From the NCBI RefSeq assembly GCF_003018115.1, contig NZ_CP027457.1: a stretch of DNA of 64,000 nucleotides; one strand, given 5' to 3'. The DNA is from Escherichia coli (GTDB lineage Bacteria; Pseudomonadota; Gammaproteobacteria; Enterobacterales; Enterobacteriaceae). Positions 1 to 64,000 of the stretch are shown here, piece after piece. Below the pieces are notes generated by a model. That model was not told the DNA's origin and made no database searches. It saw nothing but the letters and a program-made list of their open reading frames with translations. Positions within the stretch are counted from its first letter, which is position 1. Each line of letters starts with the position of its first letter. A program made the position numbers and the translations under genes.

Positions 1-331
1 ATTGTGCAGGTCAGCTCGTTTTTAAAGAGTCCGGCCATCATCTTACTGGTACAGACACCATATACTTTGTGACGGTCAGGCTACATATGCACAACTCAAC
101 TTATTCATCTATTTTTTGCTTTAGCATGTCAGTGTTGCTTTCTCGTCGGCGGGTGAGCGGTGACCTGACCTGTCGATAAAGGAACGTAACACGTTTTATG
201 CAACACCCGCATGCGGCAGAAAATTATTGCCGAACGTTTACCCCTGTCAACAAGCTTTACTTTCTGAGGCGCGCCAGCCCGCGAGGAAAACAATCTGAAC
301 ATCAAACAATTAATGACACAAGAAATACGAT

Positions 332-358
332 TAAAGATTTTTTTGTGCATGCCGATAG
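332..358 (+). promoter_or_regulatory. sigma-28 (FliA) type promoter upstream of flxA
   Basis: TAAAGATT (332-339), 11-nt spacer, GCCGATAG (351-358), matching class 3 flagellar promoter consensus TAAAGTTT-N11-GCCGATAA; sits 24 nt upstream of the flxA ATG with AGGAG RBS. Confidence 0.6.
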
Positions 359-381
359 TGCTTTTTTAAAAGGAGAAATCT

Positions 382-714
382 ATGTCTGTCACAATTCAGG
401 GAAATACCTCAACCGTTATTTCAAACAACTCCGCCCCGGAAGGAACATCAGAAATAGCCAAAATCACAAGACAAATTCAGGTGCTGACTGAAAAGCTTGG
501 GAAAATCTCATCGGAAGAGGGGATGACGACACAGCAGAAAAAAGAAATGGCTGCATTGGTACAGAAGCAAATTGAAAGCCTCTGGGCTCAACTGGAGCAG
601 TTGTTAAGGCAGCAGGCAGAGAAAAAGAATGAAGACGCGACAGTTCAGCCTGATAAAAAAGAAGAGAAAAAAGACGATACAAATACCGCTGGCACCATTG
701 ATATTTACGTCTAA
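382..714 (+). CDS. flxA: FlxA, FliA-regulated prophage protein
   Basis: 110-aa ORF MSVTIQGNTSTVISNN... recognised as Qin prophage FlxA; RBS AAGGAG upstream. Confidence 0.85.
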   Translation: MSVTIQGNTSTVISNNSAPEGTSEIAKITRQIQVLTEKLGKISSEEGMTTQQKKEMAALVQKQIESLWAQLEQLLRQQAEKKNEDATVQPDKKEEKKDDTNTAGTIDIYV

Positions 715-728
715 GTGACAGCCGTATT

Positions 729-751
729 GTGGCCCTCATCGGGCCACTTTT
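729..751 (+). terminator. putative hairpin terminator after flxA
   Basis: GTGGCCC-TCATC-GGGCCAC stem-loop followed by TTTTC. Confidence 0.4.
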
Positions 752-879
752 CGCCATCAGCCTTTTCTTTAAAGACATATTATCTTTGTATCATTTCTGA
801 TAGTTAACATTACAAGATATAAGTAATGGACGCACTCCCAATTAGTCTATTTAAATCGCCACGAGTTTAACTGACAACC

Positions 880-2600
880 CATGATCAATTATGAATTGCA
901 ACTATTTCTGTAGTCACTTTTGTGGGGACAGTCCACAAAACTGCCAACTTCCGCTTCTTGCTCTTAGCGGACATTAGCATAGGCTATTTACCATAACGCC
1001 TCATTACGCGCACCGCCCAGACTGACTCAGCGCGTTTCTGGCATATCCCCGGTAAAACAAGTAACAAACCACCCGAAAATGAACACCAGAAACGCGACTT
1101 AAGAATCTACCCTATGAATGGATATGCACTCAACCGAATCGATCTTGGTTTCAATCTTTTTTATCGGGATCAGGCTTCTTTTTAGGTAACTTCGGGGGCT
1201 TAACTTGCTGATGACTTTGCGTTCGGCGCGTAAGCCAGGGATGGTCAGCTTTAGGTTTAACATAGTATTTTGAGCGTAAATCAATACGGGCATTATCCAC
1301 TCGTTCATGGACACTCTTTTCATCATCCAGTGGTATAGGCTCCGGGCCATCAACATACTTTTCCCAGCCCAGCGCTTTCCCGTCATACAGAACGTTAATT
1401 TCACCGTCAAAGTTCTCGCATACAGTAACAACCGAATGCCTAAGTCGATATCCCCGGCCCTCACTGCGTACCTGAAACGCACTGCTTTTGTACTGGAAAG
1501 TGAGATTTTTAGACAGAACGCGCTTCGCCTGTAGGCTGAAGATATAACCCAGTTCCTCTTCAGAATGGTGCACATCAAGATGAGCATTATCAGTAGTACG
1601 AGGCGACGTAGCGAACCGGTTGTTATAGGCTTCAATAAAGGTCGGCAACCATGCATTTGCTGTTTCAATATCACTGATATTCTGAAGCCGCATTTCTTTG
1701 ACCAGCCTGTCCTGTAGTGTCTGATTGGCGCGCTCTACCCGCCCTTTTGCCTGCGGGCTGTTGGCATGGATTGGCTCGATGCCCAGTGTCTTTATCGCAC
1801 GAGTGAACTGGGTCAGCTCACCTTCCCGCTCTGGGTTATTTACCCTGAATATACTGTGTCTATCAGAGTAGAGAGCGAGCGGTACGCCATGATCATTAAG
1901 GTAACCCCGGAGGGTTTCCATGTAAGCCCGGGTTGTTTCAGCAGGCACAAAACGCAACGCCATCAACGCACTGGTGGCATCATCAATGAAAACGATCAGT
2001 GTACATCTGGGGCCTCGATTTTCAAACCAGTCATGAGGTGAGCCATCAATCTGGATCAGTTCACCGTAAGATGGTCGTCGCATGCGGCGTTGATATATAC
2101 GGGCAATTTTACGACGGCGTTCACGCCATAACCCCTCTTCTATCATCCACTTTCTGAGAGTTTCAACGGATAAAGATAAACCGTGTATCTCGCGCAATTT
2201 TTCGCACGCAAACGTAGGTCCAAAATCAGCGTAACGGCCTTTGAGGAGTGAAATTACTGTTGCTCTGAATTCAGTAGAAAAGGAATTATTAGGACGCTTT
2301 CCACGTCGGTGGGAAACCAGACCAGAAGGCCCTTCATTTCTATACCGTTGCACCAGACGTTTAACCTGCCGAATAGAAATGCCAATGCGTGCCGCAGCTT
2401 GTTCCTGAATAATCTGAAGTCGGTGGAGTTCCTTATGACTCATCGTAACAGTCTCTTTGATCATGAAAAATCCCCCAGAGAATTGTCTGGGGACATTTTA
2501 GAATGGTTCAAAGGGGACATTACAGCTTGGTGTTAACAATAGCCTGCTTCTCCGTGCCTTTCGGCACGTAAGAGGCTAACCTACATGTGTCTAGCATGAA
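880..2600 (-). mobile_element. IS481-family-like insertion sequence, boundaries not resolved
   Basis: single 437-aa transposase ORF with N-terminal HTH and rve-type DDE core; interrupts prophage synteny between flxA and the replication module; ends are approximate. Confidence 0.45.
1151..2464 (-). CDS. DDE transposase, IS481-family-like
   Basis: 437 aa; HTH-like N-terminus (ARIGISIRQVKRLVQRY), integrase-core motifs (IDGSPHDWF..., LYSDRHSIF, E in RANQTLQDRL), basic C-terminal tail. Confidence 0.75.
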   Translation of the reverse strand: MIKETVTMSHKELHRLQIIQEQAAARIGISIRQVKRLVQRYRNEGPSGLVSHRRGKRPNNSFSTEFRATVISLLKGRYADFGPTFACEKLREIHGLSLSVETLRKWMIEEGLWRERRRKIARIYQRRMRRPSYGELIQIDGSPHDWFENRGPRCTLIVFIDDATSALMALRFVPAETTRAYMETLRGYLNDHGVPLALYSDRHSIFRVNNPEREGELTQFTRAIKTLGIEPIHANSPQAKGRVERANQTLQDRLVKEMRLQNISDIETANAWLPTFIEAYNNRFATSPRTTDNAHLDVHHSEEELGYIFSLQAKRVLSKNLTFQYKSSAFQVRSEGRGYRLRHSVVTVCENFDGEINVLYDGKALGWEKYVDGPEPIPLDDEKSVHERVDNARIDLRSKYYVKPKADHPWLTRRTQSHQQVKPPKLPKKKPDPDKKD

Positions 2601-2798
2601 ATTGGCCTCAGATTAATGTTAAGCGTCTTGCAGGACGCGTAATGTTAACTGGGGCTTTTCTCTATCTGCCGTTGGTGTCCATGCCCGAGGCAGATAGCCT
2701 CAAGCACCCGCAGTCATTCTACTTAACTAAGATTTCCCCGCAAACCGTTTTTGTCCAGCACAGTAAATATCCAACTAAACCAATGGAGTTCGCTGTAT

Positions 2799-2978
2799 TT
2801 ACCGCCAGTATTCAATGCACATGACCGCCATGAACACCCCTAAAAAAAGGGCATTTATATATCCAAATATTAATATCAAAACATCAACTTTTTCCATATA
2901 CCTTGCTGTGAAGATGATGGGCATACATGATGCGAACAACCAGAACGCAACAAACAAAAACTGCAATGCGTTTTTCAT
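2799..2978 (-). CDS. small hydrophobic protein (59 aa), unknown function
   Basis: ORF MKNALQFLFVAFWLFASCMPIIFTARYMEKVDVLILIFGYINALFLGVFMAVMCIEYWR with two predicted hydrophobic helices; consensus AGGAGG RBS 5 nt upstream of the ATG on the minus strand. Confidence 0.4.
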   Translation of the reverse strand: MKNALQFLFVAFWLFASCMPIIFTARYMEKVDVLILIFGYINALFLGVFMAVMCIEYWR

Positions 2979-3245
2979 TATTCCTCCTACAATCAATGTG
3001 CAATTACATTTAAACACACCTCAATTTGGCCGGACATATAAATATCTAAACCAGAAAAAATCACTTACATAGCGTTACAAACTCTTTAGTCTAAAGGTTC
3101 ATCGTAAAACATTCCCCATACTTATCAGTCCGTTCCGCGCCAGGTAGCTCATTGCCTTATCTGGCAACCTGTAATCAGGTTTCCGCTTTTTCAGTTGGCT
3201 GGTCGTTTAACCGACATAGTTAATCCATTAATCTAGTTGCCGGAT

Positions 3246-3660
3246 GTTGGTGGATTTTCGCGTTTTAGTTGTTCATAAAAGTGCACAGCTTTAACCAGTT
3301 CTTCTGATGTAACTGGGACTGGTGAGGCAGTGAATAAGGCCTGAATTTGATAGTTCGGCCTGTCGTTACAATCCTCTTTTTTCGGTACATATTTCCAGTC
3401 ACCAGACCACTACTTCCCCTGAAAGTCCGTAACGCCTTTTTTCACGTAGCGATATCGCCATGCCACTGGTTTTGCTTGCCCCGCCGTTTCATGCCCTTCC
3501 TGATAATTAATCTCGCTCATTCATCGCCCCACTCATCACAATATGCTTCGACCGGAGTTTTTCCCGCTTCATAGTCATCACGCTAGGATTCGACATCAGC
3601 AGCACTTCCACCGCGTAACTCACCATAGTCCATTAATAGTTCATCCCGCTCTTCAAAACT
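3246..3660 (-). pseudogene. degraded prophage gene remnants (short ORFs broken by stops and frame changes)
   Basis: minus-strand translation gives runs such as MSEINYQEGHETAGQAKPVAWRYRYVKKGVTDFQGK and WSGDWKYVPKKEDCNDRPNYQIQALF... in shifting frames; continues across the IS66 target site. Confidence 0.25.
3653..3660. repeat. target site duplication TCAAAACT (left copy) of the IS66-family element
   Basis: identical 8-mer immediately outside both inverted repeats. Confidence 0.8.
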
Positions 3661-3741
3661 GTAAGCGTCGTCTCAGCACCGTCTGGCAGATCCTGAAATT
3701 CCTGAGAGAATAGTGGACACCAAATATGGTGGACGCAATCC

Positions 3742-4146
3742 ATGAAATCATTAACCGCAGTGCGTAAAAAAAGCCCTAATTATCCCGTTGAGTTCAAAAT
3801 CAAAATGGTTGAACTCTCGCATCGACCAGAGATCTCCGTAGCGCAACTCGCTCGTGAGCATGGGATCAACGATAATTTGCTGTTCAAGTGGCGCCAGTAC
3901 TGGCGCGAAGGAAAACTACGTCCTCCTTCAACAACAGAAAACAACGTGCCTGAGCTGCTCCCGATAACACTTGATGCCGAAGATGTTGTCCCTACAACCT
4001 CCCCCCGGTCACAACCTGTAGCTGCTGCGACACCTGAATCACTCAATATCAGCTGTGAAGTGACGTTCCGGCACGGATCACTCCGTCTGAATGGTGCCAT
4101 CAGCGAAAATATCCTGAACCTGCTGATACGGGAGCTCAAACGTTGA
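3742..4146 (+). CDS. IS66-family TnpA (orf1)
   Basis: 134 aa, HTH-like N-terminus; first ORF of the IS66 triad. Confidence 0.8.
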   Translation: MKSLTAVRKKSPNYPVEFKIKMVELSHRPEISVAQLAREHGINDNLLFKWRQYWREGKLRPPSTTENNVPELLPITLDAEDVVPTTSPRSQPVAAATPESLNISCEVTFRHGSLRLNGAISENILNLLIRELKR

Positions 4147-4490
4147 TCCCATTACCATCAGGGACAAAGATCTGGCTGGTCGCTGGCATCACCGATATGA
4201 GAAACGGCTTCAACGGCCTGGCGGCAAAGGTGCAGACGACGCTGAAAGACGATCCGATGTCAGGTCACGTTTTTATCTTCCGTGGGCGTAATGGCAGTCA
4301 GGTAAAGCTCCTCTGGTCTACCGGCGATGGACTGTGTCTGCTGACCAAACGGCTGGAGCGCGGCCGCTTCGCCTGGCCGTCAGCCCGGGATGGCAAAGTG
4401 TTCCTCACACCGGCACAGCTGGCGATGCTGCTGGAAGGTATCGACTGGCGGCAGCCTAAAAGACTGCTTACGTCCCTGACTATGTTGTAA
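4143..4490 (+). CDS. IS66-family TnpB (orf2)
   Basis: 115 aa MIPLPSGTKIWLVAGITDMRNGFNGLAAKVQ...; overlaps the tnpA stop. Confidence 0.8.
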   Translation: MIPLPSGTKIWLVAGITDMRNGFNGLAAKVQTTLKDDPMSGHVFIFRGRNGSQVKLLWSTGDGLCLLTKRLERGRFAWPSARDGKVFLTPAQLAMLLEGIDWRQPKRLLTSLTML

Positions 4491-4538
4491 GCCTCTTTAT
4501 CCTGGTCGACGCTGAATGAGCCTGGTAATATACCCGGT

Positions 4539-6074
4539 ATGAGCAGCTCACTTCCTGACGATATCAATGCACTGAAACGTCTCCTTGCCGAACAGGAGGC
4601 GCTGAACCGTGCCCTGCAGGAAAAGCTGAACGAGCGTGAACGCGAAATAGACCATCTGCAGGCACAGCTGGATAAGCTGCGCCGGATGAACTTCGGCAGC
4701 CGCTCGGAAAAAGTCTCCCGTCGTATCGCACAGATGGAAGCTGACCTGAAGGCACTTCAGAAAGAAAGTGATACCCTTACCGGTCGGGTTGACGACCCGG
4801 CCGTGCAGCGCCCGCTGCGTCAAACCCGCACCCGCAAACCGTTCCCCGAATCACTCCCCCGCGATGAAAAACGGCTGCTGCCGGCAGCGTCATGCTGCCC
4901 GGAATGTGGAGGCTCGCTGAGCTATCTGGGTGAGGATGCCGCCGAACAGCTGGAGCTGATGCGCAGCGCCTTCCGGGTTATCCGGACTGTACGTGAAAAG
5001 CATGCCTGTACTCAGTGCGATGCCATCGTGCAGGCCCCCGCGCCTTCACGGCCCATCGAGCGGGGTATCGCAGGACCGGGGCTGCTGGCCCGCGTGCTGA
5101 TCTCAAAGTATGCAGAGCACACCCCGCTGTACCGCCAGTCTGAAATGTACGGCCGCCAGGGCGTGGAGCTGAGTCGTTCACTGCTGTCGGGCTGGGTGGA
5201 TGCATGCTGCCGGCTACTGTCACCGCTGGAAGAAGCGCTTCAGGACTATGTGCTGACTGACGGTAAGCTCCATGCTGATGACACGCCTGTCCCGGTGCTG
5301 TTGCCAGGCAATAAGAAAACGAAGACCGGGCGGTTATGGACCTACGTTCGTGACGACCGTAACGCCGGGTCAACGCTGGCGCCGGCGGTGTGGTTCGCTT
5401 ACAGCCCGGACAGAAAAGGCATCCATCCGCAGACCCATCTTGCGGGGTTCAGTGGTGTACTGCAGGCGGATGCATACGCCGGGTTCAACGAGCTGTACCG
5501 GGATGGCCGGATAACGGAAGCCGCCTGTTGGGCTCACGCCCGCCGTAAAATCCACGATGTGCACGTTCGCACCCCGTCAGCCCTGACGGAGGAAGCGCTG
5601 AAACGGATCGGCGAACTGTACGCCATCGAGGCAGAGATAAGGGGAATGACGGCGGAGCAGCGCCTTGCCGAACGTCAGTTGAAAACGAAACCGCTGCTGA
5701 AATCCCTGGAAAGCTGGCTGCGTGAAAAGATGAAAACCCTGTCGCGACACTCAGAACTGGCGAAAGCGTTCGCATACGCCCTGAACCAGTGGCCGGCGCT
5801 GACGTACTATGCAGATGATGGCTGGGCTGAGGCGGACAATAACATCGCTGAAAATGCGTTGCGGATGGTCAGTCTGGGCCGCAAAAACTACCTGTTCTTC
5901 GGTTCGGATCATGGAGGAGAGCGGGGAGCGCTGCTGTACAGCCTGATCGGGACGTGCAAACTGAACGGAGTGGAGCCAGAAAGCTACCTCCGCTATGTCC
6001 TTGACGTCATAGCCGACTGGCCGATAAACCGGGTCGGCGAACTGCTCCCCCTGGCGCGTAGCACTGCCGACTGA
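4539..6074 (+). CDS. IS66-family transposase TnpC (orf3)
   Basis: 511 aa with N-terminal coiled-coil, CxxC pairs (CCPECG, CTQCD) and DDE-type core typical of IS66 transposases. Confidence 0.85.
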
Positions 6075-6115
6075 ATAACACATCCCCGTCAATACGGTTC
6101 TTGCTGCACGCTTAC

Positions 6116-6123
6116 TCAAAACT
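6116..6123. repeat. target site duplication TCAAAACT (right copy) of the IS66-family element
   Basis: identical 8-mer immediately outside both inverted repeats. Confidence 0.8.
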
Positions 6124-6593
6124 GATGTTATATTTAGCTGAACAAAAATCAGCCACTTTGTTCTTCCTCATCGTCTTTTATTTCGTGGTATGAGTAATTG
6201 CAGTAGTTAAAGAAAATTTCTTATGCTCCGTCATGAATTTCCTCAGGTGTTGCGTCATCGTCCACTTCGAATACATCCTCAAAATCTCCACCAGCTATTC
6301 CCGTTTCAATAATAATTTTGAACTTTCGCATTTCACTACCGCCCTTTCGGGCGGCCTCCTGATGTTCTGAGGGTGCAGAAATCCATCCGGTTAAGGATTA
6401 AATTTTATTTACAGAACTGAATTTAATTATTCAGATATACGTATCTGTAGCCTTACGAATCTACTCACTGGATGCCTCTTTCATAAAAATAATCCAGTGG
6501 GTTTTATCGTTTTTTCCCTGTTCGTTGACAGATAACAGGTTTTCTGTCTGTCAGTGCCAGAATCTGGCTTACCGGTATTTGCGTTTCATTCCA

Positions 6594-6950
6594 TTAAAAA
6601 ATCAGAACGCCGTGCGGCCTCAACACCCGAAAGGCTTCTTTAAATCTCTGTCGCGAATCATCACGCCAGGCATCTTTATTCAGCCGTCCATATTTCTTTC
6701 CCATCCAGGCGTTATCACCAACACTCTCAAGATGCGGAGGGTCTAATACAACCATCGAAAAAGATGCGTCTGCAAATGATAATGCACGAAAATCTGCGAT
6801 AATGTCAGGGCTGATAATCAAGCGTCTCCCATTGCGTAATGTGTATCCTTCTTTTCTGATATCGCTGAATATCGCCCGTTCGTCAGACTTATCGAACCAG
6901 AACATGCGGCTGCCACAGCACATATCAAGAATGGTTGCCGGTGCACTCAC
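6594..6950 (-). CDS. small SAM-dependent methyltransferase-like protein (118 aa), possibly truncated or orphan
   Basis: G-loop-like motif ILDMCCGSRMF and a DPPH motif (DPPY-like amino-methyltransferase motif IV); start overlaps the stop of the upstream ORF by 4 nt. Confidence 0.4.
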   Translation of the reverse strand: MSAPATILDMCCGSRMFWFDKSDERAIFSDIRKEGYTLRNGRRLIISPDIIADFRALSFADASFSMVVLDPPHLESVGDNAWMGKKYGRLNKDAWRDDSRQRFKEAFRVLRPHGVLIF

Positions 6951-7369
6951 TGCGCCACGTCCTGAAAATTACCCTGATAGAAAGCCAGTATGCGCTGCAT
7001 AACTTCGCTCTTCCGGCACTCGCGACAGATTATGTTTAGGCGACTGTCGTAGCGACGTATTTCTCCGTCAGGTGATGACCAGATAAGGTCCGGATCAACC
7101 ACAGCAGGTTTCTTCACCTTTGCCCTCGAGAGTTTTTTGCGGGCGTTTTGCCAGTCCTTACGCGCCTGTTCAGAGGGGAATAACCCGTAGCCGGAGTTGT
7201 ATACATCGCCACTGGCTACCAGCTCTCTGGCAAGAACGCTCATCAGATATCTAGTCGCACCTGTTTTAGCTTCCAGTTGCCGTAACGTCTCACGGCCGCT
7301 CTGGCGCACGAGTTCCACCACCTGCCATTTAATTTTTTCCCGCTCTTCTTGTGTAAAAACTTTTGCCAC
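6947..7369 (-). CDS. hypothetical prophage protein (140 aa)
   Basis: ORF immediately downstream of the replication gene on the same strand; no recognisable family from sequence alone. Confidence 0.4.
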   Translation of the reverse strand: MAKVFTQEEREKIKWQVVELVRQSGRETLRQLEAKTGATRYLMSVLARELVASGDVYNSGYGLFPSEQARKDWQNARKKLSRAKVKKPAVVDPDLIWSSPDGEIRRYDSRLNIICRECRKSEVMQRILAFYQGNFQDVAQ

Positions 7370-7409
7370 AAGTCCCCCTTAAAATTACCTCATGACCTGA
7401 AATCAACAC

Positions 7410-8375
7410 TTATCCTCTGAAACCAGGCGGAATTTCTGTATCCGGTTCAGAAATATGATTAACACAACGCTGTACAGGTGAACGTCCCAGGCGGATGACC
7501 AGTTCGTCCCATTTTTCGCGGAGCTTTGACGGGCTCATGATGTTTTTTACCCAGAATGGATCTCGCTGAACCCGACCAAACATTTCGCAAATTTGTCTGT
7601 GGCTTCTGCCATCCAGCATCCGCATTGTGCGCACGTCATTGGCCCAGGCAGTCCAGTTAGGCTCTTTTGGTCGCATGATCTCGCCATCATCACTGGCTGC
7701 CTGTTCGTAGAGACCCACGATCCGCCCCCAGATCCACTGCGCACACGCCAAATCCTCCCTGCTACCCCACTGGCGTTTTTTCGCACTAAACACAACCGCG
7801 TCGGAGTTCCGGGTTAAAAAATCCTGTTCAGTCGTCTGCGGGTCCGGTTGCGAAGCTTCCGGACGAAAAGTGTTTTTATTCTCTGTAGTAATCTCTGTTG
7901 TATTCTCTGTAAGATCATCAGGCCATTTTGACCCGATGACATTGGGTCGTTTTGAACCAATGGAGCGTTTCATTTTGACCTCTTCCATCGTGTCATTTTG
8001 ACCTGATGGAGCGGCGCATTTTGAACCGATGGATTCGCTCAATTTGCCACCATCTAAAAGCTCGCTCCCATAGTTGATCGTGTAGAAATTGGTCATATCG
8101 CGCTTTGATTTATTGAGCTTTTCACAACGCAAAAGCCCCAGCGTTTTCAGACTTGCAAACGCGCGCTTTAACGTTGACTCTGACCAGAATGGGAACTGTT
8201 CCAGCCATTGTTCCGTTGTGTTATAAATCCAGCGAACACCATCACATTCCATGCCGGAGTTGGTATCTCTCAACCAGTAGTGCAGTTGTTGCAAAACAAT
8301 GGCTTCGTTTAAGCCAATTTTCATTGCCAGCTGCGTGTTTATAACCAGTGGACGTTCAGCAAAAAGAAGGCTCAT
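7410..8375 (-). CDS. phage replication initiator, lambda O-like (replisome organiser)
   Basis: N-terminal region resembles the phage O N-terminal DNA-binding domain; iterons embedded in the coding sequence (protein repeats IGSK); start uncertain: TTG at 8429, ATG at 8375 or ATG at 8324. Confidence 0.6.
   Translation of the reverse strand: MSLLFAERPLVINTQLAMKIGLNEAIVLQQLHYWLRDTNSGMECDGVRWIYNTTEQWLEQFPFWSESTLKRAFASLKTLGLLRCEKLNKSKRDMTNFYTINYGSELLDGGKLSESIGSKCAAPSGQNDTMEEVKMKRSIGSKRPNVIGSKWPDDLTENTTEITTENKNTFRPEASQPDPQTTEQDFLTRNSDAVVFSAKKRQWGSREDLACAQWIWGRIVGLYEQAASDDGEIMRPKEPNWTAWANDVRTMRMLDGRSHRQICEMFGRVQRDPFWVKNIMSPSKLREKWDELVIRLGRSPVQRCVNHISEPDTEIPPGFRG
7924..8054. repeat. iteron array (putative prophage origin of replication) inside the O-like gene
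   Basis: five to six copies of CATTTTGA(C/A)C(N)GATGG-like units at about 23-24 bp spacing (near 7924, 7949, 7971, 7994, 8017, 8041), flanked at 7861-7923 by ATTCTCTGT repeats and an AT-rich stretch. Confidence 0.6.
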
Positions 8376-8877
8376 AATTCCATCCAGCTTTTTGTTGGTA
8401 TTGCTGTCGATACGCAAGTTTGAAAGCAATTGCTTTTTCTATAAGTTCGTCAGTTTCACGATCCACTACGGCAGGATCAGCAAAAAGCAGTCCGGACTCC
8501 ACCACATCGCCATATTCTTTGTTTAACCCGGCGATCATGCACGTGATGCTTTTTCCGTCAGTAATTTCACGATACAACCTGAAATCATTAATCCGGATAG
8601 CCTCCATAATTGCAGGCACTAGCGCCGTGAACTTTTCACGCTTATCCCTGGTGTCGATAGCCTTCCAGCGTTCAAATATCTTCACTCGATTAACGCCAAG
8701 CGCTCGCTGATCAATCGCGCCACCTTCATATGTGACACGCTGAACATCGATGTTCGGGCGCTCTTTCAAAGCCCAGAATGCTTCAGTGATTAATATCGTC
8801 GCCTGCTCCTGTGTCATTCCTGGTCGACATATCCAGGCATCCAGAGCCTCACGAGCCTGTTCAGGAGTGATTTTCAT
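8356..8877 (-). CDS. hypothetical prophage early protein (173 aa)
   Basis: ORF between the cro-like dicC and the O-like gene on the same strand; ATG start. Confidence 0.45.
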   Translation of the reverse strand: MKITPEQAREALDAWICRPGMTQEQATILITEAFWALKERPNIDVQRVTYEGGAIDQRALGVNRVKIFERWKAIDTRDKREKFTALVPAIMEAIRINDFRLYREITDGKSITCMIAGLNKEYGDVVESGLLFADPAVVDRETDELIEKAIAFKLAYRQQYQQKAGWNYEPSFC

Positions 8878-9091
8878 TGTTCAACCGCCCCGCCCGCTTC
8901 GTCTTACGATATTCATCATAAACTTTGGGATCATACTGAAGCTCCCCGCCAGATGCCTCCTGTAGACGCATCGCGCGACCTTCGGGAACTAAATCCCCTT
9001 TCCAGCTATAAAGCGAAGCCAAACGAATACCTGCTGCTTGTGCAAGTTTTGTTTTTGAACCGAAATACAAAAGAGCGTCAGTTTTAAGCAT
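8861..9091 (-). CDS. dicC: DicC, Cro-like repressor of division inhibition
   Basis: 76 aa MLKTDALLYFGSKTKLAQAAGIRLASLYSWKGDL...; divergent from dicA. Confidence 0.85.
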   Translation of the reverse strand: MLKTDALLYFGSKTKLAQAAGIRLASLYSWKGDLVPEGRAMRLQEASGGELQYDPKVYDEYRKTKRAGRLNNENHS

Positions 9092-9174
9092 TTAAAACAC
9101 CTTTATTGTTAGTCATAACTAACAAGATAGATGTTAACAAAAACATAGTCAATACGATTTAGCATTAGCTAACT
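9092..9174. promoter_or_regulatory. dicA-dicC divergent promoter and operator region
   Basis: repeated TTAG(T/C)-N-CTAA-type half-site motifs (TTAGTCATAACTAACAA, TTAGCATTAGCTAACT); similar motifs recur at 9600-9670. Confidence 0.5.
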
Positions 9175-9582
9175 ATGGAAACAAAAAATTTAACTATCGG
9201 CGAACGCATCAGGTATCGTCGGAAAAACCTCAAACACACCCAAAGGTCTCTTGCTAAAGCCCTGAAAATCTCCCATGTGTCTGTATCACAATGGGAACGG
9301 GGTGATAGTGAACCTACAGGGAAGAACCTTTTTGCCCTCAGCAAAGTATTGCAATGCTCACCAACATGGATTCTATTTGGCGATGAAGACAAGCAACCAA
9401 CACCACCTGTTGAGAAGCCAGTTGCCTTATCCCCCAAAGAACTAGAGCTCCTTGAGCTGTTTAATGCACTGCCAGAATCAGAACAGGATACCCAGCTCGC
9501 CGAAATGCGAGCTCGAGTAAAAAACTTCAATAAACTCTTTGAAGAATTACTAAAAGCCCGTCAGCGGACAAATAAAAGATAA
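9175..9582 (+). CDS. dicA: DicA, cI-like HTH repressor
   Basis: 135 aa METKNLTIGERIRYRRKNLKHTQRSLAKALKISHVSVSQWERGDSEPTG... Confidence 0.9.
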   Translation: METKNLTIGERIRYRRKNLKHTQRSLAKALKISHVSVSQWERGDSEPTGKNLFALSKVLQCSPTWILFGDEDKQPTPPVEKPVALSPKELELLELFNALPESEQDTQLAEMRARVKNFNKLFEELLKARQRTNKR

Positions 9583-9748
9583 CATCATCAATGAGTTATC
9601 TTTTACCACATCAATTATGTTAGCTATAGCATACAAAATCACTTGACCGATATGTTAGTCATGGCTAATCTTGTTTGCATCAACACACCGCACGGTGTTC
9701 TCAGCAAACAGTTCCGCTACCCCAGCGTTAAGGGGAAATGAGGTCAGC

Positions 9749-9904
9749 ATGGATACTATCGATCTTGGCAACAACGAATCTCTGGTGTACGGCGTGTTTC
9801 CAAACCAGGACGGCACGTTCACCGCAATGACGTATACCAAAAGCAAAACGTTTAAAACCGAAAATGGTGCCCGTCGCTGGCTGGAAAGAAACTCAGGTGA
9901 GTGA
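9749..9904 (+). CDS. ydfA: YdfA small prophage protein
   Basis: 51 aa MDTIDLGNNESLVYGVFPNQDGTFTAMTYTKSKTFKTENGARRWLERNSGE. Confidence 0.8.
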   Translation: MDTIDLGNNESLVYGVFPNQDGTFTAMTYTKSKTFKTENGARRWLERNSGE

Positions 9905-9905
9905 T

Positions 9906-10034
9906 ATGGATTTCGACACAATCATGGAAAAGGCTTACGAAGAATACTTCGAAGGCCTTGCCGAAGGCGAAGAAGCTCTCAGCTTCAGTGAGTTTAAACA
10001 GGCGCTTTCCAGTTCGGCAAAATCTAACGGCTGA
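9906..10034 (+). CDS. ydfB: YdfB small prophage protein
   Basis: 42 aa MDFDTIMEKAYEEYFEGLAEGEEALSFSEFKQALSSSAKSNG; below the ORF-track length cutoff. Confidence 0.75.
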   Translation: MDFDTIMEKAYEEYFEGLAEGEEALSFSEFKQALSSSAKSNG

Positions 10035-10063
10035 TAAGCGAAACAGCACCGCGAGGAATCAGT

Positions 10064-10282
10064 ATGCAGAAACGAGAACCCGTCATCATCGCGCCAGACT
10101 ATACCGATGATGAACTTTATGAGTGGATGCGCCAGAAAATTAATGCAGCGCAGGATCTGAAATGGGCTAATGAAGCCAGGGCTAAGCAGGCTGAAAATCT
10201 GTCCGCTCTGGAGCAGGATATCACCAATCTGGAAAAAGCAGCGGCATTAAGCATTGCCAGAATGATTACATACCCGCGTTAG
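10064..10282 (+). CDS. ydfC: YdfC prophage protein
   Basis: 72 aa MQKREPVIIAPDYTDDELYEWMRQKINAAQDLKWANEARAKQAENL... Confidence 0.8.
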   Translation: MQKREPVIIAPDYTDDELYEWMRQKINAAQDLKWANEARAKQAENLSALEQDITNLEKAAALSIARMITYPR

Positions 10283-10622
10283 TAGCTAATCAACAAAGCT
10301 AAGGTTAGTAATTAAGGAGTTCTCCACGGGTGAGGTGGAGTGCGTGCGCCGGACACGGGTGCGCATCCGGAACTGACAGTTTACTGAAAGGATATTTCCC
10401 TGAAAAGTCAGACCATAACGCGAAAGCGCACGGCGAGGTAGCTGGTTCATAGATAGCCTGTCGTTAAATTTTCGTCGACCGTGCGCTTCCGGTTGTGGCA
10501 ACCCGCGAAATGGCGCGGCGGTAAGTATGGCGGGGTTATTCCTTCCCCGTTGAGGACACCGGGTTGTCAGGTTGACCATACGCTTAAGTGACAACCCCGC
10601 TGCAACGCCCTCTGTTATCAAT

Positions 10623-10675
10623 TTTCTGGTGACGTTTGGCGGTATCAGTTTTACTCCGTGACTGCTCTGCCGCCC
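10623..10675 (+). ncRNA. dicF: DicF small RNA (ftsZ-targeting, processed from the dicA operon transcript)
   Basis: sequence TTTCTGGTGACGTTTGGCGGTATCAGTTTTACTCCGTGACTGCTCTGCCGCCC followed by a T-run, between ydfC and dicB. Confidence 0.8.
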
Positions 10676-10849
10676 TTTTTAAAGTGAATTTTGTGATGTG
10701 GTGAATGCGGCTGAGCGCACGCGGAACAGTTAAAACCAAAAACAGTGTTATGGGTGGATTCTCTGTATCCGGCGTTAATTGTTAACTAGTTAACGTCACC
10801 TGGAGGCACCAGGCACTGCATCACAAAATTCATTGTTGAGGACGCGATA

Positions 10850-11038
10850 ATGAAAACGTTATTACCAAACGTTAATACGTCTGAAGGTTGTTTTGAAATT
10901 GGTGTCACTATCAGTAACCCAGTATTTACTGAAGATGCCATTAACAAGAGAAAACAAGAACGGGAGCTATTAAATAAAATATGCATTGTTTCAATGCTGG
11001 CTCGTTTACGTCTGATGCCAAAAGGATGTGCACAATGA
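10850..11038 (+). CDS. dicB: DicB cell-division inhibitor
   Basis: 62 aa MKTLLPNVNTSEGCFEIGVTISNPVFTEDAINKRKQERELLNKICIVSMLARLRLMPKGCAQ. Confidence 0.9.
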   Translation: MKTLLPNVNTSEGCFEIGVTISNPVFTEDAINKRKQERELLNKICIVSMLARLRLMPKGCAQ

Positions 11039-11226
11039 ATTCAGCATTTGTGCTTGTTCTGACAGTTTTTCTTGTTTCCGGAGAGCCAGTTGATATTGCA
11101 GTCAGTGTTCACAGGACAATGCAGGAGTGTATGACTGCAGCAACCGAACAGAAAATTCCCGGTAACTGTTACCCGGTCGATAAAGTTATTCACCAGGATA
11201 ATATCGAAATCCCGGCAGGTCTTTAA
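11035..11226 (+). CDS. ydfD: YdfD small membrane (lysis-type) protein
   Basis: 63 aa MNSAFVLVLTVFLVSGEPVDIAVSVHRTMQECMTAATEQKIP...; ATGA overlap with the dicB stop. Confidence 0.8.
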   Translation: MNSAFVLVLTVFLVSGEPVDIAVSVHRTMQECMTAATEQKIPGNCYPVDKVIHQDNIEIPAGL

Positions 11227-11318
11227 AACAGTTCCGTAATAAATATCCGGTTTCATTCTTATATGCCAGCAATGGCAGGGATTTGTTCATCCTTAAATCT
11301 GTCATGAGGTTAAAACAA

Positions 11319-13790
11319 ATGAGTAAAGTCTTTATTTGCGCCGCTATTCCTGACGAACTGGCAACAAGGGAAGAAGGCGCTGTGGCTGTAGCCACAGCCA
11401 TTGAAGCTGGCGACGAACGCCGTGCTCGAGCAAAATTTCACTGGCAATTCCTGGAACATTATCCGGCTGCTCAGGACTGCGCTTATAAATTTATTGTCTG
11501 CGAGGATAAACCTGGCATACCCCGCCCTGCCCTCGATTCATGGGATGCTGAATATATGCAGGAAAACCGCTGGGATGAGGAGTCTGCTTCTTTTGTCCCG
11601 GTTGAGACTGAATCCGATCCGATGAACGTCACTTTTGACAAGCTGGCCCCTGAAGTACAGAACGCTGTCATGGTTAAGTTCGACACATGTGAAAACATCA
11701 CCGTTGATATGGTTATTAGCGCACAGGAATTGTTGCAGGAAGACATGGCAACATTCGACGGACATATCGTTGAAGCGTTGATGAAAATGCCAGAAGTTAA
11801 CGCCATGTATCCGGAGCTTAAGTTGCACGCCATTGGGTGGGTTAAGCATAAATGTATTCCTGGTGCTAAATGGCCCGAAATTCAGGCAGAGATGCGCATC
11901 TGGAAAAAACGTCGCGAAGGTGAACGCAAGGAAACCGGAAAATACACGTCTGTTGTTGATCTCGCCCGCGCCAGAGCCAATCAACAGTACACTGAAAATT
12001 CAACAGGAAAAATCAGCCCGGTCATTGCTGCCATTCATCGCGAATACAAGCAGACATGGAAAACACTGGATGACGAACTGGCCTACGCTCTCTGGCCTAG
12101 TGATGTGGATGCCGGAAACATTGACGGCAGCATCCATCGCTGGGCAAAAAAAGAAGTTATCGACAACGACCGCGAAGACTGGAAGCGTATCTCGGCATCA
12201 ATGCGCAAACAGCCTGATGCCCTTCGCTACGACCGCCAAACTATTTTTGGCCTTGTCCGTGAGCGTCCGATCGACATTCACAAAGATCCCGTAGCACTGA
12301 ACAAATATATCTGCGAATACCTGACGACAAAGGGCGTGTTTGAGAATGAAGAAACAGACCTGGGCACTGTTGATGTTCTCCAGTCATCAGAAACACAAAC
12401 TGATGCAGTGGAAACTGAGGTATCTGATATCCCAAAAAATGAAACCGCGCCGGAAGCTGAACCATCTGTAGAGCGTGAGGGGCCGTTCTATTTCCTCTTC
12501 GCAGATAAGGACGGAGAAAAATACGGTCGCGCAAACAAACTCTCTGGTCTGGATAAGGCACTGGCTGCTGGCGCCACTGAAATCACAAAAGAAGAATATT
12601 TTGCCCGAAAAAATGGCACATACACGGGCTTACCGCAAAATGTAGATACCGCTGAAGATTCAGAACAACCAGAGCCGATAAAAGTTACCGCTGACGAAGT
12701 AAACAAAATTATGCAGGCAGCCAATATCAGCCAGCCTGACGCCGATAAGTTGCTTGCTGCATCACGTGGTGAATTTGTTGAAGGGATTAGTGACCCGAAT
12801 GATCCGAAATGGGTTAAGGGGCTCCAGACCCGCGATTCTGTGAACCAGAACCAGCATGAATCGGAACGGAACTACCAAAAAGCGGAACAAAACAGTCCAA
12901 ATGCGTTACAAAACGAGCCAGAAACGAAACAGCCTGAACCAGTAGCGCAACAGGAAGTGGAAAAAGTCTGCACCGCCTGCGGTCAGACCGGCGGCGGCAA
13001 CTGCCCTGATTGTGGCGCGGTGATGGGCGACGCAACATACCAAGAAACATTCGATGAAGAGTATCAGGTTGAAGTTCAGGAAGATGATCCGGAGGAAATG
13101 GAAGGCGCTGAACATCCACACAAGGAGAACACTGGCGGCAATCAGCATCACAATAGCGATAATGAAACTGGCGAGACGGCAGATCACCCAATTAAGGTGA
13201 ACGGTCATCACGAAATCACATCCACCAGCAGGACGTGTGACCATCTAATGATCGACCTTGAAACCATGGGAAAAAATCCTGATGCCCCGATCATCTCAAT
13301 AGGTGCAATATTTTTCGATCCGCAAACCGGAGATATGGGACCGGAATTTAGTAAGACTATCGATCTGGAAACTGCTGGCGGAGTCATTGATCGGGACACC
13401 ATTAAATGGTGGCTTAAGCAATCACGCGAAGCGCAATCTGCCATTATGACCGATGAAATCCCGTTAGATGATGCACTGTTACAATTGCGAGAATTTATCG
13501 ACGAAAACTCCGGTGAATTTTTTGTTCAGGTTTGGGGAAATGGAGCCAACTTCGACAACACGATTTTGCGCCGTTCATACGAACGGCAGGGGATCCCCTG
13601 CCCGTGGCGTTACTACAACGATCGCGATGTACGCACAATCGTTGAGCTGGGGAAAGCCATAGACTTCGATGCCAGAACGGCTATTCCATTCGAAGGTGAG
13701 CGCCATAATGCACTTGATGACGCCCGTTACCAGGCAAAATACGTTTCAGTTATCTGGCAAAAACTGATCCCGAGTCAGGCTGATTCTTAA
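11319..13790 (+). CDS. ydfE: YdfE-family protein with C-terminal DnaQ-like (DEDDh) 3'-5' exonuclease domain
   Basis: N-terminus MSKVFICAAIPDELATREEG... matches YdfE; acidic low-complexity linker; CxxC-x8-CxxC ribbon (CTACGQTGGGNCPDCG); C-terminal exonuclease motifs MIDLETMG, WGNGANFD, HNALDDARY. Confidence 0.8.
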   Translation: MSKVFICAAIPDELATREEGAVAVATAIEAGDERRARAKFHWQFLEHYPAAQDCAYKFIVCEDKPGIPRPALDSWDAEYMQENRWDEESASFVPVETESDPMNVTFDKLAPEVQNAVMVKFDTCENITVDMVISAQELLQEDMATFDGHIVEALMKMPEVNAMYPELKLHAIGWVKHKCIPGAKWPEIQAEMRIWKKRREGERKETGKYTSVVDLARARANQQYTENSTGKISPVIAAIHREYKQTWKTLDDELAYALWPSDVDAGNIDGSIHRWAKKEVIDNDREDWKRISASMRKQPDALRYDRQTIFGLVRERPIDIHKDPVALNKYICEYLTTKGVFENEETDLGTVDVLQSSETQTDAVETEVSDIPKNETAPEAEPSVEREGPFYFLFADKDGEKYGRANKLSGLDKALAAGATEITKEEYFARKNGTYTGLPQNVDTAEDSEQPEPIKVTADEVNKIMQAANISQPDADKLLAASRGEFVEGISDPNDPKWVKGLQTRDSVNQNQHESERNYQKAEQNSPNALQNEPETKQPEPVAQQEVEKVCTACGQTGGGNCPDCGAVMGDATYQETFDEEYQVEVQEDDPEEMEGAEHPHKENTGGNQHHNSDNETGETADHPIKVNGHHEITSTSRTCDHLMIDLETMGKNPDAPIISIGAIFFDPQTGDMGPEFSKTIDLETAGGVIDRDTIKWWLKQSREAQSAIMTDEIPLDDALLQLREFIDENSGEFFVQVWGNGANFDNTILRRSYERQGIPCPWRYYNDRDVRTIVELGKAIDFDARTAIPFEGERHNALDDARYQAKYVSVIWQKLIPSQADS

Positions 13791-13862
13791 TGTTCAACTG
13801 TCGCCGGTTGTGACTGGTATTCTGCAACCGGCGCTCGTCTGATGTAAGAGATAAAGAAATCG

Positions 13863-14114
13863 ATGAGCGAAGTAATCATGATTGTCTCTCCCGGCAAATG
13901 GGTATCCGAAGAGCAGTTAATTGCGCTGAAAGGAATAAAAAAAGGTACGTTAAAAAAGGCCCGGGAAAAATCGTTTATGGAAGGAAGGGAATATAAGCAT
14001 GTCGCTCATGACGGTATGCCATGGGATAACAGTCCATGCTTTTACAACCTGGAAGAAATTGATCGCTGGATTGAGCGCCAGGCATCAGCGAGACCAAGAC
14101 GTCATCTTACTTGA
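13863..14114 (+). CDS. excisionase-like protein
   Basis: 83-aa basic ORF directly upstream of the integrase, the typical lambdoid xis position. Confidence 0.6.
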   Translation: MSEVIMIVSPGKWVSEEQLIALKGIKKGTLKKAREKSFMEGREYKHVAHDGMPWDNSPCFYNLEEIDRWIERQASARPRRHLT

Positions 14115-14133
14115 CTAAAAGCCACACTAACTA

Positions 14134-15429
14134 ATGAGAGAAGTTGAAATGAAATATCCGACAGGCGTGGAAAACCATGGAGGGAAATTACGTATCTGGT
14201 TTGTTTATAAAGACGTAAGAGTCAGGGAAAATCTGGGGGTTCCTGACACAGCAAAAAACAGGCGCGTTGCAGGTGAACTACGCTCCTCTGTTTGTTACGC
14301 AATAAAAACTGGTGTTTTCGACTATGCAAAACAGTTTCCCTCCTCACGCAATCTGGAAAAATTTGGTGAGGCCCGACAAGATTTAACCATAAAAGAACTG
14401 GCTGAAAAATTTCTGGCACTGAAAGAAACTGAAGTCGCCAAAACATCACTCAACACATACCGTGCCGTCATCAAAAATATCCTGAGCATAATCGGTGAAA
14501 AAAATCTTGCCTCATCGATTAATAAAGAAAAATTACTGGAGGTTCGTAAAGAGTTACTGACTGGATACCAGATCCCCAAAAGTAACTATATTGTTACACA
14601 ACCAGGGAGATCGGCTGTAACTGTAAATAATTACATGACAAATCTTAACGCCGTGTTCCAGTTTGGTGTTGATAACGGTTACCTGGCAGATAATCCGTTT
14701 AAGGGGATCTCGCCATTAAAGGAATCAAGAACCATTCCGGATCCTCTTTCGCGGGAAGAATTTATCCGTCTTATCGATGCGTGCAGAAATCAGCAAGCAA
14801 AAAATTTATGGTGTGTTTCTGTTTATACTGGAGTTCGCCCTGGTGAGCTGTGTGCACTTGGATGGGAGGACATAGATCTGAAAAATGGAACAATGATGAT
14901 CAGGAGAAATTTAGCAAAAGACCGTTTCACGGTACCAAAAACACAGGCGGGAACCAATCGGGTCATTCATCTTATTAAGCCAGCAATCGACGCTCTCCGG
15001 AGTCAGATGACATTAACGAGACTGAGCAAAGAGCATATCATTGATGTTCACCTCAGAGAGTATGGCAGAACAGAAAAACAAAAATGCACCTTTGTTTTTC
15101 AACCTGAAGTGTCAGCGAGAGTAAAAAATTATGGTGACCATTTTACCGTTGACTCAATAAGGCAGATGTGGGACGCAGCGATAAAACGTGCCGGACTCCG
15201 CCATCGAAAATCATATCAGTCGAGACATACTTATGCCTGCTGGTCGCTGACAGCTGGTGCTAACCCGGCATTTATAGCAAACCAGATGGGCCATGCAGAT
15301 GCGCAAATGGTATTTCAGGTATACGGAAAATGGATGTCTGAAAACAATAATGCACAGGTAGCTTTGTTAAATACACAGTTAAGCGAGTTTGCCCCAACCA
15401 TGCCCCATAACGAAGCAATGAAAAATTAA
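14134..15429 (+). CDS. intQ: tyrosine recombinase, phage integrase (IntQ-like, full length)
   Basis: 431 aa with C-terminal catalytic motifs (HxxR in SRHTYACW, Y in VFQVYGKW); last gene before core rspB. Confidence 0.85.
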   Translation: MREVEMKYPTGVENHGGKLRIWFVYKDVRVRENLGVPDTAKNRRVAGELRSSVCYAIKTGVFDYAKQFPSSRNLEKFGEARQDLTIKELAEKFLALKETEVAKTSLNTYRAVIKNILSIIGEKNLASSINKEKLLEVRKELLTGYQIPKSNYIVTQPGRSAVTVNNYMTNLNAVFQFGVDNGYLADNPFKGISPLKESRTIPDPLSREEFIRLIDACRNQQAKNLWCVSVYTGVRPGELCALGWEDIDLKNGTMMIRRNLAKDRFTVPKTQAGTNRVIHLIKPAIDALRSQMTLTRLSKEHIIDVHLREYGRTEKQKCTFVFQPEVSARVKNYGDHFTVDSIRQMWDAAIKRAGLRHRKSYQSRHTYACWSLTAGANPAFIANQMGHADAQMVFQVYGKWMSENNNAQVALLNTQLSEFAPTMPHNEAMKN

Positions 15430-15616
15430 TTTAATATTTATCAAATAGTTAACACGCATGACTCTTGAAATCCATAAATTCAAGCGCAGTGCCCAGCCAT
15501 CCCGATACCGCTGCTTTCACCAAATCCTTAGTGCTTCTTTCGTGTTTTTCTATTGTCATAATGGTTATCTCTAAAAAAGAGGTAAGATGCGTACTACTTA
15601 CTCGCCGTTATTGGTA
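15430..15616. other. prophage-chromosome junction (attR candidate) between int and rspB
   Basis: position only: 187-bp non-coding gap between the integrase stop and the first core gene. Confidence 0.4.
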
Positions 15617-16636
15617 TTATTCAGAAAAAGTGAGTAAGACTTTGCAGCAATGTTTTTGATCCTGTTCAAATAAACTAATGGCATCAGCAACATGCTGGAA
15701 ATCAAACGTATGGGTAATTAATTTTTCTGGTTTAATTAACCCTTTACTTAACCAGTCGATAACGACCGGAAATTTATTTGCATTTAAGCGTGAAGAGAAA
15801 ATAGAGAGTTCTTTTCCGGTAATTCCTTGCTGAATCACTTCAGACGGTTCACTGGAGAACCCCATCAATACAATACGTGCCGCTGGAGAAGCCAGCGTTA
15901 CGGCCTCTTTCAAGATAGAAGGATGACAAGCCGCATCGATAATTAATGTCGGCTTGATGCCTTTTTCAGTGAAAATCTCGCCAAGCGGTGTCTGGCTGTT
16001 ATTAATCGCCCAGTCAGCCCCGCTCTCTTTCGCTTTTTCCAGTCGTTCATCAATGCGATCGGCAACAATCACATTTTTAACGTTATAGACGCCTTTTAAT
16101 ACCTGAACGATCGTCAGGCCGATTGGACCGGCACCATAAACCAGAACGGTATCATTTTCTGTCGGTTGACCATGTCCGGTTACGTTAGCCGCAATGGTAA
16201 AAGGTTCGATCATTACCGCATATTGATCGGCCACTGCTTCAGGAATTTTCCACGCATTTTTTGCCGGAACCACGGCATATTCACTGAAACCACCGTCAGC
16301 GTGCACACCTAATACAGCCAGTGTCATACAAACGTTCGGTTTACCTATAGAGCACGGATAGCAATGCCCACAGCTGACCACCGGATCGACAGCAACACGT
16401 TCACCGACTCTGGCGCTTTCCACGCCGTCACCCACTGCATCAATGACGCCAAAGAATTCATGACCAATGACGCGCGGATATTTCGCAAAAGGATTATGCC
16501 CACGATAAATATGGCTATCTGAACCACAAATTCCGGCAAGTTTCACTTTTACTCGTACTTCACCCGCTGACGGGGTGGGTATTTCACGTTCGACAATCGC
16601 CAGTTGATTCGGTTTTTCAATTAATATGCTTTTCAT
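15617..16636 (-). CDS. rspB: starvation-sensing protein RspB, Zn-dependent alcohol dehydrogenase family
   Basis: MKSILIEKPNQLAIVEREIPT...; GHEFFG and CGxCxxC zinc motifs. Confidence 0.9.
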   Translation of the reverse strand: MKSILIEKPNQLAIVEREIPTPSAGEVRVKVKLAGICGSDSHIYRGHNPFAKYPRVIGHEFFGVIDAVGDGVESARVGERVAVDPVVSCGHCYPCSIGKPNVCMTLAVLGVHADGGFSEYAVVPAKNAWKIPEAVADQYAVMIEPFTIAANVTGHGQPTENDTVLVYGAGPIGLTIVQVLKGVYNVKNVIVADRIDERLEKAKESGADWAINNSQTPLGEIFTEKGIKPTLIIDAACHPSILKEAVTLASPAARIVLMGFSSEPSEVIQQGITGKELSIFSSRLNANKFPVVIDWLSKGLIKPEKLITHTFDFQHVADAISLFEQDQKHCCKVLLTFSE

Positions 16637-16647
16637 TATCTTACTCC

Positions 16648-17862
16648 TTACCAGTTCCACAGCGTGCCATCTTCCAGACGTGCGACTGGTAGATAAGCAG
16701 GTTCATAGGGATATTTCGCCGCCAGCTTTTCATCGAATTCGATACCAAGACCCGGTTTGTCTCCCGGATGCATATAGCCGTTATCGAAAGTCCAGTTGTG
16801 CGGGAAGACTTCGAGCATTTGTTCGGAATAACCCATGTATTCCTGGACACCGAAATTGGGGACCCACAGATCAAAATGCAGCGCCGCAGCCATGCAGACT
16901 GGTGACAAATCGGAAGGACCGTGTGAGCCAGTACGTACCTGATACAGCGAAGCAAAATCGGCAATCCGGCGCATACCGGTAATTCCGCCTGTATGGGTCA
17001 GCGTGGTGCGGATATAATCGATAAGTTGCTCTTCAATCAGTTGCTTGCAGTCCCAGATGCTGTTGAAGACTTCACCCACTGCGATGGGTGTGACGGTATG
17101 TTGGCGAATGAGACGGAAGCATTCCTGGTTTTCCGCAGGCGTCGGGTCTTCCATCCAGAACATGCGATAATCTTCAATGCTTTTACCAAAGCGCGCCGCT
17201 TCAATAGGCGTTAAGCGATGGTGCATGTCATGCAGCAAATGTTCATTAAAACCAAACTTGTTACGTACCGCGTCAAACAATTTCGGCATGAAATCGAGGT
17301 ATTTCTCCGTCGACCACAGCTGCTCTTCCGGCCACTGTCCTTTGGTTGCGGGTTCATAAGCCAGACCTTTACCTTTCGACATGCCGTAGGTGGTTTTCAT
17401 ACCAGGGATTCCGCACTGCACGCGGATGGCTTTGAATCCCAGCTCCTGATGACGGGCATAATCATCCAGAGCTTCATCAATACTGTGACCGGTGGTATGG
17501 CAATAAACCATCACCCCTTCACGAGACGCGCCGCCGAGTAACTGGTAAAGCGGCATGTTGGCAGCTTTGGCTTTAATATCCCACAGCGCCATATCAACCG
17601 CTGAAATGGCCGACATCGTAACCGGACCGCGACGCCAGTAAGCACCTTTATAGAAAAACTGCCAGATATCTTCGATACGGTGCGCATCGCGACCAATAAG
17701 CTGCGGACAAAGGTGATCCTGCAAATAAGAGGCCACGGAAAGCTCACGTCCATTGAGGGTGGCATCCCCAAGGCCCGTAATACCGTCCTCAGTGGTGATT
17801 TTTAATGTGACGAAATTACGCCCCGGACAGGTAACAAAAACTTCAGCCTTTACGATCTTCAT
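16648..17862 (-). CDS. rspA: starvation-sensing protein RspA, enolase-superfamily dehydratase
   Basis: [27 protein letters not shown]... Confidence 0.9.
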
Positions 17863-18067
17863 GTTCGATTCCTTGCATCGCTTGTCGTGATGCATGAAAT
17901 CTACGCAACTGAGCTACTACCATACAAGTATGAAGATCAAAAAAAGCCGGAGTGATCACAAAAAAAGGCGTATATTTTCGCCATGAATGGTTGACAAAAG
18001 ATGAAATAGAGTACCTTTTATCAGCTGACGCTTCCTCGTATCTTATTGATAAAATGGATTTATGTTC

Positions 18068-18394
18068 CTACGTGCGCCCCCAGCCCGCAACAATGATCAA
18101 CATGCCGCAAAGCGCAATCAACGCACCCATCCAGTCATAAAGAGTCAGTTTCACGCCATCCACAACGCGCAGCCACATCAACGCCGTGCAGACATAAACG
18201 CCACCATAAGCCGCGTAAACACGCCCACTCGCCGCAGGATGCAACGTTAACAACCAGACAAACAGCGCCAGTGAAATCCCCGCCGGAAGCAACAGCCAGA
18301 TACTGGCGTTTCGTTTTAACCACAACCAGGGCAGAAAGCATCCAATAATTTCACACAGCGCAGTAGCAAAAAATAGTAACGTTGTTTTAATCAT
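18068..18394 (-). CDS. ynfA: UPF0060 inner membrane protein YnfA
   Basis: [25 protein letters not shown]... Confidence 0.85.
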
Positions 18395-18528
18395 CTTTGT
18401 CACTTATTGACATCATGTATAGTTATAGGGCCACATAATATCATCAATATAAACACCCTCCTGGTACGTTTTGCGTTCGCAGTGGATGGTGTAGAATCAC
18501 CTTTAATCATTCATACAGGGAATGAATT

Positions 18529-18870
18529 ATGAAAATCACTCTCAGCAAACGAATCGGCCTGCTCGCTTTTCTGCTGCCTTGCGCACTGGCATTGAGCACA
18601 ACTGTTCATGCCGAAACTAACAAACTGGTGATTGAGTCTGGCGACAGTGCACAAAGCCGCCAGCACGCCGCTATGGAAAAAGAGCAATGGAATGACACGC
18701 GCAATCTGCGTCAGAAAGTGAATAAACGCACTGAAAAAGAGTGGGATAAAGCCGACGCCGCTTTTGATAACCGCGATAAATGTGAGCAAAGCGCCAACAT
18801 CAATGCCTACTGGGAGCCCAATACTTTGCGCTGCCTGGACCGTCGAACTGGCCGCGTTATTACCCCCTAA
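18529..18870 (+). CDS. ynfB: secreted protein YnfB
   Basis: 113 aa with signal peptide. Confidence 0.85.
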
Positions 18871-18904
18871 CCTGTTATTGATTTAAGGAATGTAAGGACA
18901 CGTT

Positions 18905-19465
18905 ATGCCAAGCGCCCACAGTGTTAAGCTACGCCCGCTGGAGCGTGAAGATTTACGCTATGTACATCAACTCGACAATAACGCCAGTGTGATGCGTTAC
19001 TGGTTTGAGGAACCCTACGAAGCCTTTGTTGAACTCTCTGATCTGTATGATAAGCATATTCACGATCAGAGCGAACGGCGCTTTGTGGTGGAATGTGACG
19101 GCGAAAAAGCCGGTCTGGTGGAGCTGGTGGAAATTAACCATGTTCATCGCCGCGCAGAATTTCAGATAATTATCTCCCCGGAGTATCAGGGGAAAGGTCT
19201 GGCAACCCGTGCCGCCAAATTAGCAATGGACTATGGCTTCACCGTTCTCAATCTCTATAAGCTGTATCTGATCGTCGATAAAGAGAATGAAAAAGCGATT
19301 CACATTTACCGCAAGCTTGGCTTTACGGTTGAAGGTGAATTGATGCATGAGTTCTTTATTAATGGTCAATATCGTAATGCCATTCGCATGTGTATATTCC
19401 AGCATCAGTATCTGGCAGAGCACAAAACACCGGGTCAGACTCTCCTGAAGCCGACCGCACAATAG
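18905..19465 (+). CDS. speG: spermidine N1-acetyltransferase
   Basis: 186 aa GNAT-family protein [23 protein letters not shown]... Confidence 0.9.
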
Positions 19466-19467
19466 CA

Positions 19468-20178
19468 TTAATAATAATCGATCGTATTTTTGATGGTGTA
19501 AACCCGTTCGACGGCGGGTTTTACTCCTTCATCAACAATGATCAGCTGACAGTCCACCGGATTGGCGTGACTGTCATATTCACAGCTCTGTTTTACATTA
19601 CCAACTCGTTGATTATTCAGTAAAGTAACCGCTGTGTAATCTAATTTTTTGATCGGGTCCGTTGATGGCGTGGCGCTGACAGATAATGTTTTGTCGTTAC
19701 TTTTCGTGGTTTTACCCAGTGGATAACCCTGATCATCATAGCGATATTCCATCTGCATTTGTTTGCTGCTGGCTTTAATCACGAAGCCATTATCATCGGT
19801 TTCCCAACTCACCCCGGCGGAAGGTAATTCCGCTAGCTGGCATTTTCCCTGTAAACGTACTCTCTTCTCCAGCGTCTCGGCATCACGGTAATAATTGGCG
19901 TCCAGTACCAGAGCGACCACGGTATTATTTTCCAGATCCAGTAATTCGAGTGAATCAAAACAGCCTTCTTCCGACAAAGTCCCCGAAACACGTTTCGTCA
20001 CTTCACCTTGCTCATCCATTAATGTCTGAGTGAAATCTTTTACCGGACCACGCAGCGGATCAAAATCGAATTCATTAGAGAAACTGGCCATCTCAGGAGT
20101 AAATGAAAGTGTTACCTCTGTGCGGTCACATCCTGTGAGGAATATCGCGAGTAAGCATGGTAGTAATTTGTATTTCAC
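19468..20178 (-). CDS. ynfC: lipoprotein YnfC
   Basis: lipobox LTGC; likely GTG start at 20178. Confidence 0.85.
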   Translation of the reverse strand: MKYKLLPCLLAIFLTGCDRTEVTLSFTPEMASFSNEFDFDPLRGPVKDFTQTLMDEQGEVTKRVSGTLSEEGCFDSLELLDLENNTVVALVLDANYYRDAETLEKRVRLQGKCQLAELPSAGVSWETDDNGFVIKASSKQMQMEYRYDDQGYPLGKTTKSNDKTLSVSATPSTDPIKKLDYTAVTLLNNQRVGNVKQSCEYDSHANPVDCQLIIVDEGVKPAVERVYTIKNTIDYY

Positions 20179-20285
20179 AACAGTCACCAGAGAGTAGAGA
20201 TGATTCTCAATCATAGTAGCAAATACAGTACTTTACACGTTAAATGCTATGCTTAAAGAAGTTATCTTCGCGTAAGGAGCTTATG

Positions 20286-20591
20286 ATGAAACTCTCAACC
20301 TGCTGTGCCGCGCTTCTGCTCGCCCTCGCCTCACCCGCGGTACTTGCCGCGCCGGGATCCTGTGAGCGCATACAGAGCGATATATCACAGCGCATTATCA
20401 ATAATGGCGTACCCGAAAGCAGCTTCACGTTAAGTATTGTACCCAATGACCAGGTTGATCAGCCTGATTCCCAGGTCGTCGGGCATTGTGCTAATGATAC
20501 GCATAAAATTCTCTACACCCGCACCACCAGCGGTAACGTCTCTGCTCCCGCGCAGTCTACCCAGGATGGCGCGCCTGCCGAACCGCAGTAA
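20286..20591 (+). CDS. ynfD: secreted protein YnfD
   Basis: MKLSTCCAALLLALASPAVLA signal peptide. Confidence 0.85.
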   Translation: MKLSTCCAALLLALASPAVLAAPGSCERIQSDISQRIINNGVPESSFTLSIVPNDQVDQPDSQVVGHCANDTHKILYTRTTSGNVSAPAQSTQDGAPAEPQ

Positions 20592-20607
20592 CACATTATC
20601 GACTGAA

Positions 20608-20630
20608 CGCCGGATATGACACATCCGGCG
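20608..20630 (+). terminator. putative hairpin terminator after ynfD
   Basis: CGCCGGAT-ATGACAC-ATCCGGCG stem-loop. Confidence 0.4.
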
Positions 20631-20789
20631 ATTTGAACATACAACATAATCCCACCATATTACTCATACCCTTCTATTGATGTGGATTAATAATTCTTAA
20701 CCCAAAATGGGTAGACTTCCTCTATTGTTAGCGCGCTAAATATTCAATATATAAACATTTATATAACGATAAAGAACAGGGAGTGAGTT

Positions 20790-23216
20790 ATGTCAAAAAA
20801 TGACCGAATGGTGGGCATCAGCCGCAGAACACTCGTTAAATCTACCGCGATAGGTTCTCTGGCGCTGGCTGCAGGCGGTTTTTCTTTGCCGTTTACCCTG
20901 CGCAGTGCAGCAGCAGCGGTACAACAGGCCCGCGAAAAAGTGGTCTGGGGTGCCTGTTCCGTCAACTGTGGTAGCCGCTGTGCACTTCGTCTACATGTTA
21001 AAGATAATGAAGTGACCTGGGTGGAAACTGACAATACCGGCAGCGATGAGTACGGCAACCATCAGGTACGCGCCTGTTTGCGCGGTCGCTCCATCCGCCG
21101 GCGTATTAATCATCCCGATCGCTTGAATTACCCAATGAAACGCGTGGGTAAACGCGGTGAAGGCAAATTCGAACGGATTAGCTGGGATGAAGCCCTGGAT
21201 ACTATCGCCAGTAGCCTGAAGAAAACCGTCGAACAATATGGCAATGAGGCTGTATATATTCAGTACTCTTCGGGGATCGTTGGCGGCAATATGACCCGCT
21301 CTTCGCCATCAGCCTCGGCGGTCAAACGCCTGATGAACTGCTACGGCGGTTCACTCAATCAGTATGGCTCCTACAGCACCGCACAAATTTCCTGTGCCAT
21401 GCCCTACACCTACGGCAGTAATGATGGCAACAGCACCACGGATATTGAAAACAGCAAGCTGGTCGTGATGTTTGGTAACAACCCGGCAGAAACCCGCATG
21501 AGCGGCGGTGGCATCACTTATCTTCTTGAAAAAGCGCGCGAGAAATCGAACGCCAAAATGATTGTTATCGATCCGCGATATACCGATACGGCTGCTGGTC
21601 GTGAAGATGAATGGCTTCCTATTCGCCCGGGCACCGATGCCGCGCTGGTTGCGGGGATTGCCTGGGTATTGATTAACGAAAATCTCGTTGATCAACCTTT
21701 TCTCGATAAATACTGCGTCGGCTATGACGAAAATACCTTACCCGCAGATGCACCCAAAAATGGTCACTATAAAGCCTATATTCTTGGTGAAGGAAACGAT
21801 AAAACAGCGAAAACGCCGCAGTGGGCTTCGCAAATTACCGGTATCCCGGTGGACCGTATCATCAAACTGGCGCGTGAAATTGGCACAGCAAAACCCGCTT
21901 ATATCTGCCAGGGCTGGGGGCCACAACGCCAGGCAAACGGCGAGCTGACCGCACGCGCTATTGCTATGTTGCCTATTCTGACGGGCAATGTCGGCATCAG
22001 CGGCGGAAATAGTGGCGCGCGTGAATCGACCTATACCATTACCATAGAACGCCTGCCGGTGCTGGATAATCCGGTCAAAACGTCAATCTCCTGCTTCAGC
22101 TGGACAGATGCTATCGATCATGGCCCGCAAATGACGGCAATCCGCGACGGCGTCCGGGGCAAAGATAAACTGGATGTGCCCATTAAGTTCATCTGGAACT
22201 ACGCGGGAAATACCCTGGTTAATCAGCATTCTGACATCAACAAAACGCATGAAATTCTGCAGGACGAATCGAAATGCGAAATGATTGTGGTCATCGAAAA
22301 CTTTATGACCTCATCGGCAAAATATGCCGACATTCTGCTGCCAGACCTGATGACCGTTGAGCAGGAAGATATTATTCCTAACGACTACGCCGGTAACATG
22401 GGATATCTCATTTTCCTCCAGCCAGTCACCAGCGAAAAATTCGAACGTAAACCGATTTACTGGATCCTGAGTGAAGTCGCGAAACGTCTTGGACCTGACG
22501 TCTATCAAAAGTTCACTGAAGGTCGCACGCAGGAACAATGGTTACAACATCTGTACGCCAAAATGCTTGCCAAAGATCCGGCGTTACCGTCTTACGACGA
22601 ACTGAAAAAAATGGGTATCTATAAGCGTAAAGATCCCAATGGTCATTTTGTCGCCTACAAAGCATTTCGTGACGACCCCGAGGCAAATCCACTTAAAACA
22701 CCTTCCGGTAAGATTGAAATTTATTCCAGCAAGCTGGCTGAAATTGCCCGTACCTGGGAACTGGAAAAAGATGAAGTGATAAGCCCACTGCCAGTTTATG
22801 CCTCTACCTTTGAAGGCTGGGACTCACCTGAACGTAGAACCTTCCCACTGCAACTGTTTGGTTTCCATTACAAATCCCGTACTCACTCGACCTACGGCAA
22901 TATTGATCTCCTGAAGGCTGCCTGCCGTCAGGAGGTGTGGATCAACCCTATAGATGCGCAGAAACGTGGGATTGCCAACGGCGATATGGTGCGGGTGTTT
23001 AACAATCGTGGCGAAGTTCGGCTACCAGCCAAAGTGACACCACGTATTCTCCCTGGAGTTAGCGCTATGGGCCAGGGAGCCTGGCACGAGGCCAATATGT
23101 CTGGCGATAAAATCGACCATGGAGGCTGTGTGAATACGCTAACCACTCTGCGCCCTTCACCACTGGCGAAGGGAAACCCGCAGCATACGAATCTGGTCGA
23201 GATCGAAAAAATATAA
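20790..23216 (+). CDS. ynfE: Tat-exported molybdopterin oxidoreductase, DMSO/selenate reductase family
   Basis: 808 aa; twin-arginine motif SRRTLVK; Cys cluster CSVNCGSRC. Confidence 0.9.
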   Translation: MSKNDRMVGISRRTLVKSTAIGSLALAAGGFSLPFTLRSAAAAVQQAREKVVWGACSVNCGSRCALRLHVKDNEVTWVETDNTGSDEYGNHQVRACLRGRSIRRRINHPDRLNYPMKRVGKRGEGKFERISWDEALDTIASSLKKTVEQYGNEAVYIQYSSGIVGGNMTRSSPSASAVKRLMNCYGGSLNQYGSYSTAQISCAMPYTYGSNDGNSTTDIENSKLVVMFGNNPAETRMSGGGITYLLEKAREKSNAKMIVIDPRYTDTAAGREDEWLPIRPGTDAALVAGIAWVLINENLVDQPFLDKYCVGYDENTLPADAPKNGHYKAYILGEGNDKTAKTPQWASQITGIPVDRIIKLAREIGTAKPAYICQGWGPQRQANGELTARAIAMLPILTGNVGISGGNSGARESTYTITIERLPVLDNPVKTSISCFSWTDAIDHGPQMTAIRDGVRGKDKLDVPIKFIWNYAGNTLVNQHSDINKTHEILQDESKCEMIVVIENFMTSSAKYADILLPDLMTVEQEDIIPNDYAGNMGYLIFLQPVTSEKFERKPIYWILSEVAKRLGPDVYQKFTEGRTQEQWLQHLYAKMLAKDPALPSYDELKKMGIYKRKDPNGHFVAYKAFRDDPEANPLKTPSGKIEIYSSKLAEIARTWELEKDEVISPLPVYASTFEGWDSPERRTFPLQLFGFHYKSRTHSTYGNIDLLKAACRQEVWINPIDAQKRGIANGDMVRVFNNRGEVRLPAKVTPRILPGVSAMGQGAWHEANMSGDKIDHGGCVNTLTTLRPSPLAKGNPQHTNLVEIEKI

Positions 23217-23273
23217 CCCACTACAACCATAAATTCTGGCATGACATTTTGTTTGAAAAGCAATAAGTGAGTA

Positions 23274-25700
23274 ATGATGAAAATCCATACCACAGAGGCG
23301 CTCATGAAGGCTGAAATCAGCCGTAGAAGTCTGATGAAAACCTCCGCACTTGGCAGTCTTGCGCTGGCAAGCAGTGCTTTCACTCTGCCATTTTCCCAAA
23401 TGGTCCGAGCGGCAGAGGCACCGGTAGAAGAGAAAGCGGTCTGGAGTTCCTGCACCGTTAACTGCGGGAGCCGCTGTCTGTTACGTTTGCATGTGAAAGA
23501 TGACACCGTGTACTGGGTGGAGTCTGATACGACAGGTGACGACGTCTACGGTAATCATCAGGTTCGTGCGTGTTTACGCGGGCGCTCTATCCGCCGACGG
23601 ATGAATCATCCTGATAGGTTGAAATATCCCATGAAGCGCGTCGGCAAGCGCGGTGAAGGTAAATTTGAACGGATAAGTTGGGACGAAGCCCTGGATACCA
23701 TCAGTGATAATCTTCGGCGGATCCTGAAAGATTACGGCAATGAGGCTGTACATGTCCTGTACGGAACAGGCGTAGATGGCGGAAACATCACCAACTCAAA
23801 CGTCCCGTACCGTCTGATGAACTCATGTGGTGGTTTTCTCAGTCGCTATGGCAGCTACAGTACCGCACAGATCAGTGCCGCAATGAGTTATATGTTCGGT
23901 GCCAATGATGGCAACAGCCCGGATGATATCGCCAATACGAAACTGGTCGTTATGTTCGGAAATAACCCGGCAGAAACACGGATGAGCGGCGGTGGTGTCA
24001 CTTACTACGTCGAGCAAGCCCGCGAACGTTCAAACGCACGCATGATCGTCATCGATCCACGTTATAACGACACAGCTGCCGGGCGTGAAGATGAATGGCT
24101 GCCCATTCGCCCTGGCACCGATGGCGCACTGGCCTGTGCGATTGCCTGGGTACTGATTACTGAAAACATGGTCGATCAGCCATTTCTCGACAAATATTGT
24201 GTTGGTTACGATGAAAAAACGCTGCCCGCCAACGCACCACGTAACGCGCATTATAAAGCCTATATTCTGGGCGAAGGGCCTGACGGCATAGCTAAAACGC
24301 CGGAATGGGCAGCAAAAATCACCAGCATCCCGGCAGAAAAAATTATCCAGTTGGCACGAGAGATCGGTTCAGCAAAACCTGCTTATATTTGTCAGGGTTG
24401 GGGGCCACAACGACACTCCAACGGCGAACAAACATCCCGCGCTATTGCCATGCTTTCCGTTCTCACCGGTAACGTCGGCATAAACGGCGGCAACTCAGGC
24501 GTACGCGAAGGTAGCTGGGATCTGGGGGTAGAATGGTTCCCGATGCTCGAGAATCCTGTTAAAACGCAGATTTCCGTCTTTACATGGACAGATGCCATCG
24601 ACCATGGTACGGAAATGACCGCGACCCGTGATGGTGTTCGTGGAAAAGAAAAACTGGATGTCCCCATCAAGTTTTTATGGTGCTACGCCAGTAACACATT
24701 GATCAATCAACATGGCGACATCAATCACACCCATGAGGTGCTTCAGGATGACAGCAAGTGCGAGATGATTGTTGGCATTGACCACTTCATGACTGCCTCG
24801 GCTAAGTATTGCGATATCCTGTTGCCCGACCTGATGCCAACAGAGCAAGAAGACCTTATCTCTCATGAATCTGCAGGGAATATGGGCTATGTGATCCTCG
24901 CCCAACCCGCAACCTCAGCAAAATTTGAACGCAAACCCATCTACTGGATGCTGAGTGAAGTCGCCAAACGCTTAGGACCAGACGTTTATCAAACCTTTAC
25001 TGAAGGTCGCAGTCAGCATGAATGGATCAAATATCTCCATGCGAAAACGAAGGAACGTAACCCTGAGATGCCCGACTACGAGGAGATGAAAACGACCGGG
25101 ATCTTTAAGAAAAAATGCCCGGAAGAACACTACGTCGCTTTCCGCGCATTCCGTGAAGATCCACAGGCAAACCCGTTGAAAACACCTTCGGGGAAAATCG
25201 AAATTTATTCTGAACGACTGGCGAAGATTGCAGATACCTGGGAATTGAAAAAAGATGAAGTTATTCATCCCCTTCCAGCTTATACGCCAGGTTTTGATGG
25301 CTGGGACGATCCCCTGCGGAAAACCTATCCACTGCAGTTAACGGGCTTCCACTACAAAGCGCGTACCCACTCCAGCTACGGCAATATTGATGTGTTACAG
25401 CAGGCCTGCCCACAAGAGGTGTGGATCAACCCCATTGATGCTCAGGCACGCGGTATCCGTCATGGCGATACCGTGCGGGTATTTAACAATAATGGAGAAA
25501 TGCTGATTGCCGCAAAAGTGACTCCGCGTATTCTGCCTGGCGTTACCGCCATCGGGCAAGGTGCGTGGCTTAAAGCGGATATGTTTGGTGACCGGGTCGA
25601 TCACGGCGGCAGTATTAATATTCTGACCTCTCACCGCCCTTCACCGCTGGCAAAGGGAAACCCGTCGCACAGCAATCTTGTCCAGATCGAAAAGGTTTAA
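23274..25700 (+). CDS. ynfF: Tat-exported molybdopterin oxidoreductase, tandem paralog of ynfE
   Basis: 808 aa; twin-arginine motif SRRSLMK; Cys cluster CTVNCGSRC. Confidence 0.9.
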   Translation: MMKIHTTEALMKAEISRRSLMKTSALGSLALASSAFTLPFSQMVRAAEAPVEEKAVWSSCTVNCGSRCLLRLHVKDDTVYWVESDTTGDDVYGNHQVRACLRGRSIRRRMNHPDRLKYPMKRVGKRGEGKFERISWDEALDTISDNLRRILKDYGNEAVHVLYGTGVDGGNITNSNVPYRLMNSCGGFLSRYGSYSTAQISAAMSYMFGANDGNSPDDIANTKLVVMFGNNPAETRMSGGGVTYYVEQARERSNARMIVIDPRYNDTAAGREDEWLPIRPGTDGALACAIAWVLITENMVDQPFLDKYCVGYDEKTLPANAPRNAHYKAYILGEGPDGIAKTPEWAAKITSIPAEKIIQLAREIGSAKPAYICQGWGPQRHSNGEQTSRAIAMLSVLTGNVGINGGNSGVREGSWDLGVEWFPMLENPVKTQISVFTWTDAIDHGTEMTATRDGVRGKEKLDVPIKFLWCYASNTLINQHGDINHTHEVLQDDSKCEMIVGIDHFMTASAKYCDILLPDLMPTEQEDLISHESAGNMGYVILAQPATSAKFERKPIYWMLSEVAKRLGPDVYQTFTEGRSQHEWIKYLHAKTKERNPEMPDYEEMKTTGIFKKKCPEEHYVAFRAFREDPQANPLKTPSGKIEIYSERLAKIADTWELKKDEVIHPLPAYTPGFDGWDDPLRKTYPLQLTGFHYKARTHSSYGNIDVLQQACPQEVWINPIDAQARGIRHGDTVRVFNNNGEMLIAAKVTPRILPGVTAIGQGAWLKADMFGDRVDHGGSINILTSHRPSPLAKGNPSHSNLVQIEKV

Positions 25701-25710
25701 GGAGTAGCCC

Positions 25711-26328
25711 ATGACCACACAATATGGATTTTTTATCGATTCCAGCCGCTGTACTGGCTGTAAAACCTGCGAACTGGCGTGCAAAGATTTTAAAGATCTT
25801 GGCCCGGAAGTCAGTTTCCGCCGTATTTATGAATATGCTGGCGGCGACTGGCAGGAAGATAATGGCGTCTGGCACCAGAACGTGTTCGCTTATTATCTCT
25901 CCATCTCCTGTAACCATTGCGATGACCCCGCATGTACAAAAGTCTGCCCCAGCGGCGCAATGCATAAGCGTGAAGATGGCTTTGTGGTGGTTGATGAAGA
26001 TGTTTGTATCGGCTGCCGCTACTGCCACATGGCTTGTCCGTACGGCGCGCCACAGTACAATGCTGAAAAAGGACACATGACGAAGTGCGATGGTTGTTAT
26101 TCGCGCGTCGCCGAGGGGAAACAACCCATATGTGTCGAATCCTGCCCACTGCGTGCACTTGAGTTCGGTCCAATTGAAGAGCTGCGCCAGAAGCACGGCA
26201 CTCTTGCTGCCGTCGCGCCACTGCCGCGCGCGCATTTCACAAAACCCAATATCGTTATCAAACCTAACGCCAACAGCCGCCCGACCGGCGATACCACTGG
26301 TTATCTGGCTAATCCGGAGGAAGTGTAA
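25711..26328 (+). CDS. ynfG: 4Fe-4S ferredoxin-type subunit (DmsB-like)
   Basis: 205 aa with four CxxCxxCxxxCP clusters. Confidence 0.9.
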   Translation: MTTQYGFFIDSSRCTGCKTCELACKDFKDLGPEVSFRRIYEYAGGDWQEDNGVWHQNVFAYYLSISCNHCDDPACTKVCPSGAMHKREDGFVVVDEDVCIGCRYCHMACPYGAPQYNAEKGHMTKCDGCYSRVAEGKQPICVESCPLRALEFGPIEELRQKHGTLAAVAPLPRAHFTKPNIVIKPNANSRPTGDTTGYLANPEEV

Positions 26329-26329
26329 A

Positions 26330-27184
26330 ATGGGAAATGGATGGCATGAATGGCCACTGGTTATCTTTACCGTATTGGGTCAATGCGTAGTAGGCGCGCT
26401 GATTGTTAGCGGAATTGGCTGGTTCGCCGCCAAAAATGACGCAGACCGTCAGCGTATTGTCCGTGGCATGTTTTTCCTCTGGCTGTTGATGGGCATCGGG
26501 TTTATTGCCTCTGTCATGCACCTGGGATCGCCACTGCGAGCGTTTAACTCGCTGAATCGAATCGGAGCTTCTGGTCTGAGTAACGAGATTGCTGCCGGTT
26601 CCATATTTTTTGCCGTTGGCGGACTATGGTGGCTGGTGGCGGTCATCGGTAAAATGCCGCAAGCGTTGGGGAAACTCTGGTTACTTGTCAGCATGGCGCT
26701 CGGCGTCATTTTCGTCTGGATGATGACCTGCGTGTATCAAATCGACACCGTGCCAACCTGGCATAACGGTTACACTACGCTGGCTTTCTTCCTGACGGTA
26801 TTGTTGAGCGGTCCAATACTTGCTGCCGCAATTCTACGGGCAGCTCGCGTTACATTTAATACCACACCATTTACCATCATTAGCGTTCTGGCGCTGATCG
26901 CTTGTGCCGGGGTGATTGTGCTGCAAGGTTTGTCTCTGGCGTCTATTCACTCATCCGTGCAACAAGCCAGCGCACTGGTACCAGATTACGCCTCCTTACA
27001 GGTCTGGCGTGTGGTATTGTTATGCGCAGGTCTTGGATGCTGGCTTTGCCCGCTCATTCGTCGCCGTGAACCTCACGTTGCCGGACTTATTCTGGGGCTA
27101 ATCCTCATACTTGGCGGTGAGATGATCGGGCGTGTGCTCTTTTATGGCCTGCACATGACAGTAGGAATGGCTATTGCAGGTTAA
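26330..27184 (+). CDS. ynfH: membrane anchor subunit (DmsC-like)
   Basis: 284-aa polytopic membrane protein starting MGNGWHEWPLV. Confidence 0.85.
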   Translation: MGNGWHEWPLVIFTVLGQCVVGALIVSGIGWFAAKNDADRQRIVRGMFFLWLLMGIGFIASVMHLGSPLRAFNSLNRIGASGLSNEIAAGSIFFAVGGLWWLVAVIGKMPQALGKLWLLVSMALGVIFVWMMTCVYQIDTVPTWHNGYTTLAFFLTVLLSGPILAAAILRAARVTFNTTPFTIISVLALIACAGVIVLQGLSLASIHSSVQQASALVPDYASLQVWRVVLLCAGLGCWLCPLIRRREPHVAGLILGLILILGGEMIGRVLFYGLHMTVGMAIAG

Positions 27185-27226
27185 CAAATTGGTGCGGGGC
27201 AACCCGCACATTTCAGGATGTTAGGA

Positions 27227-27841
27227 ATGACCCATTTTTCACAGCAAGATAATTTTTCTGTCGCGGCGCGCGTGTTGGGCGCGCTGTTTTATTACGCTCC
27301 AGAGAGTGCGGAAGCCGCACCTCTGGTTGCGGTACTCACCCGTGACGGCTGGGAAACTCAGTGGCCTCTACCAGAAGCGTCATTAGCGCCGCTGGTGACG
27401 GCTTTTCAGACACAGTGTGAAGAGACTCACGCCCAGGCCTGGCAGCGTTTGTTTGTCGGCCCGTGGGCACTGCCGTCTCCGCCGTGGGGGTCGGTCTGGC
27501 TGGATCGCGAATCTGTGCTGTTTGGCGATTCAACATTGGCACTTCGTCAGTGGATGCGCGAGAAAGGCATTCAGTTTGAAATGAAGCAAAACGAACCGGA
27601 AGATCATTTTGGTTCACTGCTGTTGATGGCTGCGTGGTTGGCGGAGAATGGTCGCCAGACAGAATGCGAAGAATTGCTGGCATGGCACCTTTTTCCCTGG
27701 TCAACACGTTTTCTTGACGTTTTTATCGAAAAAGCAGAACACCCTTTCTACCGTGCACTGGGTGAACTGGCTCGCTTAACGCTGGCGCAATGGCAATCAC
27801 AACTGTTGATTCCTGTCGCGGTTAAACCACTCTTTCGATAG
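27227..27841 (+). CDS. dmsD: Tat proofreading chaperone DmsD
   Basis: MTHFSQQDNFSVAARVLGALFYYAPESAEA... Confidence 0.9.
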   Translation: MTHFSQQDNFSVAARVLGALFYYAPESAEAAPLVAVLTRDGWETQWPLPEASLAPLVTAFQTQCEETHAQAWQRLFVGPWALPSPPWGSVWLDRESVLFGDSTLALRQWMREKGIQFEMKQNEPEDHFGSLLLMAAWLAENGRQTECEELLAWHLFPWSTRFLDVFIEKAEHPFYRALGELARLTLAQWQSQLLIPVAVKPLFR

Positions 27842-28034
27842 GATGACCGTAATATTGCCGGATAGTGGCGATTACGCGCAATTCGGCAATAATAGGTTAC
27901 AGTGTCACGTTTTTTGTCTCTTAAAGCACGCACTGCTTTTGCAGCTGGCCTCTTTTGCCGCAAAATAGTCGCCCGTGTTTCATTGCCCATTTCTGCTCAT
28001 GCATCATCTACACACCTATCCGGATCTGCGCACT

Positions 28035-29291
28035 ATGTTCCGCCGTCTGCTTATCGCAACAGTCGTCGGTATTCTCGCGGCCTTTGCCGTTGCCGGGTTT
28101 CGTCATGCGATGCTGCTACTGGAGTGGTTGTTCCTCAATAATGACTCCGGCAGTCTGGTCAATGCAGCGACAAACCTTTCCCCCTGGCGACGGCTGCTAA
28201 CTCCGGCGCTCGGCGGACTGGCGGCGGGTTTGTTGCTGATGGGCTGGCAGAAATTTACCCAGCAACGCCCTCATGCGCCGACCGATTACATGGAAGCGTT
28301 GCAAACCGATGTGCAGTTTGATTACGCAGCAAGCCTGGTTAAATCGCTTGCCTCTCTGCTGGTAGTAACCAGCGGCAGTGCAATTGGTCGCGAAGGTGCG
28401 ATGATTCTTTTAGCTGCCCTTGCCGCCTCCTGTTTTGCCCAACGTTTTACGCCACGCCAGGAGTGGAAATTATGGATCGCCTGTGGGGCCGCGGCGGGAA
28501 TGGCTGCGGCCTATCGTGCCCCGCTTGCTGGCAGTTTATTTATAGCCGAAGTGCTGTTTGGCACTATGATGTTGGCCTCTCTCGGCCCGGTGATTATTTC
28601 CGCCGTCGTGGCATTGCTGGTTAGCAATCTGATTAATCATAGCGACGCGTTACTCTACAGCGTACAACTCTCAGTGACGGTTCAGGCTCGTGACTATGCG
28701 CTGATTATCAGTACAGGTGTGCTGGCAGGTCTGTGCGGACCACTGTTGTTAACGTTAATGAACGCCTGTCATCGTGGATTTGTGAGTCTCAAACTTGCGC
28801 CGCCCTGGCAACTGGCACTGGGCGGGTTGATCGTGGGTCTGCTTTCCCTGTTCACACCTGCAGTGTGGGGCAACGGCTATAGCACCGTACAATCCTTTTT
28901 AACCGCCCCGCCACTGTTAATGATCATTGCCGGGATCTTCCTTTGTAAACTGTGTGCCGTGCTGGCGAGTAGCGGTTCCGGCGCACCCGGTGGTGTCTTT
29001 ACACCGACGCTATTTATCGGTCTTGCCATTGGCATGTTGTATGGTCGTAGCCTGGGATTATGGTTCCCTGATGGCGAAGAAATTACGCTTTTACTCGGAT
29101 TGACCGGGATGGCGACACTGTTGGCGGCGACCACGCACGCGCCGATTATGTCGACGTTGATGATATGTGAAATGACCGGGGAGTATCAGCTACTCCCCGG
29201 TTTATTGATTGCCTGCGTAATTGCGTCGGTAATCTCGCGGACGTTACACCGTGAGTCTATCTACCGCCAGCACACTGCGCAGCATAGCTAA
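28035..29291 (+). CDS. clcB: voltage-gated ClC-type chloride channel ClcB
   Basis: 418 aa; GREG and GxFxP ClC motifs. Confidence 0.9.
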
Positions 29292-29939
29292 GCGGATGTA
29301 TTGCCCCAGTTCACGCTGTTCGGCGCGCGGCAGATAAGGCAGTTCACCAATGAGCGGTGCCGGAAGTTTTTTACCGAGCACATCAATGATTTCCGCATAA
29401 TGCGCCAGTCCTGGGTTGATTCGGTTAGCCACCCAGCCAATGAGCGGCAGCCCGTCGTTGGCAATCGCCTGAGCTGTTAGCAGCGCATGGTTAATGCAAC
29501 CTTCCTGAATACCGACAACCATCAACACCGGCAGTTGTTCCTGCACCACCCATTCAGAGAGTGGACGCAAATCATTCATCAGACTGCGCCAGCCGCCAGT
29601 CCCTTCTACCACGACATGATCGACTTTATCGGTCAGGTTTGCCAGGCCGTTTGAAATGAGGGTGTAATTGATTGGGCAACTGTGCGCCACGCTACTTTCT
29701 TCTTCGCTTAACGCGATAGGATTAACTGCTTCATAAGGCAGTTCGATGGTTGAAACACTCTGCAACACCAGGGCATCTTTATTACGCAGCCCTTCGGGTG
29801 TCTCTTTGCTCCCCTTCGCTACGGGTTTATATCCCGCAACCGTTTTTCCCTGGGAGGCTAACGCTTGTAGCAATGCGCGGGAAACCACCGTTTTCCCTAC
29901 AGAAGTGTCTGTACCGGTAATAAAGAAACGCTTCAGCAT
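29244..29939 (-). CDS. ynfK: dethiobiotin synthetase paralog YnfK
   Basis: P-loop GTDTSVGKT; 3' end overlaps clcB convergently. Confidence 0.85.
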
Positions 29940-30063
29940 CACTAACTCCACCGTTATGCTTCACAAATATAAACCAGGAAAATAATTAACCTTGAAAGTC
30001 TAAGTTATGCTTTCCTGGCCCAAATTGAGATAGCGCAAATTTTGGTAGAACAGTTAAAAAATG

Positions 30064-31284
30064 TTAACCCTGCAACAGACGAATCAACAAAGAACCGTTA
30101 TACATCGCGTCTTTTACCAGCGCAGCGCCTGCCATCGTGCCCTGGTTAGAGAACTGAGTACTCTCAACGCTAATGTGCTGACTATACGCAGGAAGGGCCT
30201 GCTGACGGATGCTGTCTGAGATCACCGGGAAGAGGATATCTGCCGCTTTACTTAACGGTGAGCCAATCAGTATTTTTTGTGGGTTAAATAAATTCACCAT
30301 GATGGCAAGAATGCGCCCTACATGCGCGCCCACCCCGGTAATGATGTCTTTTGCCAGCAGATCGCCGCGCAATGCCGCCTGACACAATGAGTCCACGGTT
30401 AACGGTTGCCCATGTAACATCGAGCTCATGGATTGATTGAGACGCAGCTGTGCCAGCTCAAGAATACTGTCCACACTGGCGATGGTTTCGAGGCAGCCGT
30501 GGTTCCCGCAATAACAACGTTTCCCATACGGGTCGACCTGTGTGTGGCCTATTTCCACGAGGCTACTGCTGCCTGCGTGTAGCAGATGACCATCGGTAAT
30601 GACGCCCGCCCCCACGTTGTGATCGATAACCACCTGAATCACATCGCGCGCCCCGCGTGAGGCACCAAACAAGGCCTCTGCCATCGTCCATGCGCTGATA
30701 TCATGCTGAATATAAACCGGAACGCCGGTATGCTGCTCCAGAGCCTCGCCGAGCGGCATCTCTTTTACATCCTCGTAGAACGGCATGCGATGTACAATGC
30801 CATTTTCCGTATCAATAATTCCCGGCAGGGTTATGGCAATCGAAGTTAGACGCTCAAGTTTTTTCTGGTGGCGGATAAAAAACTGATCGATATGGGAAAT
30901 GATACGATCCAGCAATGGCGAGTCATCTTTTAACGCCAGTTCCTGCGACTCTTCCACCACCAGTTTGCTGCTCAGATCGCGCAGAGCAAGGAAAATCTCC
31001 CCGCGACTAATGCGCAGAGAAAGATAGTGCCAGGCTTCAGTTTCAACCACCAGCCCCACCGCCGGACGGCCACGGTTCCCCGCTTCTTTGATTTCCAGCT
31101 CTTGCACCAGGTGTGCTTCGAGCATCTCACGGACAATTTTAGTGATACTGGCAGGAGCCAGCTGCGCCAGACGGGAAAGATCGATACGCGAGACTGGACC
31201 AAGCTGATCAATCAGGCGATAAACCGCGCCCGCGTTGGTCTGCTTTATTTGATCAATGTGCCCAGGCTGGTTTTCAGCAACCAC
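30064..31284 (-). CDS. mlc: ROK-family global regulator Mlc (DgsA)
   Basis: 406 aa MVAENQPGHIDQIKQTNAGAVYRLIDQ... Confidence 0.9.
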   Translation of the reverse strand: MVAENQPGHIDQIKQTNAGAVYRLIDQLGPVSRIDLSRLAQLAPASITKIVREMLEAHLVQELEIKEAGNRGRPAVGLVVETEAWHYLSLRISRGEIFLALRDLSSKLVVEESQELALKDDSPLLDRIISHIDQFFIRHQKKLERLTSIAITLPGIIDTENGIVHRMPFYEDVKEMPLGEALEQHTGVPVYIQHDISAWTMAEALFGASRGARDVIQVVIDHNVGAGVITDGHLLHAGSSSLVEIGHTQVDPYGKRCYCGNHGCLETIASVDSILELAQLRLNQSMSSMLHGQPLTVDSLCQAALRGDLLAKDIITGVGAHVGRILAIMVNLFNPQKILIGSPLSKAADILFPVISDSIRQQALPAYSQHISVESTQFSNQGTMAGAALVKDAMYNGSLLIRLLQG

Positions 31285-31418
31285 CGCATACTCCCTATAT
31301 TTTCGCGCTCCGAAATAATCTGTAGGCTATGGTGAAGCACTTCAATACGTGTCGTCAAATTTTTACTTAGGCATGTGATTAACAGCACATTTTTCGGGCT
31401 TTTTCGCTGAAATTTCCC

Positions 31419-32312
31419 TCACCTGAGAGCATTCAGCAGATGAATACGAAAGTTACGCGCAGCTGGACTTTGTTCATGATGTTTCGGCCAGACCAACCAC
31501 ATTTCAGAAACCGCATCCTCTTCAGCAATCGGCACCCAGCGCATTTCGTTGAGCTGAACACGTTTAAATGACGCAGGCAAAATTGAAACACCCAGACCGG
31601 CGGAAACCAGACCGATGATGGTCATTGCCTCGCCCACCTCCTGAGTGATGACGGGTGTCAAATGGTAACGTCGCATCAGTCCGAGAATATCGTCATACAG
31701 CCCTGTCCCGACGTGCGGATCAAAAAAGACAAAGGGTTCTTTCGCCAGTTCAGCCAGCGTTACATTCGGGTTATTTGCCAGGGGATGATCGTGCGGGATC
31801 ATCGCCATAAGCGGTTCATGGACGATGACTGCGTGTTCAAGCGTCTCCGGTAACGCTGTGTTACGCAGCAATCCCATATCCAGCGTTCCTTCAATGAGCG
31901 GAGCGATTTGCTCGCGAGTGTTCATTTCGCGGGTTTGTAAATGGACATCAGGATAATCTCGGCGAAACAGCGATAACGTATCAGACACCGCCCGAATAAA
32001 AGGAGCGGACGAAGTAAAACCAATACGCAACTCCCCCGCTTCACCCTGATGCAGCCTTTCAGCGCGAGCGGCAGCGTCATCCACCATAGACAGGATTTGC
32101 CGACTATCTGCAAGAAACTGTTTTCCTGCTGCCGTCAGCAATACACTGCGATTGGTTCGTGCCAGCAGTCGGGCACCAATTTGTTGCTCCAGCGCCTGAA
32201 TCTGCTGACTTAGCGGCGGTTGCGAAATATTCAGGCGGGCAGCGGCGCGCCCGAAATGCAGCTCTTCCGCAACAGCAACAAAGTAACGCAGATGACGAAG
32301 TTCAATATTCAT
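31419..32312 (-). CDS. ynfL: LysR-family transcriptional regulator YnfL
   Basis: 297 aa with N-terminal HTH. Confidence 0.85.
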   Translation of the reverse strand: MNIELRHLRYFVAVAEELHFGRAAARLNISQPPLSQQIQALEQQIGARLLARTNRSVLLTAAGKQFLADSRQILSMVDDAAARAERLHQGEAGELRIGFTSSAPFIRAVSDTLSLFRRDYPDVHLQTREMNTREQIAPLIEGTLDMGLLRNTALPETLEHAVIVHEPLMAMIPHDHPLANNPNVTLAELAKEPFVFFDPHVGTGLYDDILGLMRRYHLTPVITQEVGEAMTIIGLVSAGLGVSILPASFKRVQLNEMRWVPIAEEDAVSEMWLVWPKHHEQSPAARNFRIHLLNALR

Positions 32313-32418
32313 ATTTAAAACATCTTATTTGAGATTATTAATATATTAGACAGAACAATTCGATTTTCCTAACCTATGTATAAGCCTGATCCACAGGCAT
32401 ATTTAGCAAGGATTTCAA

Positions 32419-33672
32419 GTGAGCCGTACTACAACTGTTGATGGCGCTCCGGCAAGCGACACTGACAAGCAAAGCATTTCTCAGCCAAATCAATTTATTA
32501 AACGCGGTACGCCGCAATTTATGCGCGTCACCCTGGCGCTGTTCTCTGCCGGACTGGCAACATTTGCACTTCTCTATTGTGTGCAGCCTATCCTTCCGGT
32601 GCTTTCGCAGGAGTTTGGCTTAACGCCCGCGAACAGTAGTATTTCACTGTCCATTTCCACGGCGATGTTGGCTATTGGTTTGCTGTTTACTGGCCCCCTA
32701 TCCGATGCCATTGGTCGCAAACCAGTGATGGTCACGGCGCTACTATTGGCCTCCATTTGTACGTTACTTTCGACAATGATGACCAGCTGGCACGGCATTT
32801 TGATTATGCGCGCCTTGATTGGGCTTTCGTTAAGTGGCGTGGCAGCTGTTGGCATGACTTATCTTAGCGAGGAAATCCACCCCAGTTTCGTGGCCTTTTC
32901 GATGGGGTTGTATATCAGCGGCAACTCAATTGGCGGCATGAGCGGACGCTTAATTAGTGGTGTCTTCACGGACTTTTTCAACTGGCGAATTGCTCTGGCG
33001 GCTATCGGTTGTTTCGCGCTAGCCTCGGCGTTGATGTTCTGGAAAATCCTCCCGGAATCACGCCATTTTCGCCCGACTTCGCTGCGACCTAAGTCGTTGT
33101 TTATCAACTTTCGTCTGCACTGGCGTGACCGGGGATTACCGTTATTGTTCGCAGAAGGCTTTTTGCTGATGGGGTCGTTCGTCACGCTGTTTAATTACAT
33201 CGGCTATCGGTTGATGCTCTCCCCCTGGCATGTCAGTCAGGCCGTGGTTGGCTTATTATCGCTGGCTTATTTGACCGGTACATGGAGCTCACCCAAAGCC
33301 GGAACCATGACCACCCGCTATGGGCGTGGTCCAGTGATGTTGTTTTCGACGGGGGTTATGCTGTTTGGTTTACTGATGACCTTATTCAGCTCGCTGTGGC
33401 TGATCTTTGCCGGAATGTTACTCTTCTCAGCAGGATTCTTCGCAGCCCACTCAGTTGCCAGCAGCTGGATCGGCCCCCGCGCAAAACGCGCTAAAGGCCA
33501 GGCCTCCTCGCTGTATCTGTTCAGTTACTATCTGGGGTCGAGTATTGCCGGGACGCTGGGTGGTGTTTTCTGGCATAACTATGGCTGGAACGGCGTCGGC
33601 GCATTTATTGCTCTGATGCTGGTCATTGCTCTGCTGGTCGGGACGCGTTTGCATCGTCGTCTGCACGCCTGA
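32419..33672 (+). CDS. ynfM: MFS transporter YnfM
   Basis: 417-aa polytopic protein; divergent from ynfL. Confidence 0.85.
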   Translation: MSRTTTVDGAPASDTDKQSISQPNQFIKRGTPQFMRVTLALFSAGLATFALLYCVQPILPVLSQEFGLTPANSSISLSISTAMLAIGLLFTGPLSDAIGRKPVMVTALLLASICTLLSTMMTSWHGILIMRALIGLSLSGVAAVGMTYLSEEIHPSFVAFSMGLYISGNSIGGMSGRLISGVFTDFFNWRIALAAIGCFALASALMFWKILPESRHFRPTSLRPKSLFINFRLHWRDRGLPLLFAEGFLLMGSFVTLFNYIGYRLMLSPWHVSQAVVGLLSLAYLTGTWSSPKAGTMTTRYGRGPVMLFSTGVMLFGLLMTLFSSLWLIFAGMLLFSAGFFAAHSVASSWIGPRAKRAKGQASSLYLFSYYLGSSIAGTLGGVFWHNYGWNGVGAFIALMLVIALLVGTRLHRRLHA

Positions 33673-34095
33673 AAAATAAGTCCGGACTGCAGTAAATACC
33701 CATCCGGACTTATTGCCTGCTCAAACCAACGTTAATAGCCATCCTAAAATAGACGAAGCGCCAGCCAATTCCCGCAGCGCGTCTAGCGTCATCAGGATTA
33801 TAAGTACCCAAATAAACGGATTCATTTTGCTGTGTGTCATTTATTACTGATGCGCAGTTATTCTACCGCTTTGTAAGTAGTAAAATAGTTAACCCGATCA
33901 AGACTACTATTATTGGTAGCTAAATTTCCCTTAAGTCACAATACGTTATTATCAACGCTGTAATTTATTCAGCGTTTGTACATATCGTTACACGCTGAAA
34001 CCAACCACTCACGGAAGTCTGCCATTCCCGGGGATATAGTTATTTCAACGGCCCCGCAGTGGGGTTAAATGAAAAAACAAATTGAGGGTATGACA

Positions 34096-34404
34096 ATGAA
34101 AAAAGTATTAGCTCTGGTTGTTGCCGCTGCTATGGGTCTGTCTTCTGCCGCCTTTGCTGCAGAGACTGCGACCACACCTGCTCCAACTGCGACGACCACC
34201 AAAGCAGCGCCGGCGAAAACTACACATCATAAAAAACAGCATAAAGCAGCACCTGCCCAGAAAGCGCAGGCGGCTAAAAAGCATCATAAAAATGCGAAAA
34301 CTGAACAGAAAGCCCCTGAACAAAAAGCGCAGGCAGCGAAGAAACACGCCAAGAAACACAGCCATCAGCAACCGGCAAAACCTGCTGCACAACCCGCAGC
34401 GTAA
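34096..34404 (+). CDS. asr: acid shock protein Asr
   Basis: 102 aa, signal peptide then Lys/Ala/Gln/His-rich repeats. Confidence 0.9.
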
Positions 34405-34496
34405 GTTTTCAACAGTAATGCTGGCGCGCCCCCTCGCGCCTGAAAATTACGGTGCTAAGCGGGTAACGTTTAGCACCGCCTTTAGCGGAGGGTAGT

Positions 34497-34580
34497 ATGG
34501 TGGGCCGTTATCGCTTTGAGTTCATTCTTATCATCCTTATTTTATGCGCACTGATTGCCGCCCGTTTTTATCTTTCCTGA
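34497..34580 (+). CDS. ydgU: small membrane protein YdgU (27 aa)
   Basis: MVGRYRFEFILIILILCALIAARFYLS; below the ORF-track cutoff. Confidence 0.6.
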   Translation: MVGRYRFEFILIILILCALIAARFYLS

Positions 34581-34679
34581 CTGTAGTTATCTGATTTTAC
34601 TCCCACTTTCATCCCGTCCCGTCTATAGTATTTATGAGGGTTTGCTTTTAATAATCATAATTACCCACCAGAGTGTGAT

Positions 34680-35501
34680 ATGCGTACAACCATTGCTGTA
34701 GTGTTGGGTGCAATTAGTTTGACGTCTGCTTTTGTGTTTGCAGATAAACCAGACGTTGCCAAATCGGCAAACGATGAGGTCAGCACCCTGTTTTTTGGTC
34801 ATGATGATCGTGTGCCAGTGAATGACACGACCCAATCACCGTGGGATGCGGTTGGGCAACTGGAAACGGCCAGCGGCAATTTATGTACGGCGACGCTGAT
34901 TGCACCCAATCTGGCATTAACGGCAGGACACTGTTTATTGACACCTCCAAAGGGTAAAGCCGATAAAGCAGTAGCGCTGCGTTTTGTGTCAAATAAAGGT
35001 CTTTGGCGCTATGACATCCACGACATAGAAGGCCGCGTTGATCCGACACTGGGAAAGCGGTTAAAAGCAGATGGGGATGGTTGGATTGTACCTCCCGCAG
35101 CCGCGCCGTGGGACTTCGGATTGATTGTGCTACGTAATCCCCCTTCTGGCATTACGCCGTTGTCGTTATTTGAGGGAGATAAAGCCGCGCTTACCGCCGC
35201 ATTAAAAGCGGCAGGTCGTAAAGTGACTCAGGCAGGATACCCTGAAGATCATCTCGATACGTTGTACAGTCATCAAAACTGTGAAGTGACTGGCTGGGCG
35301 CAAACGTCGGTGATGTCACATCAGTGCGATACCTTGCCGGGTGACAGCGGTTCGCCTCTGATGTTGCATACCGATGACGGCTGGCAATTAATTGGGGTGC
35401 AAAGTTCGGCTCCTGCCGCGAAAGATCGCTGGCGCGCCGATAACCGGGCCATTTCTGTTACCGGTTTTCGCGACAAGCTGGATCAACTGTCGCAAAAATA
35501 A
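34680..35501 (+). CDS. ydgD: secreted trypsin-like serine protease YdgD
   Basis: 273 aa; TAGHC and GDSGSP catalytic motifs. Confidence 0.9.
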
Positions 35502-35539
35502 TGTTCAAACGCTGCCCGACAGCGCGGGCAGCGTCTTCA

Positions 35540-35869
35540 TCAGGCAAGTTTCACCATGATCATTCCAGCCAACAGCAAGACCAGGCCAATCCAGCCTTTA
35601 CGATTTAACCGTTGACCAAACAAGATCCAACCTGCGGCTAACGTGGCGGCAATACCAAACCCGCCCCACAATGCATAAGCGACAGACAAGTCGATCCCTT
35701 TAACGGCCTGAGAAAGCGCACTAAAGGCAGCCAGCACCGCCGCCAGGGAGAGCAAGCCAAATATTTTGCGACGAAAGCCGTCAGAAAATTTCAAAAAGAC
35801 GTTAGCAACGATTTCCAGCACGATTGCCAATGCCAGCCAGGCGGCGTGAACCCATTCAAACTGCGCCAT
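35540..35869 (-). CDS. mdtI: SMR-family spermidine exporter subunit MdtI
   Basis: 109 aa, four TM helices. Confidence 0.9.
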
Positions 35870-36221
35870 GGTTCACCTCCAGTTCAGGTTTACGCGCTTT
35901 ACGGGTACCTGATTTTATCAACACAATCCCGGCGACCAGGGTGGTTAACCCGGCAATTTTCATCAGCGATAAACTTTCGTCGAATAACAAAACGCTAAAC
36001 AAGGTAATAAATAAAATACCGATACCTTCCCACAGCGCATAAGCTACGCCTAAGGCGATTTTTTTAACGGCGAAAGAGAGAAATATATACGACAGAGAAA
36101 TCATCACCAGCATTAAAATAAAGCCGCCATTTCCCTCACTGACGCTCGCCCATTTCATGGACAGCGTACCGGTAATTTCTGTAGCAATAGCCAGGCCTAA
36201 TAAAATCCAATAAATATACAT
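35856..36221 (-). CDS. mdtJ: SMR-family spermidine exporter subunit MdtJ
   Basis: 121 aa; overlaps mdtI by 14 nt. Confidence 0.9.
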
Positions 36222-36632
36222 TGTCCTTCTCCTGCAAGAGAATTATTTTAATTTTCGCTTAATTCAGCGAAACCAAAGTAAAGTGGTCAAGCCCCGCGCT
36301 TAGCGCAAGCTTTGGCAGAAGAAAGGACTAAAGCGCGTTGCGCCAGTGCTGCTCACCTACGAGCAAGATAGTGGATGAGGTACGAAGATGGGTAAATGTA
36401 GAAAATAACGTCCTGAACAAATTGTCCATAATATTACAATTATCCGCAGTGTTGCTTCTCGTCATCGCGGATGATAATTGTCCTCGGTAGTTGAACACGC
36501 CTGATTTGTATCATAGCTTAAGAATTAACTCAAAATATTTTCACTTCTTTACCTGAGCGGTTTGATTTTCGTTATGATGACGGAGCGAAAAAGACATTAT
36601 TATTAGCAAAGGAAGAAAAAACGGAGACAAGC

Positions 36633-37667
36633 ATGGCAAAGCCGATCATCACGCTCAATGGCCTAAAAATCGTCATTATGTTGGGAATGCTGGTCATTAT
36701 TCTCTGCGGTATCCGTTTTGCCGCCGAGATCATCGTGCCGTTTATTCTCGCATTATTTATTGCTGTTATTCTTAACCCGCTGGTGCAACACATGGTCCGC
36801 TGGCGAGTGCCGCGTGTACTGGCGGTGTCGATTTTGATGACCATCATCGTGATGGCGATGGTGTTGCTATTAGCTTACTTGGGTTCCGCGCTCAACGAGT
36901 TGACGCGGACGTTACCACAATATCGCAACTCTATTATGACGCCGCTGCAAGCTCTTGAGCCGTTGTTGCAACGCGTAGGGATTGACGTCTCAGTTGACCA
37001 ACTGGCGCATTACATTGATCCGAACGCGGCGATGACGTTGCTCACCAACTTATTGACGCAGTTATCTAATGCCATGTCATCAATATTTTTATTGCTGCTG
37101 ACGGTGCTGTTTATGCTGCTCGAAGTGCCACAATTGCCCGGAAAATTTCAGCAAATGATGGCGCGTCCGGTTGAAGGGATGGCGGCGATTCAGCGTGCGA
37201 TTGACAGTGTGTCTCATTATCTGGTGCTGAAAACAGCCATCAGCATCATCACCGGCCTGGTCGCCTGGGCGATGCTCGCCGCACTCGATGTTCGCTTCGC
37301 TTTTGTCTGGGGATTGCTGGCCTTTGCGCTTAATTACATCCCTAATATTGGTTCAGTTCTCGCGGCAATCCCCCCTATCGCTCAGGTACTGGTGTTTAAT
37401 GGCTTCTACGAAGCGTTGCTGGTGCTGGCGGGATATCTGCTGATTAATCTGGTCTTCGGCAATATTCTGGAGCCGCGCATCATGGGGCGTGGGCTGGGTC
37501 TTTCCACATTGGTGGTATTTTTGTCGTTGATTTTTTGGGGATGGTTGTTAGGACCGGTGGGTATGCGGCTTTCCGTGCCGTTGACAATTATTGTCAAAAT
37601 TGCGCTTGAACAAACAGCGGGAGGTCAAAGCATCGCCGTTCTGTTAAGCGATCTCAATAAAGAGTGA
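36633..37667 (+). CDS. tqsA: AI-2 transport protein TqsA (AI-2E family)
   Basis: 344-aa polytopic membrane protein. Confidence 0.85.
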
Positions 37668-37691
37668 CGGCCTCCGCAGAGGCCGTCAGGG

Positions 37692-39083
<1,392 letters not shown>

Positions 39084-39090
39084 TTACCCC

Positions 39091-40686
<1,596 letters not shown>

Positions 40687-41146
40687 TCATGTACGAGCTA
40701 AATGTTACTCCGTTAAAATAAATTAGTAACAAACGCCCTATAACGTACTGAAAATTATGCCTGTGATCTAGCTCCAAAAATCAGTATTTCGGCGTGAACT
40801 CGCAAAATATTAACGATTCAGCCGTGATAGTGGGATAAACACCTTAGAACGCTGGATAAAGACTGATAATTGTCTTCGACGGTCAGGTAAAACGAGACAT
40901 CGCCCCGGCACGAATCACTACTTAACATTAAATTAACTTATACAATTCAGTTGCTTCAGTAGTATTGATGCTGATACGGCTGTTTTTTAAGCATAGACGG
41001 TCATTTGGGCAGGATTAAAATTGGCTTAAGGAATCTGATATGAAAAATGACGCAGACAGTTACACCGTTTAAATGCAATAATCAGCCACGTTTCTCGTTA
41101 ATAACAATACCAGTACCTGGTTTGCGCAAGGCGAAGGATTATTTTT

Positions 41147-42091
41147 ATGAAGCTTAAGAACACCCTCCTGGCGTCGGCACTGCTTTCTGCTACGGCATTC
41201 TCCGTTAACGCAGCAACAGAACTGACACCGGAGCAAGCGGCAGCGGTTAAACCTTTTGACCGTGTAGTGGTTACCGGTCGTTTTAATGCTATTGGCGAAG
41301 CGGTGAAAGCCGTTTCTCGTCGCGCAGATAAAGAAGGTGCCGCCTCTTTTTATGTTGTCGACACTTCTGATTTTGGTAACAGCGGTAACTGGCGTGTGGT
41401 CGCTGACCTCTATAAAGCCGATGCTGAAAAAGCAGAAGAAACAAGTAATCGCGTAATTAACGGTGTTGTCGAACTGCCGAAAGATCAGGCTGTTCTGATT
41501 GAACCGTTTGACACGGTCACCGTCCAGGGCTTCTATCGTAGCCAGCCAGAAGTCAATGATGCCATCACCAAAGCGGCAAAAGCGAAAGGTGCCTACTCTT
41601 TCTACATCGTTCGTCAAATCGATGCCAACCAGGGCGGCAACCAGCGTATTACTGCATTCATCTATAAAAAAGATGCTAAGAAACGTATCGTCCAGAGCCC
41701 GGATGTGATCCCGGCAGATTCCGAAGCAGGACGTGCAGCTCTGGCTGCCGGTGGCGAAGCCGCGAAGAAAGTTGAGATCCCGGGTGTTGCGACTACCGCA
41801 TCACCAAGTTCTGAAGTCGGTCGCTTCTTTGAAACCCAGTCATCAAAAGGCGGGCGTTACACTGTCACGCTTCCGGATGGCACTAAAGTCGAAGAACTGA
41901 ACAAAGCGACAGCAGCGATGATGGTCCCGTTCGACAGCATCAAATTCTCTGGCAACTACGGCAACATGACCGAAGTCTCCTATCAGGTTGCGAAACGTGC
42001 CGCGAAGAAAGGTGCTAAATATTACCACATCACCCGCCAGTGGCAGGAACGTGGTAATAACCTGACCGTCAGTGCAGATCTGTATAAATAA
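41147..42091 (+). CDS. ydgH: periplasmic protein YdgH (DUF1471 repeats)
   Basis: 314 aa with signal peptide and internal repeats. Confidence 0.85.
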   Translation: MKLKNTLLASALLSATAFSVNAATELTPEQAAAVKPFDRVVVTGRFNAIGEAVKAVSRRADKEGAASFYVVDTSDFGNSGNWRVVADLYKADAEKAEETSNRVINGVVELPKDQAVLIEPFDTVTVQGFYRSQPEVNDAITKAAKAKGAYSFYIVRQIDANQGGNQRITAFIYKKDAKKRIVQSPDVIPADSEAGRAALAAGGEAAKKVEIPGVATTASPSSEVGRFFETQSSKGGRYTVTLPDGTKVEELNKATAAMMVPFDSIKFSGNYGNMTEVSYQVAKRAAKKGAKYYHITRQWQERGNNLTVSADLYK

Positions 42092-42276
42092 CTATTCAGT
42101 TACTCTTATAAGGCGGCTTGATGCCGCCTTTCGCATTTTTAGTCACAAATTTCCCCGCGACCATTGCATGCAGACACATCTCTTCGTAAAATCCCGCGCT
42201 TCAGTGGCAAACTCCATTTTTATGCGTTTTGCCCTAATATTTATTCTTCTTATCACGTTTTAATCACTGGATATCG

Positions 42277-43659
42277 ATGGAAAAGAAACTGGGACTGAGC
42301 GCACTCACCGCGCTGGTATTAAGCTCAATGCTGGGCGCGGGTGTTTTCAGTCTGCCGCAAAATATGGCGGCAGTTGCCAGCCCGGCAGCACTGCTCATCG
42401 GCTGGGGTATTACTGGCGCTGGCATTTTATTGCTGGCCTTTGCCATGCTGATCCTCACGCGCATTCGTCCCGAACTTGACGGCGGTATCTTTACCTATGC
42501 CCGCGAAGGGTTTGGCGAGCTAATCGGCTTTTGTTCCGCATGGGGATACTGGCTGTGCGCAGTCATCGCCAACGTCTCCTATCTGGTGATCGTTTTTTCC
42601 GCGTTAAGCTTTTTTACGGACACGCCGGAATTGCGCCTGTTTGGCGATGGTAATACCTGGCAATCGATCGTCGGTGCATCGGCTTTATTGTGGATTGTTC
42701 ACTTTTTGATCCTGCGCGGGGTGCAAACCGCTGCCAGCATTAACCTGGTGGCGACACTGGCAAAATTGTTGCCGCTGGGTCTGTTTGTTGTGCTGGCGAT
42801 GATGATGTTCAAACTGGATACCTTCAAGCTCGACTTCACCGGACTTGCACTTGGCGTACCTGTTTGGGAACAGGTGAAAAACACCATGCTGATCACCCTG
42901 TGGGTTTTCATTGGTGTGGAAGGTGCCGTGGTTGTTTCTGCGCGTGCGCGTAATAAACGTGATGTTGGCAAAGCGACACTGCTGGCGGTTCTCTCCGCTC
43001 TGGGCGTTTACTTGCTGGTAACGCTGCTTTCGCTAGGTGTGGTGGCACGTCCTGAACTGGCTGAAATTCGTAACCCGTCAATGGCCGGTCTGATGGTGGA
43101 AATGATGGGACCGTGGGGCGAAATCATCATCGCTGCCGGTTTGATCGTTTCCGTTTGCGGCGCGTACTTAAGCTGGACCATCATGGCAGCAGAAGTTCCG
43201 TTCCTGGCCGCCACTCATAAAGCATTCCCACGCATTTTTGCGCGCCAGAACGCACAAGCTGCGCCATCCGCCTCACTGTGGTTGACCAACATCTGCGTGC
43301 AAATTTGTCTGGTACTCATCTGGCTGACCGGTTCCGATTACAACACGTTGCTGACCATCGCCTCAGAAATGATTCTGGTGCCCTATTTCCTGGTCGGCGC
43401 GTTCTTGCTGAAAATCGCAACCCGTCCACTGCATAAAGCGGTAGGTGTCGGTGCCTGCATTTATGGCTTATGGTTATTGTACGCCTCTGGTCCAATGCAC
43501 TTGCTGTTATCCGTTGTTCTGTATGCGCCGGGGCTGCTGGTTTTCCTGTACGCGCGCAAAACGCATACACATGATAATGTACTGAACCGTCAGGAAATGG
43601 TGCTGATTGGCATGCTGTTAATTGCCTCAGTTCCGGCGACCTGGATGCTGGTGGGATAA
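42277..43659 (+). CDS. ydgI: APC-family basic amino acid antiporter (ArcD-like)
   Basis: 460-aa polytopic transporter. Confidence 0.85.
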   Translation: MEKKLGLSALTALVLSSMLGAGVFSLPQNMAAVASPAALLIGWGITGAGILLLAFAMLILTRIRPELDGGIFTYAREGFGELIGFCSAWGYWLCAVIANVSYLVIVFSALSFFTDTPELRLFGDGNTWQSIVGASALLWIVHFLILRGVQTAASINLVATLAKLLPLGLFVVLAMMMFKLDTFKLDFTGLALGVPVWEQVKNTMLITLWVFIGVEGAVVVSARARNKRDVGKATLLAVLSALGVYLLVTLLSLGVVARPELAEIRNPSMAGLMVEMMGPWGEIIIAAGLIVSVCGAYLSWTIMAAEVPFLAATHKAFPRIFARQNAQAAPSASLWLTNICVQICLVLIWLTGSDYNTLLTIASEMILVPYFLVGAFLLKIATRPLHKAVGVGACIYGLWLLYASGPMHLLLSVVLYAPGLLVFLYARKTHTHDNVLNRQEMVLIGMLLIASVPATWMLVG

Positions 43660-43695
43660 CGTTCATCCCATCGTTGGATAGCAAAGGAGATAACG

Positions 43696-44418
43696 ATGGG
43701 TCAAACCCAGCCCTTGCCAATATTAATTACTGGCGGAGGTCGTCGCATTGGCCTCGCCCTCGCATGGCATTTCATTAATCAAAAGCAACCGGTGATTGTC
43801 AGCTATCGGACACACTATCCAGCCATTGATGGACTGATTAATGCAGGTGCGCAGTGTATTCAGGCTGATTTTTCGACCAACGACGGTGTGATGGCGTTTG
43901 CCGATGAAGTACTAAAAAGCACCCATGGTCTGCGTGCTATTTTGCATAACGCCAGTGCGTGGATGGCGGAAAAACCGGGTGCGCCACTGGCCGACGTACT
44001 GGCTTGCATGATGCAGATCCACGTTAATACCCCATACCTGCTCAACCATGCGCTGGAAAGATTACTGCGTGGGCACGGACACGCCGCCAGCGATATCATT
44101 CACTTTACCGATTATGTGGTGGAGCGCGGTAGCGACAAACATATTGCGTATGCTGCAAGCAAAGCGGCACTGGATAATATGACCCGCTCGTTTGCCCGCA
44201 AGCTGGCACCGGAAGTGAAAGTGAATTCTATTGCGCCATCGCTGATCCTGTTTAATGAACATGATGATGCCGAATATCGACAACAGGCGCTGAATAAATC
44301 ACTGATGAAAACCGCGCCTGGCGAGAAAGAAGTGATCGACCTGGTCGATTACTTACTTACCAGTTGCTTTGTCACCGGACGCAGTTTCCCACTTGATGGC
44401 GGTCGTCATCTGCGTTAA
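43696..44418 (+). CDS. folM: dihydromonapterin/dihydrofolate reductase FolM (SDR family)
   Basis: 240 aa; ITGGGRRIG NADPH-binding motif. Confidence 0.9.
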   Translation: MGQTQPLPILITGGGRRIGLALAWHFINQKQPVIVSYRTHYPAIDGLINAGAQCIQADFSTNDGVMAFADEVLKSTHGLRAILHNASAWMAEKPGAPLADVLACMMQIHVNTPYLLNHALERLLRGHGHAASDIIHFTDYVVERGSDKHIAYAASKAALDNMTRSFARKLAPEVKVNSIAPSLILFNEHDDAEYRQQALNKSLMKTAPGEKEVIDLVDYLLTSCFVTGRSFPLDGGRHLR

Positions 44419-44750
44419 TGCAGCTTTATCCAGCATATAATCAACACCCATGCGCTTATCCCCCAACACGCAACAGAACCAACAAAAGCAGCGGGTAAGC
44501 GCATCATTCCGGTGAAATACCACAGCGACACCAGGTAAACAAAATAGGGAATAATCGACCACATGCTAAAAATGATGGTTGCGCGCAAGGCTTCGATGCC
44601 ACGTTCGCTGGCAACAATATAATGCGCGATGAGCGCAAAGGTCGGGAAAAGTGGAATCAGCCCGGCGATATAATAATTTTTCGTTTTTGCTAAAACACCA
44701 ATCAACAGCACTACCAGCGCACCGAGCGCGGCTTTGATTACCAGCCCCAT
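44415..44750 (-). CDS. ydgC: GlpM-family inner membrane protein YdgC
   Basis: 111 aa; convergent 4-nt overlap with folM. Confidence 0.8.
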   Translation of the reverse strand: MGLVIKAALGALVVLLIGVLAKTKNYYIAGLIPLFPTFALIAHYIVASERGIEALRATIIFSMWSIIPYFVYLVSLWYFTGMMRLPAAFVGSVACWGISAWVLIICWIKLH

Positions 44751-44878
44751 CTTTTTACCTTAACATTTCCATAACAAGTCATCAGTAGAATACCTGATGA
44801 AAACTTGTTTAGAAACGATTGATAGTAAGTAAAAACAGCGCGCTGTATTGTGACGTTTTTATATCTACCGTGAATGTT

Positions 44879-45598
44879 ATGAACACTATCGTATTTGTGG
44901 AAGATGATGCGGAAGTCGGTTCACTGATTGCCGCGTACCTGGCAAAACATGATATGCAGGTTACCGTAGAGCCGCGCGGCGACCAGGCCGAAGAAACCAT
45001 TTTGCGAGAAAATCCGGATTTGGTGTTACTCGACATCATGCTACCAGGCAAGGACGGCATGACCATTTGTCGTGATTTACGCGCAAAGTGGTCTGGACCG
45101 ATTGTTCTTCTAACCTCTCTCGATAGCGATATGAACCACATCCTGGCACTGGAAATGGGTGCCTGCGACTATATTCTCAAAACGACGCCCCCTGCTGTTT
45201 TGCTAGCGCGTTTACGTTTGCATTTGCGTCAGAATGAGCAAGCCACACTGACCAAAGGTCTTCAGGAAACGTCTCTGACTCCCTACAAAGCCCTGCATTT
45301 CGGCACGTTGACCATCGATCCCATCAACCGCGTAGTCACCCTGGCTAACACTGAAATCTCGCTCTCGACAGCTGATTTCGAATTATTGTGGGAATTAGCT
45401 ACCCATGCCGGGCAAATCATGGACCGCGATGCATTGCTGAAAAATTTACGCGGCGTCAGTTATGACGGACTGGATCGTAGCGTGGACGTGGCTATTTCGC
45501 GGTTAAGAAAAAAACTGCTCGATAACGCCGCAGAACCTTATCGCATTAAAACTGTGCGTAACAAAGGCTATCTTTTTGCGCCTCATGCATGGGAATAA
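44879..45598 (+). CDS. rstA: two-component response regulator RstA (OmpR family)
   Basis: MNTIVFVEDDAEVGSLIAAYLAKH...; receiver plus winged-helix domains. Confidence 0.9.
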   Translation: MNTIVFVEDDAEVGSLIAAYLAKHDMQVTVEPRGDQAEETILRENPDLVLLDIMLPGKDGMTICRDLRAKWSGPIVLLTSLDSDMNHILALEMGACDYILKTTPPAVLLARLRLHLRQNEQATLTKGLQETSLTPYKALHFGTLTIDPINRVVTLANTEISLSTADFELLWELATHAGQIMDRDALLKNLRGVSYDGLDRSVDVAISRLRKKLLDNAAEPYRIKTVRNKGYLFAPHAWE

Positions 45599-45601
45599 GC
45601 G

Positions 45602-46903
45602 ATGAAAAAACTGTTTATCCAGTTTTACCTGTTATTGTTTGTCTGCTTCCTTGTGATGTCTCTGCTGGTTGGGTTGGTGTACAAATTTACCGCCGAACGC
45701 GCGGGCAAACAGTCGCTGGATGATTTGATGAACAGTTCGCTGTATCTGATGCGCAGCGAATTGCGAGAGATCCCCCCACACGACTGGGGTAAGACGCTGA
45801 AAGAGATGGATTTAAATCTCTCTTTCGATCTGCGTGTCGAGCCATTGAGTAAATACCATCTTGATGATATTTCCATGCACCGACTGCGTGGCGGCGAAAT
45901 TGTCGCCCTGGACGATCAGTACACGTTTTTGCAGCGTATCCCGCGCAGCCACTACGTGCTGGCAGTTGGTCCTGTTCCTTATCTTTATTATCTCCATCAG
46001 ATGCGATTGCTGGATATCGCCCTGATCGCTTTTATTGCTATTTCCCTCGCCTTTCCGGTGTTTATCTGGATGCGTCCGCACTGGCAGGATATGTTAAAAC
46101 TGGAAGCAGCGGCGCAACGATTTGGCGATGGGCATCTCAATGAGCGTATCCACTTTGATGAGGGTTCGAGCTTTGAACGACTTGGTATCGCATTTAACCA
46201 GATGGCGGACAATATCAACGCCTTGATTGCCAGCAAAAAACAGCTTATTGACGGTATCGCTCACGAACTGCGAACACCGTTAGTGCGCCTGCGTTATCGA
46301 CTGGAGATGAGCGATAACCTGAGCGCCGCCGAATCCCAGGCGTTGAATCGTGATATCAGTCAACTTGAAGCTTTAATTGAAGAGCTGCTGACTTATGCCC
46401 GACTCGATCGCCCACAAAACGAGCTTCATCTTAGCGAACCAGACCTGCCGTTGTGGCTGTCAACGCATCTGGCAGACATTCAGGCAGTAACGCCCGATAA
46501 AACGGTACGGATAAAAACGCTCGCGCAAGGCCATTATGCGGCGTTGGATATGCGCTTAATGGAGCGCGTGCTGGATAATTTGCTCAATAATGCCCTGCGC
46601 TACTGCCATTCAACGGTTGAAACCAGCCTGCTACTGTCGGGGAATAGAGCGACATTAATTGTTGAGGATGATGGCCCAGGGATTGCCCCAGAAAACCGCG
46701 AACATATCTTTGAACCTTTTGTTCGCCTCGATCCCAGCCGGGATCGCTCAACCGGCGGCTGCGGGCTGGGGCTGGCAATTGTCCACTCTATAGCACTGGC
46801 AATGGGCGGTACGGTTAATTGTGACACCAGCGAACTGGGTGGTGCCCGCTTCTCGTTTAGCTGGCCGTTATGGCATAACATCCCGCAATTTACCTCTGCT
46901 TGA
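45602..46903 (+). CDS. rstB: sensor histidine kinase RstB
   Basis: 433 aa; H-box HELRTP and G-box GLGLAIV. Confidence 0.9.
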   Translation: MKKLFIQFYLLLFVCFLVMSLLVGLVYKFTAERAGKQSLDDLMNSSLYLMRSELREIPPHDWGKTLKEMDLNLSFDLRVEPLSKYHLDDISMHRLRGGEIVALDDQYTFLQRIPRSHYVLAVGPVPYLYYLHQMRLLDIALIAFIAISLAFPVFIWMRPHWQDMLKLEAAAQRFGDGHLNERIHFDEGSSFERLGIAFNQMADNINALIASKKQLIDGIAHELRTPLVRLRYRLEMSDNLSAAESQALNRDISQLEALIEELLTYARLDRPQNELHLSEPDLPLWLSTHLADIQAVTPDKTVRIKTLAQGHYAALDMRLMERVLDNLLNNALRYCHSTVETSLLLSGNRATLIVEDDGPGIAPENREHIFEPFVRLDPSRDRSTGGCGLGLAIVHSIALAMGGTVNCDTSELGGARFSFSWPLWHNIPQFTSA

Positions 46904-46945
46904 CACTACGCGCACGGTGGTCAAGTCACCACCACTGTGCTATAA

Positions 46946-49308
<2,363 letters not shown>

Positions 49309-49420
49309 GGCCTGCTCCTCACCTGATTAATTTTTTCTTTCTGTTTTGCTTTCGTTAAGTAACTTTTAGCTCACTCATTATTTACTATTTGATAACAAAT
49401 GTTTGGTCTTTCGTGCCATG

Positions 49421-49444
49421 TAAAAAAACCGCCCCGAAGGGCGG
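49421..49444 (-). terminator. rho-independent terminator downstream of fumA
   Basis: CCGCCC-TTCG-GGGCGG hairpin followed by a T-run on the minus strand. Confidence 0.65.
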
Positions 49445-49450
49445 CTCTGT

Positions 49451-51097
49451 TTATTTCACACAGCGGGTGCATTGTGTGAGTTGTATCTGCTGGAAGAAGT
49501 CATTTCCTTTATCATCCACAAGGATAAACGCCGGGAAATCTTCCACTTCAATTTTCCAGATGGCTTCCATTCCCAGTTCCGGATATTCAACACATTCCAG
49601 GCTCTTAATACTTCCCTGCGCCAATACAGCGGCCGGACCACCGATACTGCCAAGGTAGAAGCCGCCGTGTTTTTTACAGGCATCCGTCACCTGCTGGCTG
49701 CGGTTGCCTTTCGCCAGCATGATCATACTTCCGCCCTGCGCTTGCAGTTGATCGACATAAGAATCCATCCGTCCGGCGGTCGTTGGGCCAAGAGAACCGG
49801 AGGCATAACCTTCCGGCGTTTTGGCCGGACCCGCGTAGTAAATCGGATGATCTTTAATGTACTGCGGCAGCCCTTCACCGTTATCCATCCGCTCTTTCAG
49901 TTTGGCGTGAGCAATATCACGACCGACGATAATCGTGCCGTTAAGCGATAAGCGTGTAGAAACGGGATACTGCGACAACTGTGCGAGGATCTCTTTCATC
50001 GGACGGTTAAGGTCAACGCGCACCGCTTCGCCCTCTCCCGCTTTGCGCAGCTCTTCCGGGATATATTTGCCTGGATTATGTTCCAGTTTTTCGATCCAGA
50101 TCCCCTGACGGTTGATCTTCGCTTTGATATTACGGTCAGCAGAGCAGGAGACGCCCATACCGACCGGGCAGGATGCGCCGTGACGTGGCAGGCGAATCAC
50201 GCGGATGTCGTGAGCGAAGTATTTACCACCAAACTGCGCACCCAGACCAAGATTTTGCGCTTCGATCAGCAATTCTTTTTCCAGTTCCACATCGCGGAAC
50301 GCCTGACCGTGCTCATTCCCTTCCGTTGGCAGTTCATCATAGTATTTCGCGGAAGCCAGTTTCACCGTTTTAAGGTTCGTTTCTGCAGAAGTTCCACCAA
50401 TAACGAACGCAATATGATACGGAGGACAGGCCGCCGTACCCAGCGTGCGCATCTTCTCAACCAGGTAATTTTTCAGTTTCCCCGGCGTCAGTAACGCTTT
50501 GGTTTCCTGATAGAGATACGTCTTGTTTGCCGAACCACCACCTTTGGCGATACAGAGGAATTTGTACTCGTCGCCATCAACGGCATAAAGATCGATCTGC
50601 GCTGGCAGATTGGTGCCGGTATTCACCTCTTTATACATATCCAGCGGCGCGTTTTGCGAGTAGCGCAGATTATCTTCGATATAAGTGTTATAGACACCGC
50701 GCGCCAGCGCCGCTTCATCACCACCACCGGTCCATACACGCTGCCCTTTTTTACCAACAATAATCGCGGTGCCGGTATCCTGACAGGTTGGCAGAACGCC
50801 TTTCGCCGCGATGTCGGAGTTACGCAGGAATTGCAGCGCCACATATTTATCATTTTCGCTGGCCTCCGGGTCACGCAGAATGTCGGCCACCTGTTGTTGG
50901 TGCGCCGGACGCAGCATAAACGACGCATCATGAAACGCCTGACGCGCCAACAGAGTTAACGCTTCGGGTGCGACTTTCAAAATCTCCTGCCCTTCAAATT
51001 CAGATACGCTAACGTGTTCGCTGGTTAGCAGGTAATACTCAGTATCATCTTTTTTGAGTGGAAAAGGAGCCTGATAATGAAAGGGTTTGTTTGACAT
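49451..51097 (-). CDS. fumA: class I Fe-S fumarate hydratase
   Basis: 548 aa [28 protein letters not shown]... Confidence 0.95.
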
Positions 51098-51295
51098 TGT
51101 TCTCTCACTTACTGCCTGGTTTGGTTATGCTCTGGGCGGGTGTTCCGTTGCCCTGTTAAAAGCGAGTAACAATATCCTACACACTTTTTTAACAAAAACT
51201 GAGACTAGTACGACTTTTTGCGGCTCCAGGTTACTTCCCGTAGGATTCTTGCTTTAATAGCGGGATTAATTTCCACATTAAAACAGGGATTGATC

Positions 51296-52471
51296 ATGCA
51301 AAAACTCATTAACTCAGTGCAAAACTATGCCTGGGGCAGCAAAACGGCGTTGACTGAACTTTATGGTATGGAAAATCCGTCCAGCCAGCCGATGGCCGAG
51401 CTGTGGATGGGCGCACATCCGAAAAGCAGTTCACGAGTGCAGAATGCCGCCGGAGATATCGTTTCACTGCGTGATGTGATTGAGAGTGATAAATCGACTC
51501 TGCTCGGAGAGGCCGTTGCCAAACGCTTTGGCGAACTGCCTTTCCTGTTCAAAGTATTATGCGCAGCACAGCCACTCTCCATTCAGGTTCATCCAAACAA
51601 ACACAATTCTGAAATCGGTTTTGCCAAAGAAAATGCCGCAGGTATCCCGATGGATGCCGCCGAGCGTAACTATAAAGATCCTAACCACAAGCCGGAGCTG
51701 GTTTTTGCGCTGACGCCTTTCCTTGCGATGAACGCGTTTCGTGAATTTTCCGAGATTGTCTCCCTACTCCAGCCGGTCGCAGGTGCACATCCGGCGATTG
51801 CTCACTTTTTACAACAGCCTGATGCCGAACGTTTAAGCGAACTGTTCGCCAGCCTGTTGAATATGCAGGGTGAAGAAAAATCCCGCGCGCTGGCGATTTT
51901 AAAATCGGCGCTCGACAGTCAGCAGGGTGAACCGTGGCAAACGATTCGTTTAATTTCTGAATTTTACCCGGAAGACAGCGGCCTGTTCTCTCCGCTGTTG
52001 CTGAATGTGGTGAAATTGAATCCTGGCGAAGCGATGTTCCTGTTCGCTGAAACACCGCACGCTTACCTGCAAGGCGTGGCGCTGGAAGTGATGGCAAACT
52101 CCGATAACGTGCTGCGTGCGGGTCTGACGCCTAAATACATTGATATTCCGGAACTGGTTGCCAATGTGAAGTTCGAAGCCAAACCGGCTAACCAGTTGTT
52201 GACCCAGCCGGTGAAACAAGGCGCAGAACTGGACTTCCCGATTCCTGTGGATGATTTTGCCTTCTCGCTGCATGACCTTAGTGATAAAGAAACCACCATT
52301 AGCCAGCAGAGTGCCGCCATTTTGTTCTGTGTCGAAGGCGATGCAACGCTGTGTAAAGGTTCTCAGCAGTTACAGCTTAAACCGGGTGAATCAGCGTTTA
52401 TTGCCGCCAACGAATCACCGGTGACTGTCAAAGGCCACGGCCGTTTAGCGCGTGTTTACAACAAGCTGTAA
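51296..52471 (+). CDS. manA: mannose-6-phosphate isomerase
   Basis: 391 aa MQKLINSVQNYAWGSKTALTELYG... Confidence 0.95.
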   Translation: MQKLINSVQNYAWGSKTALTELYGMENPSSQPMAELWMGAHPKSSSRVQNAAGDIVSLRDVIESDKSTLLGEAVAKRFGELPFLFKVLCAAQPLSIQVHPNKHNSEIGFAKENAAGIPMDAAERNYKDPNHKPELVFALTPFLAMNAFREFSEIVSLLQPVAGAHPAIAHFLQQPDAERLSELFASLLNMQGEEKSRALAILKSALDSQQGEPWQTIRLISEFYPEDSGLFSPLLLNVVKLNPGEAMFLFAETPHAYLQGVALEVMANSDNVLRAGLTPKYIDIPELVANVKFEAKPANQLLTQPVKQGAELDFPIPVDDFAFSLHDLSDKETTISQQSAAILFCVEGDATLCKGSQQLQLKPGESAFIAANESPVTVKGHGRLARVYNKL

Positions 52472-52571
52472 GAGCTTACTGAAAAAATTAACATCTCTTG
52501 CTAAGCTTATTAAAGGCTTATAACACCTTCAGGCGGCCAGTCCGCCTGATTTCATTTTATGGATAATCATT

Positions 52572-54080
52572 ATGAATAAATCGCTGGTAGCGGTAGGCGT
52601 CATTGTTGCGCTAGGCGTAGTCTGGACAGGCGGCGCATGGTATACAGGCAAGAAGATTGAAACCCATCTCGAAGACATGGTCGCGCAGGCGAACGCGCAA
52701 CTCAAACTGACCGCTCCTGAATCCAACCTGGAAGTGAGTTATCAAAACTATCATCGCGGCGTATTCAGCAGTCAGCTGCAACTGTTGGTGAAACCCATTG
52801 CCGGGAAAGAAAATCCGTGGATTAAAAGCGGTCAGAGCGTCATCTTCAACGAATCGGTTGATCATGGTCCCTTCCCCCTTGCCCAGCTTAAAAAACTGAA
52901 CCTGATCCCGTCGATGGCATCAATTCAAACCACGCTGGTTAATAACGAAGTAAGCAAACCACTGTTTGATATGGCAAAAGGTGAAACGCCTTTTGAGATT
53001 AACTCGCGCATTGGTTACAGCGGTGATTCCAGTTCCGATATTTCGCTCAAGCCACTGAATTACGAGCAAAAGGATGAAAAAGTCGCCTTTAGCGGCGGCG
53101 AGTTCCAGTTAAATGCTGACAGAGACGGCAAAGCTATCTCCCTTTCCGGGGAGGCGCAAAGTGGTCGGATAGACGCAGTTAACGAATACAACCAGAAAGT
53201 GCAGTTGACCTTTAATAATCTGAAAACCGACGGTTCCAGCACGCTGGCAAGTTTTGGTGAGCGCGTAGGAAACCAAAAACTGTCACTGGAAAAAATGACC
53301 ATTTCAGTGGAAGGCAAAGAACTGGCACTGCTGGAAGGCATGGAGATCAGCGGTAAATCGGATCTGGTCAATGATGGTAAAACGATCAATAGCCAACTGG
53401 ATTACTCGCTAAACAGCCTGAAGGTACAGAATCAGGATCTGGGCAGCGGCAAGCTGACTTTAAAAGTCGGCCAGATTGATGGTGAAGCCTGGCATCAGTT
53501 TAGCCAGCAATATAACGCGCAAACTCAGGCGCTGCTGGCACAGCCAGAAATTGCCAACAATCCCGAACTTTATCAGGAGAAAGTGACGGAAGCCTTCTTT
53601 AGCGCCCTGCCGCTGATGCTGAAAGGCGATCCGGTGATTACTGTCGCGCCGCTAAGCTGGAAAAACAGTCAGGGTGAAAGTGCGCTGAATCTGTCGCTGT
53701 TCCTGAAAGATCCGGCAACGACTAAAGAAGCGCCGCAAACGCTGGCGCAGGAAGTAGATCGTTCGGTTAAATCTCTGGATGCGAAACTGACCATTCCGGT
53801 GGATATGGCAACTGAGTTGATGACTCAGGTAGCGAAGCTGGAAGGTTATCAGGAAGATCAAGCGAAAAAACTGGCGAAACAGCAAGTTGAAGGTGCATCA
53901 GCAATGGGGCAGATGTTCCGTCTGACCACCTTGCAGGACAATACCATCACCACCAGCCTGCAATATGCTAACGGTCAGATAACGTTAAATGGGCAGAAAA
54001 TGCCACTGGAAGATTTCGTTGGTATGTTTGCAATGCCGGCATTAAACGTTCCGGTCGTACCCGCTATTCCGCAGCAGTAA
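52572..54080 (+). CDS. ydgA: DUF945-family protein YdgA
   Basis: 502 aa with N-terminal signal/anchor. Confidence 0.85.
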   Translation: MNKSLVAVGVIVALGVVWTGGAWYTGKKIETHLEDMVAQANAQLKLTAPESNLEVSYQNYHRGVFSSQLQLLVKPIAGKENPWIKSGQSVIFNESVDHGPFPLAQLKKLNLIPSMASIQTTLVNNEVSKPLFDMAKGETPFEINSRIGYSGDSSSDISLKPLNYEQKDEKVAFSGGEFQLNADRDGKAISLSGEAQSGRIDAVNEYNQKVQLTFNNLKTDGSSTLASFGERVGNQKLSLEKMTISVEGKELALLEGMEISGKSDLVNDGKTINSQLDYSLNSLKVQNQDLGSGKLTLKVGQIDGEAWHQFSQQYNAQTQALLAQPEIANNPELYQEKVTEAFFSALPLMLKGDPVITVAPLSWKNSQGESALNLSLFLKDPATTKEAPQTLAQEVDRSVKSLDAKLTIPVDMATELMTQVAKLEGYQEDQAKKLAKQQVEGASAMGQMFRLTTLQDNTITTSLQYANGQITLNGQKMPLEDFVGMFAMPALNVPVVPAIPQQ

Positions 54081-54091
54081 TTCACAGCCAA

Positions 54092-54127
54092 AACGCCGGA
54101 GATTTTTCTCTCCGGCGTTATTTTTTA
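54092..54127. terminator. bidirectional rho-independent terminator between ydgA and uidC
   Basis: AACGCCGGAGA-TTTTT-CTCTCCGGCGTT hairpin followed by a T-run. Confidence 0.6.
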
Positions 54128-55390
54128 CTTCAGCATAAAGTCATACTGAATACTCATTTTCACATCCCAGTAATTCAGGCGATCGCCCAGCGTACTGCCA
54201 TCGCGCTTTTCCCGCCCTTTATCGGCAGCAAGAAAGAAATTCATCCCTTGTAACGGCCCTTCGCTGACCCGATAGTTCATACCACCTAAGATACCCGTGC
54301 CTTCAATCCGCACATCTCGTTTACTGGATTCATAGCCGCGAGTCACAATCGGTGCAAATGTCAGTGTAAATTGCGGCGTTAAACGATAGTTGACACCCAA
54401 TTGCCAGGACTGCATTCCTTCACGGTTACGATCTAGACTTAATGAAAAGGGATAGCCAATGTCGGTATCCACCACGGCACCATTAATTGCATGGCGCAAA
54501 TAACCACCACTGCCAAATACGCTTCCCCACGGCGCATTCCAGGTCAATTGTCCACTAACCAACGCCGTTTCATTGGGCTGGCTGGTATTACGACTTAAAC
54601 CTTCGAGCTGCGCGTAAAAGCCGAGCAACTCCCCTTTCAACGTATAATTCGGGTCGAGCGGTATGCTTTTCTCGAGAATACTTTGTATCTGATTGGAAAC
54701 ATCTTTCTGTACCGATGTCCCCAGAGAATAGCGACTGGTATCATCATGCCAACTGGCGGCTAAAAAAGAACGTGCGCGATGTTTATCGTATTTTCCCGTC
54801 TGGCTGTTATACACCCCTTCATCACGAATACCGGTTGTTGAATCAGTCCATAAAAATACTCGTGAACGCCACATTCCCCACAGATCAATATTTGGCGTTA
54901 AAGCCCAATAACCTAATGCTCCTTCAGAAACTGTCGGTAATGTACGTTGCGAACTGCCAGCCATTAACGGAATACGATAAGGTAAGCTACCATAACTATA
55001 ATCCGTCCCGAAGCGACCTATTTTAAGCAGGCTATTTTCACTGGGTTTTATTTTTACTGCCCCGAGGGCAAAGCCAAAACTTTTATCACCATCAAGATAC
55101 CACCGGGTACTCATATCAGCACGAGCACCTAATTTATAAACATAATACGCTCCGCCTTCAACGCCAATAATATTGGAATAATAACCACTATTGAAATCGA
55201 GCAATCCTCCCTGTACCCATGCGTAAATATCTCTTCCCGCGCCAGCACTGGGCTTATCAGCCCTGCGCAATTCGTTTTTCAGTCTGATGCGTAGTCCCGC
55301 TTCATCGTCAGCCAGTTGCGCCGCGTAAGCAGAGGTAAGGCCAGAGGCAGCCGTCAGGCAAATAACGGTCATGGCCACTATTTTTCTCAT
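54125..55390 (-). CDS. uidC: outer membrane porin-like protein UidC
   Basis: 421 aa; signal peptide; C-terminal aromatic residue. Confidence 0.9.
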   Translation of the reverse strand: MRKIVAMTVICLTAASGLTSAYAAQLADDEAGLRIRLKNELRRADKPSAGAGRDIYAWVQGGLLDFNSGYYSNIIGVEGGAYYVYKLGARADMSTRWYLDGDKSFGFALGAVKIKPSENSLLKIGRFGTDYSYGSLPYRIPLMAGSSQRTLPTVSEGALGYWALTPNIDLWGMWRSRVFLWTDSTTGIRDEGVYNSQTGKYDKHRARSFLAASWHDDTSRYSLGTSVQKDVSNQIQSILEKSIPLDPNYTLKGELLGFYAQLEGLSRNTSQPNETALVSGQLTWNAPWGSVFGSGGYLRHAINGAVVDTDIGYPFSLSLDRNREGMQSWQLGVNYRLTPQFTLTFAPIVTRGYESSKRDVRIEGTGILGGMNYRVSEGPLQGMNFFLAADKGREKRDGSTLGDRLNYWDVKMSIQYDFMLK

Positions 55391-55428
55391 AGTTGCACCT
55401 TTGATGTTCTGATTATTTTTATTGAATA

Positions 55429-58661
<3,233 letters not shown>

Positions 58662-58998
58662 TTAACCAATTCTGTGTTGCACACAGTTATCTGTGAGAAA
58701 CCCATGGAAGAGAAATGGAAATAAAAAGAACTGACACCGCGATCAAAAAACCAAAAACTGCAATACCCACAGCGTGATATTGATCGCATTAATCTTTAAA
58801 ACGGCGTTGACAGAAGCCATAAAATAAGCAACCGAACGTTCGTTCGAGCATGTTGGGAACGATAAACTCTCATGACATATGGCTACGGTGAATATTTTGG
58901 GGGGGGAATTCTCCGATCCCGGCTAGATTGTATTTTGTACAGGGAAATTAAAGTATGAAACGCGGGCACAGTTATCACCAGCCCGCGAAATGAGAGGA

Positions 58999-59589
58999 TC
59001 AGGATGCGGTTAAGATACCGCCAATCATCGCGCGTAATCCCTGAGCAAACGACGCTTCACGCGCCAGATCTTCCGCTTCGATATCGGCCAGTACACCGTA
59101 GGTCAGATCCAGCAGTAAACGTGAAGTCATTGACGTGTTGATGTCTGGGCTTATCTCGCCTTTTTGCTGGGCATCACGCATCCGCTGGGCAACAAATTCA
59201 GTGATCGTCATATGCTTATTTTTAAGCATGGCGGCGACCTGTGGGTTACGCATCCCTTCCGCCATAATTTCGACCACCAGCGCCCGTTGCCCAAAGGCTT
59301 CATGGGTGAGAGAGACAATAGACTCGACCATATAGTCAACAAAATGAATCCCTTCTATCGGTTCCCGGAAACGGGCCAGCGCCCTCTCCTGGTCCTGTAA
59401 GATAATCGCCTGAATCAAGGCTTCTTTGGAGATGAAATGGTGATAGAGCGTCCCGGGACTAATGGCGCAGGATTTACAGATGGCTTTCATCGAGGCACTG
59501 TGAAATCCATTTTCTGAAAAAATCTCTCTGGCAGCATTGAGGATCCGGGTCCGTGTCGGTTGTGCTTCAGTCTGCATGTTATCCATCAT
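58999..59589 (-). CDS. uidR: TetR-family repressor UidR
   Basis: 196 aa with N-terminal TetR HTH. Confidence 0.9.
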   Translation of the reverse strand: MMDNMQTEAQPTRTRILNAAREIFSENGFHSASMKAICKSCAISPGTLYHHFISKEALIQAIILQDQERALARFREPIEGIHFVDYMVESIVSLTHEAFGQRALVVEIMAEGMRNPQVAAMLKNKHMTITEFVAQRMRDAQQKGEISPDINTSMTSRLLLDLTYGVLADIEAEDLAREASFAQGLRAMIGGILTAS

Positions 59590-59817
59590 TAAACCATTAT
59601 AGTTAGCGTGAATAACTAGTTTACCGCGTTGTCAGGTGAGCGCCTATCATTGCTGTTGAATAGTGCGAAGGCACACTCTATTCGTTTACTTTTCATCCAG
59701 TAATTGGTTAACCAATAGCCGTGATTTGGCTGCCAGTTGTTTAGCAGAGACGTTGATGAATTGCACACGCTATCCCGGTAAACAACACATACTGCTGTTT
59801 ACCGGTTCGTTAGTGTA

Positions 59818-60585
59818 TTAATTGAGCTCCTGTACCCCACCACCGGAGACGGTGAGAATTTGTCCGCTTACCCAGCTGGCTGCAGGCGAGCAAAGGAACA
59901 GAGCTGCGTTAGCAATATCTTGCGGTTGGCCCAGACGTCTGATCGGCGTGTGCTGTAACATTTTTTGTTCAATTTCTGGTGTAATAACGGATTTCAGGGC
60001 ATCGGTTAATATTGCCCCCGGCGCAATGCCATTTACCCGAATATTTTTTTCACCCAGGTCAAACGCCATATTTCTGACCAGATGACTGGCCGCAGCTTTA
60101 GATGATGCATAGGAAGTCATGTTTATATTTTTATTTTCTGCCGCCATAGAAGTGATGGTCAGAATAACGCCACCGCCATTTTTTTCCATTTCTGGCGCAA
60201 CAAGTTGTGACAGATGGAAAAAAGAAAACACATTCAGTTCATAAGCACGGCGAAAATCCGCCATTGGCATATCAAACGGTTTAGGTCCACCGCCACCGGC
60301 GTTGTTAACCAGAATATCAACTTTACCCAGCTTACTGATAGCAAAGTCTGCCAGTGCAGAGAGTTCCTGTTCGGAAGTAATATCACAACGGCAGGCAAAT
60401 GCCTGACCACCCAGTTGTTGAATTTCGTCTACAACATGGTTAGCTGCGTCGGCGTTAATATCACTGACCACCACAGATGCGCCAGCTGTCGCGAATGTAA
60501 TGGCGATTTCTTTACCAATACCTGCACCCGCACCTGTGATGATGGCGCATTTTCCGTCGAGTCTCAGGTTGTCAGAATTAAACAC
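59818..60585 (-). CDS. hdhA: 7-alpha-hydroxysteroid dehydrogenase (SDR family)
   Basis: 255 aa; GAGAGIG and YxxxK motifs. Confidence 0.9.
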   Translation of the reverse strand: MFNSDNLRLDGKCAIITGAGAGIGKEIAITFATAGASVVVSDINADAANHVVDEIQQLGGQAFACRCDITSEQELSALADFAISKLGKVDILVNNAGGGGPKPFDMPMADFRRAYELNVFSFFHLSQLVAPEMEKNGGGVILTITSMAAENKNINMTSYASSKAAASHLVRNMAFDLGEKNIRVNGIAPGAILTDALKSVITPEIEQKMLQHTPIRRLGQPQDIANAALFLCSPAASWVSGQILTVSGGGVQELN

Positions 60586-60696
60586 ATAAACCTCCTGTGA
60601 ACTTCAGTAAAAATAAAAGGCACCGCCTGTGTGCCACATTTTTTATCATTAACCTTGAGGAAAGGACACTACCAGGTATAGCAGATAAAGAGAGGA

Positions 60697-63492
<2,796 letters not shown>

Positions 63493-63501
63493 GGATAAGA
63501 T

Positions 63502-64000
63502 ATGTTCGATTTTTCAAAGGTCGTGGATCGTCATGGCACATGGTGTACACAGTGGGATTATGTCGCTGACCGTTTCGGCACTGCTGACCTGTTACCGTTC
63601 ACGATTTCAGACATGGATTTTGCCACTGCCCCCTGCATTATCGAGGCGCTGAATCAGCGCCTGATGCACGGCGTATTTGGCTACAGCCGCTGGAAAAACG
63701 ATGAATTTCTCGCGGCTATTGCCCACTGGTTTTCCACCCAGCATTACACCGCAATTGATACGCAGACGGTGGTGTATGGCCCTTCTGTCATCTATATGGT
63801 TTCAGAACTGATTCGTCAGTGGTCTGAAACAGGTGAAGGCGTGGTGATCCACACGCCCGCCTATGACGCATTTTACAAGGCCATTGAAGGTAACCAGCGC
63901 ACAGTAATGCCCGTTGCTTTAGAGAAGCAGGCTGACGGCTGGTTTTGCGATATGGGCAAGCTGGAAGCCGTGTTGGCGAAACCAGAATGTAAAATTATGC
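63502..64000 (+). CDS. malY: MalY, PLP-dependent beta-C-S lyase (5' part; runs off the window end)
   Basis: MFDFSKVVDRHGTWCTQWDYVADRFG...; no stop before position 64000. Confidence 0.9.
   Translation, partial: MFDFSKVVDRHGTWCTQWDYVADRFGTADLLPFTISDMDFATAPCIIEALNQRLMHGVFGYSRWKNDEFLAAIAHWFSTQHYTAIDTQTVVYGPSVIYMVSELIRQWSETGEGVVIHTPAYDAFYKAIEGNQRTVMPVALEKQADGWFCDMGKLEAVLAKPECKIM

Follow-up and report, generated by a model that had tools for sequence, protein, structure and literature searches.

The 64,000-nucleotide stretch of Escherichia coli DNA analysed here (contig NZ_CP027457.1; hereafter the window) begins with what is very probably the right-hand, integrase-proximal arm of a temperate lambdoid phage of the Qin/mEp460/PhiR42_1 type (positions 1-15477), which entered when its integrase (Int) recombined attP with a core of 11 bp close to the 5' end of ydfJ. 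Many E. coli chromosomes match the arm at 100% identity, it is collinear with Qin of K-12, and leftward the prophage runs on past the start of the window. It is an ordinary, well-understood Qin-type element at ydfJ, already known and not new, and the result is mostly a clarification of the status of Qin.

An earlier note on this DNA had recognised the gene content and order of K-12 Qin, and both blastn collinearity and the annotation of an arm-identical genome bear this out, the order in the latter being flxA, dicC, dicA, ydfA, ydfB, ydfC, dicB, ydfD, the gene for an 823-aa exonuclease, xis, int and rspB. Alignment with K-12 MG1655 confirms synteny with Qin (NC_000913.3, 1632277-1652745) in three collinear blocks, at window positions 1-1335 (100%), 8598-12085 (99.9%) and 14270-18000 (99.5%), and the integration site, the 11-bp core and the gene order are all shared. 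The marks of the Qin type are present: a GAAATCCATAA core junction at the 5' end of ydfJ by rspB, the integration site described for Qin (PMC6379469), and dicC/dicA followed by ydfABC-dicF-dicB-ydfD. That this is really a different prophage, one that looks like Qin by coincidence or because lambdoid modules are shared, is barely credible, as the nucleotide identity to K-12 Qin in blastn (99.5-100% in all shared blocks), together with the same junction and the same core, refutes it, and nothing was found in its favour.

Several genes of the arm have an exact counterpart in K-12. The gene flxA (382-714, plus strand; placed from the annotation of an identical genome) has 100% identity with K-12, the proteins DicC, DicA, YdfA, YdfB, YdfC, DicB and YdfD are the same, and dicF is the same in sequence. 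The immunity region (8861-9582) holds the Cro-like dicC (8861-9091, minus strand) and the CI-like dicA (9175-9582, plus strand), with roles assigned after Ragunathan et al. 2023. It is followed on the plus strand by the genes of the dicBF operon (9749-11226), namely ydfA, ydfB, ydfC, dicF (10624-10675, located with Rfam), dicB (10850-11038) and ydfD (11035-11226). An early-right module on the minus strand (6594-8877) comprises a methyltransferase fragment (6594-6950), DUF977/LygF (6947-7369), an O-like replication protein (7410-8375) and a protein in the YdaT/cII position (8356-8877), the first 93 codons of which are ydfX in K-12. A sok-like RNA match lies at 2538-2709 on the minus strand (Rfam RF01794, 104 bits), and six-frame inspection found no intact hok reading frame near it.

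The recombination genes at the right end of the arm are whole in sequence, as the earlier note had proposed in describing a full-length integrase with catalytic motifs, an excisionase-like gene and an uninterrupted ydfE. The tyrosine integrase of 431 aa (14134-15429, plus strand; PGAP start 14149) has both its Pfam domains, an N-terminal arm-binding domain of the kind seen in heterobivalent phage integrases (PF12167 Arm-DNA-bind_2, residues 9-72, E=4e-22) and the Phage_integrase catalytic domain (PF00589, E=4e-18), and is 100% identical to Int of PhiR42_1 and 99.1% identical to Int of mEp460_ev081. Its six active-site positions, R235, K269, Y361, R364, H387 and Y397, show no disabling substitutions, and all six are invariant between the integrases of the window, mEp460_ev081 and BP-4795. 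Five of the six fit the canonical set Arg-Lys-His-Arg-His/Trp-Tyr; the sixth, Tyr361 at the first His position, is a subfamily trait. We considered Tyr361 as a disabling lesion and rejected the idea, since the integrases of mEp460_ev081 and BP-4795 both have it.

Adjoining int is a gene for an 83-aa excisionase (13863-14114, plus strand) of the DUF1233 family (Pfam PF06806, E=2e-31), identical to that of PhiR42_1. Before it lies the 823-aa exonuclease gene (11319-13790, plus strand), which corresponds to K-12 ydfE and has 100% nucleotide identity with PhiR42_1. Its product matches Pfam PF16473 (E=2e-67) and profile positions 271-600 of NCBIfam PRK09709, with a RecE-like region in the middle and, at the C-terminus, an Rv2179c-like 3'-5' exonuclease domain; all 823 codons are open here, compared with the 255 kept in K-12.

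The 11-bp att core, GAAATCCATAA, lies at 15467-15477. To its left is the core-proximal part of the P arm (15430-15466), an arm that reaches back into the 3' end of int and is identical to the PhiR42_1 attP arm at 600 of 600 nucleotides; to its right, where chromosomal DNA begins, is the displaced 5' end of ydfJ (15478-15559, minus strand; ynfP in K-12), with its start codon at 15557-15559. The core is common to both K-12 Qin junctions, the attP sites of PhiR42_1 and mEp460_ev081, and the empty site. Reconstruction of attP x attB gives the window junction as P arm, core and B', and the far junction in K-12 and in strain GZ04-0086 as B, core and P'. The predicted empty site, an in-silico attB with intact ydfJ, has an exact match in 2011 of 5426 genomes. 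No second att site (B-core-P', sought as core plus P' arm with up to 3 mismatches) was found anywhere in the 64 kb of the window.

The haplotype of the window changes at the core. The haplotype switch is confined to 51 bp (15458-15508), an interval that holds the att core exactly. Left of it the window agrees with PhiR42_1 and the ST10-type prophage but not with the prophage resident in F8111-1SC3, the last differences being at 15451 and 15457; right of it the match to F8111-1SC3 is 100% over 11.5 kb, and K-12 and Ecol_AZ155 differ, first at 15509. ST10-type genomes match the arm, and O169:H41 genomes the flank, at 100% identity, and the combination occurs in none of 5426 complete genomes. Judged from these alignments, the switch indicates a recent, Int-mediated, site-specific insertion, of which it would be the footprint. 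The arm could instead have arrived on a large imported fragment taken in by homologous recombination, in which case the position of the switch would be fortuitous and uninformative on Int activity. E. coli chromosomes are mosaic, positions 39001-64000 of the window have yet another affinity (the best only 99.6%), and related ydfJ prophages such as that of F8111-1SC3 would give crossovers about 5 kb of sequence at 99% homology. However, homologous import needs a crossover inside 51 bp (31 bp for an empty recipient site) amid many kilobases of homology, and we regard it as improbable. A sharp switch at the att core is a textbook integration footprint and invokes no new principle.

Two IS elements and decayed ORFs had been reported in the segment from flxA to dicC. 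One of the two stands: ISEc22, of the IS66 family (3661-6115, plus strand), with tnpA at 3742-4146, tnpB at 4143-4490 and the transposase gene at 4539-6074. It shows the tnpA-tnpB-tnpC layout of IS66 elements, terminal inverted repeats whose ends start GTAAGCG, and an 8-bp target duplication, TCAAAACT, at 3653-3660 and 6116-6123. It is the sole structural difference of the arm from PhiR42_1, sits where that record annotates just short hypothetical ORFs, and is not at this place in K-12. PGAP flags a frameshift in the ISEc22 transposase of identical genomes, yet its 511-aa ORF spans the full NCBIfam profile. The other supposed element is an intact gene for an ISNCY-type transposase of 437 aa (1151-2464, minus strand; NCBIfam transpos_ISNCY_2, positions 7-365 of 368, E=7e-137), with HTH and rve_3 domains; a search for terminal inverted repeats around it found none that was convincing. 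Because this gene is also present in PhiR42_1, where it has a stop at codon 130, and partly in K-12, where its last 49 codons are ydfW, we assign it to the phage backbone. The decayed ORFs are there, but they belong to the phage type, being in the PhiR42_1 record too.

Int, Xis, the P arm and the core all have intact sequences, and excision competence is plausible from sequence, with the partner att site lying beyond the window. Excision would remove the entire prophage of about 50 kb, not the integrase-proximal part alone as had been suggested. By analogy with lambda and with published work on Qin, the CI-like DicA would repress dicBp, and either the Rem antirepressor or a spontaneous switch to the Cro-like DicC would derepress the leftward operon ydfABC-dicF-dicB-ydfD-exo-xis-int; with the two hybrid att sites recombined by Int and Xis, ydfJ would be restored and a circle of about 50 kb released. 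We put the chances that such excision occurs in the source strain at about even.

The partner site was sampled in Ecol_AZ155 and eight further genomes, all with an arm identical to that of the window. In six of these nine it is in cis and direct, with the body of ydfJ 35-36 kb leftward in direct orientation; one more is consistent with that arrangement, one is inverted, and the remaining one gave no call. The inverted case is Ecol_AZ155, in which an inversion has placed the partner att site 315 kb away, so that excision would be precluded there, and in which the far prophage end carries a truncated ompW instead of ydfJ. Ecol_AZ155 had raised the suspicion that the arm never had a cis att partner; this was rejected, as the inversion is specific to that strain among the sampled genomes. 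The only relative read across the whole prophage, GZ04-0086, has a complete head/tail module between its att sites; in the source strain, the lysis and morphogenesis genes lie beyond the window. Both it and Ecol_AZ155 carry a gnsB frameshift and an IS3 in the endolysin gene, and on account of the latter the production of infectious particles is less likely than excision.

The element of the source strain may nonetheless be a grounded cryptic prophage, unable to excise although its recombination genes look intact, whether through rearrangement or loss of the partner att site, under-expression of int and xis, or a one-nucleotide change in P' that spoils the geometry of the intasome. The change in question lies about 66 bp from the core, where K-12 and GZ04-0086 have T7 and both phages T6. 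Consistent with such grounding are also the Ecol_AZ155 inversion, a partner site not visible in the window, the IS3, ISEc22 and pseudogenes of the sampled arm-identical genomes, and the description of Qin as permanently trapped in K-12. Against this, both att sites are in cis and direct in six of the sampled arm-identical genomes, Int, Xis and the P arm are the same as in the phage record, the haplotype switch at the core indicates a recent Int-mediated insertion of this very genotype, and homopolymer length differs even between two phage attP sequences. A grounded element is a serious possibility, if somewhat short of an even one.

A broader and more tentative reading, which we consider possible but rather unlikely, is that Qin of the K-12 type is a circulating temperate phage and that the window records an O169:H41-like chromosome recently lysogenised, through Int, by an ISEc22-carrying phage of about 51 kb. 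If so, E. coli lineages would still be passing Qin to one another horizontally, together with its dicBF, relBE and csp cargo, and in the source strain the element could be excised or induced. For studies of this cargo, a near-isogenic Qin with predicted working recombination genes is available in strains such as this. They allow one to ask whether Rem derepression or loss of DicA triggers excision, and how the host is affected when the element is gone.

Among the closest known elements is Escherichia phage PhiR42_1 (PV340562.1, 48.7 kb, host ECOR13), which has 99.94-99.97% identity over the arm, ISEc22 aside; in exo, xis, int and the P arm the identity is 100%, with no differences over window positions 10789-15477. 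It shares the backbone of the window type, with the ISNCY-type gene, the sok-like region, relBE, csp genes, pinQ and ydfK, and differs in the absence of ISEc22, the stop at codon 130 of the transposase gene, and five further SNPs in the arm at 6377, 8352, 9607, 9616 and 10788. PhiR42_1 is a free phage record with attP, whereas the window holds an integrated copy; a literature search found no publication describing PhiR42_1 or showing its plaques. Phages mEp460_ev081, Tritos and HannyBb, compared in part, have integrases 99.1-99.5% identical to that of the window, the same xis-exo-ydfD-dicB layout and a nearly identical attP, but partly other early-region alleles (for example a Cro of 228 nt and a LygF of 402 nt). 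Of these, mEp460_ev081 is cited as a functional temperate phage with dicB, dicF, dicAC and rem. More distant are Rac of K-12 and the yecE/yehV-type Stx phages (IntR-type, such as BP-4795), whose integrases belong to the same subfamily at about 61% identity. They share the Arm-DNA-bind_2 N-terminus, the Tyr at the His-I position and an xis adjoining int, but their att sites and immunity are unlike those of the window and they are separate elements. Rac shows that a prophage can be defective and nevertheless excise (PMC4632033).

The reference Qin of K-12 is a derivative of the same genotype as the window arm. It lacks a 7262-bp segment (window 1336-8597), which blastn places between the ydfW and ydfX remnants and whose deletion junction shows imperfect microhomology, TAGGCTCC/TAGCCTCC; these 7.3 kb, from the transposase gene to the ydaT-like gene, were very probably lost by microhomology deletion. 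A second loss was that of 2.2 kb (the 3' part of exo, xis and the 5' end of int) adjoining an IS2 insertion; blastn shows a 2184-bp segment (12086-14269) exchanged in K-12 for a 706-bp IS2E remnant. This deletion took two thirds of the exonuclease gene, all of xis and the first 45 codons of int, and the resulting intQ, without codons 1-45 of the Arm-DNA-bind_2 region, has one further change, L307F. The proposal that genes intact here are pseudogenes in K-12 thus holds for int, xis and the exonuclease gene. That an intact arm is unusual, as the proposal implied, finds no support: intact xis-int at the ydfJ junction occurs in 2255 of 5426 complete E. coli genomes (42%), which makes K-12 the exception, and there is already a nearly identical phage record as well as a related phage that is functional. 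Qin in K-12 has been described as permanently trapped and non-excising, for which the truncated intQ accounts. Qin of K-12, the standard model of a trapped cryptic prophage, is a copy with two deletions of a common phage type that has sequenced free-phage representatives.

By integration site, core sequence, gene order and near-identity of sequence, the prophage arm (window 1-15477) belongs to the Qin-type group. Many complete E. coli chromosomes are 100% identical to window 1-16000. The order annotated in strain Ecol_AZ155 (NZ_CP019005.1) is flxA, ydfW, an ISNCY-type transposase gene and an IS66-family element (ISEc22); a methyltransferase fragment, DUF977, an O-like gene, a YdaT-family gene, dicC, dicA, ydfA, ydfB, ydfC, dicB and ydfD; then an 823-aa exonuclease, an excisionase and a site-specific integrase, followed by rspB. 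DicF is matched by Rfam at 10624-10675. This agrees with the gene order claimed in the earlier note, and direct blastn against K-12 MG1655 bore out the proposed synteny, giving three collinear blocks at 99.5-100% identity (window 1-1335 at 100%, 8598-12085 at 99.9% and 14270-18000 at 99.5%). Two events therefore separate K-12 from the window. In the first, window 1336-8597 (7262 bp) is missing from K-12, with imperfect microhomology at the deletion junction (TAGGCTCC/TAGCCTCC). This left two gene stumps: ydfW, which corresponds to the final 49 codons of the 437-aa transposase ORF, and ydfX, whose beginning consists of codons 1-93 of the YdaT-family gene. In the second, window 12086-14269 (2184 bp) is exactly replaced in K-12 by a 706-bp IS2E remnant, with loss of codons 256-823 of the exonuclease gene (ydfE), the whole of xis and int codons 1-45. 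The immunity region and dicBF operon are identical in the window and K-12.

The genes truncated or absent in K-12 are whole here, and both the Qin-type identity and the intactness read from the sequence alone were right. The 431-aa integrase (Int) is indeed full length, with Arm-DNA-bind_2 at residues 9-72 and a catalytic domain of the Phage_integrase type. Alignment with Tn1549 integrase structures, combined with motif positions, assigned the active site to R235, K269, Y361, R364, H387 and the nucleophile Y397. Position 361 is held by His in most family members. Y361 was rejected as a disabling lesion and is regarded as a subfamily trait, because it is invariant in the integrases of phages mEp460_ev081 and BP-4795 (the latter 61% identical). 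Int belongs to the tyrosine recombinases and carries an IntR-like subfamily signature. The excisionase-like gene encodes an 83-aa DUF1233 excisionase (Xis), and ydfE is, as had been noticed, uninterrupted. Its 823-aa product (11319-13790) has a middle region resembling RecE (NCBIfam PRK09709, profile positions 271-600) and a C-terminal Rv2179c-like 3'-5' exonuclease domain. No annealase gene adjoins it, which matches the 'Tritos' class in the table of PMC12315714, nucleases that lack a single-strand annealing protein.

A protein search of phage records found an integrase 100% identical to Int in Escherichia phage PhiR42_1 (PV340562.1; host ECOR13), and integrases with 99.1-99.5% identity in HannyBb, mEp460_ev081 and Tritos. 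The 48.7-kb PhiR42_1 genome has the whole Qin gene order, uninterrupted: int, xis, exo, ydfD ... dicA, dicC, O-like ... flxA, relBE, hokD, rem, Q, then cspF/B, lysis genes, cspI, terminase, heads, tails, stf/tfa, pinQ, ydfK and ynfT. DNA identity to PhiR42_1 is 99.97% over window 1-3661 and 99.94% over 6116-15482, with zero differences across 10789-15477 (dicB, ydfD, exo, xis, int and the att arm). The sole structural difference is the presence in the window of ISEc22 (3661-6115; 2455 bp), which has inverted ends starting GTAAGCG and is flanked by a target duplication of 8 bp, TCAAAACT. Three SNPs relative to PhiR42_1 were noted: 9607 and 9616 lie in the dicA-ydfA intergenic region, the expected place of dicBp and its operators, where the window is as in K-12; at 10788, between dicF and dicB, it is unlike both K-12 and PhiR42_1.

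Given this near-identity, the ISNCY-type gene and the 'decayed ORFs' belong to the phage genome. The earlier note had counted the former as an IS element and taken the latter as decay, and so over-read the segment, since the sequenced PhiR42_1 genome contains both. The ISNCY-type ORF (1151-2464, minus strand) is part of the phage backbone; it is intact in the window (437 aa, covering the full NCBIfam profile) but has a stop at codon 130 in PhiR42_1, and a search for terminal inverted repeats around it found none. PGAP annotates this ORF as 'incomplete' with a separate ydfW. It also labels the ISEc22 transposase (4539-6078) frameshifted in identical genomes; a 511-aa ORF (4539-6074) nevertheless spans the complete IS66 transposase profile as well as the C-terminal IS66 element. 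A sok-like Rfam match (2538-2709, minus strand, 104 bits), whose sequence is also in PhiR42_1, lacks an intact hok reading frame in its vicinity and is probably a decayed hok/sok locus.

A core repeat had been expected at the 15430-15616 junction, and the 11-bp core common to both K-12 Qin junctions, GAAATCCATAA, was found at 15467-15477. The predicted empty site (K-12 ydfJ-side flank, one core and rspB-side flank) is present in 2011 of 5426 complete genomes at a coverage of at least 80%, with many matches at 100% identity and annotated as intact ydfJ. Alignment with the attP regions of PhiR42_1 and mEp460_ev081 reads the window junction as P arm, core and B', and the far junction of K-12 and strain GZ04-0086 as B, core and P'; as aligned, this is the textbook pattern. 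The P arm of the window is identical to that of PhiR42_1 at 600 of 600 positions. Compared with the two phages, the P' arm of K-12 and GZ04-0086 has a T-run that is one nucleotide longer, at about 66 bp from the core (T7 in the prophages, T6 in the two attP sites; loci L007, ~6250, and L003, ~5350), and two or three further, distant SNPs. Homopolymer length also differs between the two phage attP sites, at another run. A 1-nt spacing change in the P' arm could matter for intasome assembly.

The window matches Ecol_AZ155 base for base up to 15508, and from 15509 on diverges by about 1.5% from both Ecol_AZ155 and K-12. For the flank (15478-27000), 100% identity is instead found in O169:H41 ETEC genomes, F8111-1SC3 among them; these genomes carry at ydfJ a different 26-kb remnant with a frameshifted int. 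Between this remnant and the window there are 49 differences within 10302-15457, the last two at 15451 and 15457. This confines the haplotype switch to 15458-15508, an interval of 51 bp with the core inside. Such a switch is predicted by Int-mediated integration, whereas homologous import needs a crossover in exactly that interval. We consider this good, though inferential, evidence that the prophage genotype, including ISEc22, entered the chromosomal background via the att site, recently enough for no substitution to have accumulated in the arm. The lineage of the flank differs from that of the genomes sharing the arm, and none of the 5426 complete genomes combines the identical arm and flank. 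Over 39001-64000 the best identity among them is only 99.6%, despite the 100% match to O169:H41 over 15478-27000, so the source genome is a mosaic. The F8111-1SC3 remnant (NZ_CP024269.1; L019 24000-49911), with iss, two tolA-like genes and an MFS/LysR/BCCT cargo block, illustrates the variability of occupants at ydfJ.

The far end of the prophage, outside the window, was read in other genomes carrying the identical arm. In GZ04-0086, CUVET17-972, 6409, EM03-18-08, 10R and BN01 the ydfJ body lies to the left of window position 1, at 35-36 kb and in direct orientation; MB57 is consistent with collinearity, with a shorter prophage. Ecol_AZ155 is inverted: its far end is a truncated ompW beside the trp operon, and the ydfJ body is on the opposite strand at a distance of about 315 kb, beside a reciprocal hybrid prophage starting with an ompW-specific integrase. 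SX45, also sampled, was assigned to neither arrangement. The Ecol_AZ155 arrangement is an inversion of about 315 kb (about 2.65-3.02 Mb; L004 9417-9542, L005 39698-41512, L006 40494-41777) whose partners are the Qin-type prophage and a lambdoid prophage integrated at ompW, giving two reciprocal hybrids with mismatched att ends in each. None of six other genomes carrying the identical arm showed the inversion, which could be real or an assembly artefact; in the Ecol_AZ155 arrangement Int could carry out inversion but not excision. The complete element of GZ04-0086 measures about 51.6 kb and has a full lambda-like head and tail module, but its endolysin gene is interrupted by IS3 and its gnsB is frameshifted.

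The window holds an intact int, xis, P arm and core, inserted site-specifically at ydfJ. In published work, dicBp is repressed by DicA, Rem is an antirepressor, and DicA and DicC act like CI and Cro, a subpopulation switching spontaneously; mEp460_ev081, a functional temperate phage, has the same module (Ragunathan et al. 2023). By analogy with lambda, where int and xis follow pL, the dicBF transcription unit would be continued by exo, xis and int; derepression would then supply Int and Xis, leading to excision of the whole ~50-kb prophage and restoration of ydfJ. The excision suggested in the earlier note thus seems reasonable, but we give competence in the source strain about an even chance, because the partner att site lies outside the window and the prediction is drawn from sequence. 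Production of infectious particles is less likely, since the endolysin gene is IS3-disrupted in both GZ04-0086 and Ecol_AZ155.

A query of window 13500-15620 (exo 3' end, xis, int and junction) was at least 80% covered in 2255 of the 5426 genomes, while K-12-type copies cover only 64% of it; the intact state is therefore common and K-12 the exception. This frequency fits published surveys, which place Qin in about half of strains at sizes of 11 to 97 kb (PMC6379469), and is also in line with the published statement that an inactive intQ keeps Qin from excising in K-12 (PMC3105296). Nothing in the arm lies outside known biology, and the element is one already known.

Follow-up and report, generated by a model that had tools for sequence, protein, structure and literature searches.

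The sigma-28 promoter of the prophage gene flxA in a non-K-12 Escherichia coli and its recurrence upstream of FlxA homologues

The gene flxA lies close to one end of the window, the whole 64,000-nucleotide stretch of Escherichia coli DNA that was analysed, at positions 382-714 on the + strand. Its 110-aa product was identical to WP_001301033.1 (b1566) and matched the FlxA-like family PF14282 in Pfam (53.8 bits against a gathering cutoff of 26.3, E 2.3e-14). The + strand carries flxA and the upstream gene ydfV, which ends at 179, and the - strand carries dicC (cro-like), the replication genes, ydfU, the Q antiterminator gene and the lysis and structural genes. As the early-right and late genes of the phage are on the - strand, flxA is transcribed against the phage programme. 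On one side of flxA are relBE, hokD, rem, ydfU, the Q antiterminator gene and the lysis and structural genes, and on the other are IS elements, the replication genes, dicC/dicA, the exonuclease gene, xis and int; the flxA cassette is placed between the replication genes and the Q antiterminator gene of this Qin-type lambdoid prophage. The cassette had a G+C content of 0.43, compared with 0.475 in the prophage and 0.50 in the chromosomal part of the window.

Window positions 1-1335 were 100% identical to E. coli K-12 MG1655, including the segment 150-760, which was present in 1202 of 5426 complete E. coli genomes, and the corresponding locus in NC_000913.3 is annotated as flxA (b1566) within the feature 'cryptic prophage Qin'. 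Two segments of the window are absent from K-12, namely 1336-8597, with an ISNCY element, ISEc22 and methyltransferase, replication and ydaT genes, and 12086-14269, with an intact exonuclease gene. The closest record examined was Ecol_AZ155, which was 98.5-99.6% identical across the window and whose Qin-type prophage retains integrase, excisionase, exonuclease, terminase, head and tail genes. The Qin-type prophage of this non-K-12 strain is far more complete than that of K-12.

Several other features were observed in the surroundings of flxA. The spacer between ydfV and flxA contains a near-consensus sigma-70-like promoter on the - strand (250..223, TTGACA-16-AATAAT, 11/12) that aims antisense into ydfV, toward relBE. 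An intact ORF for a 437-aa ISNCY-type transposase with HTH and rve_3 domains occupies 1151-2464 (-), and its 3' end (1151-1300) corresponds to the 49-aa 'protein YdfW' annotated in K-12. Because homology to K-12 ends at 1335, ydfW looks like a remnant of an ISNCY transposase. Between the ISNCY element and ISEc22, a match to the Rfam sok antitoxin RNA (RF01794, 104 bits) was found at 2538-2709 (-), which would add a hok/sok-type locus to the hokD gene located just upstream of the window. The DicF small RNA (RF00039, 76.7 bits), which is expected in a Qin-type prophage, was located at 10624-10675 (+).

Upstream of flxA and on the same strand are the two elements of a sigma-28 (FliA) promoter, flxAp. 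The -35 element TAAAGATT is at 332-339 and agrees with the consensus TAAAGTTT at seven of eight positions, the 11-nt spacer TTTTTGTGCAT is at 340-350, and the -10 element GCCGATAG is at 351-358, again with seven of eight positions shared with the consensus GCCGATAA. The distance from the end of the -10 element to the ATG at 382 is 23 nt, and a Shine-Dalgarno sequence AAGGAG (370-375), read from the sequence 6 nt before the ATG, is located between them. A transcription start was predicted at 366-368 from the usual distance between sigma-28 starts and the -10 element. Downstream of the flxA stop codon, folding identified a terminator-like hairpin, GTGGCCC-TCATC-GGGCCAC (729-747) followed by TTTT (729-751 in total), with a 7-bp G+C-rich stem, a minimum free energy of -17.3 kcal/mol and a z-score of -2.55. 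A simple terminator scan called no terminator after flxA, as the hairpin was passed over because its T-run consists of just 4 T; the hairpin would nevertheless be expected to function as the terminator of flxA.

The original prediction was of a close match to the FliA consensus upstream of flxA, and this was confirmed at 332-358, where flxAp agreed with TAAAGTTT-N11-GCCGATAA at 14 of 16 positions and was the sole match with two or fewer mismatches on either strand of the 64-kb window. From dinucleotide shuffles, 0.01 such matches were expected by chance. With up to three mismatches 0.70 matches were expected, yet flxAp was still the sole match. A sigma-28 position weight matrix was constructed from 24 published FliA ChIP-seq sites (PMC4183435 Table 2, FAT >4), with flxA excluded from the training sites, for which the median score was 19.5 bits and the minimum 8.6 bits. 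The matrix score of flxAp was 21.6 bits, above that median, and ranked first among approximately 128,000 window positions. In its elements, its 11-nt spacing, its orientation and its distance to the gene, flxAp has the form of a sigma-28 class 3 promoter.

Lower-scoring matrix matches elsewhere in the window were also recorded. The second-best score was at 12156-12183 (-) (18.8 bits, TCCAGTCTTCGCGGTCGTTGTCGATAAC), antisense within the prophage exonuclease gene. This segment is absent from K-12 and the candidate would therefore be invisible to ChIP-seq in K-12; it resembles the numerous intragenic FliA sites of Fitzgerald et al. (PMC4183435). A third candidate was found at 48766-48793 (-) with 15.7 bits. 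The sequence at 40785-40812 (-), TAATATTTTGCGAGTTCACGCCGAAATA, exactly repeats a weak FliA motif that published ChIP-seq data assign to pntA, and it scored 12.4 bits; for the pntA motif a FAT of 1 and expression of 140 vs 169, without FliA dependence, have been described (PMC4183435).

FliA control of flxA is well documented in K-12. The FliA ChIP-seq motif assigned to flxA is the 28-mer TAAAGATTTTTTTGTGCATGCCGATAGT with a FAT of 16 (PMC4183435 Table 2, Fitzgerald et al. 2014), and by string comparison window positions 332-359 were equal to it letter for letter. The comparison of flxA transcript levels between a fliA mutant and the wild type that had been proposed as a check is already in the literature for the identical K-12 DNA, with a normalised expression of 280 in motile MG1655 vs 2 in the fliA deletion, marked as significant (PMC4183435), and a -28.4-fold change in a fliA deletion by microarray, where the gene is listed under 'Qin prophage' (Zhao et al. 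2007, PMC1935009). Five minutes after FliA induction flxA was up-regulated 8.2-fold (PMC1935009). Genomic SELEX with sigma-28 holoenzyme alone gave a peak in the ydfV/flxA spacer with an intensity of 23.2 (PMC5493296), and therefore binding needs no activator. Where insertions upstream of flhDC activate motility, flxA expression was 35-fold higher (PMC11237407), and in LysR-regulator mutants it shifted along with that of the flagellar genes (PMC9068703). In PMC4183435, flxA is mentioned solely in the introduction and the FliA section and goes unmentioned in the FlhDC part; it is therefore probably not one of the 11 FlhDC-bound sites of that paper, which fits a class 3 gene. The second element of the original prediction, that a prophage-borne gene is under host flagellar class 3 control, was thus supported, as the identical 28-mer is bound by FliA and the mRNA depends on FliA. 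Published work has demonstrated FliA binding in vivo, holoenzyme binding in vitro and a near-total FliA dependence of the mRNA on the identical K-12 DNA. Since fliA and flhDC lie outside the 64-kb window, we infer K-12-like behaviour for this non-K-12 strain.

Positions 332-358 are almost certainly flxAp, a class 3 promoter read by sigma-28 and driving a short monocistronic flxA mRNA from a moron-like cassette. RNA polymerase carrying sigma-28 (FliA) would bind TAAAGATT at -35 and GCCGATAG at -10 across the 11-nt spacer. Transcription would probably start at about 366-368, giving a leader of approximately 15 nt that carries the AAGGAG, and the short, monocistronic flxA mRNA is predicted to end at the hairpin and U-run at 729-751. 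The anti-sigma factor FlgM keeps FliA inactive until the hook-basal body is complete and FlgM is exported. Because of this sequestration flxA would be expressed late, together with flagellin (fliC), che and tar.

The promoter was nearly invariant within E. coli. Of the 1203 E. coli records with the 75 nt at 318-392, 1105 had them unchanged and the other 98 were 95-99% identical. The sole variants among the E. coli genomes read were G348T and G348A, both of which alter the spacer and neither of the octamers. The phage record PhiR42_1 also contains flxA with the same promoter. Six of 1247 E. coli matches to window 150-760 were on plasmids. On one plasmid, pCRST049_1 (NZ_AP045823.1, 88 kb, E. coli; L007 4001-4397), flxA has an intact sigma-28 promoter and adjoins IS26 and mph(A)-mrx(A)-mphR(A), genes for resistance to macrolides.

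A HMMER scan of 1.84 billion representatives with FlxA as a single-sequence query returned 48 relatives at E ≤0.001, so that the FlxA family appears small as viewed from a single-sequence query. Those homologues that could be placed belong to the Enterobacterales, and the named members of the homologue clusters were Enterobacter sp., [Erwinia] mediterraneensis and an unclassified Enterobacteriaceae bacterium. The DNA was examined for twelve homologues, ten of which were approximately 26-86% identical to FlxA (L008, L011, L013, L015, L016, L018, L019, L020, L022 and L024), the other two being the most remote. A sigma-28-type site was present in all ten of the former group and ended 23-32 nt before the ATG, with a TAAAG- or TCAAG-type -35 element, a spacer of 11-12 nt and (G)CCGATAA. 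In each of the ten, no position on either strand of the locus outscored this site with the matrix (10.1-21.5 bits), and shuffles of the 120 nt upstream equalled the observed match in no more than 1.25% of trials per locus. The spacers and flanks of the homologues have diverged, which indicates that the conservation of the promoter is a footprint beyond mere relatedness. In P0160 and P0153, the most remote pair (E ~1e-4 to 1e-3, one of them from DNA of 67% G+C), the best sigma-28-like matches were weak, at 7.8 and 6.6 bits, below the training minimum, and they were not taken as support for a conserved promoter.

No prophage features were detected among the called genes at at least eight of the ten homologue loci. 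A gene for a LysR-type regulator adjoins the flxA homologue at six of them (L013, L016, L018, L020, L022 and L024), and beyond it are a gene for an SBF-like transporter, a QSregVF_b gene and ligA at L016, L020 and L024. The gltX gene is nearby at L018, and at L019 the neighbours are an aldo-keto reductase gene and an AraC-type gene. Prophage status was less clear at L008 (Enterobacter sp. HG048), of which short-contig versions lie beside an integrase and a transposase. As a side observation on gene order, the LysR-family gene is convergent with the flxA homologue at five of the six loci and is upstream on the same strand at L022.

Three other explanations of the site and its history were weighed against this evidence. 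The motif at 332-358 could be a chance match without promoter function, a reading to which the 0.70 matches expected in the window at up to three mismatches lend some room. However, flxAp has just two mismatches, at which level 0.01 are expected, its score has the first rank of about 128,000, and a real gene, correctly oriented, follows it at a distance of 23 nt. The site is moreover a published FliA ChIP-seq site of a gene with 140-fold FliA dependence (PMC4183435), and the promoter has been kept across the FlxA family even though its surroundings diverge. We assign a chance match virtually no probability, the published ChIP-seq and RNA-seq data on identical DNA having refuted it. It is also very improbable that flxA owes its expression mainly to ydfV read-through or to a sigma-70 promoter, with the sigma-28 site in a minor role. 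The gene ydfV, which has the same orientation, does end upstream at 179, but without fliA expression drops from 280 to 2, which leaves almost nothing for such sources under those conditions (PMC4183435). In addition, sigma-28 holoenzyme alone picks the ydfV/flxA spacer in vitro (PMC5493296), and a search of the + strand of window 1-1200 gave no sigma-70-like promoter.

The third explanation concerns where the promoter came from, and holds that it evolved within the prophage, as an adaptation by which the phage couples one of its genes to the host flagellar programme, and did not come in with the gene. Such an origin was implied by the wording of the original prediction, and E. coli flxA has been found in Qin-type prophages and one phage record. 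Against it, homologues of approximately 26-64% identity have ordinary chromosomal genes as their called neighbours and a sigma-28-type promoter at the same distance, and we regard an origin inside the prophage as unlikely, with slightly more room than either of the readings above. Because homologues outside recognisable prophages carry the same type of promoter, the control was probably not made by a prophage. Judging from the sequences compared, sigma-28 control looks ancestral to the FlxA family rather than invented in a prophage, which is the simplest reading, and the simplest account of the E. coli locus would likewise be that a Qin-type phage captured promoter, gene and terminator as a single unit.

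The function of FlxA was considered from its predicted structure and from published proteomes. As late as 2024 flxA was counted among the uncharacterised genes of Qin (PMC11551758). The AlphaFold model of FlxA, based on a 19-sequence alignment, had a mean pLDDT of 67 and was confident for the helical hairpin at residues 24-87 alone; it comprises a disordered N-terminus (1-21), helices at 24-42 and 50-87 that form the hairpin, and a disordered tail (88-110). In most FlxA homologues the C-terminal residues form a conserved (I/V)D(I/V)Y(V/I) motif. A Foldseek search of the model against the PDB gave nothing at E <0.8 and returned generic helical hairpins only, so the structure yields no functional clue. 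In an E. coli culture exoproteome FlxA rises with FlgK, FliD, FliC, FlgL, FlgM and FlgE (PMC6391000), and at 42 C, where FlgM secretion is inefficient, FlxA protein and mRNA shift in opposite directions (PMC6551532). These two observations hint, speculatively, that FlxA leaves the cell by way of the flagellar export machinery. The list of that exoproteome also contains cytoplasmic proteins, CheY for one (PMC6391000), and for this reason export of FlxA is a lead without the weight of evidence. The broader proposal, in which the FlxA family would be an ancestral part of the Enterobacterales sigma-28 regulon, its products late substrates of flagellar type III export and the E. coli gene a cassette carried by Qin-type phages, is tentative, and as a whole we consider it doubtful. 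It draws on the promoter kept in all ten homologues, on the disordered ends, helical hairpin and C-terminal motif of the protein and on the exoproteome and 42 C observations, which are pointers rather than tests.

The sigma-28 promoter of flxA and its reading have been known since 1997, with reconfirmation by ChIP-seq and RNA-seq in 2014. The original report of FliA-dependent flxA is said to be that of Ide and Kutsukake in 1997 (Gene 199:19). The gene has since been a textbook non-flagellar target of FliA and the promoter finding itself adds nothing new; flxAp serves as a positive control, in that a real sigma-28 promoter was recognisable from sequence alone. What is new here is the layout of the cassette, with its own promoter and hairpin and opposed to the phage genes, together with the family-wide conservation of the promoter. 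Across the homologues examined, the sigma-28 promoter travels with the FlxA family both inside and outside prophages. This argues for a conserved FlxA role tied to late flagellar assembly, and for a prophage that captured a member of the host regulon rather than a rewired phage gene.

Among known systems, the flxAp of K-12 (b1566, cryptic prophage Qin) is the same element, with window 1-1335 and the 28-mer identical, and only the surroundings differ in that the prophage of this strain is fuller. The class 3 promoters of flgMN, tar, fliC, tsr and motAB share with flxAp a TAAAG-type -35 element, an 11-nt spacer and a GCCGATAA-type -10 element. In contrast to these canonical promoters, the final base of the flxAp -10 element is G rather than A and the promoter is located in a prophage. 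To go by the title of the Ide and Kutsukake paper of 1997, the flxA product is reportedly dispensable for motility, unlike those of the canonical class 3 genes. The dependence of flxA on FliA is comparable to that of tar and tsr. The -35 octamer TAAAGATT of flgMN is identical to that of flxAp, and the -10 variant GCCGATAG is also that of yrfF (PMC4183435 Table 2). The gene ykfB of the CP4-6 prophage is likewise a prophage gene with a FliA ChIP-seq site (FAT 24, 118 vs 42; PMC4183435), although the effect on ykfB (-3.7x / +4.0x; PMC1935009) is far weaker than that on flxA. Unlike flxAp, the ykfB site is inside the upstream gene yafY and has a poor -35 match.

In the lambdoid phages, morons are autonomous cassettes of promoter, gene and terminator carried in prophages. 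The flxA cassette differs from these in using an alternative host sigma factor, not sigma-70, and its G+C content is only modestly under the prophage average (0.43 against 0.475). It resembles them in lying between prophage modules with its own promoter and a hairpin that would act as its terminator, in being oriented against phage transcription and in being expressed from the lysogen.

Follow-up and report, generated by a model that had tools for sequence, protein, structure and literature searches.

An IS1202-family cargo transposon carrying relBE probably inserted at the hokD start codon in an Escherichia coli prophage

The 437-aa open reading frame near the start of the 64,000-nucleotide Escherichia coli window, the whole stretch of DNA analysed here, encodes, with a probability of about 0.88, the transposase of an IS1202-family cargo transposon 3.3 kb in length, which also carries relBE, ydfV and flxA and is inserted at the start codon of hokD. 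The element spans window positions -735 to 2538, which amounts to 3274 bp here and 3301 bp with an intact transposase gene. Along the direction of the transposase gene (tnp), it consists of the tnp end (TGTTAACACC...), tnp, flxA, ydfV, relB, relE and the far end (...GCGTTGACA), and these five genes are its only ones. A preliminary description had suspected that passenger sequence may be present, as relBE, ydfV and flxA inside the element now confirm, and had placed the interruption of the prophage right after flxA; the interruption stands, but flxA is cargo and not part of the prophage synteny. Among related copies, the unit between the ends and the duplication measures 3.3-12.8 kb and contains from 4 to over 10 cargo genes, outside the range of a simple IS (1.3-2 kb, one ORF), and the element is thus a cargo transposon (transporter IS) of the IS1202 family. 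The features are listed in Table 1.

Table 1 Features of the transposon and its insertion site in the window
Feature	Position	Strand	Basis
In-window part of the transposon	1..2538	-	Identity to L001; ends at L001 2566 and 5839
ydfV 3' part, cargo	1..179	+	PGAP on identical L001 (3175-3480 = window -126..179)
flxA, cargo, FlxA-like	382..714	+	ORF, annotation, Pfam FlxA 53.8 bits
Third GGGGACAGT, internal to the element, in weak hairpin 914-944	924..932	+	Motif count; fold z-score -1.6
Conserved transposase module (tnp end, tnp, ~200 nt 3' of tnp)	946..2538	-	Cargo-variable boundary at 945/946
Transposase gene, IS1202/ISNCY family (ISEsa1 type)	1151..2464	-	ORF, Pfam, NCBIfam, annotation
27-bp deletion site	2403..2413	-	Comparison with intact copies; inside or beside first HTH
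Terminator-like hairpin, between inner end repeat and tnp start codon	2472..2493	-	Terminator scan, inverted-repeat list
Subterminal repeat GGGGACATTTTAGAATGGT	2489..2507	+	Direct-repeat list; invariant in all copies; inverted match GATGTCATGC at far end
Terminal inverted repeat, tnp end, ...GGGGACATTACAGCTTGGTGTTAACA-3'	2509..2538	+	Comparison of copies
Orphaned hokD leader (sok/mok region), cut from hokD CDS	2538..2709	-	Rfam RF01794
Right copy of 15-bp target duplication ATAGCCTGCTTCTCC	2539..2553		Same 15-mer at far end in L001, L003, L004; single copy in empty site L034

The single HTH plus DDE transposase ORF of 437 aa was correctly recognised from the outset: its reading frame is unbroken, the N-terminus matches the Pfam families HTH_32/29/28/23, and the rve_3 integrase core gives a weak Pfam signal. 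The original IS481-like label, by contrast, does not hold. Specifically, the NCBIfam model NF033594 (transpos_ISNCY_2) matches residues 14-368 with 456.4 bits (cutoff 250), whereas the IS481 model NF033577 reaches 125.7 bits, under its cutoff of 224. The element shares with IS481 the HTH and DDE domains, TG...CA tips and, for some IS481 members, duplications of ~15 bp, but its protein exceeds theirs by ~100 aa and bears an extension at the C-terminus; the relationship between IS1202 elements and IS481 is only a distant one (PMC10045372). The DDE triad, as read from the sequence, lies in IQIDGSPHDW, ALYSDRHS and GRVERANQTLQ with Q seven residues past the E, and Q rather than K/R at this position marks the IS1202 family (PMC10132070). 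The intact 446-aa protein is annotated by PGAP as "IS1202-like element ISEsa1 family transposase". Judged by its sequence, the ORF codes for a transposase of the ISNCY/IS1202 family and the ISEsa1 type rather than of IS481. A TnsB-like fold (two HTH, RNase H, beta-barrel and C-terminal domain) has been described for the family (PMC10132070), and a sequence search of the PDB with the transposase returned as its sole match a retroviral integrase core at a marginal E = 0.0099. Compared with the 446-aa form, the window transposase lacks residues 22-30 (SINRHITQE) through the loss of 27 bp, in frame, between 11-bp direct repeats, and this copy may be immobile, perhaps dead. A scan for promoters and terminators gave one notable result, the hairpin that precedes the tnp start codon.

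Comparison of copies defines both ends of the element. The right end is exact at window position 2538 (...GGTGTTAACA), since all copies are identical up to this base and show ~70% identity past it, while at the far end all copies are identical inward from TGTCAACGC with a diverged hok start ahead of each. The ends match at 22 of 30 positions as inverted repeats and carry 5'-TGT/ACA-3' tips (TGTCAACGC... and ...GTGTTAACA), in line with the TGT...ACA tips and imperfect inverted repeats of ~24-30 bp of the IS1202 family. At either end, a second copy of the inner repeat part (GGKGACAYT) lies 24-25 nt further in. On the tnp side GGGGACATT occurs in the inner part of the terminal repeat (2513-2521) and in the subterminal repeat (2489-2497), both as heads of 19-nt direct repeats with 24-nt spacing; the far end holds AGTGTCACC and GATGTCATG, so that both ends have the extra subterminal copy typical of the family. 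The subterminal repeat is a putative second transposase-binding site. The preliminary description saw neither clean inverted repeats nor a duplication; this is true around the ORF, where a search of 850-1200 for an inverted copy of either end found none (best 14/26, chance level), because the second end lies 3.3 kb off, outside the window. Clean ends and a 15-bp duplication nevertheless exist.

The GGGGACA(T/G)T motif, described earlier as occurring three times, is indeed present as exact GGGGACAKT at 924-932, 2489-2497 and 2513-2521, and nowhere else in the 64-kb window (0.86 expected; 5 of 100 shuffles reach 3). The right-hand pair is real, because its members head the 19-nt direct repeats and show no variation in any related copy; the copy at 924-932 lacks support of this kind. 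The inverted repeat CTATCTGCC/GGCAGATAG, also noticed at the start, exists with arms at 2651-2670 and 2689-2708. It had been considered that all these repeats might fall outside the exact ends; this applies to the CTATCTGCC repeat, which lies in the hok/sok leader, but the 2489-2521 pair is inside as part of the end, and the copy at 924-932 is internal. The latter was considered as an end or structured element and rejected, as it stands in direct orientation to the end repeats, its hairpin has z = -1.6, and it is missing from copies with other cargo, whose alignment starts at 946; nothing points to a function for it.

Window positions 1-3890 are 100% identical to positions 3302-7191 of locus L001. 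From loci with 100% identity over this shared 3.9 kb, the missing 735 bp would comprise the far ("rel") end TGTCAACGC, the genes relE and relB and the first part of ydfV, and the junction is predicted 735 bp ahead of window position 1 as ...CTTCATAGCCTGCTTCTCC/TGTCAACGCAAAGCAG....

The element is bracketed by a duplication of its target. On the hok strand the duplicated sequence reads GGAGAAGCAGGCTAT and extends from the Shine-Dalgarno (SD) sequence through the AT of the hokD ATG. Matched duplications of local sequence were observed in the Qin prophage (ATAGCCTGCTTCTCC), on IncI plasmids (ATCATAGCCCCTCCA), on IncF plasmids (ATGGCCTTCTTCTCC, the same for the 3307-bp and 12,843-bp forms) and for the 6093-bp form on IncHI2; loci that have this unit with duplications of their own are L005, L008, L010 and L076. 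Four hok loci show a duplication of 15 bp and the Citrobacter relatives one of 16 bp, within the length classes of the IS1202 family (5-6, 15-17 and 24-29 bp), and tandem copies have exactly the 15-mer between them. The reconstructed Qin empty site was found contiguous at 98.8-99.2% identity, and in 3,819 of 5,426 E. coli genomes a single place accounts for at least 80% of this site. The alignment with an uninterrupted prophage that had been proposed for mapping the ends and the duplication is provided by the homologous prophage of E. coli CP53, where the 15-mer occurs once, both sides are collinear and the element is absent. Additionally, the reconstructed IncI empty site matches ColIb-type plasmids with 100% identity over 515 nt. 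A 24-29-bp duplication around the BLAST boundaries 946/2609 was discarded: the two sequences differ, and the boundaries are cargo junctions plus homologous hok flanks.

The insertion splits hokD, leaving its leader (promoter, mok and Sok target) on the tnp side and its start codon on the far side. The leader matches the Rfam sok model RF01794 over its full length (model positions 1-157) at 104.1 bits (gathering score 59), with the final AUG on the insertion point, and the hokD CDS follows the far end in L001. Past the far end, SD, ATG and hokD are intact with 71 nt from the relE stop to the hokD start, and a spacer of the same length has been tabulated for the relB-relE-hokD operon (PMC5120126). 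The K-12 Qin prophage has the same relBEF/hokD (relF) genes with the same 71-nt spacing and is 100% identical over window 1-1335, but has lost window 1336-8597. This loss removed the transposase together with the tnp end and the hok leader, and it hides the transposon origin in K-12. From these alignments we infer that K-12 relBE is transposon cargo; hokD would have become "relF" because the transposon hit its start codon and the duplication regenerated a ribosome-binding site. According to earlier work, relBE came from plasmids and became "integrated" into hokD, with no vehicle named (PMC6379469). The insertion would account for the E. coli relB-relE-hokD operon and offers a mechanistic origin of a much-studied toxin-antitoxin locus.

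The mobile unit might instead be the 1.6-kb ISEsa1 as catalogued (about 946/957-2538), without duplication and with relBE-ydfV-flxA as unrelated neighbours. The ISfinder entry, as quoted in PMC10132070, indeed lists 1609 bp, 15/22 inverted repeats, no duplication and no known target, and homology between copies with different cargo begins at 946 or 956. However, the listed 1609 bp corresponds to the shared tnp module alone: homology with ncr/chr-cargo copies begins at 946, homology of the IncHI2 copy ends at module position 1610, and the module measures about 1610-1620 bp with the 27 bp restored. The left junction varies (946 versus 956), adjoins an inserted ISEsa2 in the IncHI2 copy, and shows no end-like sequence in the interval searched above; the duplications bracket 3.3-, 6.1- and 12.8-kb units rather than this module, and the empty sites lack the entire 3.3 kb. 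Both ends do not lie within ~1.6 kb, the far end being 3.3 kb away. We therefore consider the short unit very unlikely, and the catalogued ISEsa1 seems to represent just a single module of the actual element.

We regard as slightly less probable still that the relBE-flxA-tnp block moved from one hok locus to another through homologous recombination or gene conversion of hok genes, or travelled on its own as a plasmid-derived toxin-antitoxin cassette. Such exchange fits the loci L009 and L069, in which the two flanks come from different hok loci, the mosaic modules (tnp 90% and rel 99% identical between IncHI2 and Qin copies) and the unnamed vehicle of the published "integration" of relBE. Against it, each complete copy is bracketed by a duplication of local, site-specific sequence, the junctions are base-exact at TGT/ACA inverted repeats, tandem copies stand one 15-mer apart, and flanks of only ~70% identity are a poor substrate. 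That the ORF is a degenerate phage integrase in native prophage DNA is almost certainly wrong, even though its last 49 codons (1151-1300) are annotated ydfW/intK in the K-12 Qin prophage and Pfam reports the rve_3 integrase-core signal: a curated ISNCY transposase model scores above its cutoff, the unit also resides on IncF, IncI and IncHI2 plasmids, and a homologous prophage lacks precisely this unit. Transposition of the whole 3.3-kb element is the reading we retain.

Sister copies of 3.3-12.8 kb with other cargo occupy the same position in at least 12 different hok-type sites. The 3.3-kb units of the chromosome and of IncI and IncF plasmids share 99.5-99.8% identity despite diverged flanks, which argues for recent mobility. 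A hok-leader HMM match was found in 29 of 47 distinct flanks, and a hok-type SD in 29 of 43; many of these "distinct" flanks are SNP variants that go back to a single ancestral hokD insertion, which puts the number of independent events far below 47. The motif (G/T)GCA(A/C), ending 15-16 nt from the insertion point, is present in 23 of 29 hok-type flanks versus 5 of 14 others. Metagenome loci contributed upstream flanks only, and a relaxed far-end search among them gave false positives (sizes 229, 256 and 1140). The hok bias could partly reflect survivorship or the sampling of enterobacterial plasmids and prophages. At the Citrobacter target, a 30-aa ORF matched no Pfam or NCBIfam family.

Mechanistically, a single TnsB-like DDE transposase would bind two sites per end, pair the ends and join them to a target whose two strands are cut at points 15-16 bp apart. 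With no TnsA-like partner present, movement is probably copy-out/paste-in or replicative. The target would be chosen by sequence, the cue apparently being (G/T)GCA(A/C). This motif forms the 3' arm of a small palindrome located just 5' of the hok SD; it lies on the tnp side in every case, directly ahead of the duplicated 15-16 bp. The relBE module may serve as the addiction cassette of the element, and read-through from its promoter could have produced the known relB-relE-hokD(relF) operon. We lean somewhat towards a general form of this model, in which ISEsa1-type elements are single-transposase, TnsB-like cargo transposons of 3-13 kb that insert in one orientation with 15-16-bp duplications at the ribosome-binding site and start codon of hok-family genes, recognise a (G/T)GCAA landmark and always carry a type II toxin-antitoxin system (relBE or tacAT) distal to the transposase, with K-12 relBE/relBEF as a remnant.

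Several known systems resemble the element in part. In the published phylogeny, ISEsa1 and ISCARN112 form a small group apart (PMC10132070); the tnp module of 1610 bp corresponds to the 1609 bp listed for ISEsa1, but the element described here spans 3.3-12.8 kb including its cargo, has 22/30 inverted repeats, is flanked by a 15-bp duplication and strongly prefers hok starts. The dif/pdif-targeting ISAjo2/ISAba32 subgroup of the IS1202 family shares the single large HTH plus DDE transposase, TGT...ACA tips, a subterminal inner repeat, tandem insertions and site-specific insertion in one orientation, a set number of bases away from a short landmark (PMC10132070; bioRxiv 10.1101/2022.12.17.520857). 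[quoted passage not shown] The ISTde1 subgroup comes close in duplication length (16-17 bp) but consists of simple IS with no target reported. Tn7 (TnsB) likewise has TGT/ACA ends, several transposase-binding repeats per end, cargo and site-specific oriented insertion, and conserved motifs around the DDE residues are reported at the family level (PMC10132070). Nonetheless, the element is not a Tn7-family member: it is without TnsA, TnsC, TnsD and TnsE, a check of all its genes found no tnsA, tnsC or target-selector gene, and its duplication is 15 bp instead of 5 bp. In the searchable literature we found no description of a hok-targeting or relBE-carrying IS1202-family transposon.

These data resolve an anomaly of IS classification, in which the ISEsa1 subgroup was set apart for want of a duplication or target; with correct ends, ISEsa1-type elements have 15-16-bp duplications and a strong target bias. 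One toxin-antitoxin system rides a transposon that homes to another, which bears on plasmid and prophage stability and on the spread of such modules. Annotation as complete transposons matters for mobilome tracking, because sister elements carry chromate and nickel resistance and reside on IncF and IncHI2 (mcr-9) plasmids. As a compact, single-protein, site-directed DDE transposon, the element is also a model for the study of target choice.

Some copies deviate from the common pattern. The IncHI2 copy beside ISEsa2 is 90% identical to the window copy; L009, L069 and L007 are without matching duplications and are best read as recombinants; and L050, a full copy at a non-hok site, shows a 6-bp repeat only.

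The inserted unit at the left edge of the window is a 3.3-kb transposon of the IS1202 family (ISEsa1 type) carrying tnp, flxA, ydfV, relB and relE, and we place the probability of this reconstruction as a whole at about 0.88. The right end, or tnp end, emerges from an alignment of the window with seven further copies, some from chromosomes of E. coli and others on IncF, IncI and IncHI2 plasmids. Every copy is identical through ...GGGGACATTACAGCTTGGTGTTAACA, past which they remain homologous but only ~70% identical. The far end was compared among a Qin-type chromosome and IncF, IncI and Enterobacter plasmids: they stay highly identical leftwards via flxA, ydfV, relB and relE up to TGTCAACGCAAAGCAG..., right before a diverged hok start codon. 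L001, a locus identical to the window (100% over 3,890 bp), places this end 735 bp ahead of window position 1. The ends agree at 22 of 30 positions with TGT/ACA tips, and at each an inner motif is repeated 24-25 nt further in, an arrangement that PMC10132070 describes for the IS1202 family, where the inner part of the inverted repeat recurs as an extra transposase-binding site. The preliminary description had noted GGGGACA-containing repeats near the transposase; across the 64 kb GGGGACAKT has just three occurrences, of which the two right-hand ones are inner end motifs (terminal and second copy) and the third is internal. This third motif lies in a weak hairpin and is absent from other cargo variants, ~0.03 such sites being expected in the element by chance; orientation, hairpin strength and cargo-variant comparison give no support for a function. 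The earlier remark that neither inverted repeats nor a duplication bracket the reading frame agrees with a sequence search of 850-1200, where nothing resembles either end.

At the window's own Qin copy, in prophage hokD, the same 15-mer adjoins both ends, and copies at other loci are flanked on both sides by different 15-mers of local origin. We rebuilt the predicted empty sites with a single 15-mer and searched for them. The Qin site gave a single contiguous match at 98.8-99.2% identity, with at least 80% of it covered at some place in 3,819 of 5,426 complete E. coli genomes, and ColIb-type plasmids contain the IncI site at 100% identity across 515 nt. An uninterrupted homologous prophage, proposed earlier for comparison, is present in the same chromosomal region of E. 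coli CP53, with one 15-mer and with sequence on either side that runs collinear to the window. Because of the matched 15-mers and the empty Qin and IncI sites, the whole 3.3-kb unit is, by sequence comparison, the insertion, with its ends fixed to the base. flxA is thus transposon cargo, and the claim that the prophage is broken right after flxA does not stand. A few copies with mismatched flanks are best explained by recombination between copies. Additionally, one full copy on an IMG/VR contig, at a non-hok site, has only a 6-bp repeat (CGCCTT), not 15 bp.

Coordinates of the element, its surroundings and related copies (window positions unless a locus is named)
Feature	Position	Strand	Detail
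Third GGGGACAKT motif	924-932		GGGGACAGT, direct orientation
Transposase reading frame	1151-2464	-	437 aa, uninterrupted
Segment absent from K-12	1336-8597		7.26 kb
27-bp loss between 11-bp direct repeats	2403-2413		
Terminator-like hairpin	2472-2493	-	TCCCCAGA...TCTGGGGG then T-run; between inner end repeat and tnp start codon
Inner end motifs	2489-2497; 2513-2521		GGGGACATT
tnp end	2538		
Qin duplication, right-hand copy	2539-2553		ATAGCCTGCTTCTCC
Orphan hok leader	2538-2709		transposase side
Rfam sok match	2709..2538	-	full length
hok-leader inverted repeat	2651-2708		CTATCTGCC/GGCAGATAG
IS66-family element	3660-6115		tnpA/tnpB/tnpC-type ORFs 3742-4146, 4143-4490, 4539-6074
IncF duplication			ATGGCCTTCTTCTCC; 3,307-bp and 12,843-bp forms
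IncI duplication			ATCATAGCCCCTCCA
IncHI2 duplication			GGAGAAGAAGGCCAT; 6,093-bp form
IncF/IncR copy	L010 3258-16100		
IncHI2 copy, mcr-9 plasmid	L076 4241-10333		
Citrobacter sp. 18056 relatives	L014 9927-19610; L015 9928-20071		
Tandem copies	L102 11689-11755; L113 2711-2777		
Copy with 6-bp repeat	L050 1345-4645		3301 bp
hok leader-DUF977 fusion, E. coli DSM 103246	L003 3966-3995		
Far end beside truncated transposase gene, Leclercia adecarboxylata	L020 9972-10978		

Beyond the right end the flank is formed by a hok leader, to which the Rfam sok model aligns at 104 bits (gathering score 59) with its terminal AUG on the insertion junction. The inverted repeat seen earlier near 2660-2700 is indeed present; it makes up the leader's first helix and falls outside the element. 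Read along the hok strand, the duplicated sequence is GGAGAAGCAGGCTAT, from the Shine-Dalgarno sequence (SD) through the AT of ATG. Insertion leaves an orphan leader with the hok promoter, mok and the Sok target, and a regenerated SD, ATG and hokD 71 nt downstream of relE, the same spacing that PMC5120126 lists for the co-transcribed relBEF operon. relBE was earlier noted as 'integrated' into hokD from plasmids, the vehicle not being named (PMC6379469). K-12 carries a deletion with one junction inside tnp and the other in ydfX; all that survives is the far end with relBE, ydfV, flxA and the final 49 transposase codons (annotated as ydfW/intK), and the tnp end and hokD leader are gone. The transposon origin is therefore hidden in the reference strain. 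In E. coli DSM 103246, another deletion fuses the hok leader, 29 bp past the element end (window 2567), directly to the DUF977 gene; this deletion occurs in some E. coli genomes and takes out ~4 kb retained in the window.

The coordinates first proposed are essentially correct. The protein has helix-turn-helix domains at its N-terminus and gives a weak integrase-core signal, and near-identical RefSeq genes are labelled 'IS1202-like element ISEsa1 family transposase'. The curated NCBI ISNCY model scores 456 bits (cutoff 250), and the sequence has the Q seven residues past the catalytic E (GRVERANQTLQ) that is typical of the IS1202 family. The former label 'IS481-like' was reasonable, since IS481 is a distant relative of IS1202 elements (PMC10045372), but imprecise, as the curated IS481 model gives 126 bits, under its cutoff of 224. 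The window protein is the 446-aa plasmid protein minus nine residues (SINRHITQE, residues 22-30), an in-frame deletion caused by the 27-bp loss; deleted (3274-bp) and intact (3301/3302-bp) element forms are both common in prophage contigs. The hairpin upstream of tnp may protect it from outside transcription or cover its ribosome-binding site. Relatives (bioRxiv 10.1101/2022.12.17.520857) and the absence of a TnsA-like gene suggest that transposition would follow a copy-out/paste-in or a replicative route.

The target survey took in all tnp ends detected across genome, viral and metagenome contigs. A hok-leader HMM matches 29 of 47 distinct 60-nt flanks (five of these being seed sequences), a hok-type SD stands at the same register in 29 of 43 distinct 28-nt flanks, and ~13 different 15/16-mers occur. 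A small palindrome sits immediately 5' of the hok SD; its 3' arm, (G/T)GCA(A/C), has its end exactly 15 or 16 nt away from the insertion point in 23 of 29 hok-type flanks, and the motif lies at the same distance in 5 of 14 unrelated flanks (chance ~1.6% per flank). Two contigs carry tandem copies ordered as far end, exactly one 15-bp target repeat, and tnp end of the next, resembling tandem insertions reported for dif-targeting relatives. From these patterns we infer that the transposase itself would capture its target in an oriented, sequence-directed manner. Survivorship and sampling bias might also account in part for the preference for hok; among prophages the examples mostly go back to a single inherited event, with 39 of 41 viral contigs sharing the Qin hokD insertion. 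One 42.5-kb contig holds both L113 and L114, two copies that are identical over >6 kb.

Sister elements differ in cargo. The IncF/IncR copy retains a 0.7-kb relBE module and a 1.6-kb tnp module around ~10.5 kb of chromate (chrBA) and nickel (ncrABCY) resistance genes, and between the same two modules the IncHI2 copy carries genes for a cytochrome b and a cation-diffusion (CDF) transporter with an inserted ISEsa2. Relative to the window, the relBE module of the latter is 99% identical and its tnp module 90%, similarity ending after 1,610 bp. ISEsa1 is listed at 1,609 bp with neither duplication nor target found (PMC10132070), unlike the window-type elements with their 15-bp duplications and hok sites. 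Since the two lengths nearly coincide, the comparison suggests that catalogued ISEsa1 is the transposase module alone, the 'missing' duplication stemming from a wrong boundary. Two Citrobacter relatives (transposase 81-82% identical; 9.7 and 10.1 kb; 16-bp duplications) bear a TacA/TacT (GNAT) toxin-antitoxin pair at the distal end and differ from each other in metabolic cargo. The transposase family and the ISEsa1 name are already known, full-text literature searches turned up no account of a transposon that targets hok and carries relBE, and generalisation to the ISEsa1-type family as a whole, together with its novelty, is in our view slightly favoured. L014, one of the Citrobacter relatives, has as its target the SD/ATG of a hydrophobic ORF of 30 aa that matches no family. 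In Leclercia adecarboxylata, a far end adjoins a transposase gene truncated near residue 114, which looks like one element inserted in another's tnp gene. Beyond the hok leader, the window also contains an IS66-family element (PGAP: ISEc22 family), an insertion relative to L034, a homologous prophage that is uninterrupted here and continuous from window 3659 to 6116.

Follow-up and report, generated by a model that had tools for sequence, protein, structure and literature searches.

The window analysed here is a 64,000-nt stretch of Escherichia coli contig NZ_CP027457.1. On its minus strand, a 59-aa open reading frame (ORF; MKNALQFLFVAFWLFASCMPIIFTARYMEKVDVLILIFGYINALFLGVFMAVMCIEYWR) occupies positions 2799–2978, stop codon included. 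Its product, MKNALQ..., begins at an ATG (2976–2978) that is internal to the 72-aa version given in the ORF listing for the window, which runs from a GTG (2799–3017, minus strand). Four nucleotides (AATA) separate this ATG from the Shine-Dalgarno sequence AGGAGG at 2983–2988, the reverse complement of CCTCCT. These observations confirm the ORF and the hexamer described in an earlier sequence-only reading of the same DNA, and correct the spacer, which had been given as 5 nt. As was also described there, the ORF is located between two insertion sequence elements: an IS1202-family element ending at 2538, and an IS66-family element (tnpA, tnpB, tnpC) at 3662–6115 on the plus strand. The GC content of the ORF is 37%, compared with 49% for the window. 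Its GenBank entries read 'hypothetical protein' only, while in RefSeq genomes it is unannotated, PGAP making no call. We found no mention of it in the literature when searching with the peptide string or in work on hokD and Qin.

The setting is a Qin-type lambdoid prophage of E. coli. Positions 1–3661 and those from 6116 onward are 99.9–100% identical to annotated prophage regions in many complete genomes, and prophages that otherwise match exactly lack the IS66-family element. The minus-strand genes are, in order, dicC, a ydaT-like gene, O, genes for a DUF977 protein, a methyltransferase and a DUF7167 protein, a pseudogene, the place of the ORF, and the ISNCY transposase with ydfW, after which flxA comes on the opposite strand. 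The whole segment with the ORF is missing from E. coli K-12 MG1655, as ydfW abuts ydfX there. In intact phages, the ORF belongs to the nin region upstream of Q, with the replication genes on one side and hok on the other. It is also carried by released or inducible phages such as PhiR42_1 and vB_EcoS-640R1. The 207 nt upstream of the ORF (2979–3185, minus strand) form the upstream part of a mobile module, whose left mosaic breakpoint at 3185 is common to many IMG/VR phage contigs. A terminator-like hairpin with a T-run (3166–3191, plus strand) marks this left edge and would stop antisense, not sense, transcription. The IS66-family element itself was inserted in the region of the pseudogene and the DUF7167 gene with a duplication of about 8–9 bp, and 96 complete genomes share this insertion. 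Elsewhere in the prophage, the small RNA DicF was located at 10624–10675 on the plus strand (Rfam RF00039, 76.7 bits), as expected in a Qin immunity region.

Downstream of the ORF lies a complete hok mRNA leader with the sok antisense within it (2538–2709, minus strand), which matches Rfam model RF01794 at 104.1 bits (gathering score 59). This model runs in the hok mRNA sense up to the hok AUG. A mok-like start is present at 2595–2597, and the hok coding sequence is absent after the leader. Just 5′ of the hok ribosome-binding site is a hairpin, CGTGCC-TTTC-GGCACG (2553–2568). This is the GC hairpin that had been placed downstream of the ORF on the same transcript; it is indeed there, but as part of the hok leader and not as the end of the ORF's transcript. 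A role as terminator was rejected: the hairpin has no U-tract, was not flagged by the terminator scan and falls inside the RF01794 leader. Between the ORF stop codon and the hok mRNA +1, as placed by the Rfam alignment, there is a spacer of 89 nt (2710–2798, minus strand). It holds a candidate hok promoter that scored below the scan threshold, with a putative −35 box TTTGCG (2739–2744) and a putative −10 box TAGAAT (2716–2721) on the minus strand, 17 nt apart.

What separates the hok leader from hokD is a 3,274-bp transposon of the IS1202/ISNCY family, of which the left part occupies positions 1–2538 (minus strand). Within the window, it comprises a terminal inverted repeat (2509–2538), the transposase ORF (1151–2464, minus strand) and the passenger gene flxA (382–714). 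The block continues past the window start; in NZ_CP026085.1 (locus L001), the region corresponds to 2725–6014. In Qin-type prophages, the 3,274-bp block contains the ISNCY transposase with ydfW, flxA, ydfV, relB and relE. Its inverted repeats start with TGT and match at 22 of 30 positions. A 15-bp direct repeat, GGAGAAGCAGGCTAT (minus strand), adjoins the element at 2539–2553 as a target-site duplication, and the second copy is found outside the window, directly 5′ of the hokD ATG. The transposon sits exactly between the complete hok leader with sok and the start codon of hokD. A published description of the ISTde1 subgroup within the IS1202 family (bioRxiv 10.1101/2022.12.17.520857) names passenger genes, TGT ends and direct repeats of 15–17 bp. 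Given these ISTde1-like features, the relBE-hokD arrangement ('relBEF') has the look of a hok/sok locus that was interrupted by a transposon with relBE as passenger. If so, this would explain why hokD is found without mok and sok, its leader and sok lying 3.3 kb away. The ISNCY transposase is one unbroken frame of 437 aa in the window, while RefSeq splits the near-identical sequence (99.9–100%) into a 'partial ISNCY transposase' pseudogene and ydfW.

Relatives of the ORF fall into two clades. A word-based search returned near-identical E. coli and Shigella proteins only (clade 1, to which the window ORF belongs), and clade 1 is present in 1,567 complete E. coli genomes. A full HMMER scan of 1.84 billion representative proteins yielded a 59-aa relative with 41% identity (clade 2), which aligns without gaps from Met1 to Arg59 and shares start and stop with the window ORF. 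Of 5,426 complete E. coli genomes, 1,045 have a single clade-2 copy, in a prophage remnant at the ttcA-uspF junction, the Rac attachment site, where its neighbours are a pseudogenised ABC permease and fragments of an integrase and of a DUF1627 gene. In E. coli NC101, for example, this paralogue is located between ttcA and uspF (L087, 829–1008; L088, about 9230–9409). The carriers of clade 2 are mostly B2-type strains, such as CFT073, NC101 and ATCC 25922, and RefSeq leaves the gene without annotation in them.

The flanks of the two clades are unalignable; similarity is restricted to the ORF with some 25 nt before it and some 22 nt after it, so that conservation is confined to the ORF and its immediate edges. 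Nucleotide identity across the ORF is 59%, and the differences are distributed over codon positions 1, 2 and 3 as 25, 18 and 31, corresponding to a dN of 0.47 and a dS of about 2 (saturated). The BLOSUM62 score of the clade alignment is 145 in the frame of the ORF, and each of the five remaining frames scores between −5 and 62. Neutral change was also simulated, matching the substitutions between the clades in number and spectrum; the frame stayed open in 2.2% of runs, and these open runs scored 77 ± 23, none of them reaching 145. The sequence-only reading had staked the ORF on its conservation in related sequences, and clade 2, at 41% identity in 1,045 E. coli genomes, provides it. From this comparison of sequences, we conclude that the ORF is, or recently was, a protein-coding gene, and it is very probably a real one. 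Since there are just two clades, both from E. coli and Shigella, the comparative test amounts to one deep comparison.

The second clade also bears on the start codon. An 8-nt indel between the clades, 5′ of the ATG, pins the conserved start at Met1. The 72-aa version with the GTG start, common in GenBank records, was rejected, as the indel breaks the extension and the Shine-Dalgarno sequence lies inside it. The Shine-Dalgarno sequence of the clade-2 paralogue is AGGGA, 6 nt 5′ of the ATG, and AGGGGG replaces AGGAGG in about 40% to nearly half of haplotypes.

Contrary to what had been proposed from the letters of the window, the combination of AGGAGG and ATG is not unusual for a chance ORF: shuffled sequence would give 2.35 occurrences of AGGAGG-N3-9-ATG in the window and 2 are observed, so that chance suffices to account for the ribosome-binding site by itself. 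This, and the fact that T-rich DNA yields hydrophobic peptides, would suit a chance ORF in the AT-rich spacer upstream of hok. Alternatively, the real feature could be an antisense ORF of 85 aa (2815–3072, plus strand), as PGAP ignores the ORF described here and two phage records annotate the antisense one. Both possibilities are scarcely credible. It is the comparative evidence that places the ORF beyond chance, and the frame-specific conservation and the improbability of neutral retention of an open frame largely refute the first. The antisense ORF, named 'hornerin' or 'hypothetical protein' in phage records, has two stops in clade 2, scores 62 and would encode a hydrophilic product; it is very likely a shadow ORF. 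What is supported is the claim that this is a genuine gene for a small hydrophobic protein in a prophage.

Searches for further relatives returned the same two clades. A degenerate back-translated motif matched 85 loci in 241 million metagenome records, all of clade 1 or 2, and tblastn against phages and plasmids gave clades 1 and 2 only and no third clade. In a six-frame scan of one genome per species, there was, among the matches listed, one locus, in a metagenome-assembled genome labelled 'Collinsella', which carries little weight for the presence of the gene in other genera. The two clades in E. coli and Shigella constitute a new, narrowly distributed family. The Collinsella sp. contig, JAIJJM010000167.1, carries this E. 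coli prophage module with 100% protein identity and is most likely a binning contaminant.

Within the clades, all sampled full copies are intact (139/139 in clade 1 and 32/32 in clade 2, 171 in all), and the density of variable sites in the ORF is about a third of that in the spacers next to it; in clade 1, 6–7 such sites fall in the 180-nt ORF, about 10 in 117 nt on its upstream side and 9 in 90 nt on its downstream side. The polymorphic sites among the 171 copies are 11 nonsynonymous and 0 synonymous, the replacements being A16V, V31I, I37M, Y40H, L44I, M53T and Y57C in clade 1 and V6M, S11N, A31V and R33I in clade 2. Of the fixed differences, about 50 are nonsynonymous and 24 synonymous; against these, the 11:0 ratio gives a Fisher p of about 0.03, on a small sample. 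This pattern points to relaxed selection, in cryptic prophages, or diversifying selection, and not to simple purifying selection; constraint at synonymous sites could also account for the missing synonymous polymorphism. The ORF might then be a relic, a former phage gene that now drifts neutrally in cryptic prophages without present function. Besides the eleven nonsynonymous sites, such a reading could draw on the clade-2 prophage, which is reduced to fragments and whose adjoining hok is a pseudogene, and on the ORF copies in some strains that are IS-disrupted or frameshifted. Neutral drift is nevertheless unlikely in view of the 171 intact copies, the low density of variable sites relative to the flanking spacers, the presence of the gene in the released or inducible phages named above, and the conservative nature of most replacements (A/V, V/I, I/M, L/I).

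The association with hok extends over both clades. In phage vB_EcoS-640R1, a 647-nt module corresponding to window positions 3185–2539 (96% identity) continues into an intact 70-aa mok/hok, the Hok part of which is K-12 HokD. Among IMG/VR contigs, the hok leader comes next after every clade-1 copy for which the contig is sufficiently long. In clade 2, about 300 nt are deleted, and what comes next is a 3′ remnant of hok that shows 81% identity over 62 nt and contains a stop codon. The converse does not apply: of 86 phage records with this hok leader, 3 have the ORF, and VT2-Sakai and mEp460 have different DNA upstream of hok. The ORF is therefore an optional upstream companion of hok. This adjacency persists across deep divergence, which could potentially reflect shared ancestry only.

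The predicted protein has almost no soluble part. A Kyte-Doolittle profile with a 19-residue window has two peaks above 1.6, and AlphaFold2 predicts helices at residues 2–26 and 32–58 with a mean pLDDT of 76. Hydropathy and structure prediction thus agree on the two transmembrane helices that had been proposed. The GRAVY value of 1.26 compares with 0.55 ± 0.32 for open shuffles, and T occupies 52% of codon position 2 and 23% of position 3. Part of the hydrophobicity is a matter of base composition, as the coding strand is T-rich, but the observed value still exceeds what composition gives. On these models, the product is probably a membrane protein. Its charges are K2 or R2-K3 at the N-terminus and R59 at the C-terminus, with a neutral or acidic loop, and by the positive-inside rule this would suggest that both termini are cytoplasmic and the short loop periplasmic. 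Three stretches are conserved between the clades: S17-C18-x-P20-I-I-x-T24, F38-G39-x-x-N42-A-L-x-x-G47-V-F49 and I55-E56-x-W58-R59. The retention of polar and small residues inside the helices suggests helix packing or oligomerisation in the membrane.

The first of these stretches allows a different reading, in which residues 1–17 are a signal peptide, LspA cuts before Cys18 and the mature product is a lipid-modified peptide of 42 residues with a C-terminal transmembrane helix. PROSITE rule PS51257 calls for K or R in the first 7 residues, an uncharged h-region and a Cys at positions 15–35, and it is satisfied in all 15 variants of both clades, each of which matches the lipobox pattern [LIVMFWSTAG]2-[LIVMFYSTAGCQ]-[AGS]-C at Cys18. 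Lipoprotein processing is for this reason a live alternative. S17-C18 is moreover invariant while residues 2–16 are poorly conserved, a pattern that a signal peptide with a lipobox behind it would show. When the same hydrophobic segment is shuffled, though, about 9% of the resulting sequences comply with the rule as well, and the residues at positions +2 to +7 from the Cys are strongly hydrophobic (MPIIFT or VPIILT; mean Kyte-Doolittle 1.9–2.5). Together with the preceding residues, they make one continuous hydrophobic stretch of 21 residues, which is typical of a transmembrane helix and unusual in lipoproteins. We consider the lipoprotein rather improbable and the helical hairpin the better description.

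Family and structure databases gave little to go by. The ORF protein has no match in Pfam or NCBIfam at E-values up to 10, and the 15 variants have no convincing family in Pfam at E-values up to 1. PHROGs gave no usable hit, with phrog_6298 at E = 0.12, and DUF4212 gives a weak match with clade 2 only (E = 0.032), far from convincing. No PADLOC defence model matches either clade, and a sequence profile search of the PDB found nothing. Foldseek against the PDB gave nothing better than E = 7, as a 59-residue hairpin carries too little information.

Among known systems, GhoT/OrtT (about 57 aa, two transmembrane helices, PF10753) come closest in length, number of helices and near absence of a soluble part, and like the ORF they are found among toxin-antitoxin loci in E. 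coli. They differ in that PF10753 was not matched in the searches at E up to 10 (query) and up to 1 (15 variants), and in that no GhoS-like antitoxin gene lies beside the ORF. By analogy, GhoT/OrtT would be the nearest functional counterpart, if the ORF protein is membrane-damaging. The Hok/Gef peptides (PF01848) are likewise small, hydrophobic, inner-membrane and prophage-borne, and the ORF is found 89 nt upstream of the hok +1 in every clade-1 copy. Hok/Gef, however, have one transmembrane helix and a periplasmic tail containing a Cys, whereas the ORF encodes two helices and has no homology to them, with neither a Pfam or NCBIfam match at E up to 10 nor a tblastn match of HokD at the ORF.

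Class II holins or pinholins such as S21 are also small, phage-encoded proteins with two transmembrane helices. A holin-like role had been among the suggestions made for the ORF. It is unlikely, because the gene lies in the nin region, upstream of Q and outside the lysis cassette downstream of it, and because helix 2 is followed by a tail of four residues (EYWR) and there is no match to a holin family in Pfam or PHROGs; a dual-start motif is also lacking. Prophage morons include genes for small membrane proteins, such as HK97 gp15, lambda RexB and P22 SieA/SieB. The ORF resembles these as AT-rich cargo with a predicted membrane product, presence/absence among related phages and a sharp mosaic boundary, and has the deviant base composition of an accessory gene (breakpoint at 3185; 37% against 49% GC). 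It differs from HK97 gp15, RexB and SieA/SieB in having no homology to them in PHROGs or PADLOC, and a promoter and terminator of its own, as in morons, were not found.

The 207 nt upstream of the ORF contain no sigma-70 promoter at 9/12 or better, and no promoter is conserved between the clades even at relaxed thresholds; consensus promoter scans have limited sensitivity, the putative hok promoter having been missed too. There is no sense-strand terminator between the upstream early genes and the ORF, or between the ORF and hok. The repeat analysis identified no inverted repeats framing the ORF. The mRNA fold prediction leaves the Shine-Dalgarno sequence unpaired. Predicted folding does not stand out from that of shuffled sequences, with z-scores of 0.54 for the sense and −1.05 for the antisense strand, and Rfam has no match over the ORF, the nearest being that of the neighbouring hok/sok leader only. 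An explanation of the ORF at the RNA level was rejected on these two grounds.

The same results bear on whether the ORF is an independent type I toxin, silenced by an antisense RNA of its own together with mRNA structure, which would duplicate the hok/sok logic. It is small and hydrophobic and adjoins a type I locus, and the opposite-strand hairpin at 3166–3191 could end an antisense RNA over its 5′ region. Control of hok involves mok, Sok and an elaborate mRNA fold, while the ORF has a free Shine-Dalgarno sequence and no structured RNA. With no antisense promoter at 9/12, no occluding fold predicted, RF01794 restricted to the neighbouring leader, and two transmembrane helices, which are atypical of such toxins, we regard membership of the type I toxins as very improbable on these models.

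The reading we lean towards, with modest confidence, is that the ORF is a coding gene for a 59-residue helical hairpin of the inner membrane, the first gene of a mobile sORF-hok/sok module and a membrane-acting accessory. The protein would have both termini in the cytoplasm and transmembrane helices at about residues 4–24 and 33–55, joined by a short periplasmic loop. Its gene would be the first of an accessory module of about 0.9 kb, followed by hok/sok, that is carried by lambdoid prophages of E. coli and Shigella in the nin region, from the replication genes to Q. As no promoter of its own was detected, expression is most likely by read-through of the rightward early operon (delayed-early). 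Translation would start from the exposed Shine-Dalgarno sequence, and the transcript would run on into the hok leader. The protein could then act at the membrane in the context of Hok, with a part in the killing of the host, in abortive infection or in exclusion. This functional guess, drawn from context, size and helix packing motifs, is a tentative one and on balance doubtful.

The constant place beside hok suggests the hypothesis of a protein partner influencing a classical type I toxin system in prophages. In its strongest form, the protein would be a functional third component of prophage hok/sok, as a membrane partner, a co-toxin or a modulator of Hok killing, which we regard as a long shot. 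If it were so, the protein would condition the timing or manner of Hok killing, for example during abortive infection or prophage loss, and the adjacency across two clades and two prophage backgrounds would reflect functional coupling and not shared ancestry. If the protein is made at all, about 2,600 complete E. coli genomes, some with both clades, carry a gene that is unannotated in RefSeq, which would add to the evidence for the under-annotation of small membrane proteins.

One of the genomes used for comparison may deserve a check of its strain label or lineage. NZ_CP026085.1 (4.83 Mb) is labelled DH5alpha and contains the full Qin segment with the ORF and the hok leader, unlike MG1655.

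Follow-up and report, generated by a model that had tools for sequence, protein, structure and literature searches.

An IS66-family insertion, ascribed to ISEc22, within a small phage pseudogene of the Qin cryptic prophage of Escherichia coli

Introduction

Described relatives of the insertion sequence considered here include IS679 and IS66, which are reportedly the experimentally studied members of the IS66 family. Both carry tandem tnpA, tnpB and tnpC genes with a tnpA/tnpB overlap, and both have imperfect ends of the GTAAGCG type and duplicate 8 bp of their target, features that all recur in the present copy, a different family member known from sequence. The terminal repeats of the family are said to follow a consensus that begins GTAAGCG. 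As with DDE transposons in general, the staggered cut made by IS66-family elements and its repair give a target duplication. How IS66-family transposition is catalysed is poorly characterised (PMC12898284). Among the catalogued E. coli insertion sequences, ISEc22 is listed as an IS66-family element of 2,454 bp (PMC5001619); its three-gene layout, its GTAAGCGT ends and its 8-bp duplication are all as in the copy described below.

The second known system is the cryptic prophage Qin (Kim), with its decayed small genes, whose gene order is common to the DNA analysed here, a 64-kb stretch of an E. coli chromosome that we call the window. The window allele of Qin retains a replication and nin-like module (a ydaT-like gene, a replication protein, DUF977, a methyltransferase and DUF7167) which the K-12 Qin is not known to carry.

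The third comparison is with intact relatives of the small gene that the insertion interrupts. Rac HP2 (QGT53755.1) and ArgO145 gp14 (YP_009907879.1) are 78-79% identical to the restored window ORF, and each lies just after a DUF7167 gene, with a start/stop overlap, as the window ORF does. The window allele differs from them in the substitution W16R, an amber codon at W37, a GTG in place of the ATG start, and its division by the insertion sequence. Here we describe the element, its place in Qin and the gene that it interrupts. Almost certainly, a copy of ISEc22 transposed into the nin-like region of Qin, and into a PHROG 519 gene that had already been inactivated.

Results

The element and its transposition genes

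The element lies between two copies of an octamer, TCAAAACT, and occupies positions 3661-6115, exactly the 2,455 bp that the sequence-only reading had counted. Its parts are as follows.

3661-3686, plus strand: GTAAGCGTCGTCTCAGCACCGTCTGG, the left terminal inverted repeat of ISEc22, its first 8 nt identical to the reverse-complemented right end
3742-4146, plus strand: tnpA, IS66-type accessory HTH protein, 134 aa (PF01527, HTH_Tnp_1, E=9e-12)
4143-4490, plus strand: tnpB, IS66 Orf2 accessory protein, 115 aa (PF05717, TnpB_IS66, E=1.6e-38)
4539-6074, plus strand: tnpC, IS66-family DDE transposase, a 511-aa variant with a changed C-terminal tail (PF03050, E=5e-107)
6047-6051, plus strand: run of five C, four in canonical ISEc22
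6090-6115, minus strand: right terminal inverted repeat of ISEc22

Pfam and NCBIfam models place all three genes in the IS66 family, with the curated cut-offs exceeded, in agreement with the earlier proposal of an IS66-family element carrying tnpA, tnpB and tnpC. TnpA scores 82.8 bits against NF047595 (IS66_ISRel24_TnpA, cut-off 74) and stands in RefSeq, its ORF unchanged, as WP_000839179.1; TnpB, which is WP_000612626.1, scores 119.9 bits against NF033819 (IS66_TnpB, cut-off 50). For TnpC the score against NF033517 (transpos_IS66) is 467.8 bits, where the cut-off is 180. Its match to PF03050 (DDE_Tnp_IS66) spans profile positions 1-283 of 284, and it additionally matches zf-IS66, LZ_Tnp_IS66 and DDE_Tnp_IS66_C. 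TnpB is encoded upstream of tnpC, and the TTG start of tnpB overlaps the tnpA stop in the TTGA at 4143-4146.

The two ends of the element both start GTAAGCGT and are identical over these 8 nt. The terminal repeats had been described as matching, which holds for the terminal octamer; past it the repeats are imperfect, with 15 of 22 and 17 of 26 positions in agreement when aligned ungapped. Imperfect repeats of this kind, some 20-30 bp long and beginning GTAAGCG, together with the 8-bp target-site duplication, are those of the family. The element thus shows all the sequence-readable features by which the IS66 family is defined.

We take the name ISEc22 from the labels in RefSeq and from the length given in the literature. 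E. coli copies in RefSeq that are 100% identical to the element carry the label "IS66-like element ISEc22 family transposase", together with tnpA and tnpB accessory genes, and by these marks the element would be ISEc22. It is one base pair longer than the canonical form, the difference being the extra C at 6047-6051. The element is common: a megablast search of 5,426 complete E. coli genomes found it, at any level of similarity, in 4,007 of them, and the best match reached at least 99% identity in 1,072 records, chromosomes and plasmids both. Within the 64-kb window no further ISEc22 copy or fragment was found.

The extra C in tnpC

What is the consequence of the extra C? RefSeq flags tnpC as a frameshifted pseudogene (4539-6078, 4 nt beyond the ORF stop) because of the five-C run. 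The TnpC of the window has 511 aa and ends in the tail LARSTAD; deletion of one C gives 512 aa and the tail WRVALPTE, and the protein so restored matches exactly proteins named ISEc22 family transposase. The element had been called unrearranged, which is right for the simply joined flanks and wrong for tnpC, given this 1-bp insertion relative to canonical ISEc22. Short queries across the C run gave exact matches to the four-C form in 1,934 records and to the five-C form in 370, so the window copy is one of a minority five-C sub-lineage of ISEc22.

One might think that the frameshift has abolished transposase activity and that the element is a dead, immobile relic. Besides the RefSeq label, this reading has in its favour that the C-terminal ELLPW motif loses its Trp and that the Pfam match ends at position 38 of 39 of the IS66 C-terminal profile. 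The change is confined, however, to the final 8 of 512 residues, the DDE domain is matched at full length, and the 511-aa form is present on 876 contigs; for the 512-aa form the number of contigs is at least 1,000, and both are named ISEc22. The distribution of identical copies bears on the question more directly. Copies identical over 2,455 bp are found at four other loci, each flanked by its own 8-bp duplication (CAACAAAT, GCATATTC, CATCATAC and TACAAATC), so that the five-C form occupies at least five distinct sites with distinct duplications. The variant has thus moved repeatedly, whether alone or helped in trans, and we consider a dead relic unlikely.

Whether the mobile five-C variant moves by its own transposase is a separate matter. 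A fully autonomous sub-lineage with the extra C is a tentative possibility, less likely than not. The spread over the five sites is equally well explained by mobilisation in trans from four-C copies.

Location in the Qin prophage

The insertion lies on the E. coli chromosome, where it occupies the nin-like region of small ORFs in the cryptic prophage Qin. The sequence-only reading had placed it in a small-ORF region of a prophage, and the gene order now gives that prophage its name. The window holds the Qin order flxA, ydfW, dicC, dicA, ydfABC, DicF, dicB, ydfD and integrase, and then rspB, beside which the prophage lies. One RNA gene serves as a further landmark:

10624-10675: DicF RNA (Rfam match, 76.7 bits)

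The neighbourhood was read from the annotations of E. coli W and of strain 6409, which carries the insertion. It begins with hokD, relBE, ydfV, flxA, ydfW, an ISNCY transposase remnant and pseudogenes; continues with a methyltransferase, DUF977, a replication protein, a ydaT-like gene, dicC, dicA, ydfABC, dicB and ydfD; and ends with an exonuclease pseudogene, xis and int, after which comes rspB. Of these genes, relBE and hokD lie upstream of the window start and are seen only in related genomes, hokD only in the strain 6409 region. A sok RNA match adjoins only a 14-residue mok remnant; an intact hok gene beside it was considered and rejected, as that remnant alone is left.

Window positions 1-9910 are 100% identical in strain 6409, and identity continues at 100% through 12458, with one mismatch at 12459; from about 15.5 kb onward, outside the prophage, the two sequences diverge by about 1%. 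This pattern hints that the Qin segment may have spread by recombination.

The interrupted gene

The insertion, its target duplication and the neighbouring genes are arranged as follows.

3099-3520: hypothetical gene, a neighbouring pseudogene in RefSeq, frameshifted and with an internal stop
3517-3660, minus strand: 3' fragment of the PHROG-519 pseudogene, with a premature TAG at 3583-3585 and the original stop, TGA, at 3517-3519
3653-3660: left copy of the target-site duplication, TCAAAACT, identical to 6116-6123 and present as a single copy in IS-free alleles
6116-6123: right copy of the target-site duplication, TCAAAACT
6116-6156, minus strand: 5' fragment of the PHROG-519 pseudogene, with a GTG start at 6156
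6149-6331: DUF7167 pseudogene in RefSeq, the upstream neighbour, with an internal stop

When positions 3661-6123 are deleted, a minus-strand frame is restored that reads MRKNKVADFCSAKYNISFEERDELLMDYGELRGGSAADVES and then TAG, just as the sequence-only reading had it. Beyond the TAG the frame goes on, through RDDYEAGKTPVEAYCDEWGDE, to a TGA. As it stands, the 5' fragment reads through the duplication into the end of the element and stops after VADFCSAKYNISFE. The interrupted ORF is left unannotated by RefSeq. DUF7167 itself was rejected as the interrupted gene, since coordinate mapping puts it upstream, at 6149-6331.

Was a working gene struck? The sequence-only reading held that the element split a pre-existing small gene, and a frame was indeed interrupted. 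If the 41-aa ORF that ends at the amber codon were a real gene, the insertion would have inactivated it; in keeping with this the restored frame runs without a break from a start codon, and the ORF falls in a genuine phage protein family. With a Trp at the stop position, the restored ORF matches the PHROG 519 profile at E=3e-13; Rac HP2 matches the same profile at E=3.5e-21. A tblastn search of phage genomes gave 188 matching records, 62 of which cover at least 80% of 63 residues. Neither the interrupted ORF nor the intact homologues had a Pfam match up to an E of 10, and a lead to "DUF5419", from the annotation of a Morganella phage, was dropped on the same result.

It is the intact homologues that speak against a working gene of 41 aa. 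The three retrieved, Rac HP2 (58 aa), ArgO145 gp14 (58 aa) and ORF8 of Morganella phage Mecenats66 (53 aa), all have Trp at the position of the window's TAG, which is codon 37; the amber codon thus replaces a conserved Trp and is not where the gene naturally ends. The 21 residues after this Trp hold the longest conserved run of the family, RDDYEAGKTP...DEWG, which lies beyond the amber codon and is still in frame in the window; a tail so retained indicates that TGG changed to TAG recently. The window also has Arg at the site of a second Trp that the three homologues share. Moreover, both neighbours of this uncalled ORF are pseudogenes with internal stops. The same TAG is found in IS-free alleles, including those of E. 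coli W and of phage PhiR42_1; therefore the nonsense mutation came first, and the element landed in a dead gene. That the insertion inactivated a functional gene is accordingly very improbable, and the split gene was already a pseudogene.

The start of the gene also needs revision. An ATG at 6171 had been proposed; the GTG at 6156, the sixth codon of that ORF, aligns with the ATG of the homologues, and its overlap with the upstream stop codon is the one seen in ArgO145. For these two reasons the GTG at 6156 is likely to be the true start, in preference to the ATG.

Target duplication, empty sites and filled sites

The perfect 8-bp duplication claimed for this insertion was to be given up if the flanking octamers proved to differ. 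On re-inspection, TCAAAACT is identical at 3653-3660 and 6116-6123, and a scripted check showed the identity to be limited to the 8 bp, since the ninth base outward is a T at the left repeat but a C at the right one. A comparison with IS-free alleles had also been called for. Many genomes, among them E. coli W, ATCC 8739, DH5alpha and 042, have the empty site with one TCAAAACT, 100% identical across 738 bp, and an uninterrupted version is present in 1,520 genomes. This exact match to the joined flanks bears out a simple insertion without rearrangement of the flanks. That the octamers match by coincidence, or that two IS copies recombined to give this structure, is so improbable as to be negligible. 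TCAAAACT, an AT-rich octamer, does occur 5 times on the plus strand of the 64 kb, but a chance match of 8/8 at two fixed positions has a probability of about 1.5e-5. Recombination between IS copies would leave non-matching duplications, such as the non-matching flanks of a further copy on a plasmid, and a separate 8-bp duplication accompanies each of the four other copies of this IS. The exact empty site rules out both.

How old is the insertion? The filled left junction, sought with a query straddling it, is fully covered in 96 of the 5,426 complete genomes. Their sources span several continents and include humans, cattle, dogs, poultry and water. The insertion is therefore not private to one strain. 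The earlier description of it as recent can stand only relative to Qin; the insertion is young on that scale, yet common to many strains.

Discussion

What steps account for the present arrangement? We propose that TnpC, the DDE transposase, acting with TnpA and TnpB, would have cleaved the two strands of the target 8 bp apart, and that gap repair would have duplicated TCAAAACT; both steps are taken from what is reportedly known of the IS66 family. The element entered at codons 12-14 of a phage gene, 58 codons long and of PHROG 519, inactivated earlier by the change from Trp to amber. The copy is of the minority ISEc22 sub-lineage, whose additional C, close to the 3' end of tnpC, alters the final 8 transposase residues. 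Thereafter the insertion was presumably inherited, or spread, within the subset of E. coli that now carries it.

The insertion was most probably without phenotypic cost, because the gene had already been inactivated by the Trp-to-amber mutation. The genes of the element are oriented against the early-right operon of the prophage, and the operon around the insertion consists of pseudogenes. DicA represses the Qin early-right operon. Since the operon is repressed and the insertion is surrounded by pseudogenes, its consequence is most likely nil.

The case is in its elements already known: both the insertion sequence and the cryptic prophage are familiar, and many deposited genomes have this very insertion. 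What it offers is a clean, textbook IS66-family insertion with its exact empty site in public genomes. The common junction could serve to mark a lineage, of about 2% of E. coli genomes. There is also a caution for the reading of such sites, in that a frame restored across an insertion sequence is no proof that a working gene was struck; the gene here was already broken.

The "frameshifted" ISEc22 variant has clearly gone on moving, which is the one mildly interesting side point. Annotation pipelines nonetheless call a widespread and evidently mobile variant a pseudogene. If the sub-lineage with the extra C is autonomous, then either the conserved C-terminal ELLPW tail of IS66 transposases would be dispensable, or slippage along the run of five C would bring back the canonical tail.

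Small genes and RNAs of the Qin allele

The Qin open reading frame interrupted by ISEc22 is flanked on both sides by small genes that are themselves pseudogenes, so that three nin-region genes in a row are dead in this allele. An Rfam match to sok, adjoined by a transposase pseudogene, and one to DicF also lie in the prophage.

1421-2464, ISNCY-family transposase pseudogene, adjoining the sok match
2538-2709, with 2556-2597, minus strand, sok antitoxin RNA match (Rfam, 104 bits, full model)
3099-3520, minus strand, Rac HP3-like pseudogene (frameshift and stop)
6149-6331, minus strand, DUF7167 pseudogene (stop codon in place of Lys)
10624-10675, plus strand, DicF small RNA (Rfam, 76.7 bits)

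The presence of DicF is as expected for Qin. At the sok locus mok is reduced to a 14-residue remnant, and no hok open reading frame is found at the Rfam match. The toxin gene has apparently been lost from this Qin hok/sok module, which carries no RefSeq annotation in related genomes.

ISEc22 copies and the five-C run

The window's ISEc22 differs from the canonical element by a 1-bp insertion, which makes a run of five C residues at 6047-6051. RefSeq annotates the tnpC of this form as frameshifted; despite that label, identical five-C copies occupy at least five sites with distinct target duplications. Exact matches number 370 records for the five-C form versus 1,934 for the four-C form.

An identical copy lies within traG of plasmid p2_0.1 (L009; NZ_CP023854.1, 43536-46070). 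Because its flanking octamers differ (TGGCACTG versus GGTTGTAC) and an IS5/IS1182 fragment directly adjoins it, this locus is consistent with rearrangement or deletion after insertion.

In a subset of the carriers, a nested IS3-family element cuts the ISEc22 match in two. Split matches occur in five related genomes (H2-H6): NZ_CP048330.1 (2276139-2280156) and four others. In NZ_CP048330.1 it is the Qin-junction insertion that is split.

Prophage and backbone histories

Over window 1-15429, the prophage part is identical to that of strain 6409, an E. coli with the same insertion, up to 12458, with one mismatch, at 12459, whereas the chromosomal backbone past the integrase (rspB onward, from 15500) is about 1% diverged. 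This disparity, seen in sequence comparison, suggests a recombinational exchange, either of the Qin allele that carries the IS or of the backbone next to it.

Follow-up and report, generated by a model that had tools for sequence, protein, structure and literature searches.

Remains of a three-gene accessory cassette, interrupted by an IS66-family element, in a Qin-type prophage of Escherichia coli

Introduction

What is the protein-like but broken sequence that flanks an IS66-family insertion in a lambdoid prophage of Escherichia coli, and was it broken before the insertion or by it? The stretch of DNA analysed, referred to here as the window, comprises 64,000 nucleotides of contig NZ_CP027457.1 (RefSeq assembly GCF_003018115.1). 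A sequence-only reading of it had proposed that the minus strand of 3246-3660 holds coding remnants that had decayed before the insertion sequence (IS) arrived. The interpretation favored here, with a probability of about 0.93, is that 3246-3660 and its counterpart past the IS represent a defunct accessory cassette of three genes in a Qin-type lambdoid prophage. As a case of pseudogene decay in a well-known cryptic prophage, it is ordinary. Two of the genes (designated C and A below) are already known as pseudogenes from PGAP annotation, which records neither the separate lesions nor how they are ordered relative to the IS.

Organization of the remnant

Translation of the minus strand across 3246-3660 bears out the protein-like segments described earlier. 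One frame reads ...SFEERDELLMDYGELRGGSAADVES*RDDYEAGKTPVEAYCDEWGDE* and another reads MSEINYQEGHETAGQAKPVAWRYRYVKKGVTDFQGK*WSGDWKYVPKKEDC...ENPPTSGN*, with asterisks for stops. An amber stop had been noted in this interval and is present, but it is not the only one: two are found there, at 3583-3585 and 3410-3412, with a third just beyond at 3233-3235. Frame changes had also been attributed to decay. One change does occur, but it is the natural ATGA overlap of genes B and C (3517-3520), which is also found in intact relatives and is not a frameshift mutation. The true frameshift is a 4-nt deletion at 3201/3202, outside 3246-3660, and the remnant itself extends to 3099.

When the IS and one copy of its target-site duplication are removed, the minus strand becomes continuous and contains three tightly packed small genes, designated A, B and C, whose lesions were mapped base by base against intact relatives, with gene C aligned at the nucleotide level to the intact copy in L009. 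A plus-strand ORF at 3347-3574 (75 aa, TTG start) was not considered further, being antisense to genes B and C.

Gene A is a 60-codon pseudogene at 6149-6331 on the minus strand, assigned to DUF7167/phrog_1997 by alignment, PHROG match and PGAP annotation. Codon 37, which is AAA (Lys37) in L002, L004, L005 and L009, is an ochre TAA in the window (6221-6223). The ORF reported on the far side of the IS, previously placed at 6233-6346 with a length of 37 aa, is instead 36 aa long and lies at 6221-6331; it is the N-terminal part of gene A (the first 36 codons), ended by the AAA to TAA change and part of the same decay. With the stop masked, the gene A translation matches phrog_1997 with an E-value of 2.4e-28. 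The corresponding Pfam score (DUF7167, PF23768; 55.1 bits against a cut-off of 24.4) is that of an intact relative with 90% nucleotide identity, the window copy itself having been run against PHROGs only. In strain W5-6, PGAP annotates coordinates equal to 6149-6331 of the window as 'DUF7167 family protein; internal stop' (D9V54_RS25930).

The GC hairpin mentioned earlier near this ORF does exist, at 6338-6355, adjoining an AGGAGG at 6355-6360 on the same minus strand. The gene A ATG follows the AGGAGG at a distance of 24 nt (6329-6360); the hairpin, which has a 7-bp GC stem and a GAAA loop, lies between them, and its folding would place the two at normal spacing. Genes 38 and 25 of phage T4 have a similar hairpin that brings the Shine-Dalgarno sequence and the start codon into normal spacing. 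The gene A hairpin is retained in almost all relatives, with a single G-C to A-T double change at 3 loci.

Gene B is the remnant of a 58-aa phrog_519 protein, and is divided between the two sides of the IS, again on the minus strand. Its 5' part (6116-6156) begins with a GTG at 6154-6156 that overlaps the end of gene A and replaces the ATG of intact relatives, and its 3' part (3517-3660) comprises codons ~12-58 and a TGA at 3517-3519. The reading path thus runs from 6156 to 6124 and then from 3660 to 3517, and reconstruction without the IS places the insertion in codons 11-14. The amber at 3583-3585 is again codon 37, with TGG (Trp37) in L002, L005 and L009 and TAG in L004. The masked translation matches phrog_519 with an E-value of 6.1e-11. 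Neither part of gene B (3517-3660 and 6116-6156) is annotated by PGAP at the W5-6 and E. coli C loci.

Gene C is the most heavily damaged of the three. This remnant of a 171-aa phrog_660 protein runs on the minus strand from an ATG at 3518-3520 to its natural TGA at 3099-3101. Alignment to intact homologues identifies the first amber (3410-3412) as codon 37, a position that is mainly proline in 120 intact homologues (Pro 97, Gln 9, Met 8, Ser 3). An in-frame deletion of 90 nt (30 codons) follows at junction 3248/3249, between short AATCCA repeats (ENPP and DNPL in L009), and removes the residues VETGxWKDAVDWVLKEACCAVILGKADNPx. Alignment to L009 also identifies a second amber at 3233-3235, where CAA (Gln) has become TAG, and the 4-nt deletion at 3201/3202, past which the homologous reading ...TTSQLKKRKPDYRLPDKAMSYLARNGLISMGNVLR* resumes in another frame and continues to the original TGA. 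The masked translation matches phrog_660 with an E-value of 8.8e-29, and the two halves of the second translated segment match consecutive parts of one profile (positions 34-68 and 72-118). At coordinates equal to 3099-3520 in the identical W5-6 copy, PGAP records a 'hypothetical protein; frameshifted; internal stop' (D9V54_RS25220).

A slippage hotspot lies in gene C codons 26-29, where the run of six adenines at 3436-3441 differs in length among copies (A5, A6 and A8). Slippage in this run accounts for the frameshifted 85-aa ORF of phage vB_EcoS-640R1 and for the frameshifts in L086 and L087. The annotated 85-aa 'hypothetical protein' of L002 was considered as a gene C model and rejected, as it is an out-of-frame read from a +2 slip in the same run.

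Intact cassettes in related phages

The earlier reading left room for the fragments to be chance ORFs with no intact counterpart. Intact 60-, 58- and 171-aa genes, in the same order and with the same overlaps, are instead found in many lambdoid prophages and phages. Searches of phage records with megablast and tblastn recovered the same DNA: in vB_EcoS-640R1, genes A and B are open (60 aa and 58 aa); in ArgO145, they correspond to gp15 and gp14; and in vB_EcoM-606R7, gene C is open as a 119-aa frame. With gene C as the query, a protein search gave 643 clusters, which fall into length classes of 119, 148, 170 and 171 aa. The C-terminal sequence matching the window past 3246-3660 comes from the 171-aa class. 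On a contig with the 171-aa form, the order is replication genes, DUF1627, DUF977, a 118-aa gene, DUF7167 (60 aa), the 58-aa gene, the 171-aa gene, hok, Rem and Q. Wherever they are readable in IMG/VR contigs, a sample picked by gene C match, genes A and B carry no stop or frameshift, and in dozens of viral contigs the cassette has 92-100% nucleotide identity to the intact reference L009.

Intact cassettes (L009 3653-4516, UViG_2617270956_000008, ArgO145 and vB_EcoS-640R1) resemble the window in gene order, overlaps and the AGGAGG-hairpin arrangement, at about 90% nucleotide identity, but their frames are open and free of stops, whereas the window copy is disabled. ArgO145 differs in having another ead/Ea22-like protein in the third position, and its cassette has ead/Ea22-like and other small genes as neighbors instead of following the replication genes.

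The proteins encoded by genes A and B are very acidic (pI ~4.05). Gene C consists of three modules that recombine freely in proteins of 60-390 aa, some of which have DUF551 or ead/Ea22 domains. It shares modules with ead/Ea22-like (PF13935) and DUF551 (PF04448) proteins such as P0074 and P0009 and takes the same slot after the 58-aa gene, but it is not a member of either family by those families' own models. A Pfam scan of the 119-aa intact form of gene C found no domain, and the precomputed Pfam record for the 171-aa form lists none; among the ancestral genes, Pfam recognizes DUF7167 alone. An NCBIfam search with P0035 gave no match. PDB sequence searches with the ancestral genes produced nothing credible, the low E-values being only to designed TIM barrels, with no stretch past threshold. 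In PHROGs, phrog_1997, phrog_519 and phrog_660 are all labelled 'unknown function', and a full-text literature search for 'DUF7167' and 'PhiR42' returned no paper. The intact cassette, which is widespread in lambdoid phages and under purifying selection, is a worthier experimental target than the remnant.

The IS66-family element and the order of events

The element that divides gene B, recognized by its terminal repeats, its ORFs and the PGAP names in W5-6, spans 2455 bp (3661-6115) on the plus strand. It is flanked by perfectly matching 8-bp copies of TCAAAACT (3653-3660 on the left and 6116-6123 on the right), and both of its ends begin GTAAGCGT. The ORF list gives three plus-strand frames of 134, 115 and 511 aa (3742-4146, 4143-4490 and 4539-6074), and the same insertion in W5-6 is annotated with an IS66 accessory protein TnpB and an IS66-like ISEc22 family transposase. 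In ISfinder, the IS66 family is defined by an 8-bp target duplication, terminal repeats starting GTAA and a tnpA-tnpB-tnpC layout. The window element shares the 8-bp duplication, ends starting GTAAGCG and this layout with the ISEc22-like members of the family, and has no unusual features. The W5-6 copy of this IS has lost an internal segment and carries a frameshift; as that copy is already decaying, the insertion is not brand new.

The stops predate the insertion. PhiR42_1 has 99.9% identity to the window on both IS flanks, with an empty target site and all three first stops in identical context, which upholds the earlier suggestion of older gene decay followed by IS66 insertion. E. coli C, also free of the IS, has the gene B and gene C stops. 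The extent of the two features agrees with this order, since the 661-nt remnant is found with at least 99% identity in 520 complete E. coli records, against 96 of 5426 complete genomes for the IS junction. The stops themselves arose separately, because two phages each carry one of them: vB_EcoM-606R7 has the gene B amber only, and vB_EcoS-640R1 has the gene C amber only, together with its +2 A-run slip.

These comparisons show the homology to intact genes, the lesions and the order of events. In the Qin lineage, each cassette gene first gained a nonsense mutation; gene C also lost 90 nt, gained its second amber and lost 4 nt; and the IS66-family element later entered gene B in one sub-lineage. 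The remnants would yield no full-length product and probably do nothing, and they may persist because the defective prophage passes on with the chromosome and is deleted only slowly.

The shared stop position

The first stops of genes A, B and C (6221-6223, 3583-3585 and 3410-3412) all fall at codon 37, exactly 108 nt past each start. Under a model of independent hits, such agreement has a probability of ~7e-5 to 1e-4, a value calculated post hoc. It is treated here as a coincidence because the mutation types differ, the lineages of origin differ, a single haplotype is involved and the gene C ORF is broken again in several copies. Even so, decay, the best explanation of the locus, leaves the shared codon 37 unaccounted for.

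It is also conceivable that the stops are not lethal, either because they are read through (by a suppressor or in a programmed manner) or because three 36-residue N-terminal peptides are functional in a domesticated prophage. Along with the shared position, such a reading could draw on the triple-stop haplotype, which is widespread and nearly invariant, and on the intact start codons and gene A ribosome-binding region. It is nonetheless very unlikely. ARAGORN finds no tRNA or tmRNA gene in the 64-kb window, so a suppressor tRNA was rejected, and a single suppressor would not suffice for two kinds of stop (TAA and TAG). Beyond its first stop, gene C carries three more lesions, a frameshift among them; in 96 genomes the IS divides gene B; and E. 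coli C and K-12 have lost genes A and B in part or entirely. The putative gene C peptide fares no better, as in six of 28 copies A-run slippage shifts the frame inside its 36-codon ORF, and the separate origin of the stops, seen in the two phages, also tells against this reading. With mixed stops, a frameshift and deletion in gene C and a gene B split by an IS, the locus does not fall within the class of read-through genes.

Selection for the position itself, by which the Qin lineage would have kept three 36-residue N-terminal peptides or silenced a harmful cassette at a set point, is a highly improbable reason for the agreement. Recurrent mutation or a hotspot at codon 37 was considered and rejected, as all 28 IMG/VR contigs with the gene B amber represent the single Qin triple-stop haplotype. 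The vB_EcoM-606R7 amber is accompanied by two nearby derived SNPs in common with the window, which argues for common descent rather than recurrence.

Reality of the lesions and selective constraint

Sequencing or assembly errors in this one genome could in principle produce in-frame stops and a frameshift, and the A-run at gene C codons 26-29 does vary in length between records, so that part of that variation could be error. As an account of the lesions this is scarcely credible, since identical stop contexts recur in independent records (PhiR42_1, W5-6, 28 IMG/VR contigs and, for the gene B and gene C stops, E. coli C), and many complete genomes, sequenced in different laboratories, have this region with 100% identity. 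A further idea, that non-coding prophage DNA happens to have open frames here and that no ancestral gene exists, can be dismissed given PHROG and Pfam matches down to E = 1e-28, the many clusters homologous to gene C, and the intact viral copies close to L009 with their low dN/dS.

A dN/dS of 0.10-0.18 between intact copies indicates purifying selection on the intact family. The value for the window against intact copies is 0.18-0.28, although the numbers are small; as it is only modestly raised, most of the divergence would have accrued while the genes were still constrained. At 60 columns that are at least 95% conserved, window gene C departs from the consensus at six, compared with a median of 0 and a maximum of 5 among the 120 intact homologues (again small numbers), and each of the six departures is located past the first amber. 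Both measures lean towards relaxed constraint in the window copy, with very little variation within the Qin lineage.

The Qin prophage and its decay in other strains

By its sequence, the element that carries the cassette appears to be the Qin (Kim) cryptic prophage, with the cassette between the replication genes and the hok/Q region of this Qin-type lambdoid prophage. The ORFs of FlxA (382-714) and DicC (8861-9091) are present, and an Rfam search of the first 12 kb found only sok (2538-2709) and the DicF RNA (RF00039, 76.7 bits, 10624-10675), with nothing in 3099-3660 or 6116-6400. A segment of E. coli C with dicC, dicA and dicB (L003 4737-8284) is 99.97% identical to window 8453-12000. In K-12, 1646024-1647358 is 100% identical to window 1-1335 and 1647357-1650844 is 99.9% identical to window 8598-12085, window 1336-8597 having been deleted. 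Qin of K-12 MG1655 is therefore collinear with the window on both sides (flxA; dicC/dicA/DicF), but lacks the cassette, the IS66 element, the methyltransferase, the DUF977 gene and replication gene O, and has its own remnants ydfW, ydfX, ydfE and intQ. In E. coli C, 6199-8452 is deleted and an ISSen4 is inserted, with a pseudogene annotation (B6N50_RS23910).

Qin is reported in ~48% of strains and ranges in size from 11 to 97 kb, and its stepwise decay by point mutation, IS insertion and deletion has been described (PMC6379469); the pattern in the window is alike. The locus is a clean and datable example of such erosion, in which nonsense mutations, small deletions and an IS are followed by large deletions in K-12 and E. 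coli C.

Independent damage at the same locus is seen in L120 (IMGVR_UViG_2703718827_000004), L112, L110 and L100. In these four, gene A has received a 2.5-kb insertion that duplicated 8 bp (window 6235-6242), another IS66-family element, 85% identical, sits at ~3166, and either 3628-8597 or 1653-3221 has been deleted.

Neighboring features and database annotation

A promoter and terminator scan of 2500-6700 gave counts no higher than those in shuffled sequence. The sok antitoxin RNA match on the minus strand at 2538-2709 is full-length (RF01794, 104 bits), and the hok toxin ORF is cut at 2538/2539, where the sequence passes into the end of an ISNCY element, so that only the leader and antisense part of this toxin-antitoxin locus survives. 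That element has a 437-aa ISNCY-family transposase ORF on the minus strand (1151-2464), an identical copy of which is called incomplete by PGAP. The K-12 gene ydfW represents the last 49 codons of this ORF (window 1151-1300), and the K-12 deletion starts inside it, at 1336.

A 59-aa ORF on the minus strand at 2799-2978 is predicted to form two hydrophobic helices, and its ribosome-binding site, AGGAGG, is strong. It is unannotated by PGAP, and ON470612 calls the opposite strand 'hornerin'; its homologues are confined to close relatives in E. coli and Shigella, and it belongs to no family.

The 36-39-aa 'hypothetical proteins' annotated at the cassette locus in some phage records are pseudogene fragments. 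More broadly, PV340562.1 (PhiR42_1), ON470580.1 and ON470612.1 have pseudogene fragments or out-of-frame reads annotated as 'hypothetical proteins' of 29-85 aa. The sequence submitted as the complete phage genome PhiR42_1 is that of a Qin-type element, which has relBE, flxA and transposases.

Follow-up and report, generated by a model that had tools for sequence, protein, structure and literature searches.

A 118-codon reading frame in an Escherichia coli Qin-type prophage is almost certainly the remnant of a phage methyltransferase gene

In the 64,000-nucleotide stretch of Escherichia coli DNA analyzed here (the window), a 118-codon open reading frame (ORF) with methyltransferase motifs overlaps the end of a 140-codon gene in a defective lambdoid prophage. 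We conclude with high confidence that this ORF is the N-terminal remnant of a phage methyltransferase gene of approximately 160 codons, killed within a Qin prophage by the combination of a nonsense mutation and a frameshift. In the scenario that we favor, the ancestor comprised about 162 codons and belonged to the accessory genes of a phage, encoding a compact, single-domain class I SAM methyltransferase without a target-recognition domain and belonging to a family that is generally annotated as orphan DNA methyltransferase. Inactivation in the Qin lineage proceeded through an AAA → TAA change at codon 119 and the gain of one G 26 codons further on, after which replacements accrued at otherwise conserved residues. 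The 118-aa product, if made at all, might still be translated through coupling to the upstream DUF977 gene once DicA repression is lifted.

The Locus Lies in a Qin-Type Defective Prophage

Many complete E. coli chromosomes match positions 6100-7400 of the window at 100% identity, and in one of them, that of strain YDC107, the annotated features have the same coordinates as in the window. The dicA-dicC-DicF-dicB-ydfABCD module and the integration beside rspB in the annotation of this identical DNA mark the region as a Qin-type cryptic or defective lambdoid prophage at the Qin site, with the locus forming the distal part of its early-right operon. On the minus strand, the genes follow one another in the order dicC (cro-like), a ydaT-like gene, an O-like replication gene, the DUF977 gene and the methyltransferase ORF. 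The features of the region are as follows.

First in annotation order (YDC107 annotation): ydfV, flxA, ydfW, then an ISNCY transposase fragment
3742-6078: IS66/ISEc22-like element (tnpA, tnpB and a 511-aa transposase ORF), with the transposase called frameshifted by PGAP in the identical YDC107 DNA
6149..6331, minus strand: DUF7167 pseudogene with an internal stop (PGAP on identical DNA, and sequence), directly downstream of the methyltransferase remnant
6594..6950, minus strand: 118-codon ORF with a GTG start, retaining three quarters, from the 5' end, of a decayed gene for a phage class I SAM methyltransferase
6947..7369, minus strand: intact 140-aa DUF977 gene (YdaW-like), its GTG start preceded by the Shine-Dalgarno sequence AAGGGGGA
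7410-8375/8429, minus strand: O-like replication initiation gene of 321/339 aa (phrog_391, E 1.3e-91; PGAP WP_000054512.1)
Past the replication gene (YDC107 annotation): YdaT-family gene, dicC, dicA, ydfA, ydfB, ydfC, dicB, ydfD
10624-10675, plus strand: DicF sRNA (Rfam, 76.7 bits), located where a Qin prophage should have it, between ydfC and dicB
After ydfD (YDC107 annotation): exonuclease, excisionase, integrase, then rspB and rspA

The O-like replication gene is immediately upstream of the 140-aa ORF, on the same strand and in the same operon, so that the placement of the two ORFs directly downstream of a replication gene in a preliminary description of this DNA, made from the sequence alone, is borne out. 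So is its remark that no restriction endonuclease partner is nearby, as none is annotated near the two ORFs. DUF7167 represents a second pseudogene in the same operon as the methyltransferase remnant, and its internal stop indicates decay across the region; beyond the IS66 element, another hypothetical gene is likewise flagged as broken by PGAP. The IS66-family element itself is inserted approximately 70 bp beyond the DUF7167 remnant. Elsewhere in the window, a full-length sok antitoxin RNA (2538-2709, minus strand; Rfam, 104 bits) implies a hok/sok-type toxin-antitoxin locus within the prophage remnant.

An Intact DUF977 Gene Overlaps a Methyltransferase ORF

Profile searches of both ORFs, which the preliminary description had proposed as a check, returned strong matches. 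The 140-aa ORF aligns with the entire length of Pfam PF06163 (DUF977; 101.5 bits, E 5e-29, cut-off 22.1, profile positions 1-134 of 134) and with phrog_142 (E 1.6e-47), which carries the label 'Ren-like exclusion protein' in PHROGs, and its boundaries coincide with those of PGAP WP_001151262.1. It encodes a complete DUF977/YdaW-like protein without sign of damage, for whose function neither a PDB sequence search nor PADLOC provided leads. The 118-aa ORF matches phrog_954 ('DNA methyltransferase', 229 positions) with an E value of 6.7e-58, although only over profile positions 52-165, whereas an intact relative covers positions 50-206. Taken together, the DUF977 and phrog_954 scores identify both ORFs as real genes rather than chance reading frames. 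NCBIfam profiles gave no meaningful match for either, and the Pfam matches of the 118-aa ORF are marginal, with Methyltransf_11 at 21.6 bits against a cut-off of 21.2 over only 22 residues and Methyltransf_25 at 18.1 against a cut-off of 27.

Several marks of the class I fold are retained in the 118-aa ORF. The G-loop-like LDMCCGSRMF and the DPPH motif pointed out in the preliminary description occupy residues 8-17 (window 6900-6929) and 70-73 (window 6732-6743), respectively. The former contains motif I (LDMCCGS, with D9 and G13), and D30 closes strand β2; the motif I residues and D30 are invariant or nearly so in a diverse family alignment. Motif IV of N6-adenine and N4-cytosine amino-methyltransferases, (D/N/S)PP(Y/F/W/H), is present as DPPH directly after strand β4 and is nearly invariant in the same alignment, although the residue that precedes it is altered in the window copy (F69L). 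Given the retention of motif I, the acidic residue of β2 and DPPH, residual SAM binding by the 118-aa ORF would be possible.

The two genes overlap, both on the minus strand and both with GTG starts, and the stop/start overlap reads GTGA (6950-6947, minus strand) rather than ATGA as previously described. This arrangement is consistent with translational coupling of DUF977 and the methyltransferase remnant. E. coli 20AR1039, whose DUF977-methyltransferase pair is intact, has an identical GTGA junction, and an ATGA overlap occurs instead in a Klebsiella phage relative. The pairing recurs in some lambdoid prophages but is not obligate, since a DUF977 gene lies upstream in only 9 of 80 viral methyltransferase loci; we therefore rejected the notion of a conserved two-gene module.

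Two Lesions Separate the ORF from Its Conserved C-Terminal Block

DNA alignment with intact relatives reveals two lesions in the methyltransferase gene and, beyond the first of them, a stretch that is still homologous to the conserved C-terminus of the family. The relevant features are listed below.

6594..6596, minus strand: premature stop, TAA for AAA (K119), from the DNA alignment with intact relatives (column 366) and translation
6516..6518, minus strand: GGG where intact relatives have GG (+1 G insertion), from the same DNA alignment (column 444)
6461..6593, minus strand: 3' remainder of the pseudogene, reading WNETQIPVSQILALTDRKPVICQRTGK and then, after the frame change, KTHWIIFMKEASSE followed by a stop (three-frame translation)

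Codon 119 is AAA in all relatives aligned and TAA in the window gene; the corresponding lysine does not vary among 120 close homologs, and its conservation in the diverse alignment is 90% or more. The additional G lies 26 codons past the TAA; it changes the reading frame, in which a further stop then follows at 6504-6506. Reading through the first stop accordingly gives F118-stop-WNETQIPVSQILALTDRKPVICQRTGKKR-stop, and the +1 frame continues with KTHWIIFMKEASSE-stop. When both lesions are undone in silico, the result is a 162-aa protein that matches PADLOC MTase_II (PDLC03288) over positions 3-163 of 169 (E 1.8e-66) and the PADLOC orphan methyltransferase oMTase (PDLC03730) over positions 5-152 of 153 (E 3.4e-45), and the ancestral gene therefore corresponds to 6461-6950. 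The reading frame is thus recognizably homologous past the stop codon, which the preliminary description had missed, and the persistence of this homologous 3' sequence points to mutation rather than to a different gene design. The ORF is indeed an N-terminal fragment of a broken gene, as that description had allowed for, but the break consists of a nonsense change and a one-base insertion in place of the deletion envisaged there. In agreement with this, PGAP records the locus in strain 13E0767 as a pseudogene ('SAM-dependent methyltransferase; frameshifted; internal stop'), whereas in most genomes the 118-aa ORF is annotated as an ordinary 'class I SAM-dependent methyltransferase' CDS under WP_001310834.1.

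The C-terminal coding sequence that is still there directly after the stop would also be expected of a split enzyme, as previously suggested, in which the 118-aa protein would supply the N-terminal part and join a C-terminal part translated on its own to give an active methyltransferase. We consider this extremely improbable, as the post-stop stretch (6504-6593) contains no in-frame ATG, GTG or TTG and no called ORF, the +1 frameshift interrupts it and leaves the conserved THWIIF strand in another frame, and a two-gene arrangement is seen in no relative. Hardly more credible is programmed recoding to a full-length enzyme by UAA readthrough and a subsequent -1 frameshift in the G/A run. Both lesions do lie in homopolymer contexts (TTTTTTAA and GGGAAAAAA, respectively), as recoding would favor; nevertheless, two independent rare events would be needed in one mRNA, the intact relatives need none, and the replacements at conserved sites described below argue for loss of selection. 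In addition, no stop codon terminates more strongly in E. coli than UAA, which further counts against readthrough.

Truncation Removes Part of the Predicted Core Sheet

The fold was modeled twice with AlphaFold2. An initial model that drew on 52 close homologs reached a pLDDT of 71, gave no Foldseek match at E ≤ 0.001 and was discarded; a second, built from 116 diverse sequences, reached a pLDDT of 95.1 and a pTM of 0.90. Its elements are, in residue numbers:

7-9: β1
26-30: β2
34-46: hairpin
64-69: β4, then DPPH
82-87 and 95-109: helices
110-121: β5
127-131: helix
138-144: β6
150-156: β7

In this second model, the stop after residue 118 cuts strand β5, and strands β6 and β7 are lost altogether, so that the 118-aa ORF lacks the complete seven-stranded sheet (β1 to β7). 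Truncation also removes the nearly invariant residues K119, W120, P138, T150, F155 and K157. More generally, the full-length family domain is absent from the ORF: the conserved C-terminal third is lost, its characteristic block being encoded past the TAA and split by the frameshift. We infer that the 118-aa product would be unable to complete its seven-stranded core sheet and would be devoid of methyltransferase activity, in which case the methylome of the strain should be unaffected by the gene.

These data bear directly on the suggestion that the 118-aa protein works as an orphan methyltransferase that is minimal by nature. Such a reading could draw on the retention of motif I (LDMCCGS), D30 and DPPH, on the CDS annotation in many genomes and on the presence of the same allele in approximately 479 of them. 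It nevertheless appears very unlikely, given that all intact relatives are about 40 residues longer and carry a highly conserved block there, that the stop would fall inside β5 of a confident model with β6 and β7 gone, that F69L and G102R alter nearly invariant residues, and that homologous 3' sequence persists beyond the stop. The description 'minimal orphan methylase' fits instead the intact family, whose members span approximately 160 aa and have neither a target-recognition domain nor an endonuclease neighbor. By the same token, the earlier point that 118 aa cannot hold both a catalytic domain and a target-recognition domain is true and yet misleading, since the intact members of ~160 aa have no target-recognition domain either.

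Replacements at Conserved Sites and Lineage-Wide Fixation

The remnant has also changed upstream of the stop. In the 120 closest homologs, 88 columns reach a conservation of 95% or more; the window copy deviates at seven of them, not counting K119 (H36Y, C39R, D40N, P58S, F69L, R76S and G102R), and both F69, which adjoins DPPH, and G102 are nearly invariant in the diverse alignment as well. The dN/dS ratio of the window copy lies at 0.18-0.26 against intact relatives. Over 112 shared codons, it is 0.18-0.23 against either of two intact relatives whose own comparison yields 0.089, and the DUF977 gene of the same genome pair gives 0.097. This increase is modest and stems from few substitutions, but its direction fits what decay would produce. 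Furthermore, two Qin alleles differ from each other by more replacements at conserved sites (R76S and L99S).

At the population level, the methyltransferase region is matched in 900 of 5426 complete E. coli genomes. About 479 records carry the Qin allele (≥95% identity), and some 420 records at 80-95% identity represent copies in other prophages, of which two were inspected and both proved intact. A query repaired for both lesions found no match at 100% identity among the complete E. coli genomes; it retrieved 478 records at 98.8%, all with both lesions, and a single record without the extra G, yet with the stop and the 118-aa CDS retained. In the absence of any perfect match to the repaired query, the lesions are real and fixed throughout this prophage lineage. 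One of the records with the Qin methyltransferase remnant is NZ_CP026085.1, deposited as 'E. coli strain DH5alpha' (4.83 Mb). The Qin prophage of K-12 presumably lacks this region, and the record may therefore be mislabeled.

The occurrence of a near-identical allele in hundreds of genomes could be held against the pseudogene reading, as it might reflect retention; the vertical inheritance of one prophage, however, explains the uniformity of the allele equally well. If there were retention, the truncated product could have been co-opted for a noncatalytic role; it might, for example, bind SAM or disturb methyltransferases of its own family that arrive with other phages. Such a role would account for its persistence across many E. 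coli lineages and would sit well with the preserved, possible translational coupling to the intact DUF977 gene. Co-option nonetheless appears very unlikely: persistence is explained by the vertical inheritance of one cryptic prophage, neighbors with obvious internal stops persist just as uniformly, the two Qin alleles differ nonsynonymously at the conserved sites R76S and L99S, and the half-sheet that the model would leave exposed makes a stable protein unlikely.

The Intact Parent Family Is Compact and Widespread

The family from which the remnant derives comprises phage single-domain class I SAM methyltransferases of ~155-170 aa and is very widespread (phrog_954; PADLOC MTase_II/oMTase). The members used for comparison include the following.

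Klebsiella phage ST846-OXA48phi9.2 QBP07693: intact relative, 160 aa
Pectobacterium phage ZF40 gp20: intact relative, 158 aa
Gordonia phage Pickett gp57: intact relative, 158 aa
The Stx2c-phage copy and the E. coli 20AR1039 copy: intact relatives
E. coli O157 prophage copies: further family members

The 120 closest database clusters are mostly 155-170 aa long, with a subset near 248 aa; 80 of 80 viral loci match over ~152-164 residues, and in 1982 representatives of 50%-identity clusters the domain corresponds to about query positions 6-158. A conserved C-terminal block, KWNETQIP...RTGK..THWI.F.K, extends from E. coli phages through Gordonia phages. Identity to the E. coli copy amounts to 63% in Gordonia phages, 45-55% in phages of Streptococcus, Listeria, Enterococcus, Staphylococcus, Porphyromonas and Bacteroides, and 35% in a haloarchaeal virus, so that identities of 45-63% span phages of Proteobacteria, Actinobacteria, Firmicutes and Bacteroidetes.

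Intact members consist of one domain of ~160 aa without a target-recognition domain. Some representatives are extended, either by a C-terminal ~90 aa (proteins of ~250 aa) or by an N-terminal ~60-80 aa (~225-235 aa), and these extensions match no Pfam family, which speaks against a hidden target-recognition domain; they may be mis-called starts, gene fusions or unrecognized accessory domains. Methyltransf_11 is matched by 98 of 116 family members. Although single-sequence and shallow-profile searches against PDB sequences yielded nothing significant, a diverse family profile matched PH0226 (E 1.8e-5).

The 'DNA methyltransferase' labels of the family are annotation, and we found no paper that characterizes either the family or the 118-aa ORF; work on silent prophage orphan methyltransferases in group A streptococci provides general background only (PMC8597746). 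Intact members may methylate exocyclic amino groups, as suggested by DPPH and by their structural resemblance to Trm11, M.TaqI and HemK. It is conceivable, if rather unlikely, that the parent family is odder than its label and acts as a non-sequence-specific DNA amino-methyltransferase, on RNA, or in dependence on a partner, with the window copy dead in any case. RNA would come into question because the structural neighbors include tRNA and rRNA m2G enzymes, and partner dependence because a large DNA methylase gene adjoins the small gene in phages ZF40 and Pickett.

In ZF40 the large 'DNA methylase' is gp21 (locus 2471-4342) and in Pickett it is gp56 (locus 1-1495); the two phages are unrelated, and the small methyltransferase lies downstream of the large methylase in one and upstream of it in the other. 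Several further phage records show two methyltransferase features under the match. Such neighborhoods may represent either methylase clusters or a partnership.

Comparison with Known Systems

Over its 118 residues, the window ORF shares 81% amino acid identity with the Stx2c-phage copy and 59% with the Gordonia copy of the phrog_954/PDLC03288 family. It has in common with the family the LDxCCGSRMF, D30 and DPPH motifs, as well as its place among the accessory genes that temperate phages carry in their early region, without an endonuclease partner. In contrast to family members, the window copy stops at codon 119, is frameshifted thereafter and lacks ~40 conserved C-terminal residues; with its replacements at conserved sites in addition, it is a pseudogene and not a working member.

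The closest known systems also include nucleic-acid amino-methyltransferases with a (D/N)PP(Y/F/H/W) motif IV, namely, the gamma-class M.TaqI, the tRNA m2G10 enzyme Trm11, TrmN/Trm14, RsmC and HemK/PrmC. With Dam-type (PF02086, PF05869) and beta-class (PF01555) enzymes the family shares the phage-carried, orphan state and a DPPY-like motif. The preliminary description had also raised a truncated Dam-like gene, of which the truncation stands, as alignments with intact relatives demonstrate, while the kinship to Dam does not: neither the window ORF nor its intact relatives match Dam (PF05869) or MethyltransfD12 (PF02086) at E ≤ 1, and the motifs follow the order I then IV. The order in the beta class is IV then I, and PF01555 (N6_N4_Mtase) draws weak, subthreshold matches from 16 of 116 family members and none from the window ORF.

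In other Qin-type prophages, DNA identical to the window or at least 98.8% identical to it, annotated as WP_001310834.1 or as a PGAP pseudogene, occurs in about 479 complete-genome records. There it has the same neighbors (DUF977, the DUF7167 pseudogene, dicC and dicA) and shows no material difference from the window. The window copy is thus an ordinary gene remnant that is already annotated, one more copy of a known allele, and it exemplifies how, outside K-12, the Qin prophage decays one gene at a time. WP_001310834.1 is nonetheless deposited as an ordinary methyltransferase in hundreds of E. coli genomes although it represents an inactivated remnant, and surveys of methylomes or restriction-modification systems will arrive at inflated numbers if they include it among the orphan methyltransferases. 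Beyond such annotation hygiene the window remnant matters little, and the interest rests with its strikingly conserved intact parent family.
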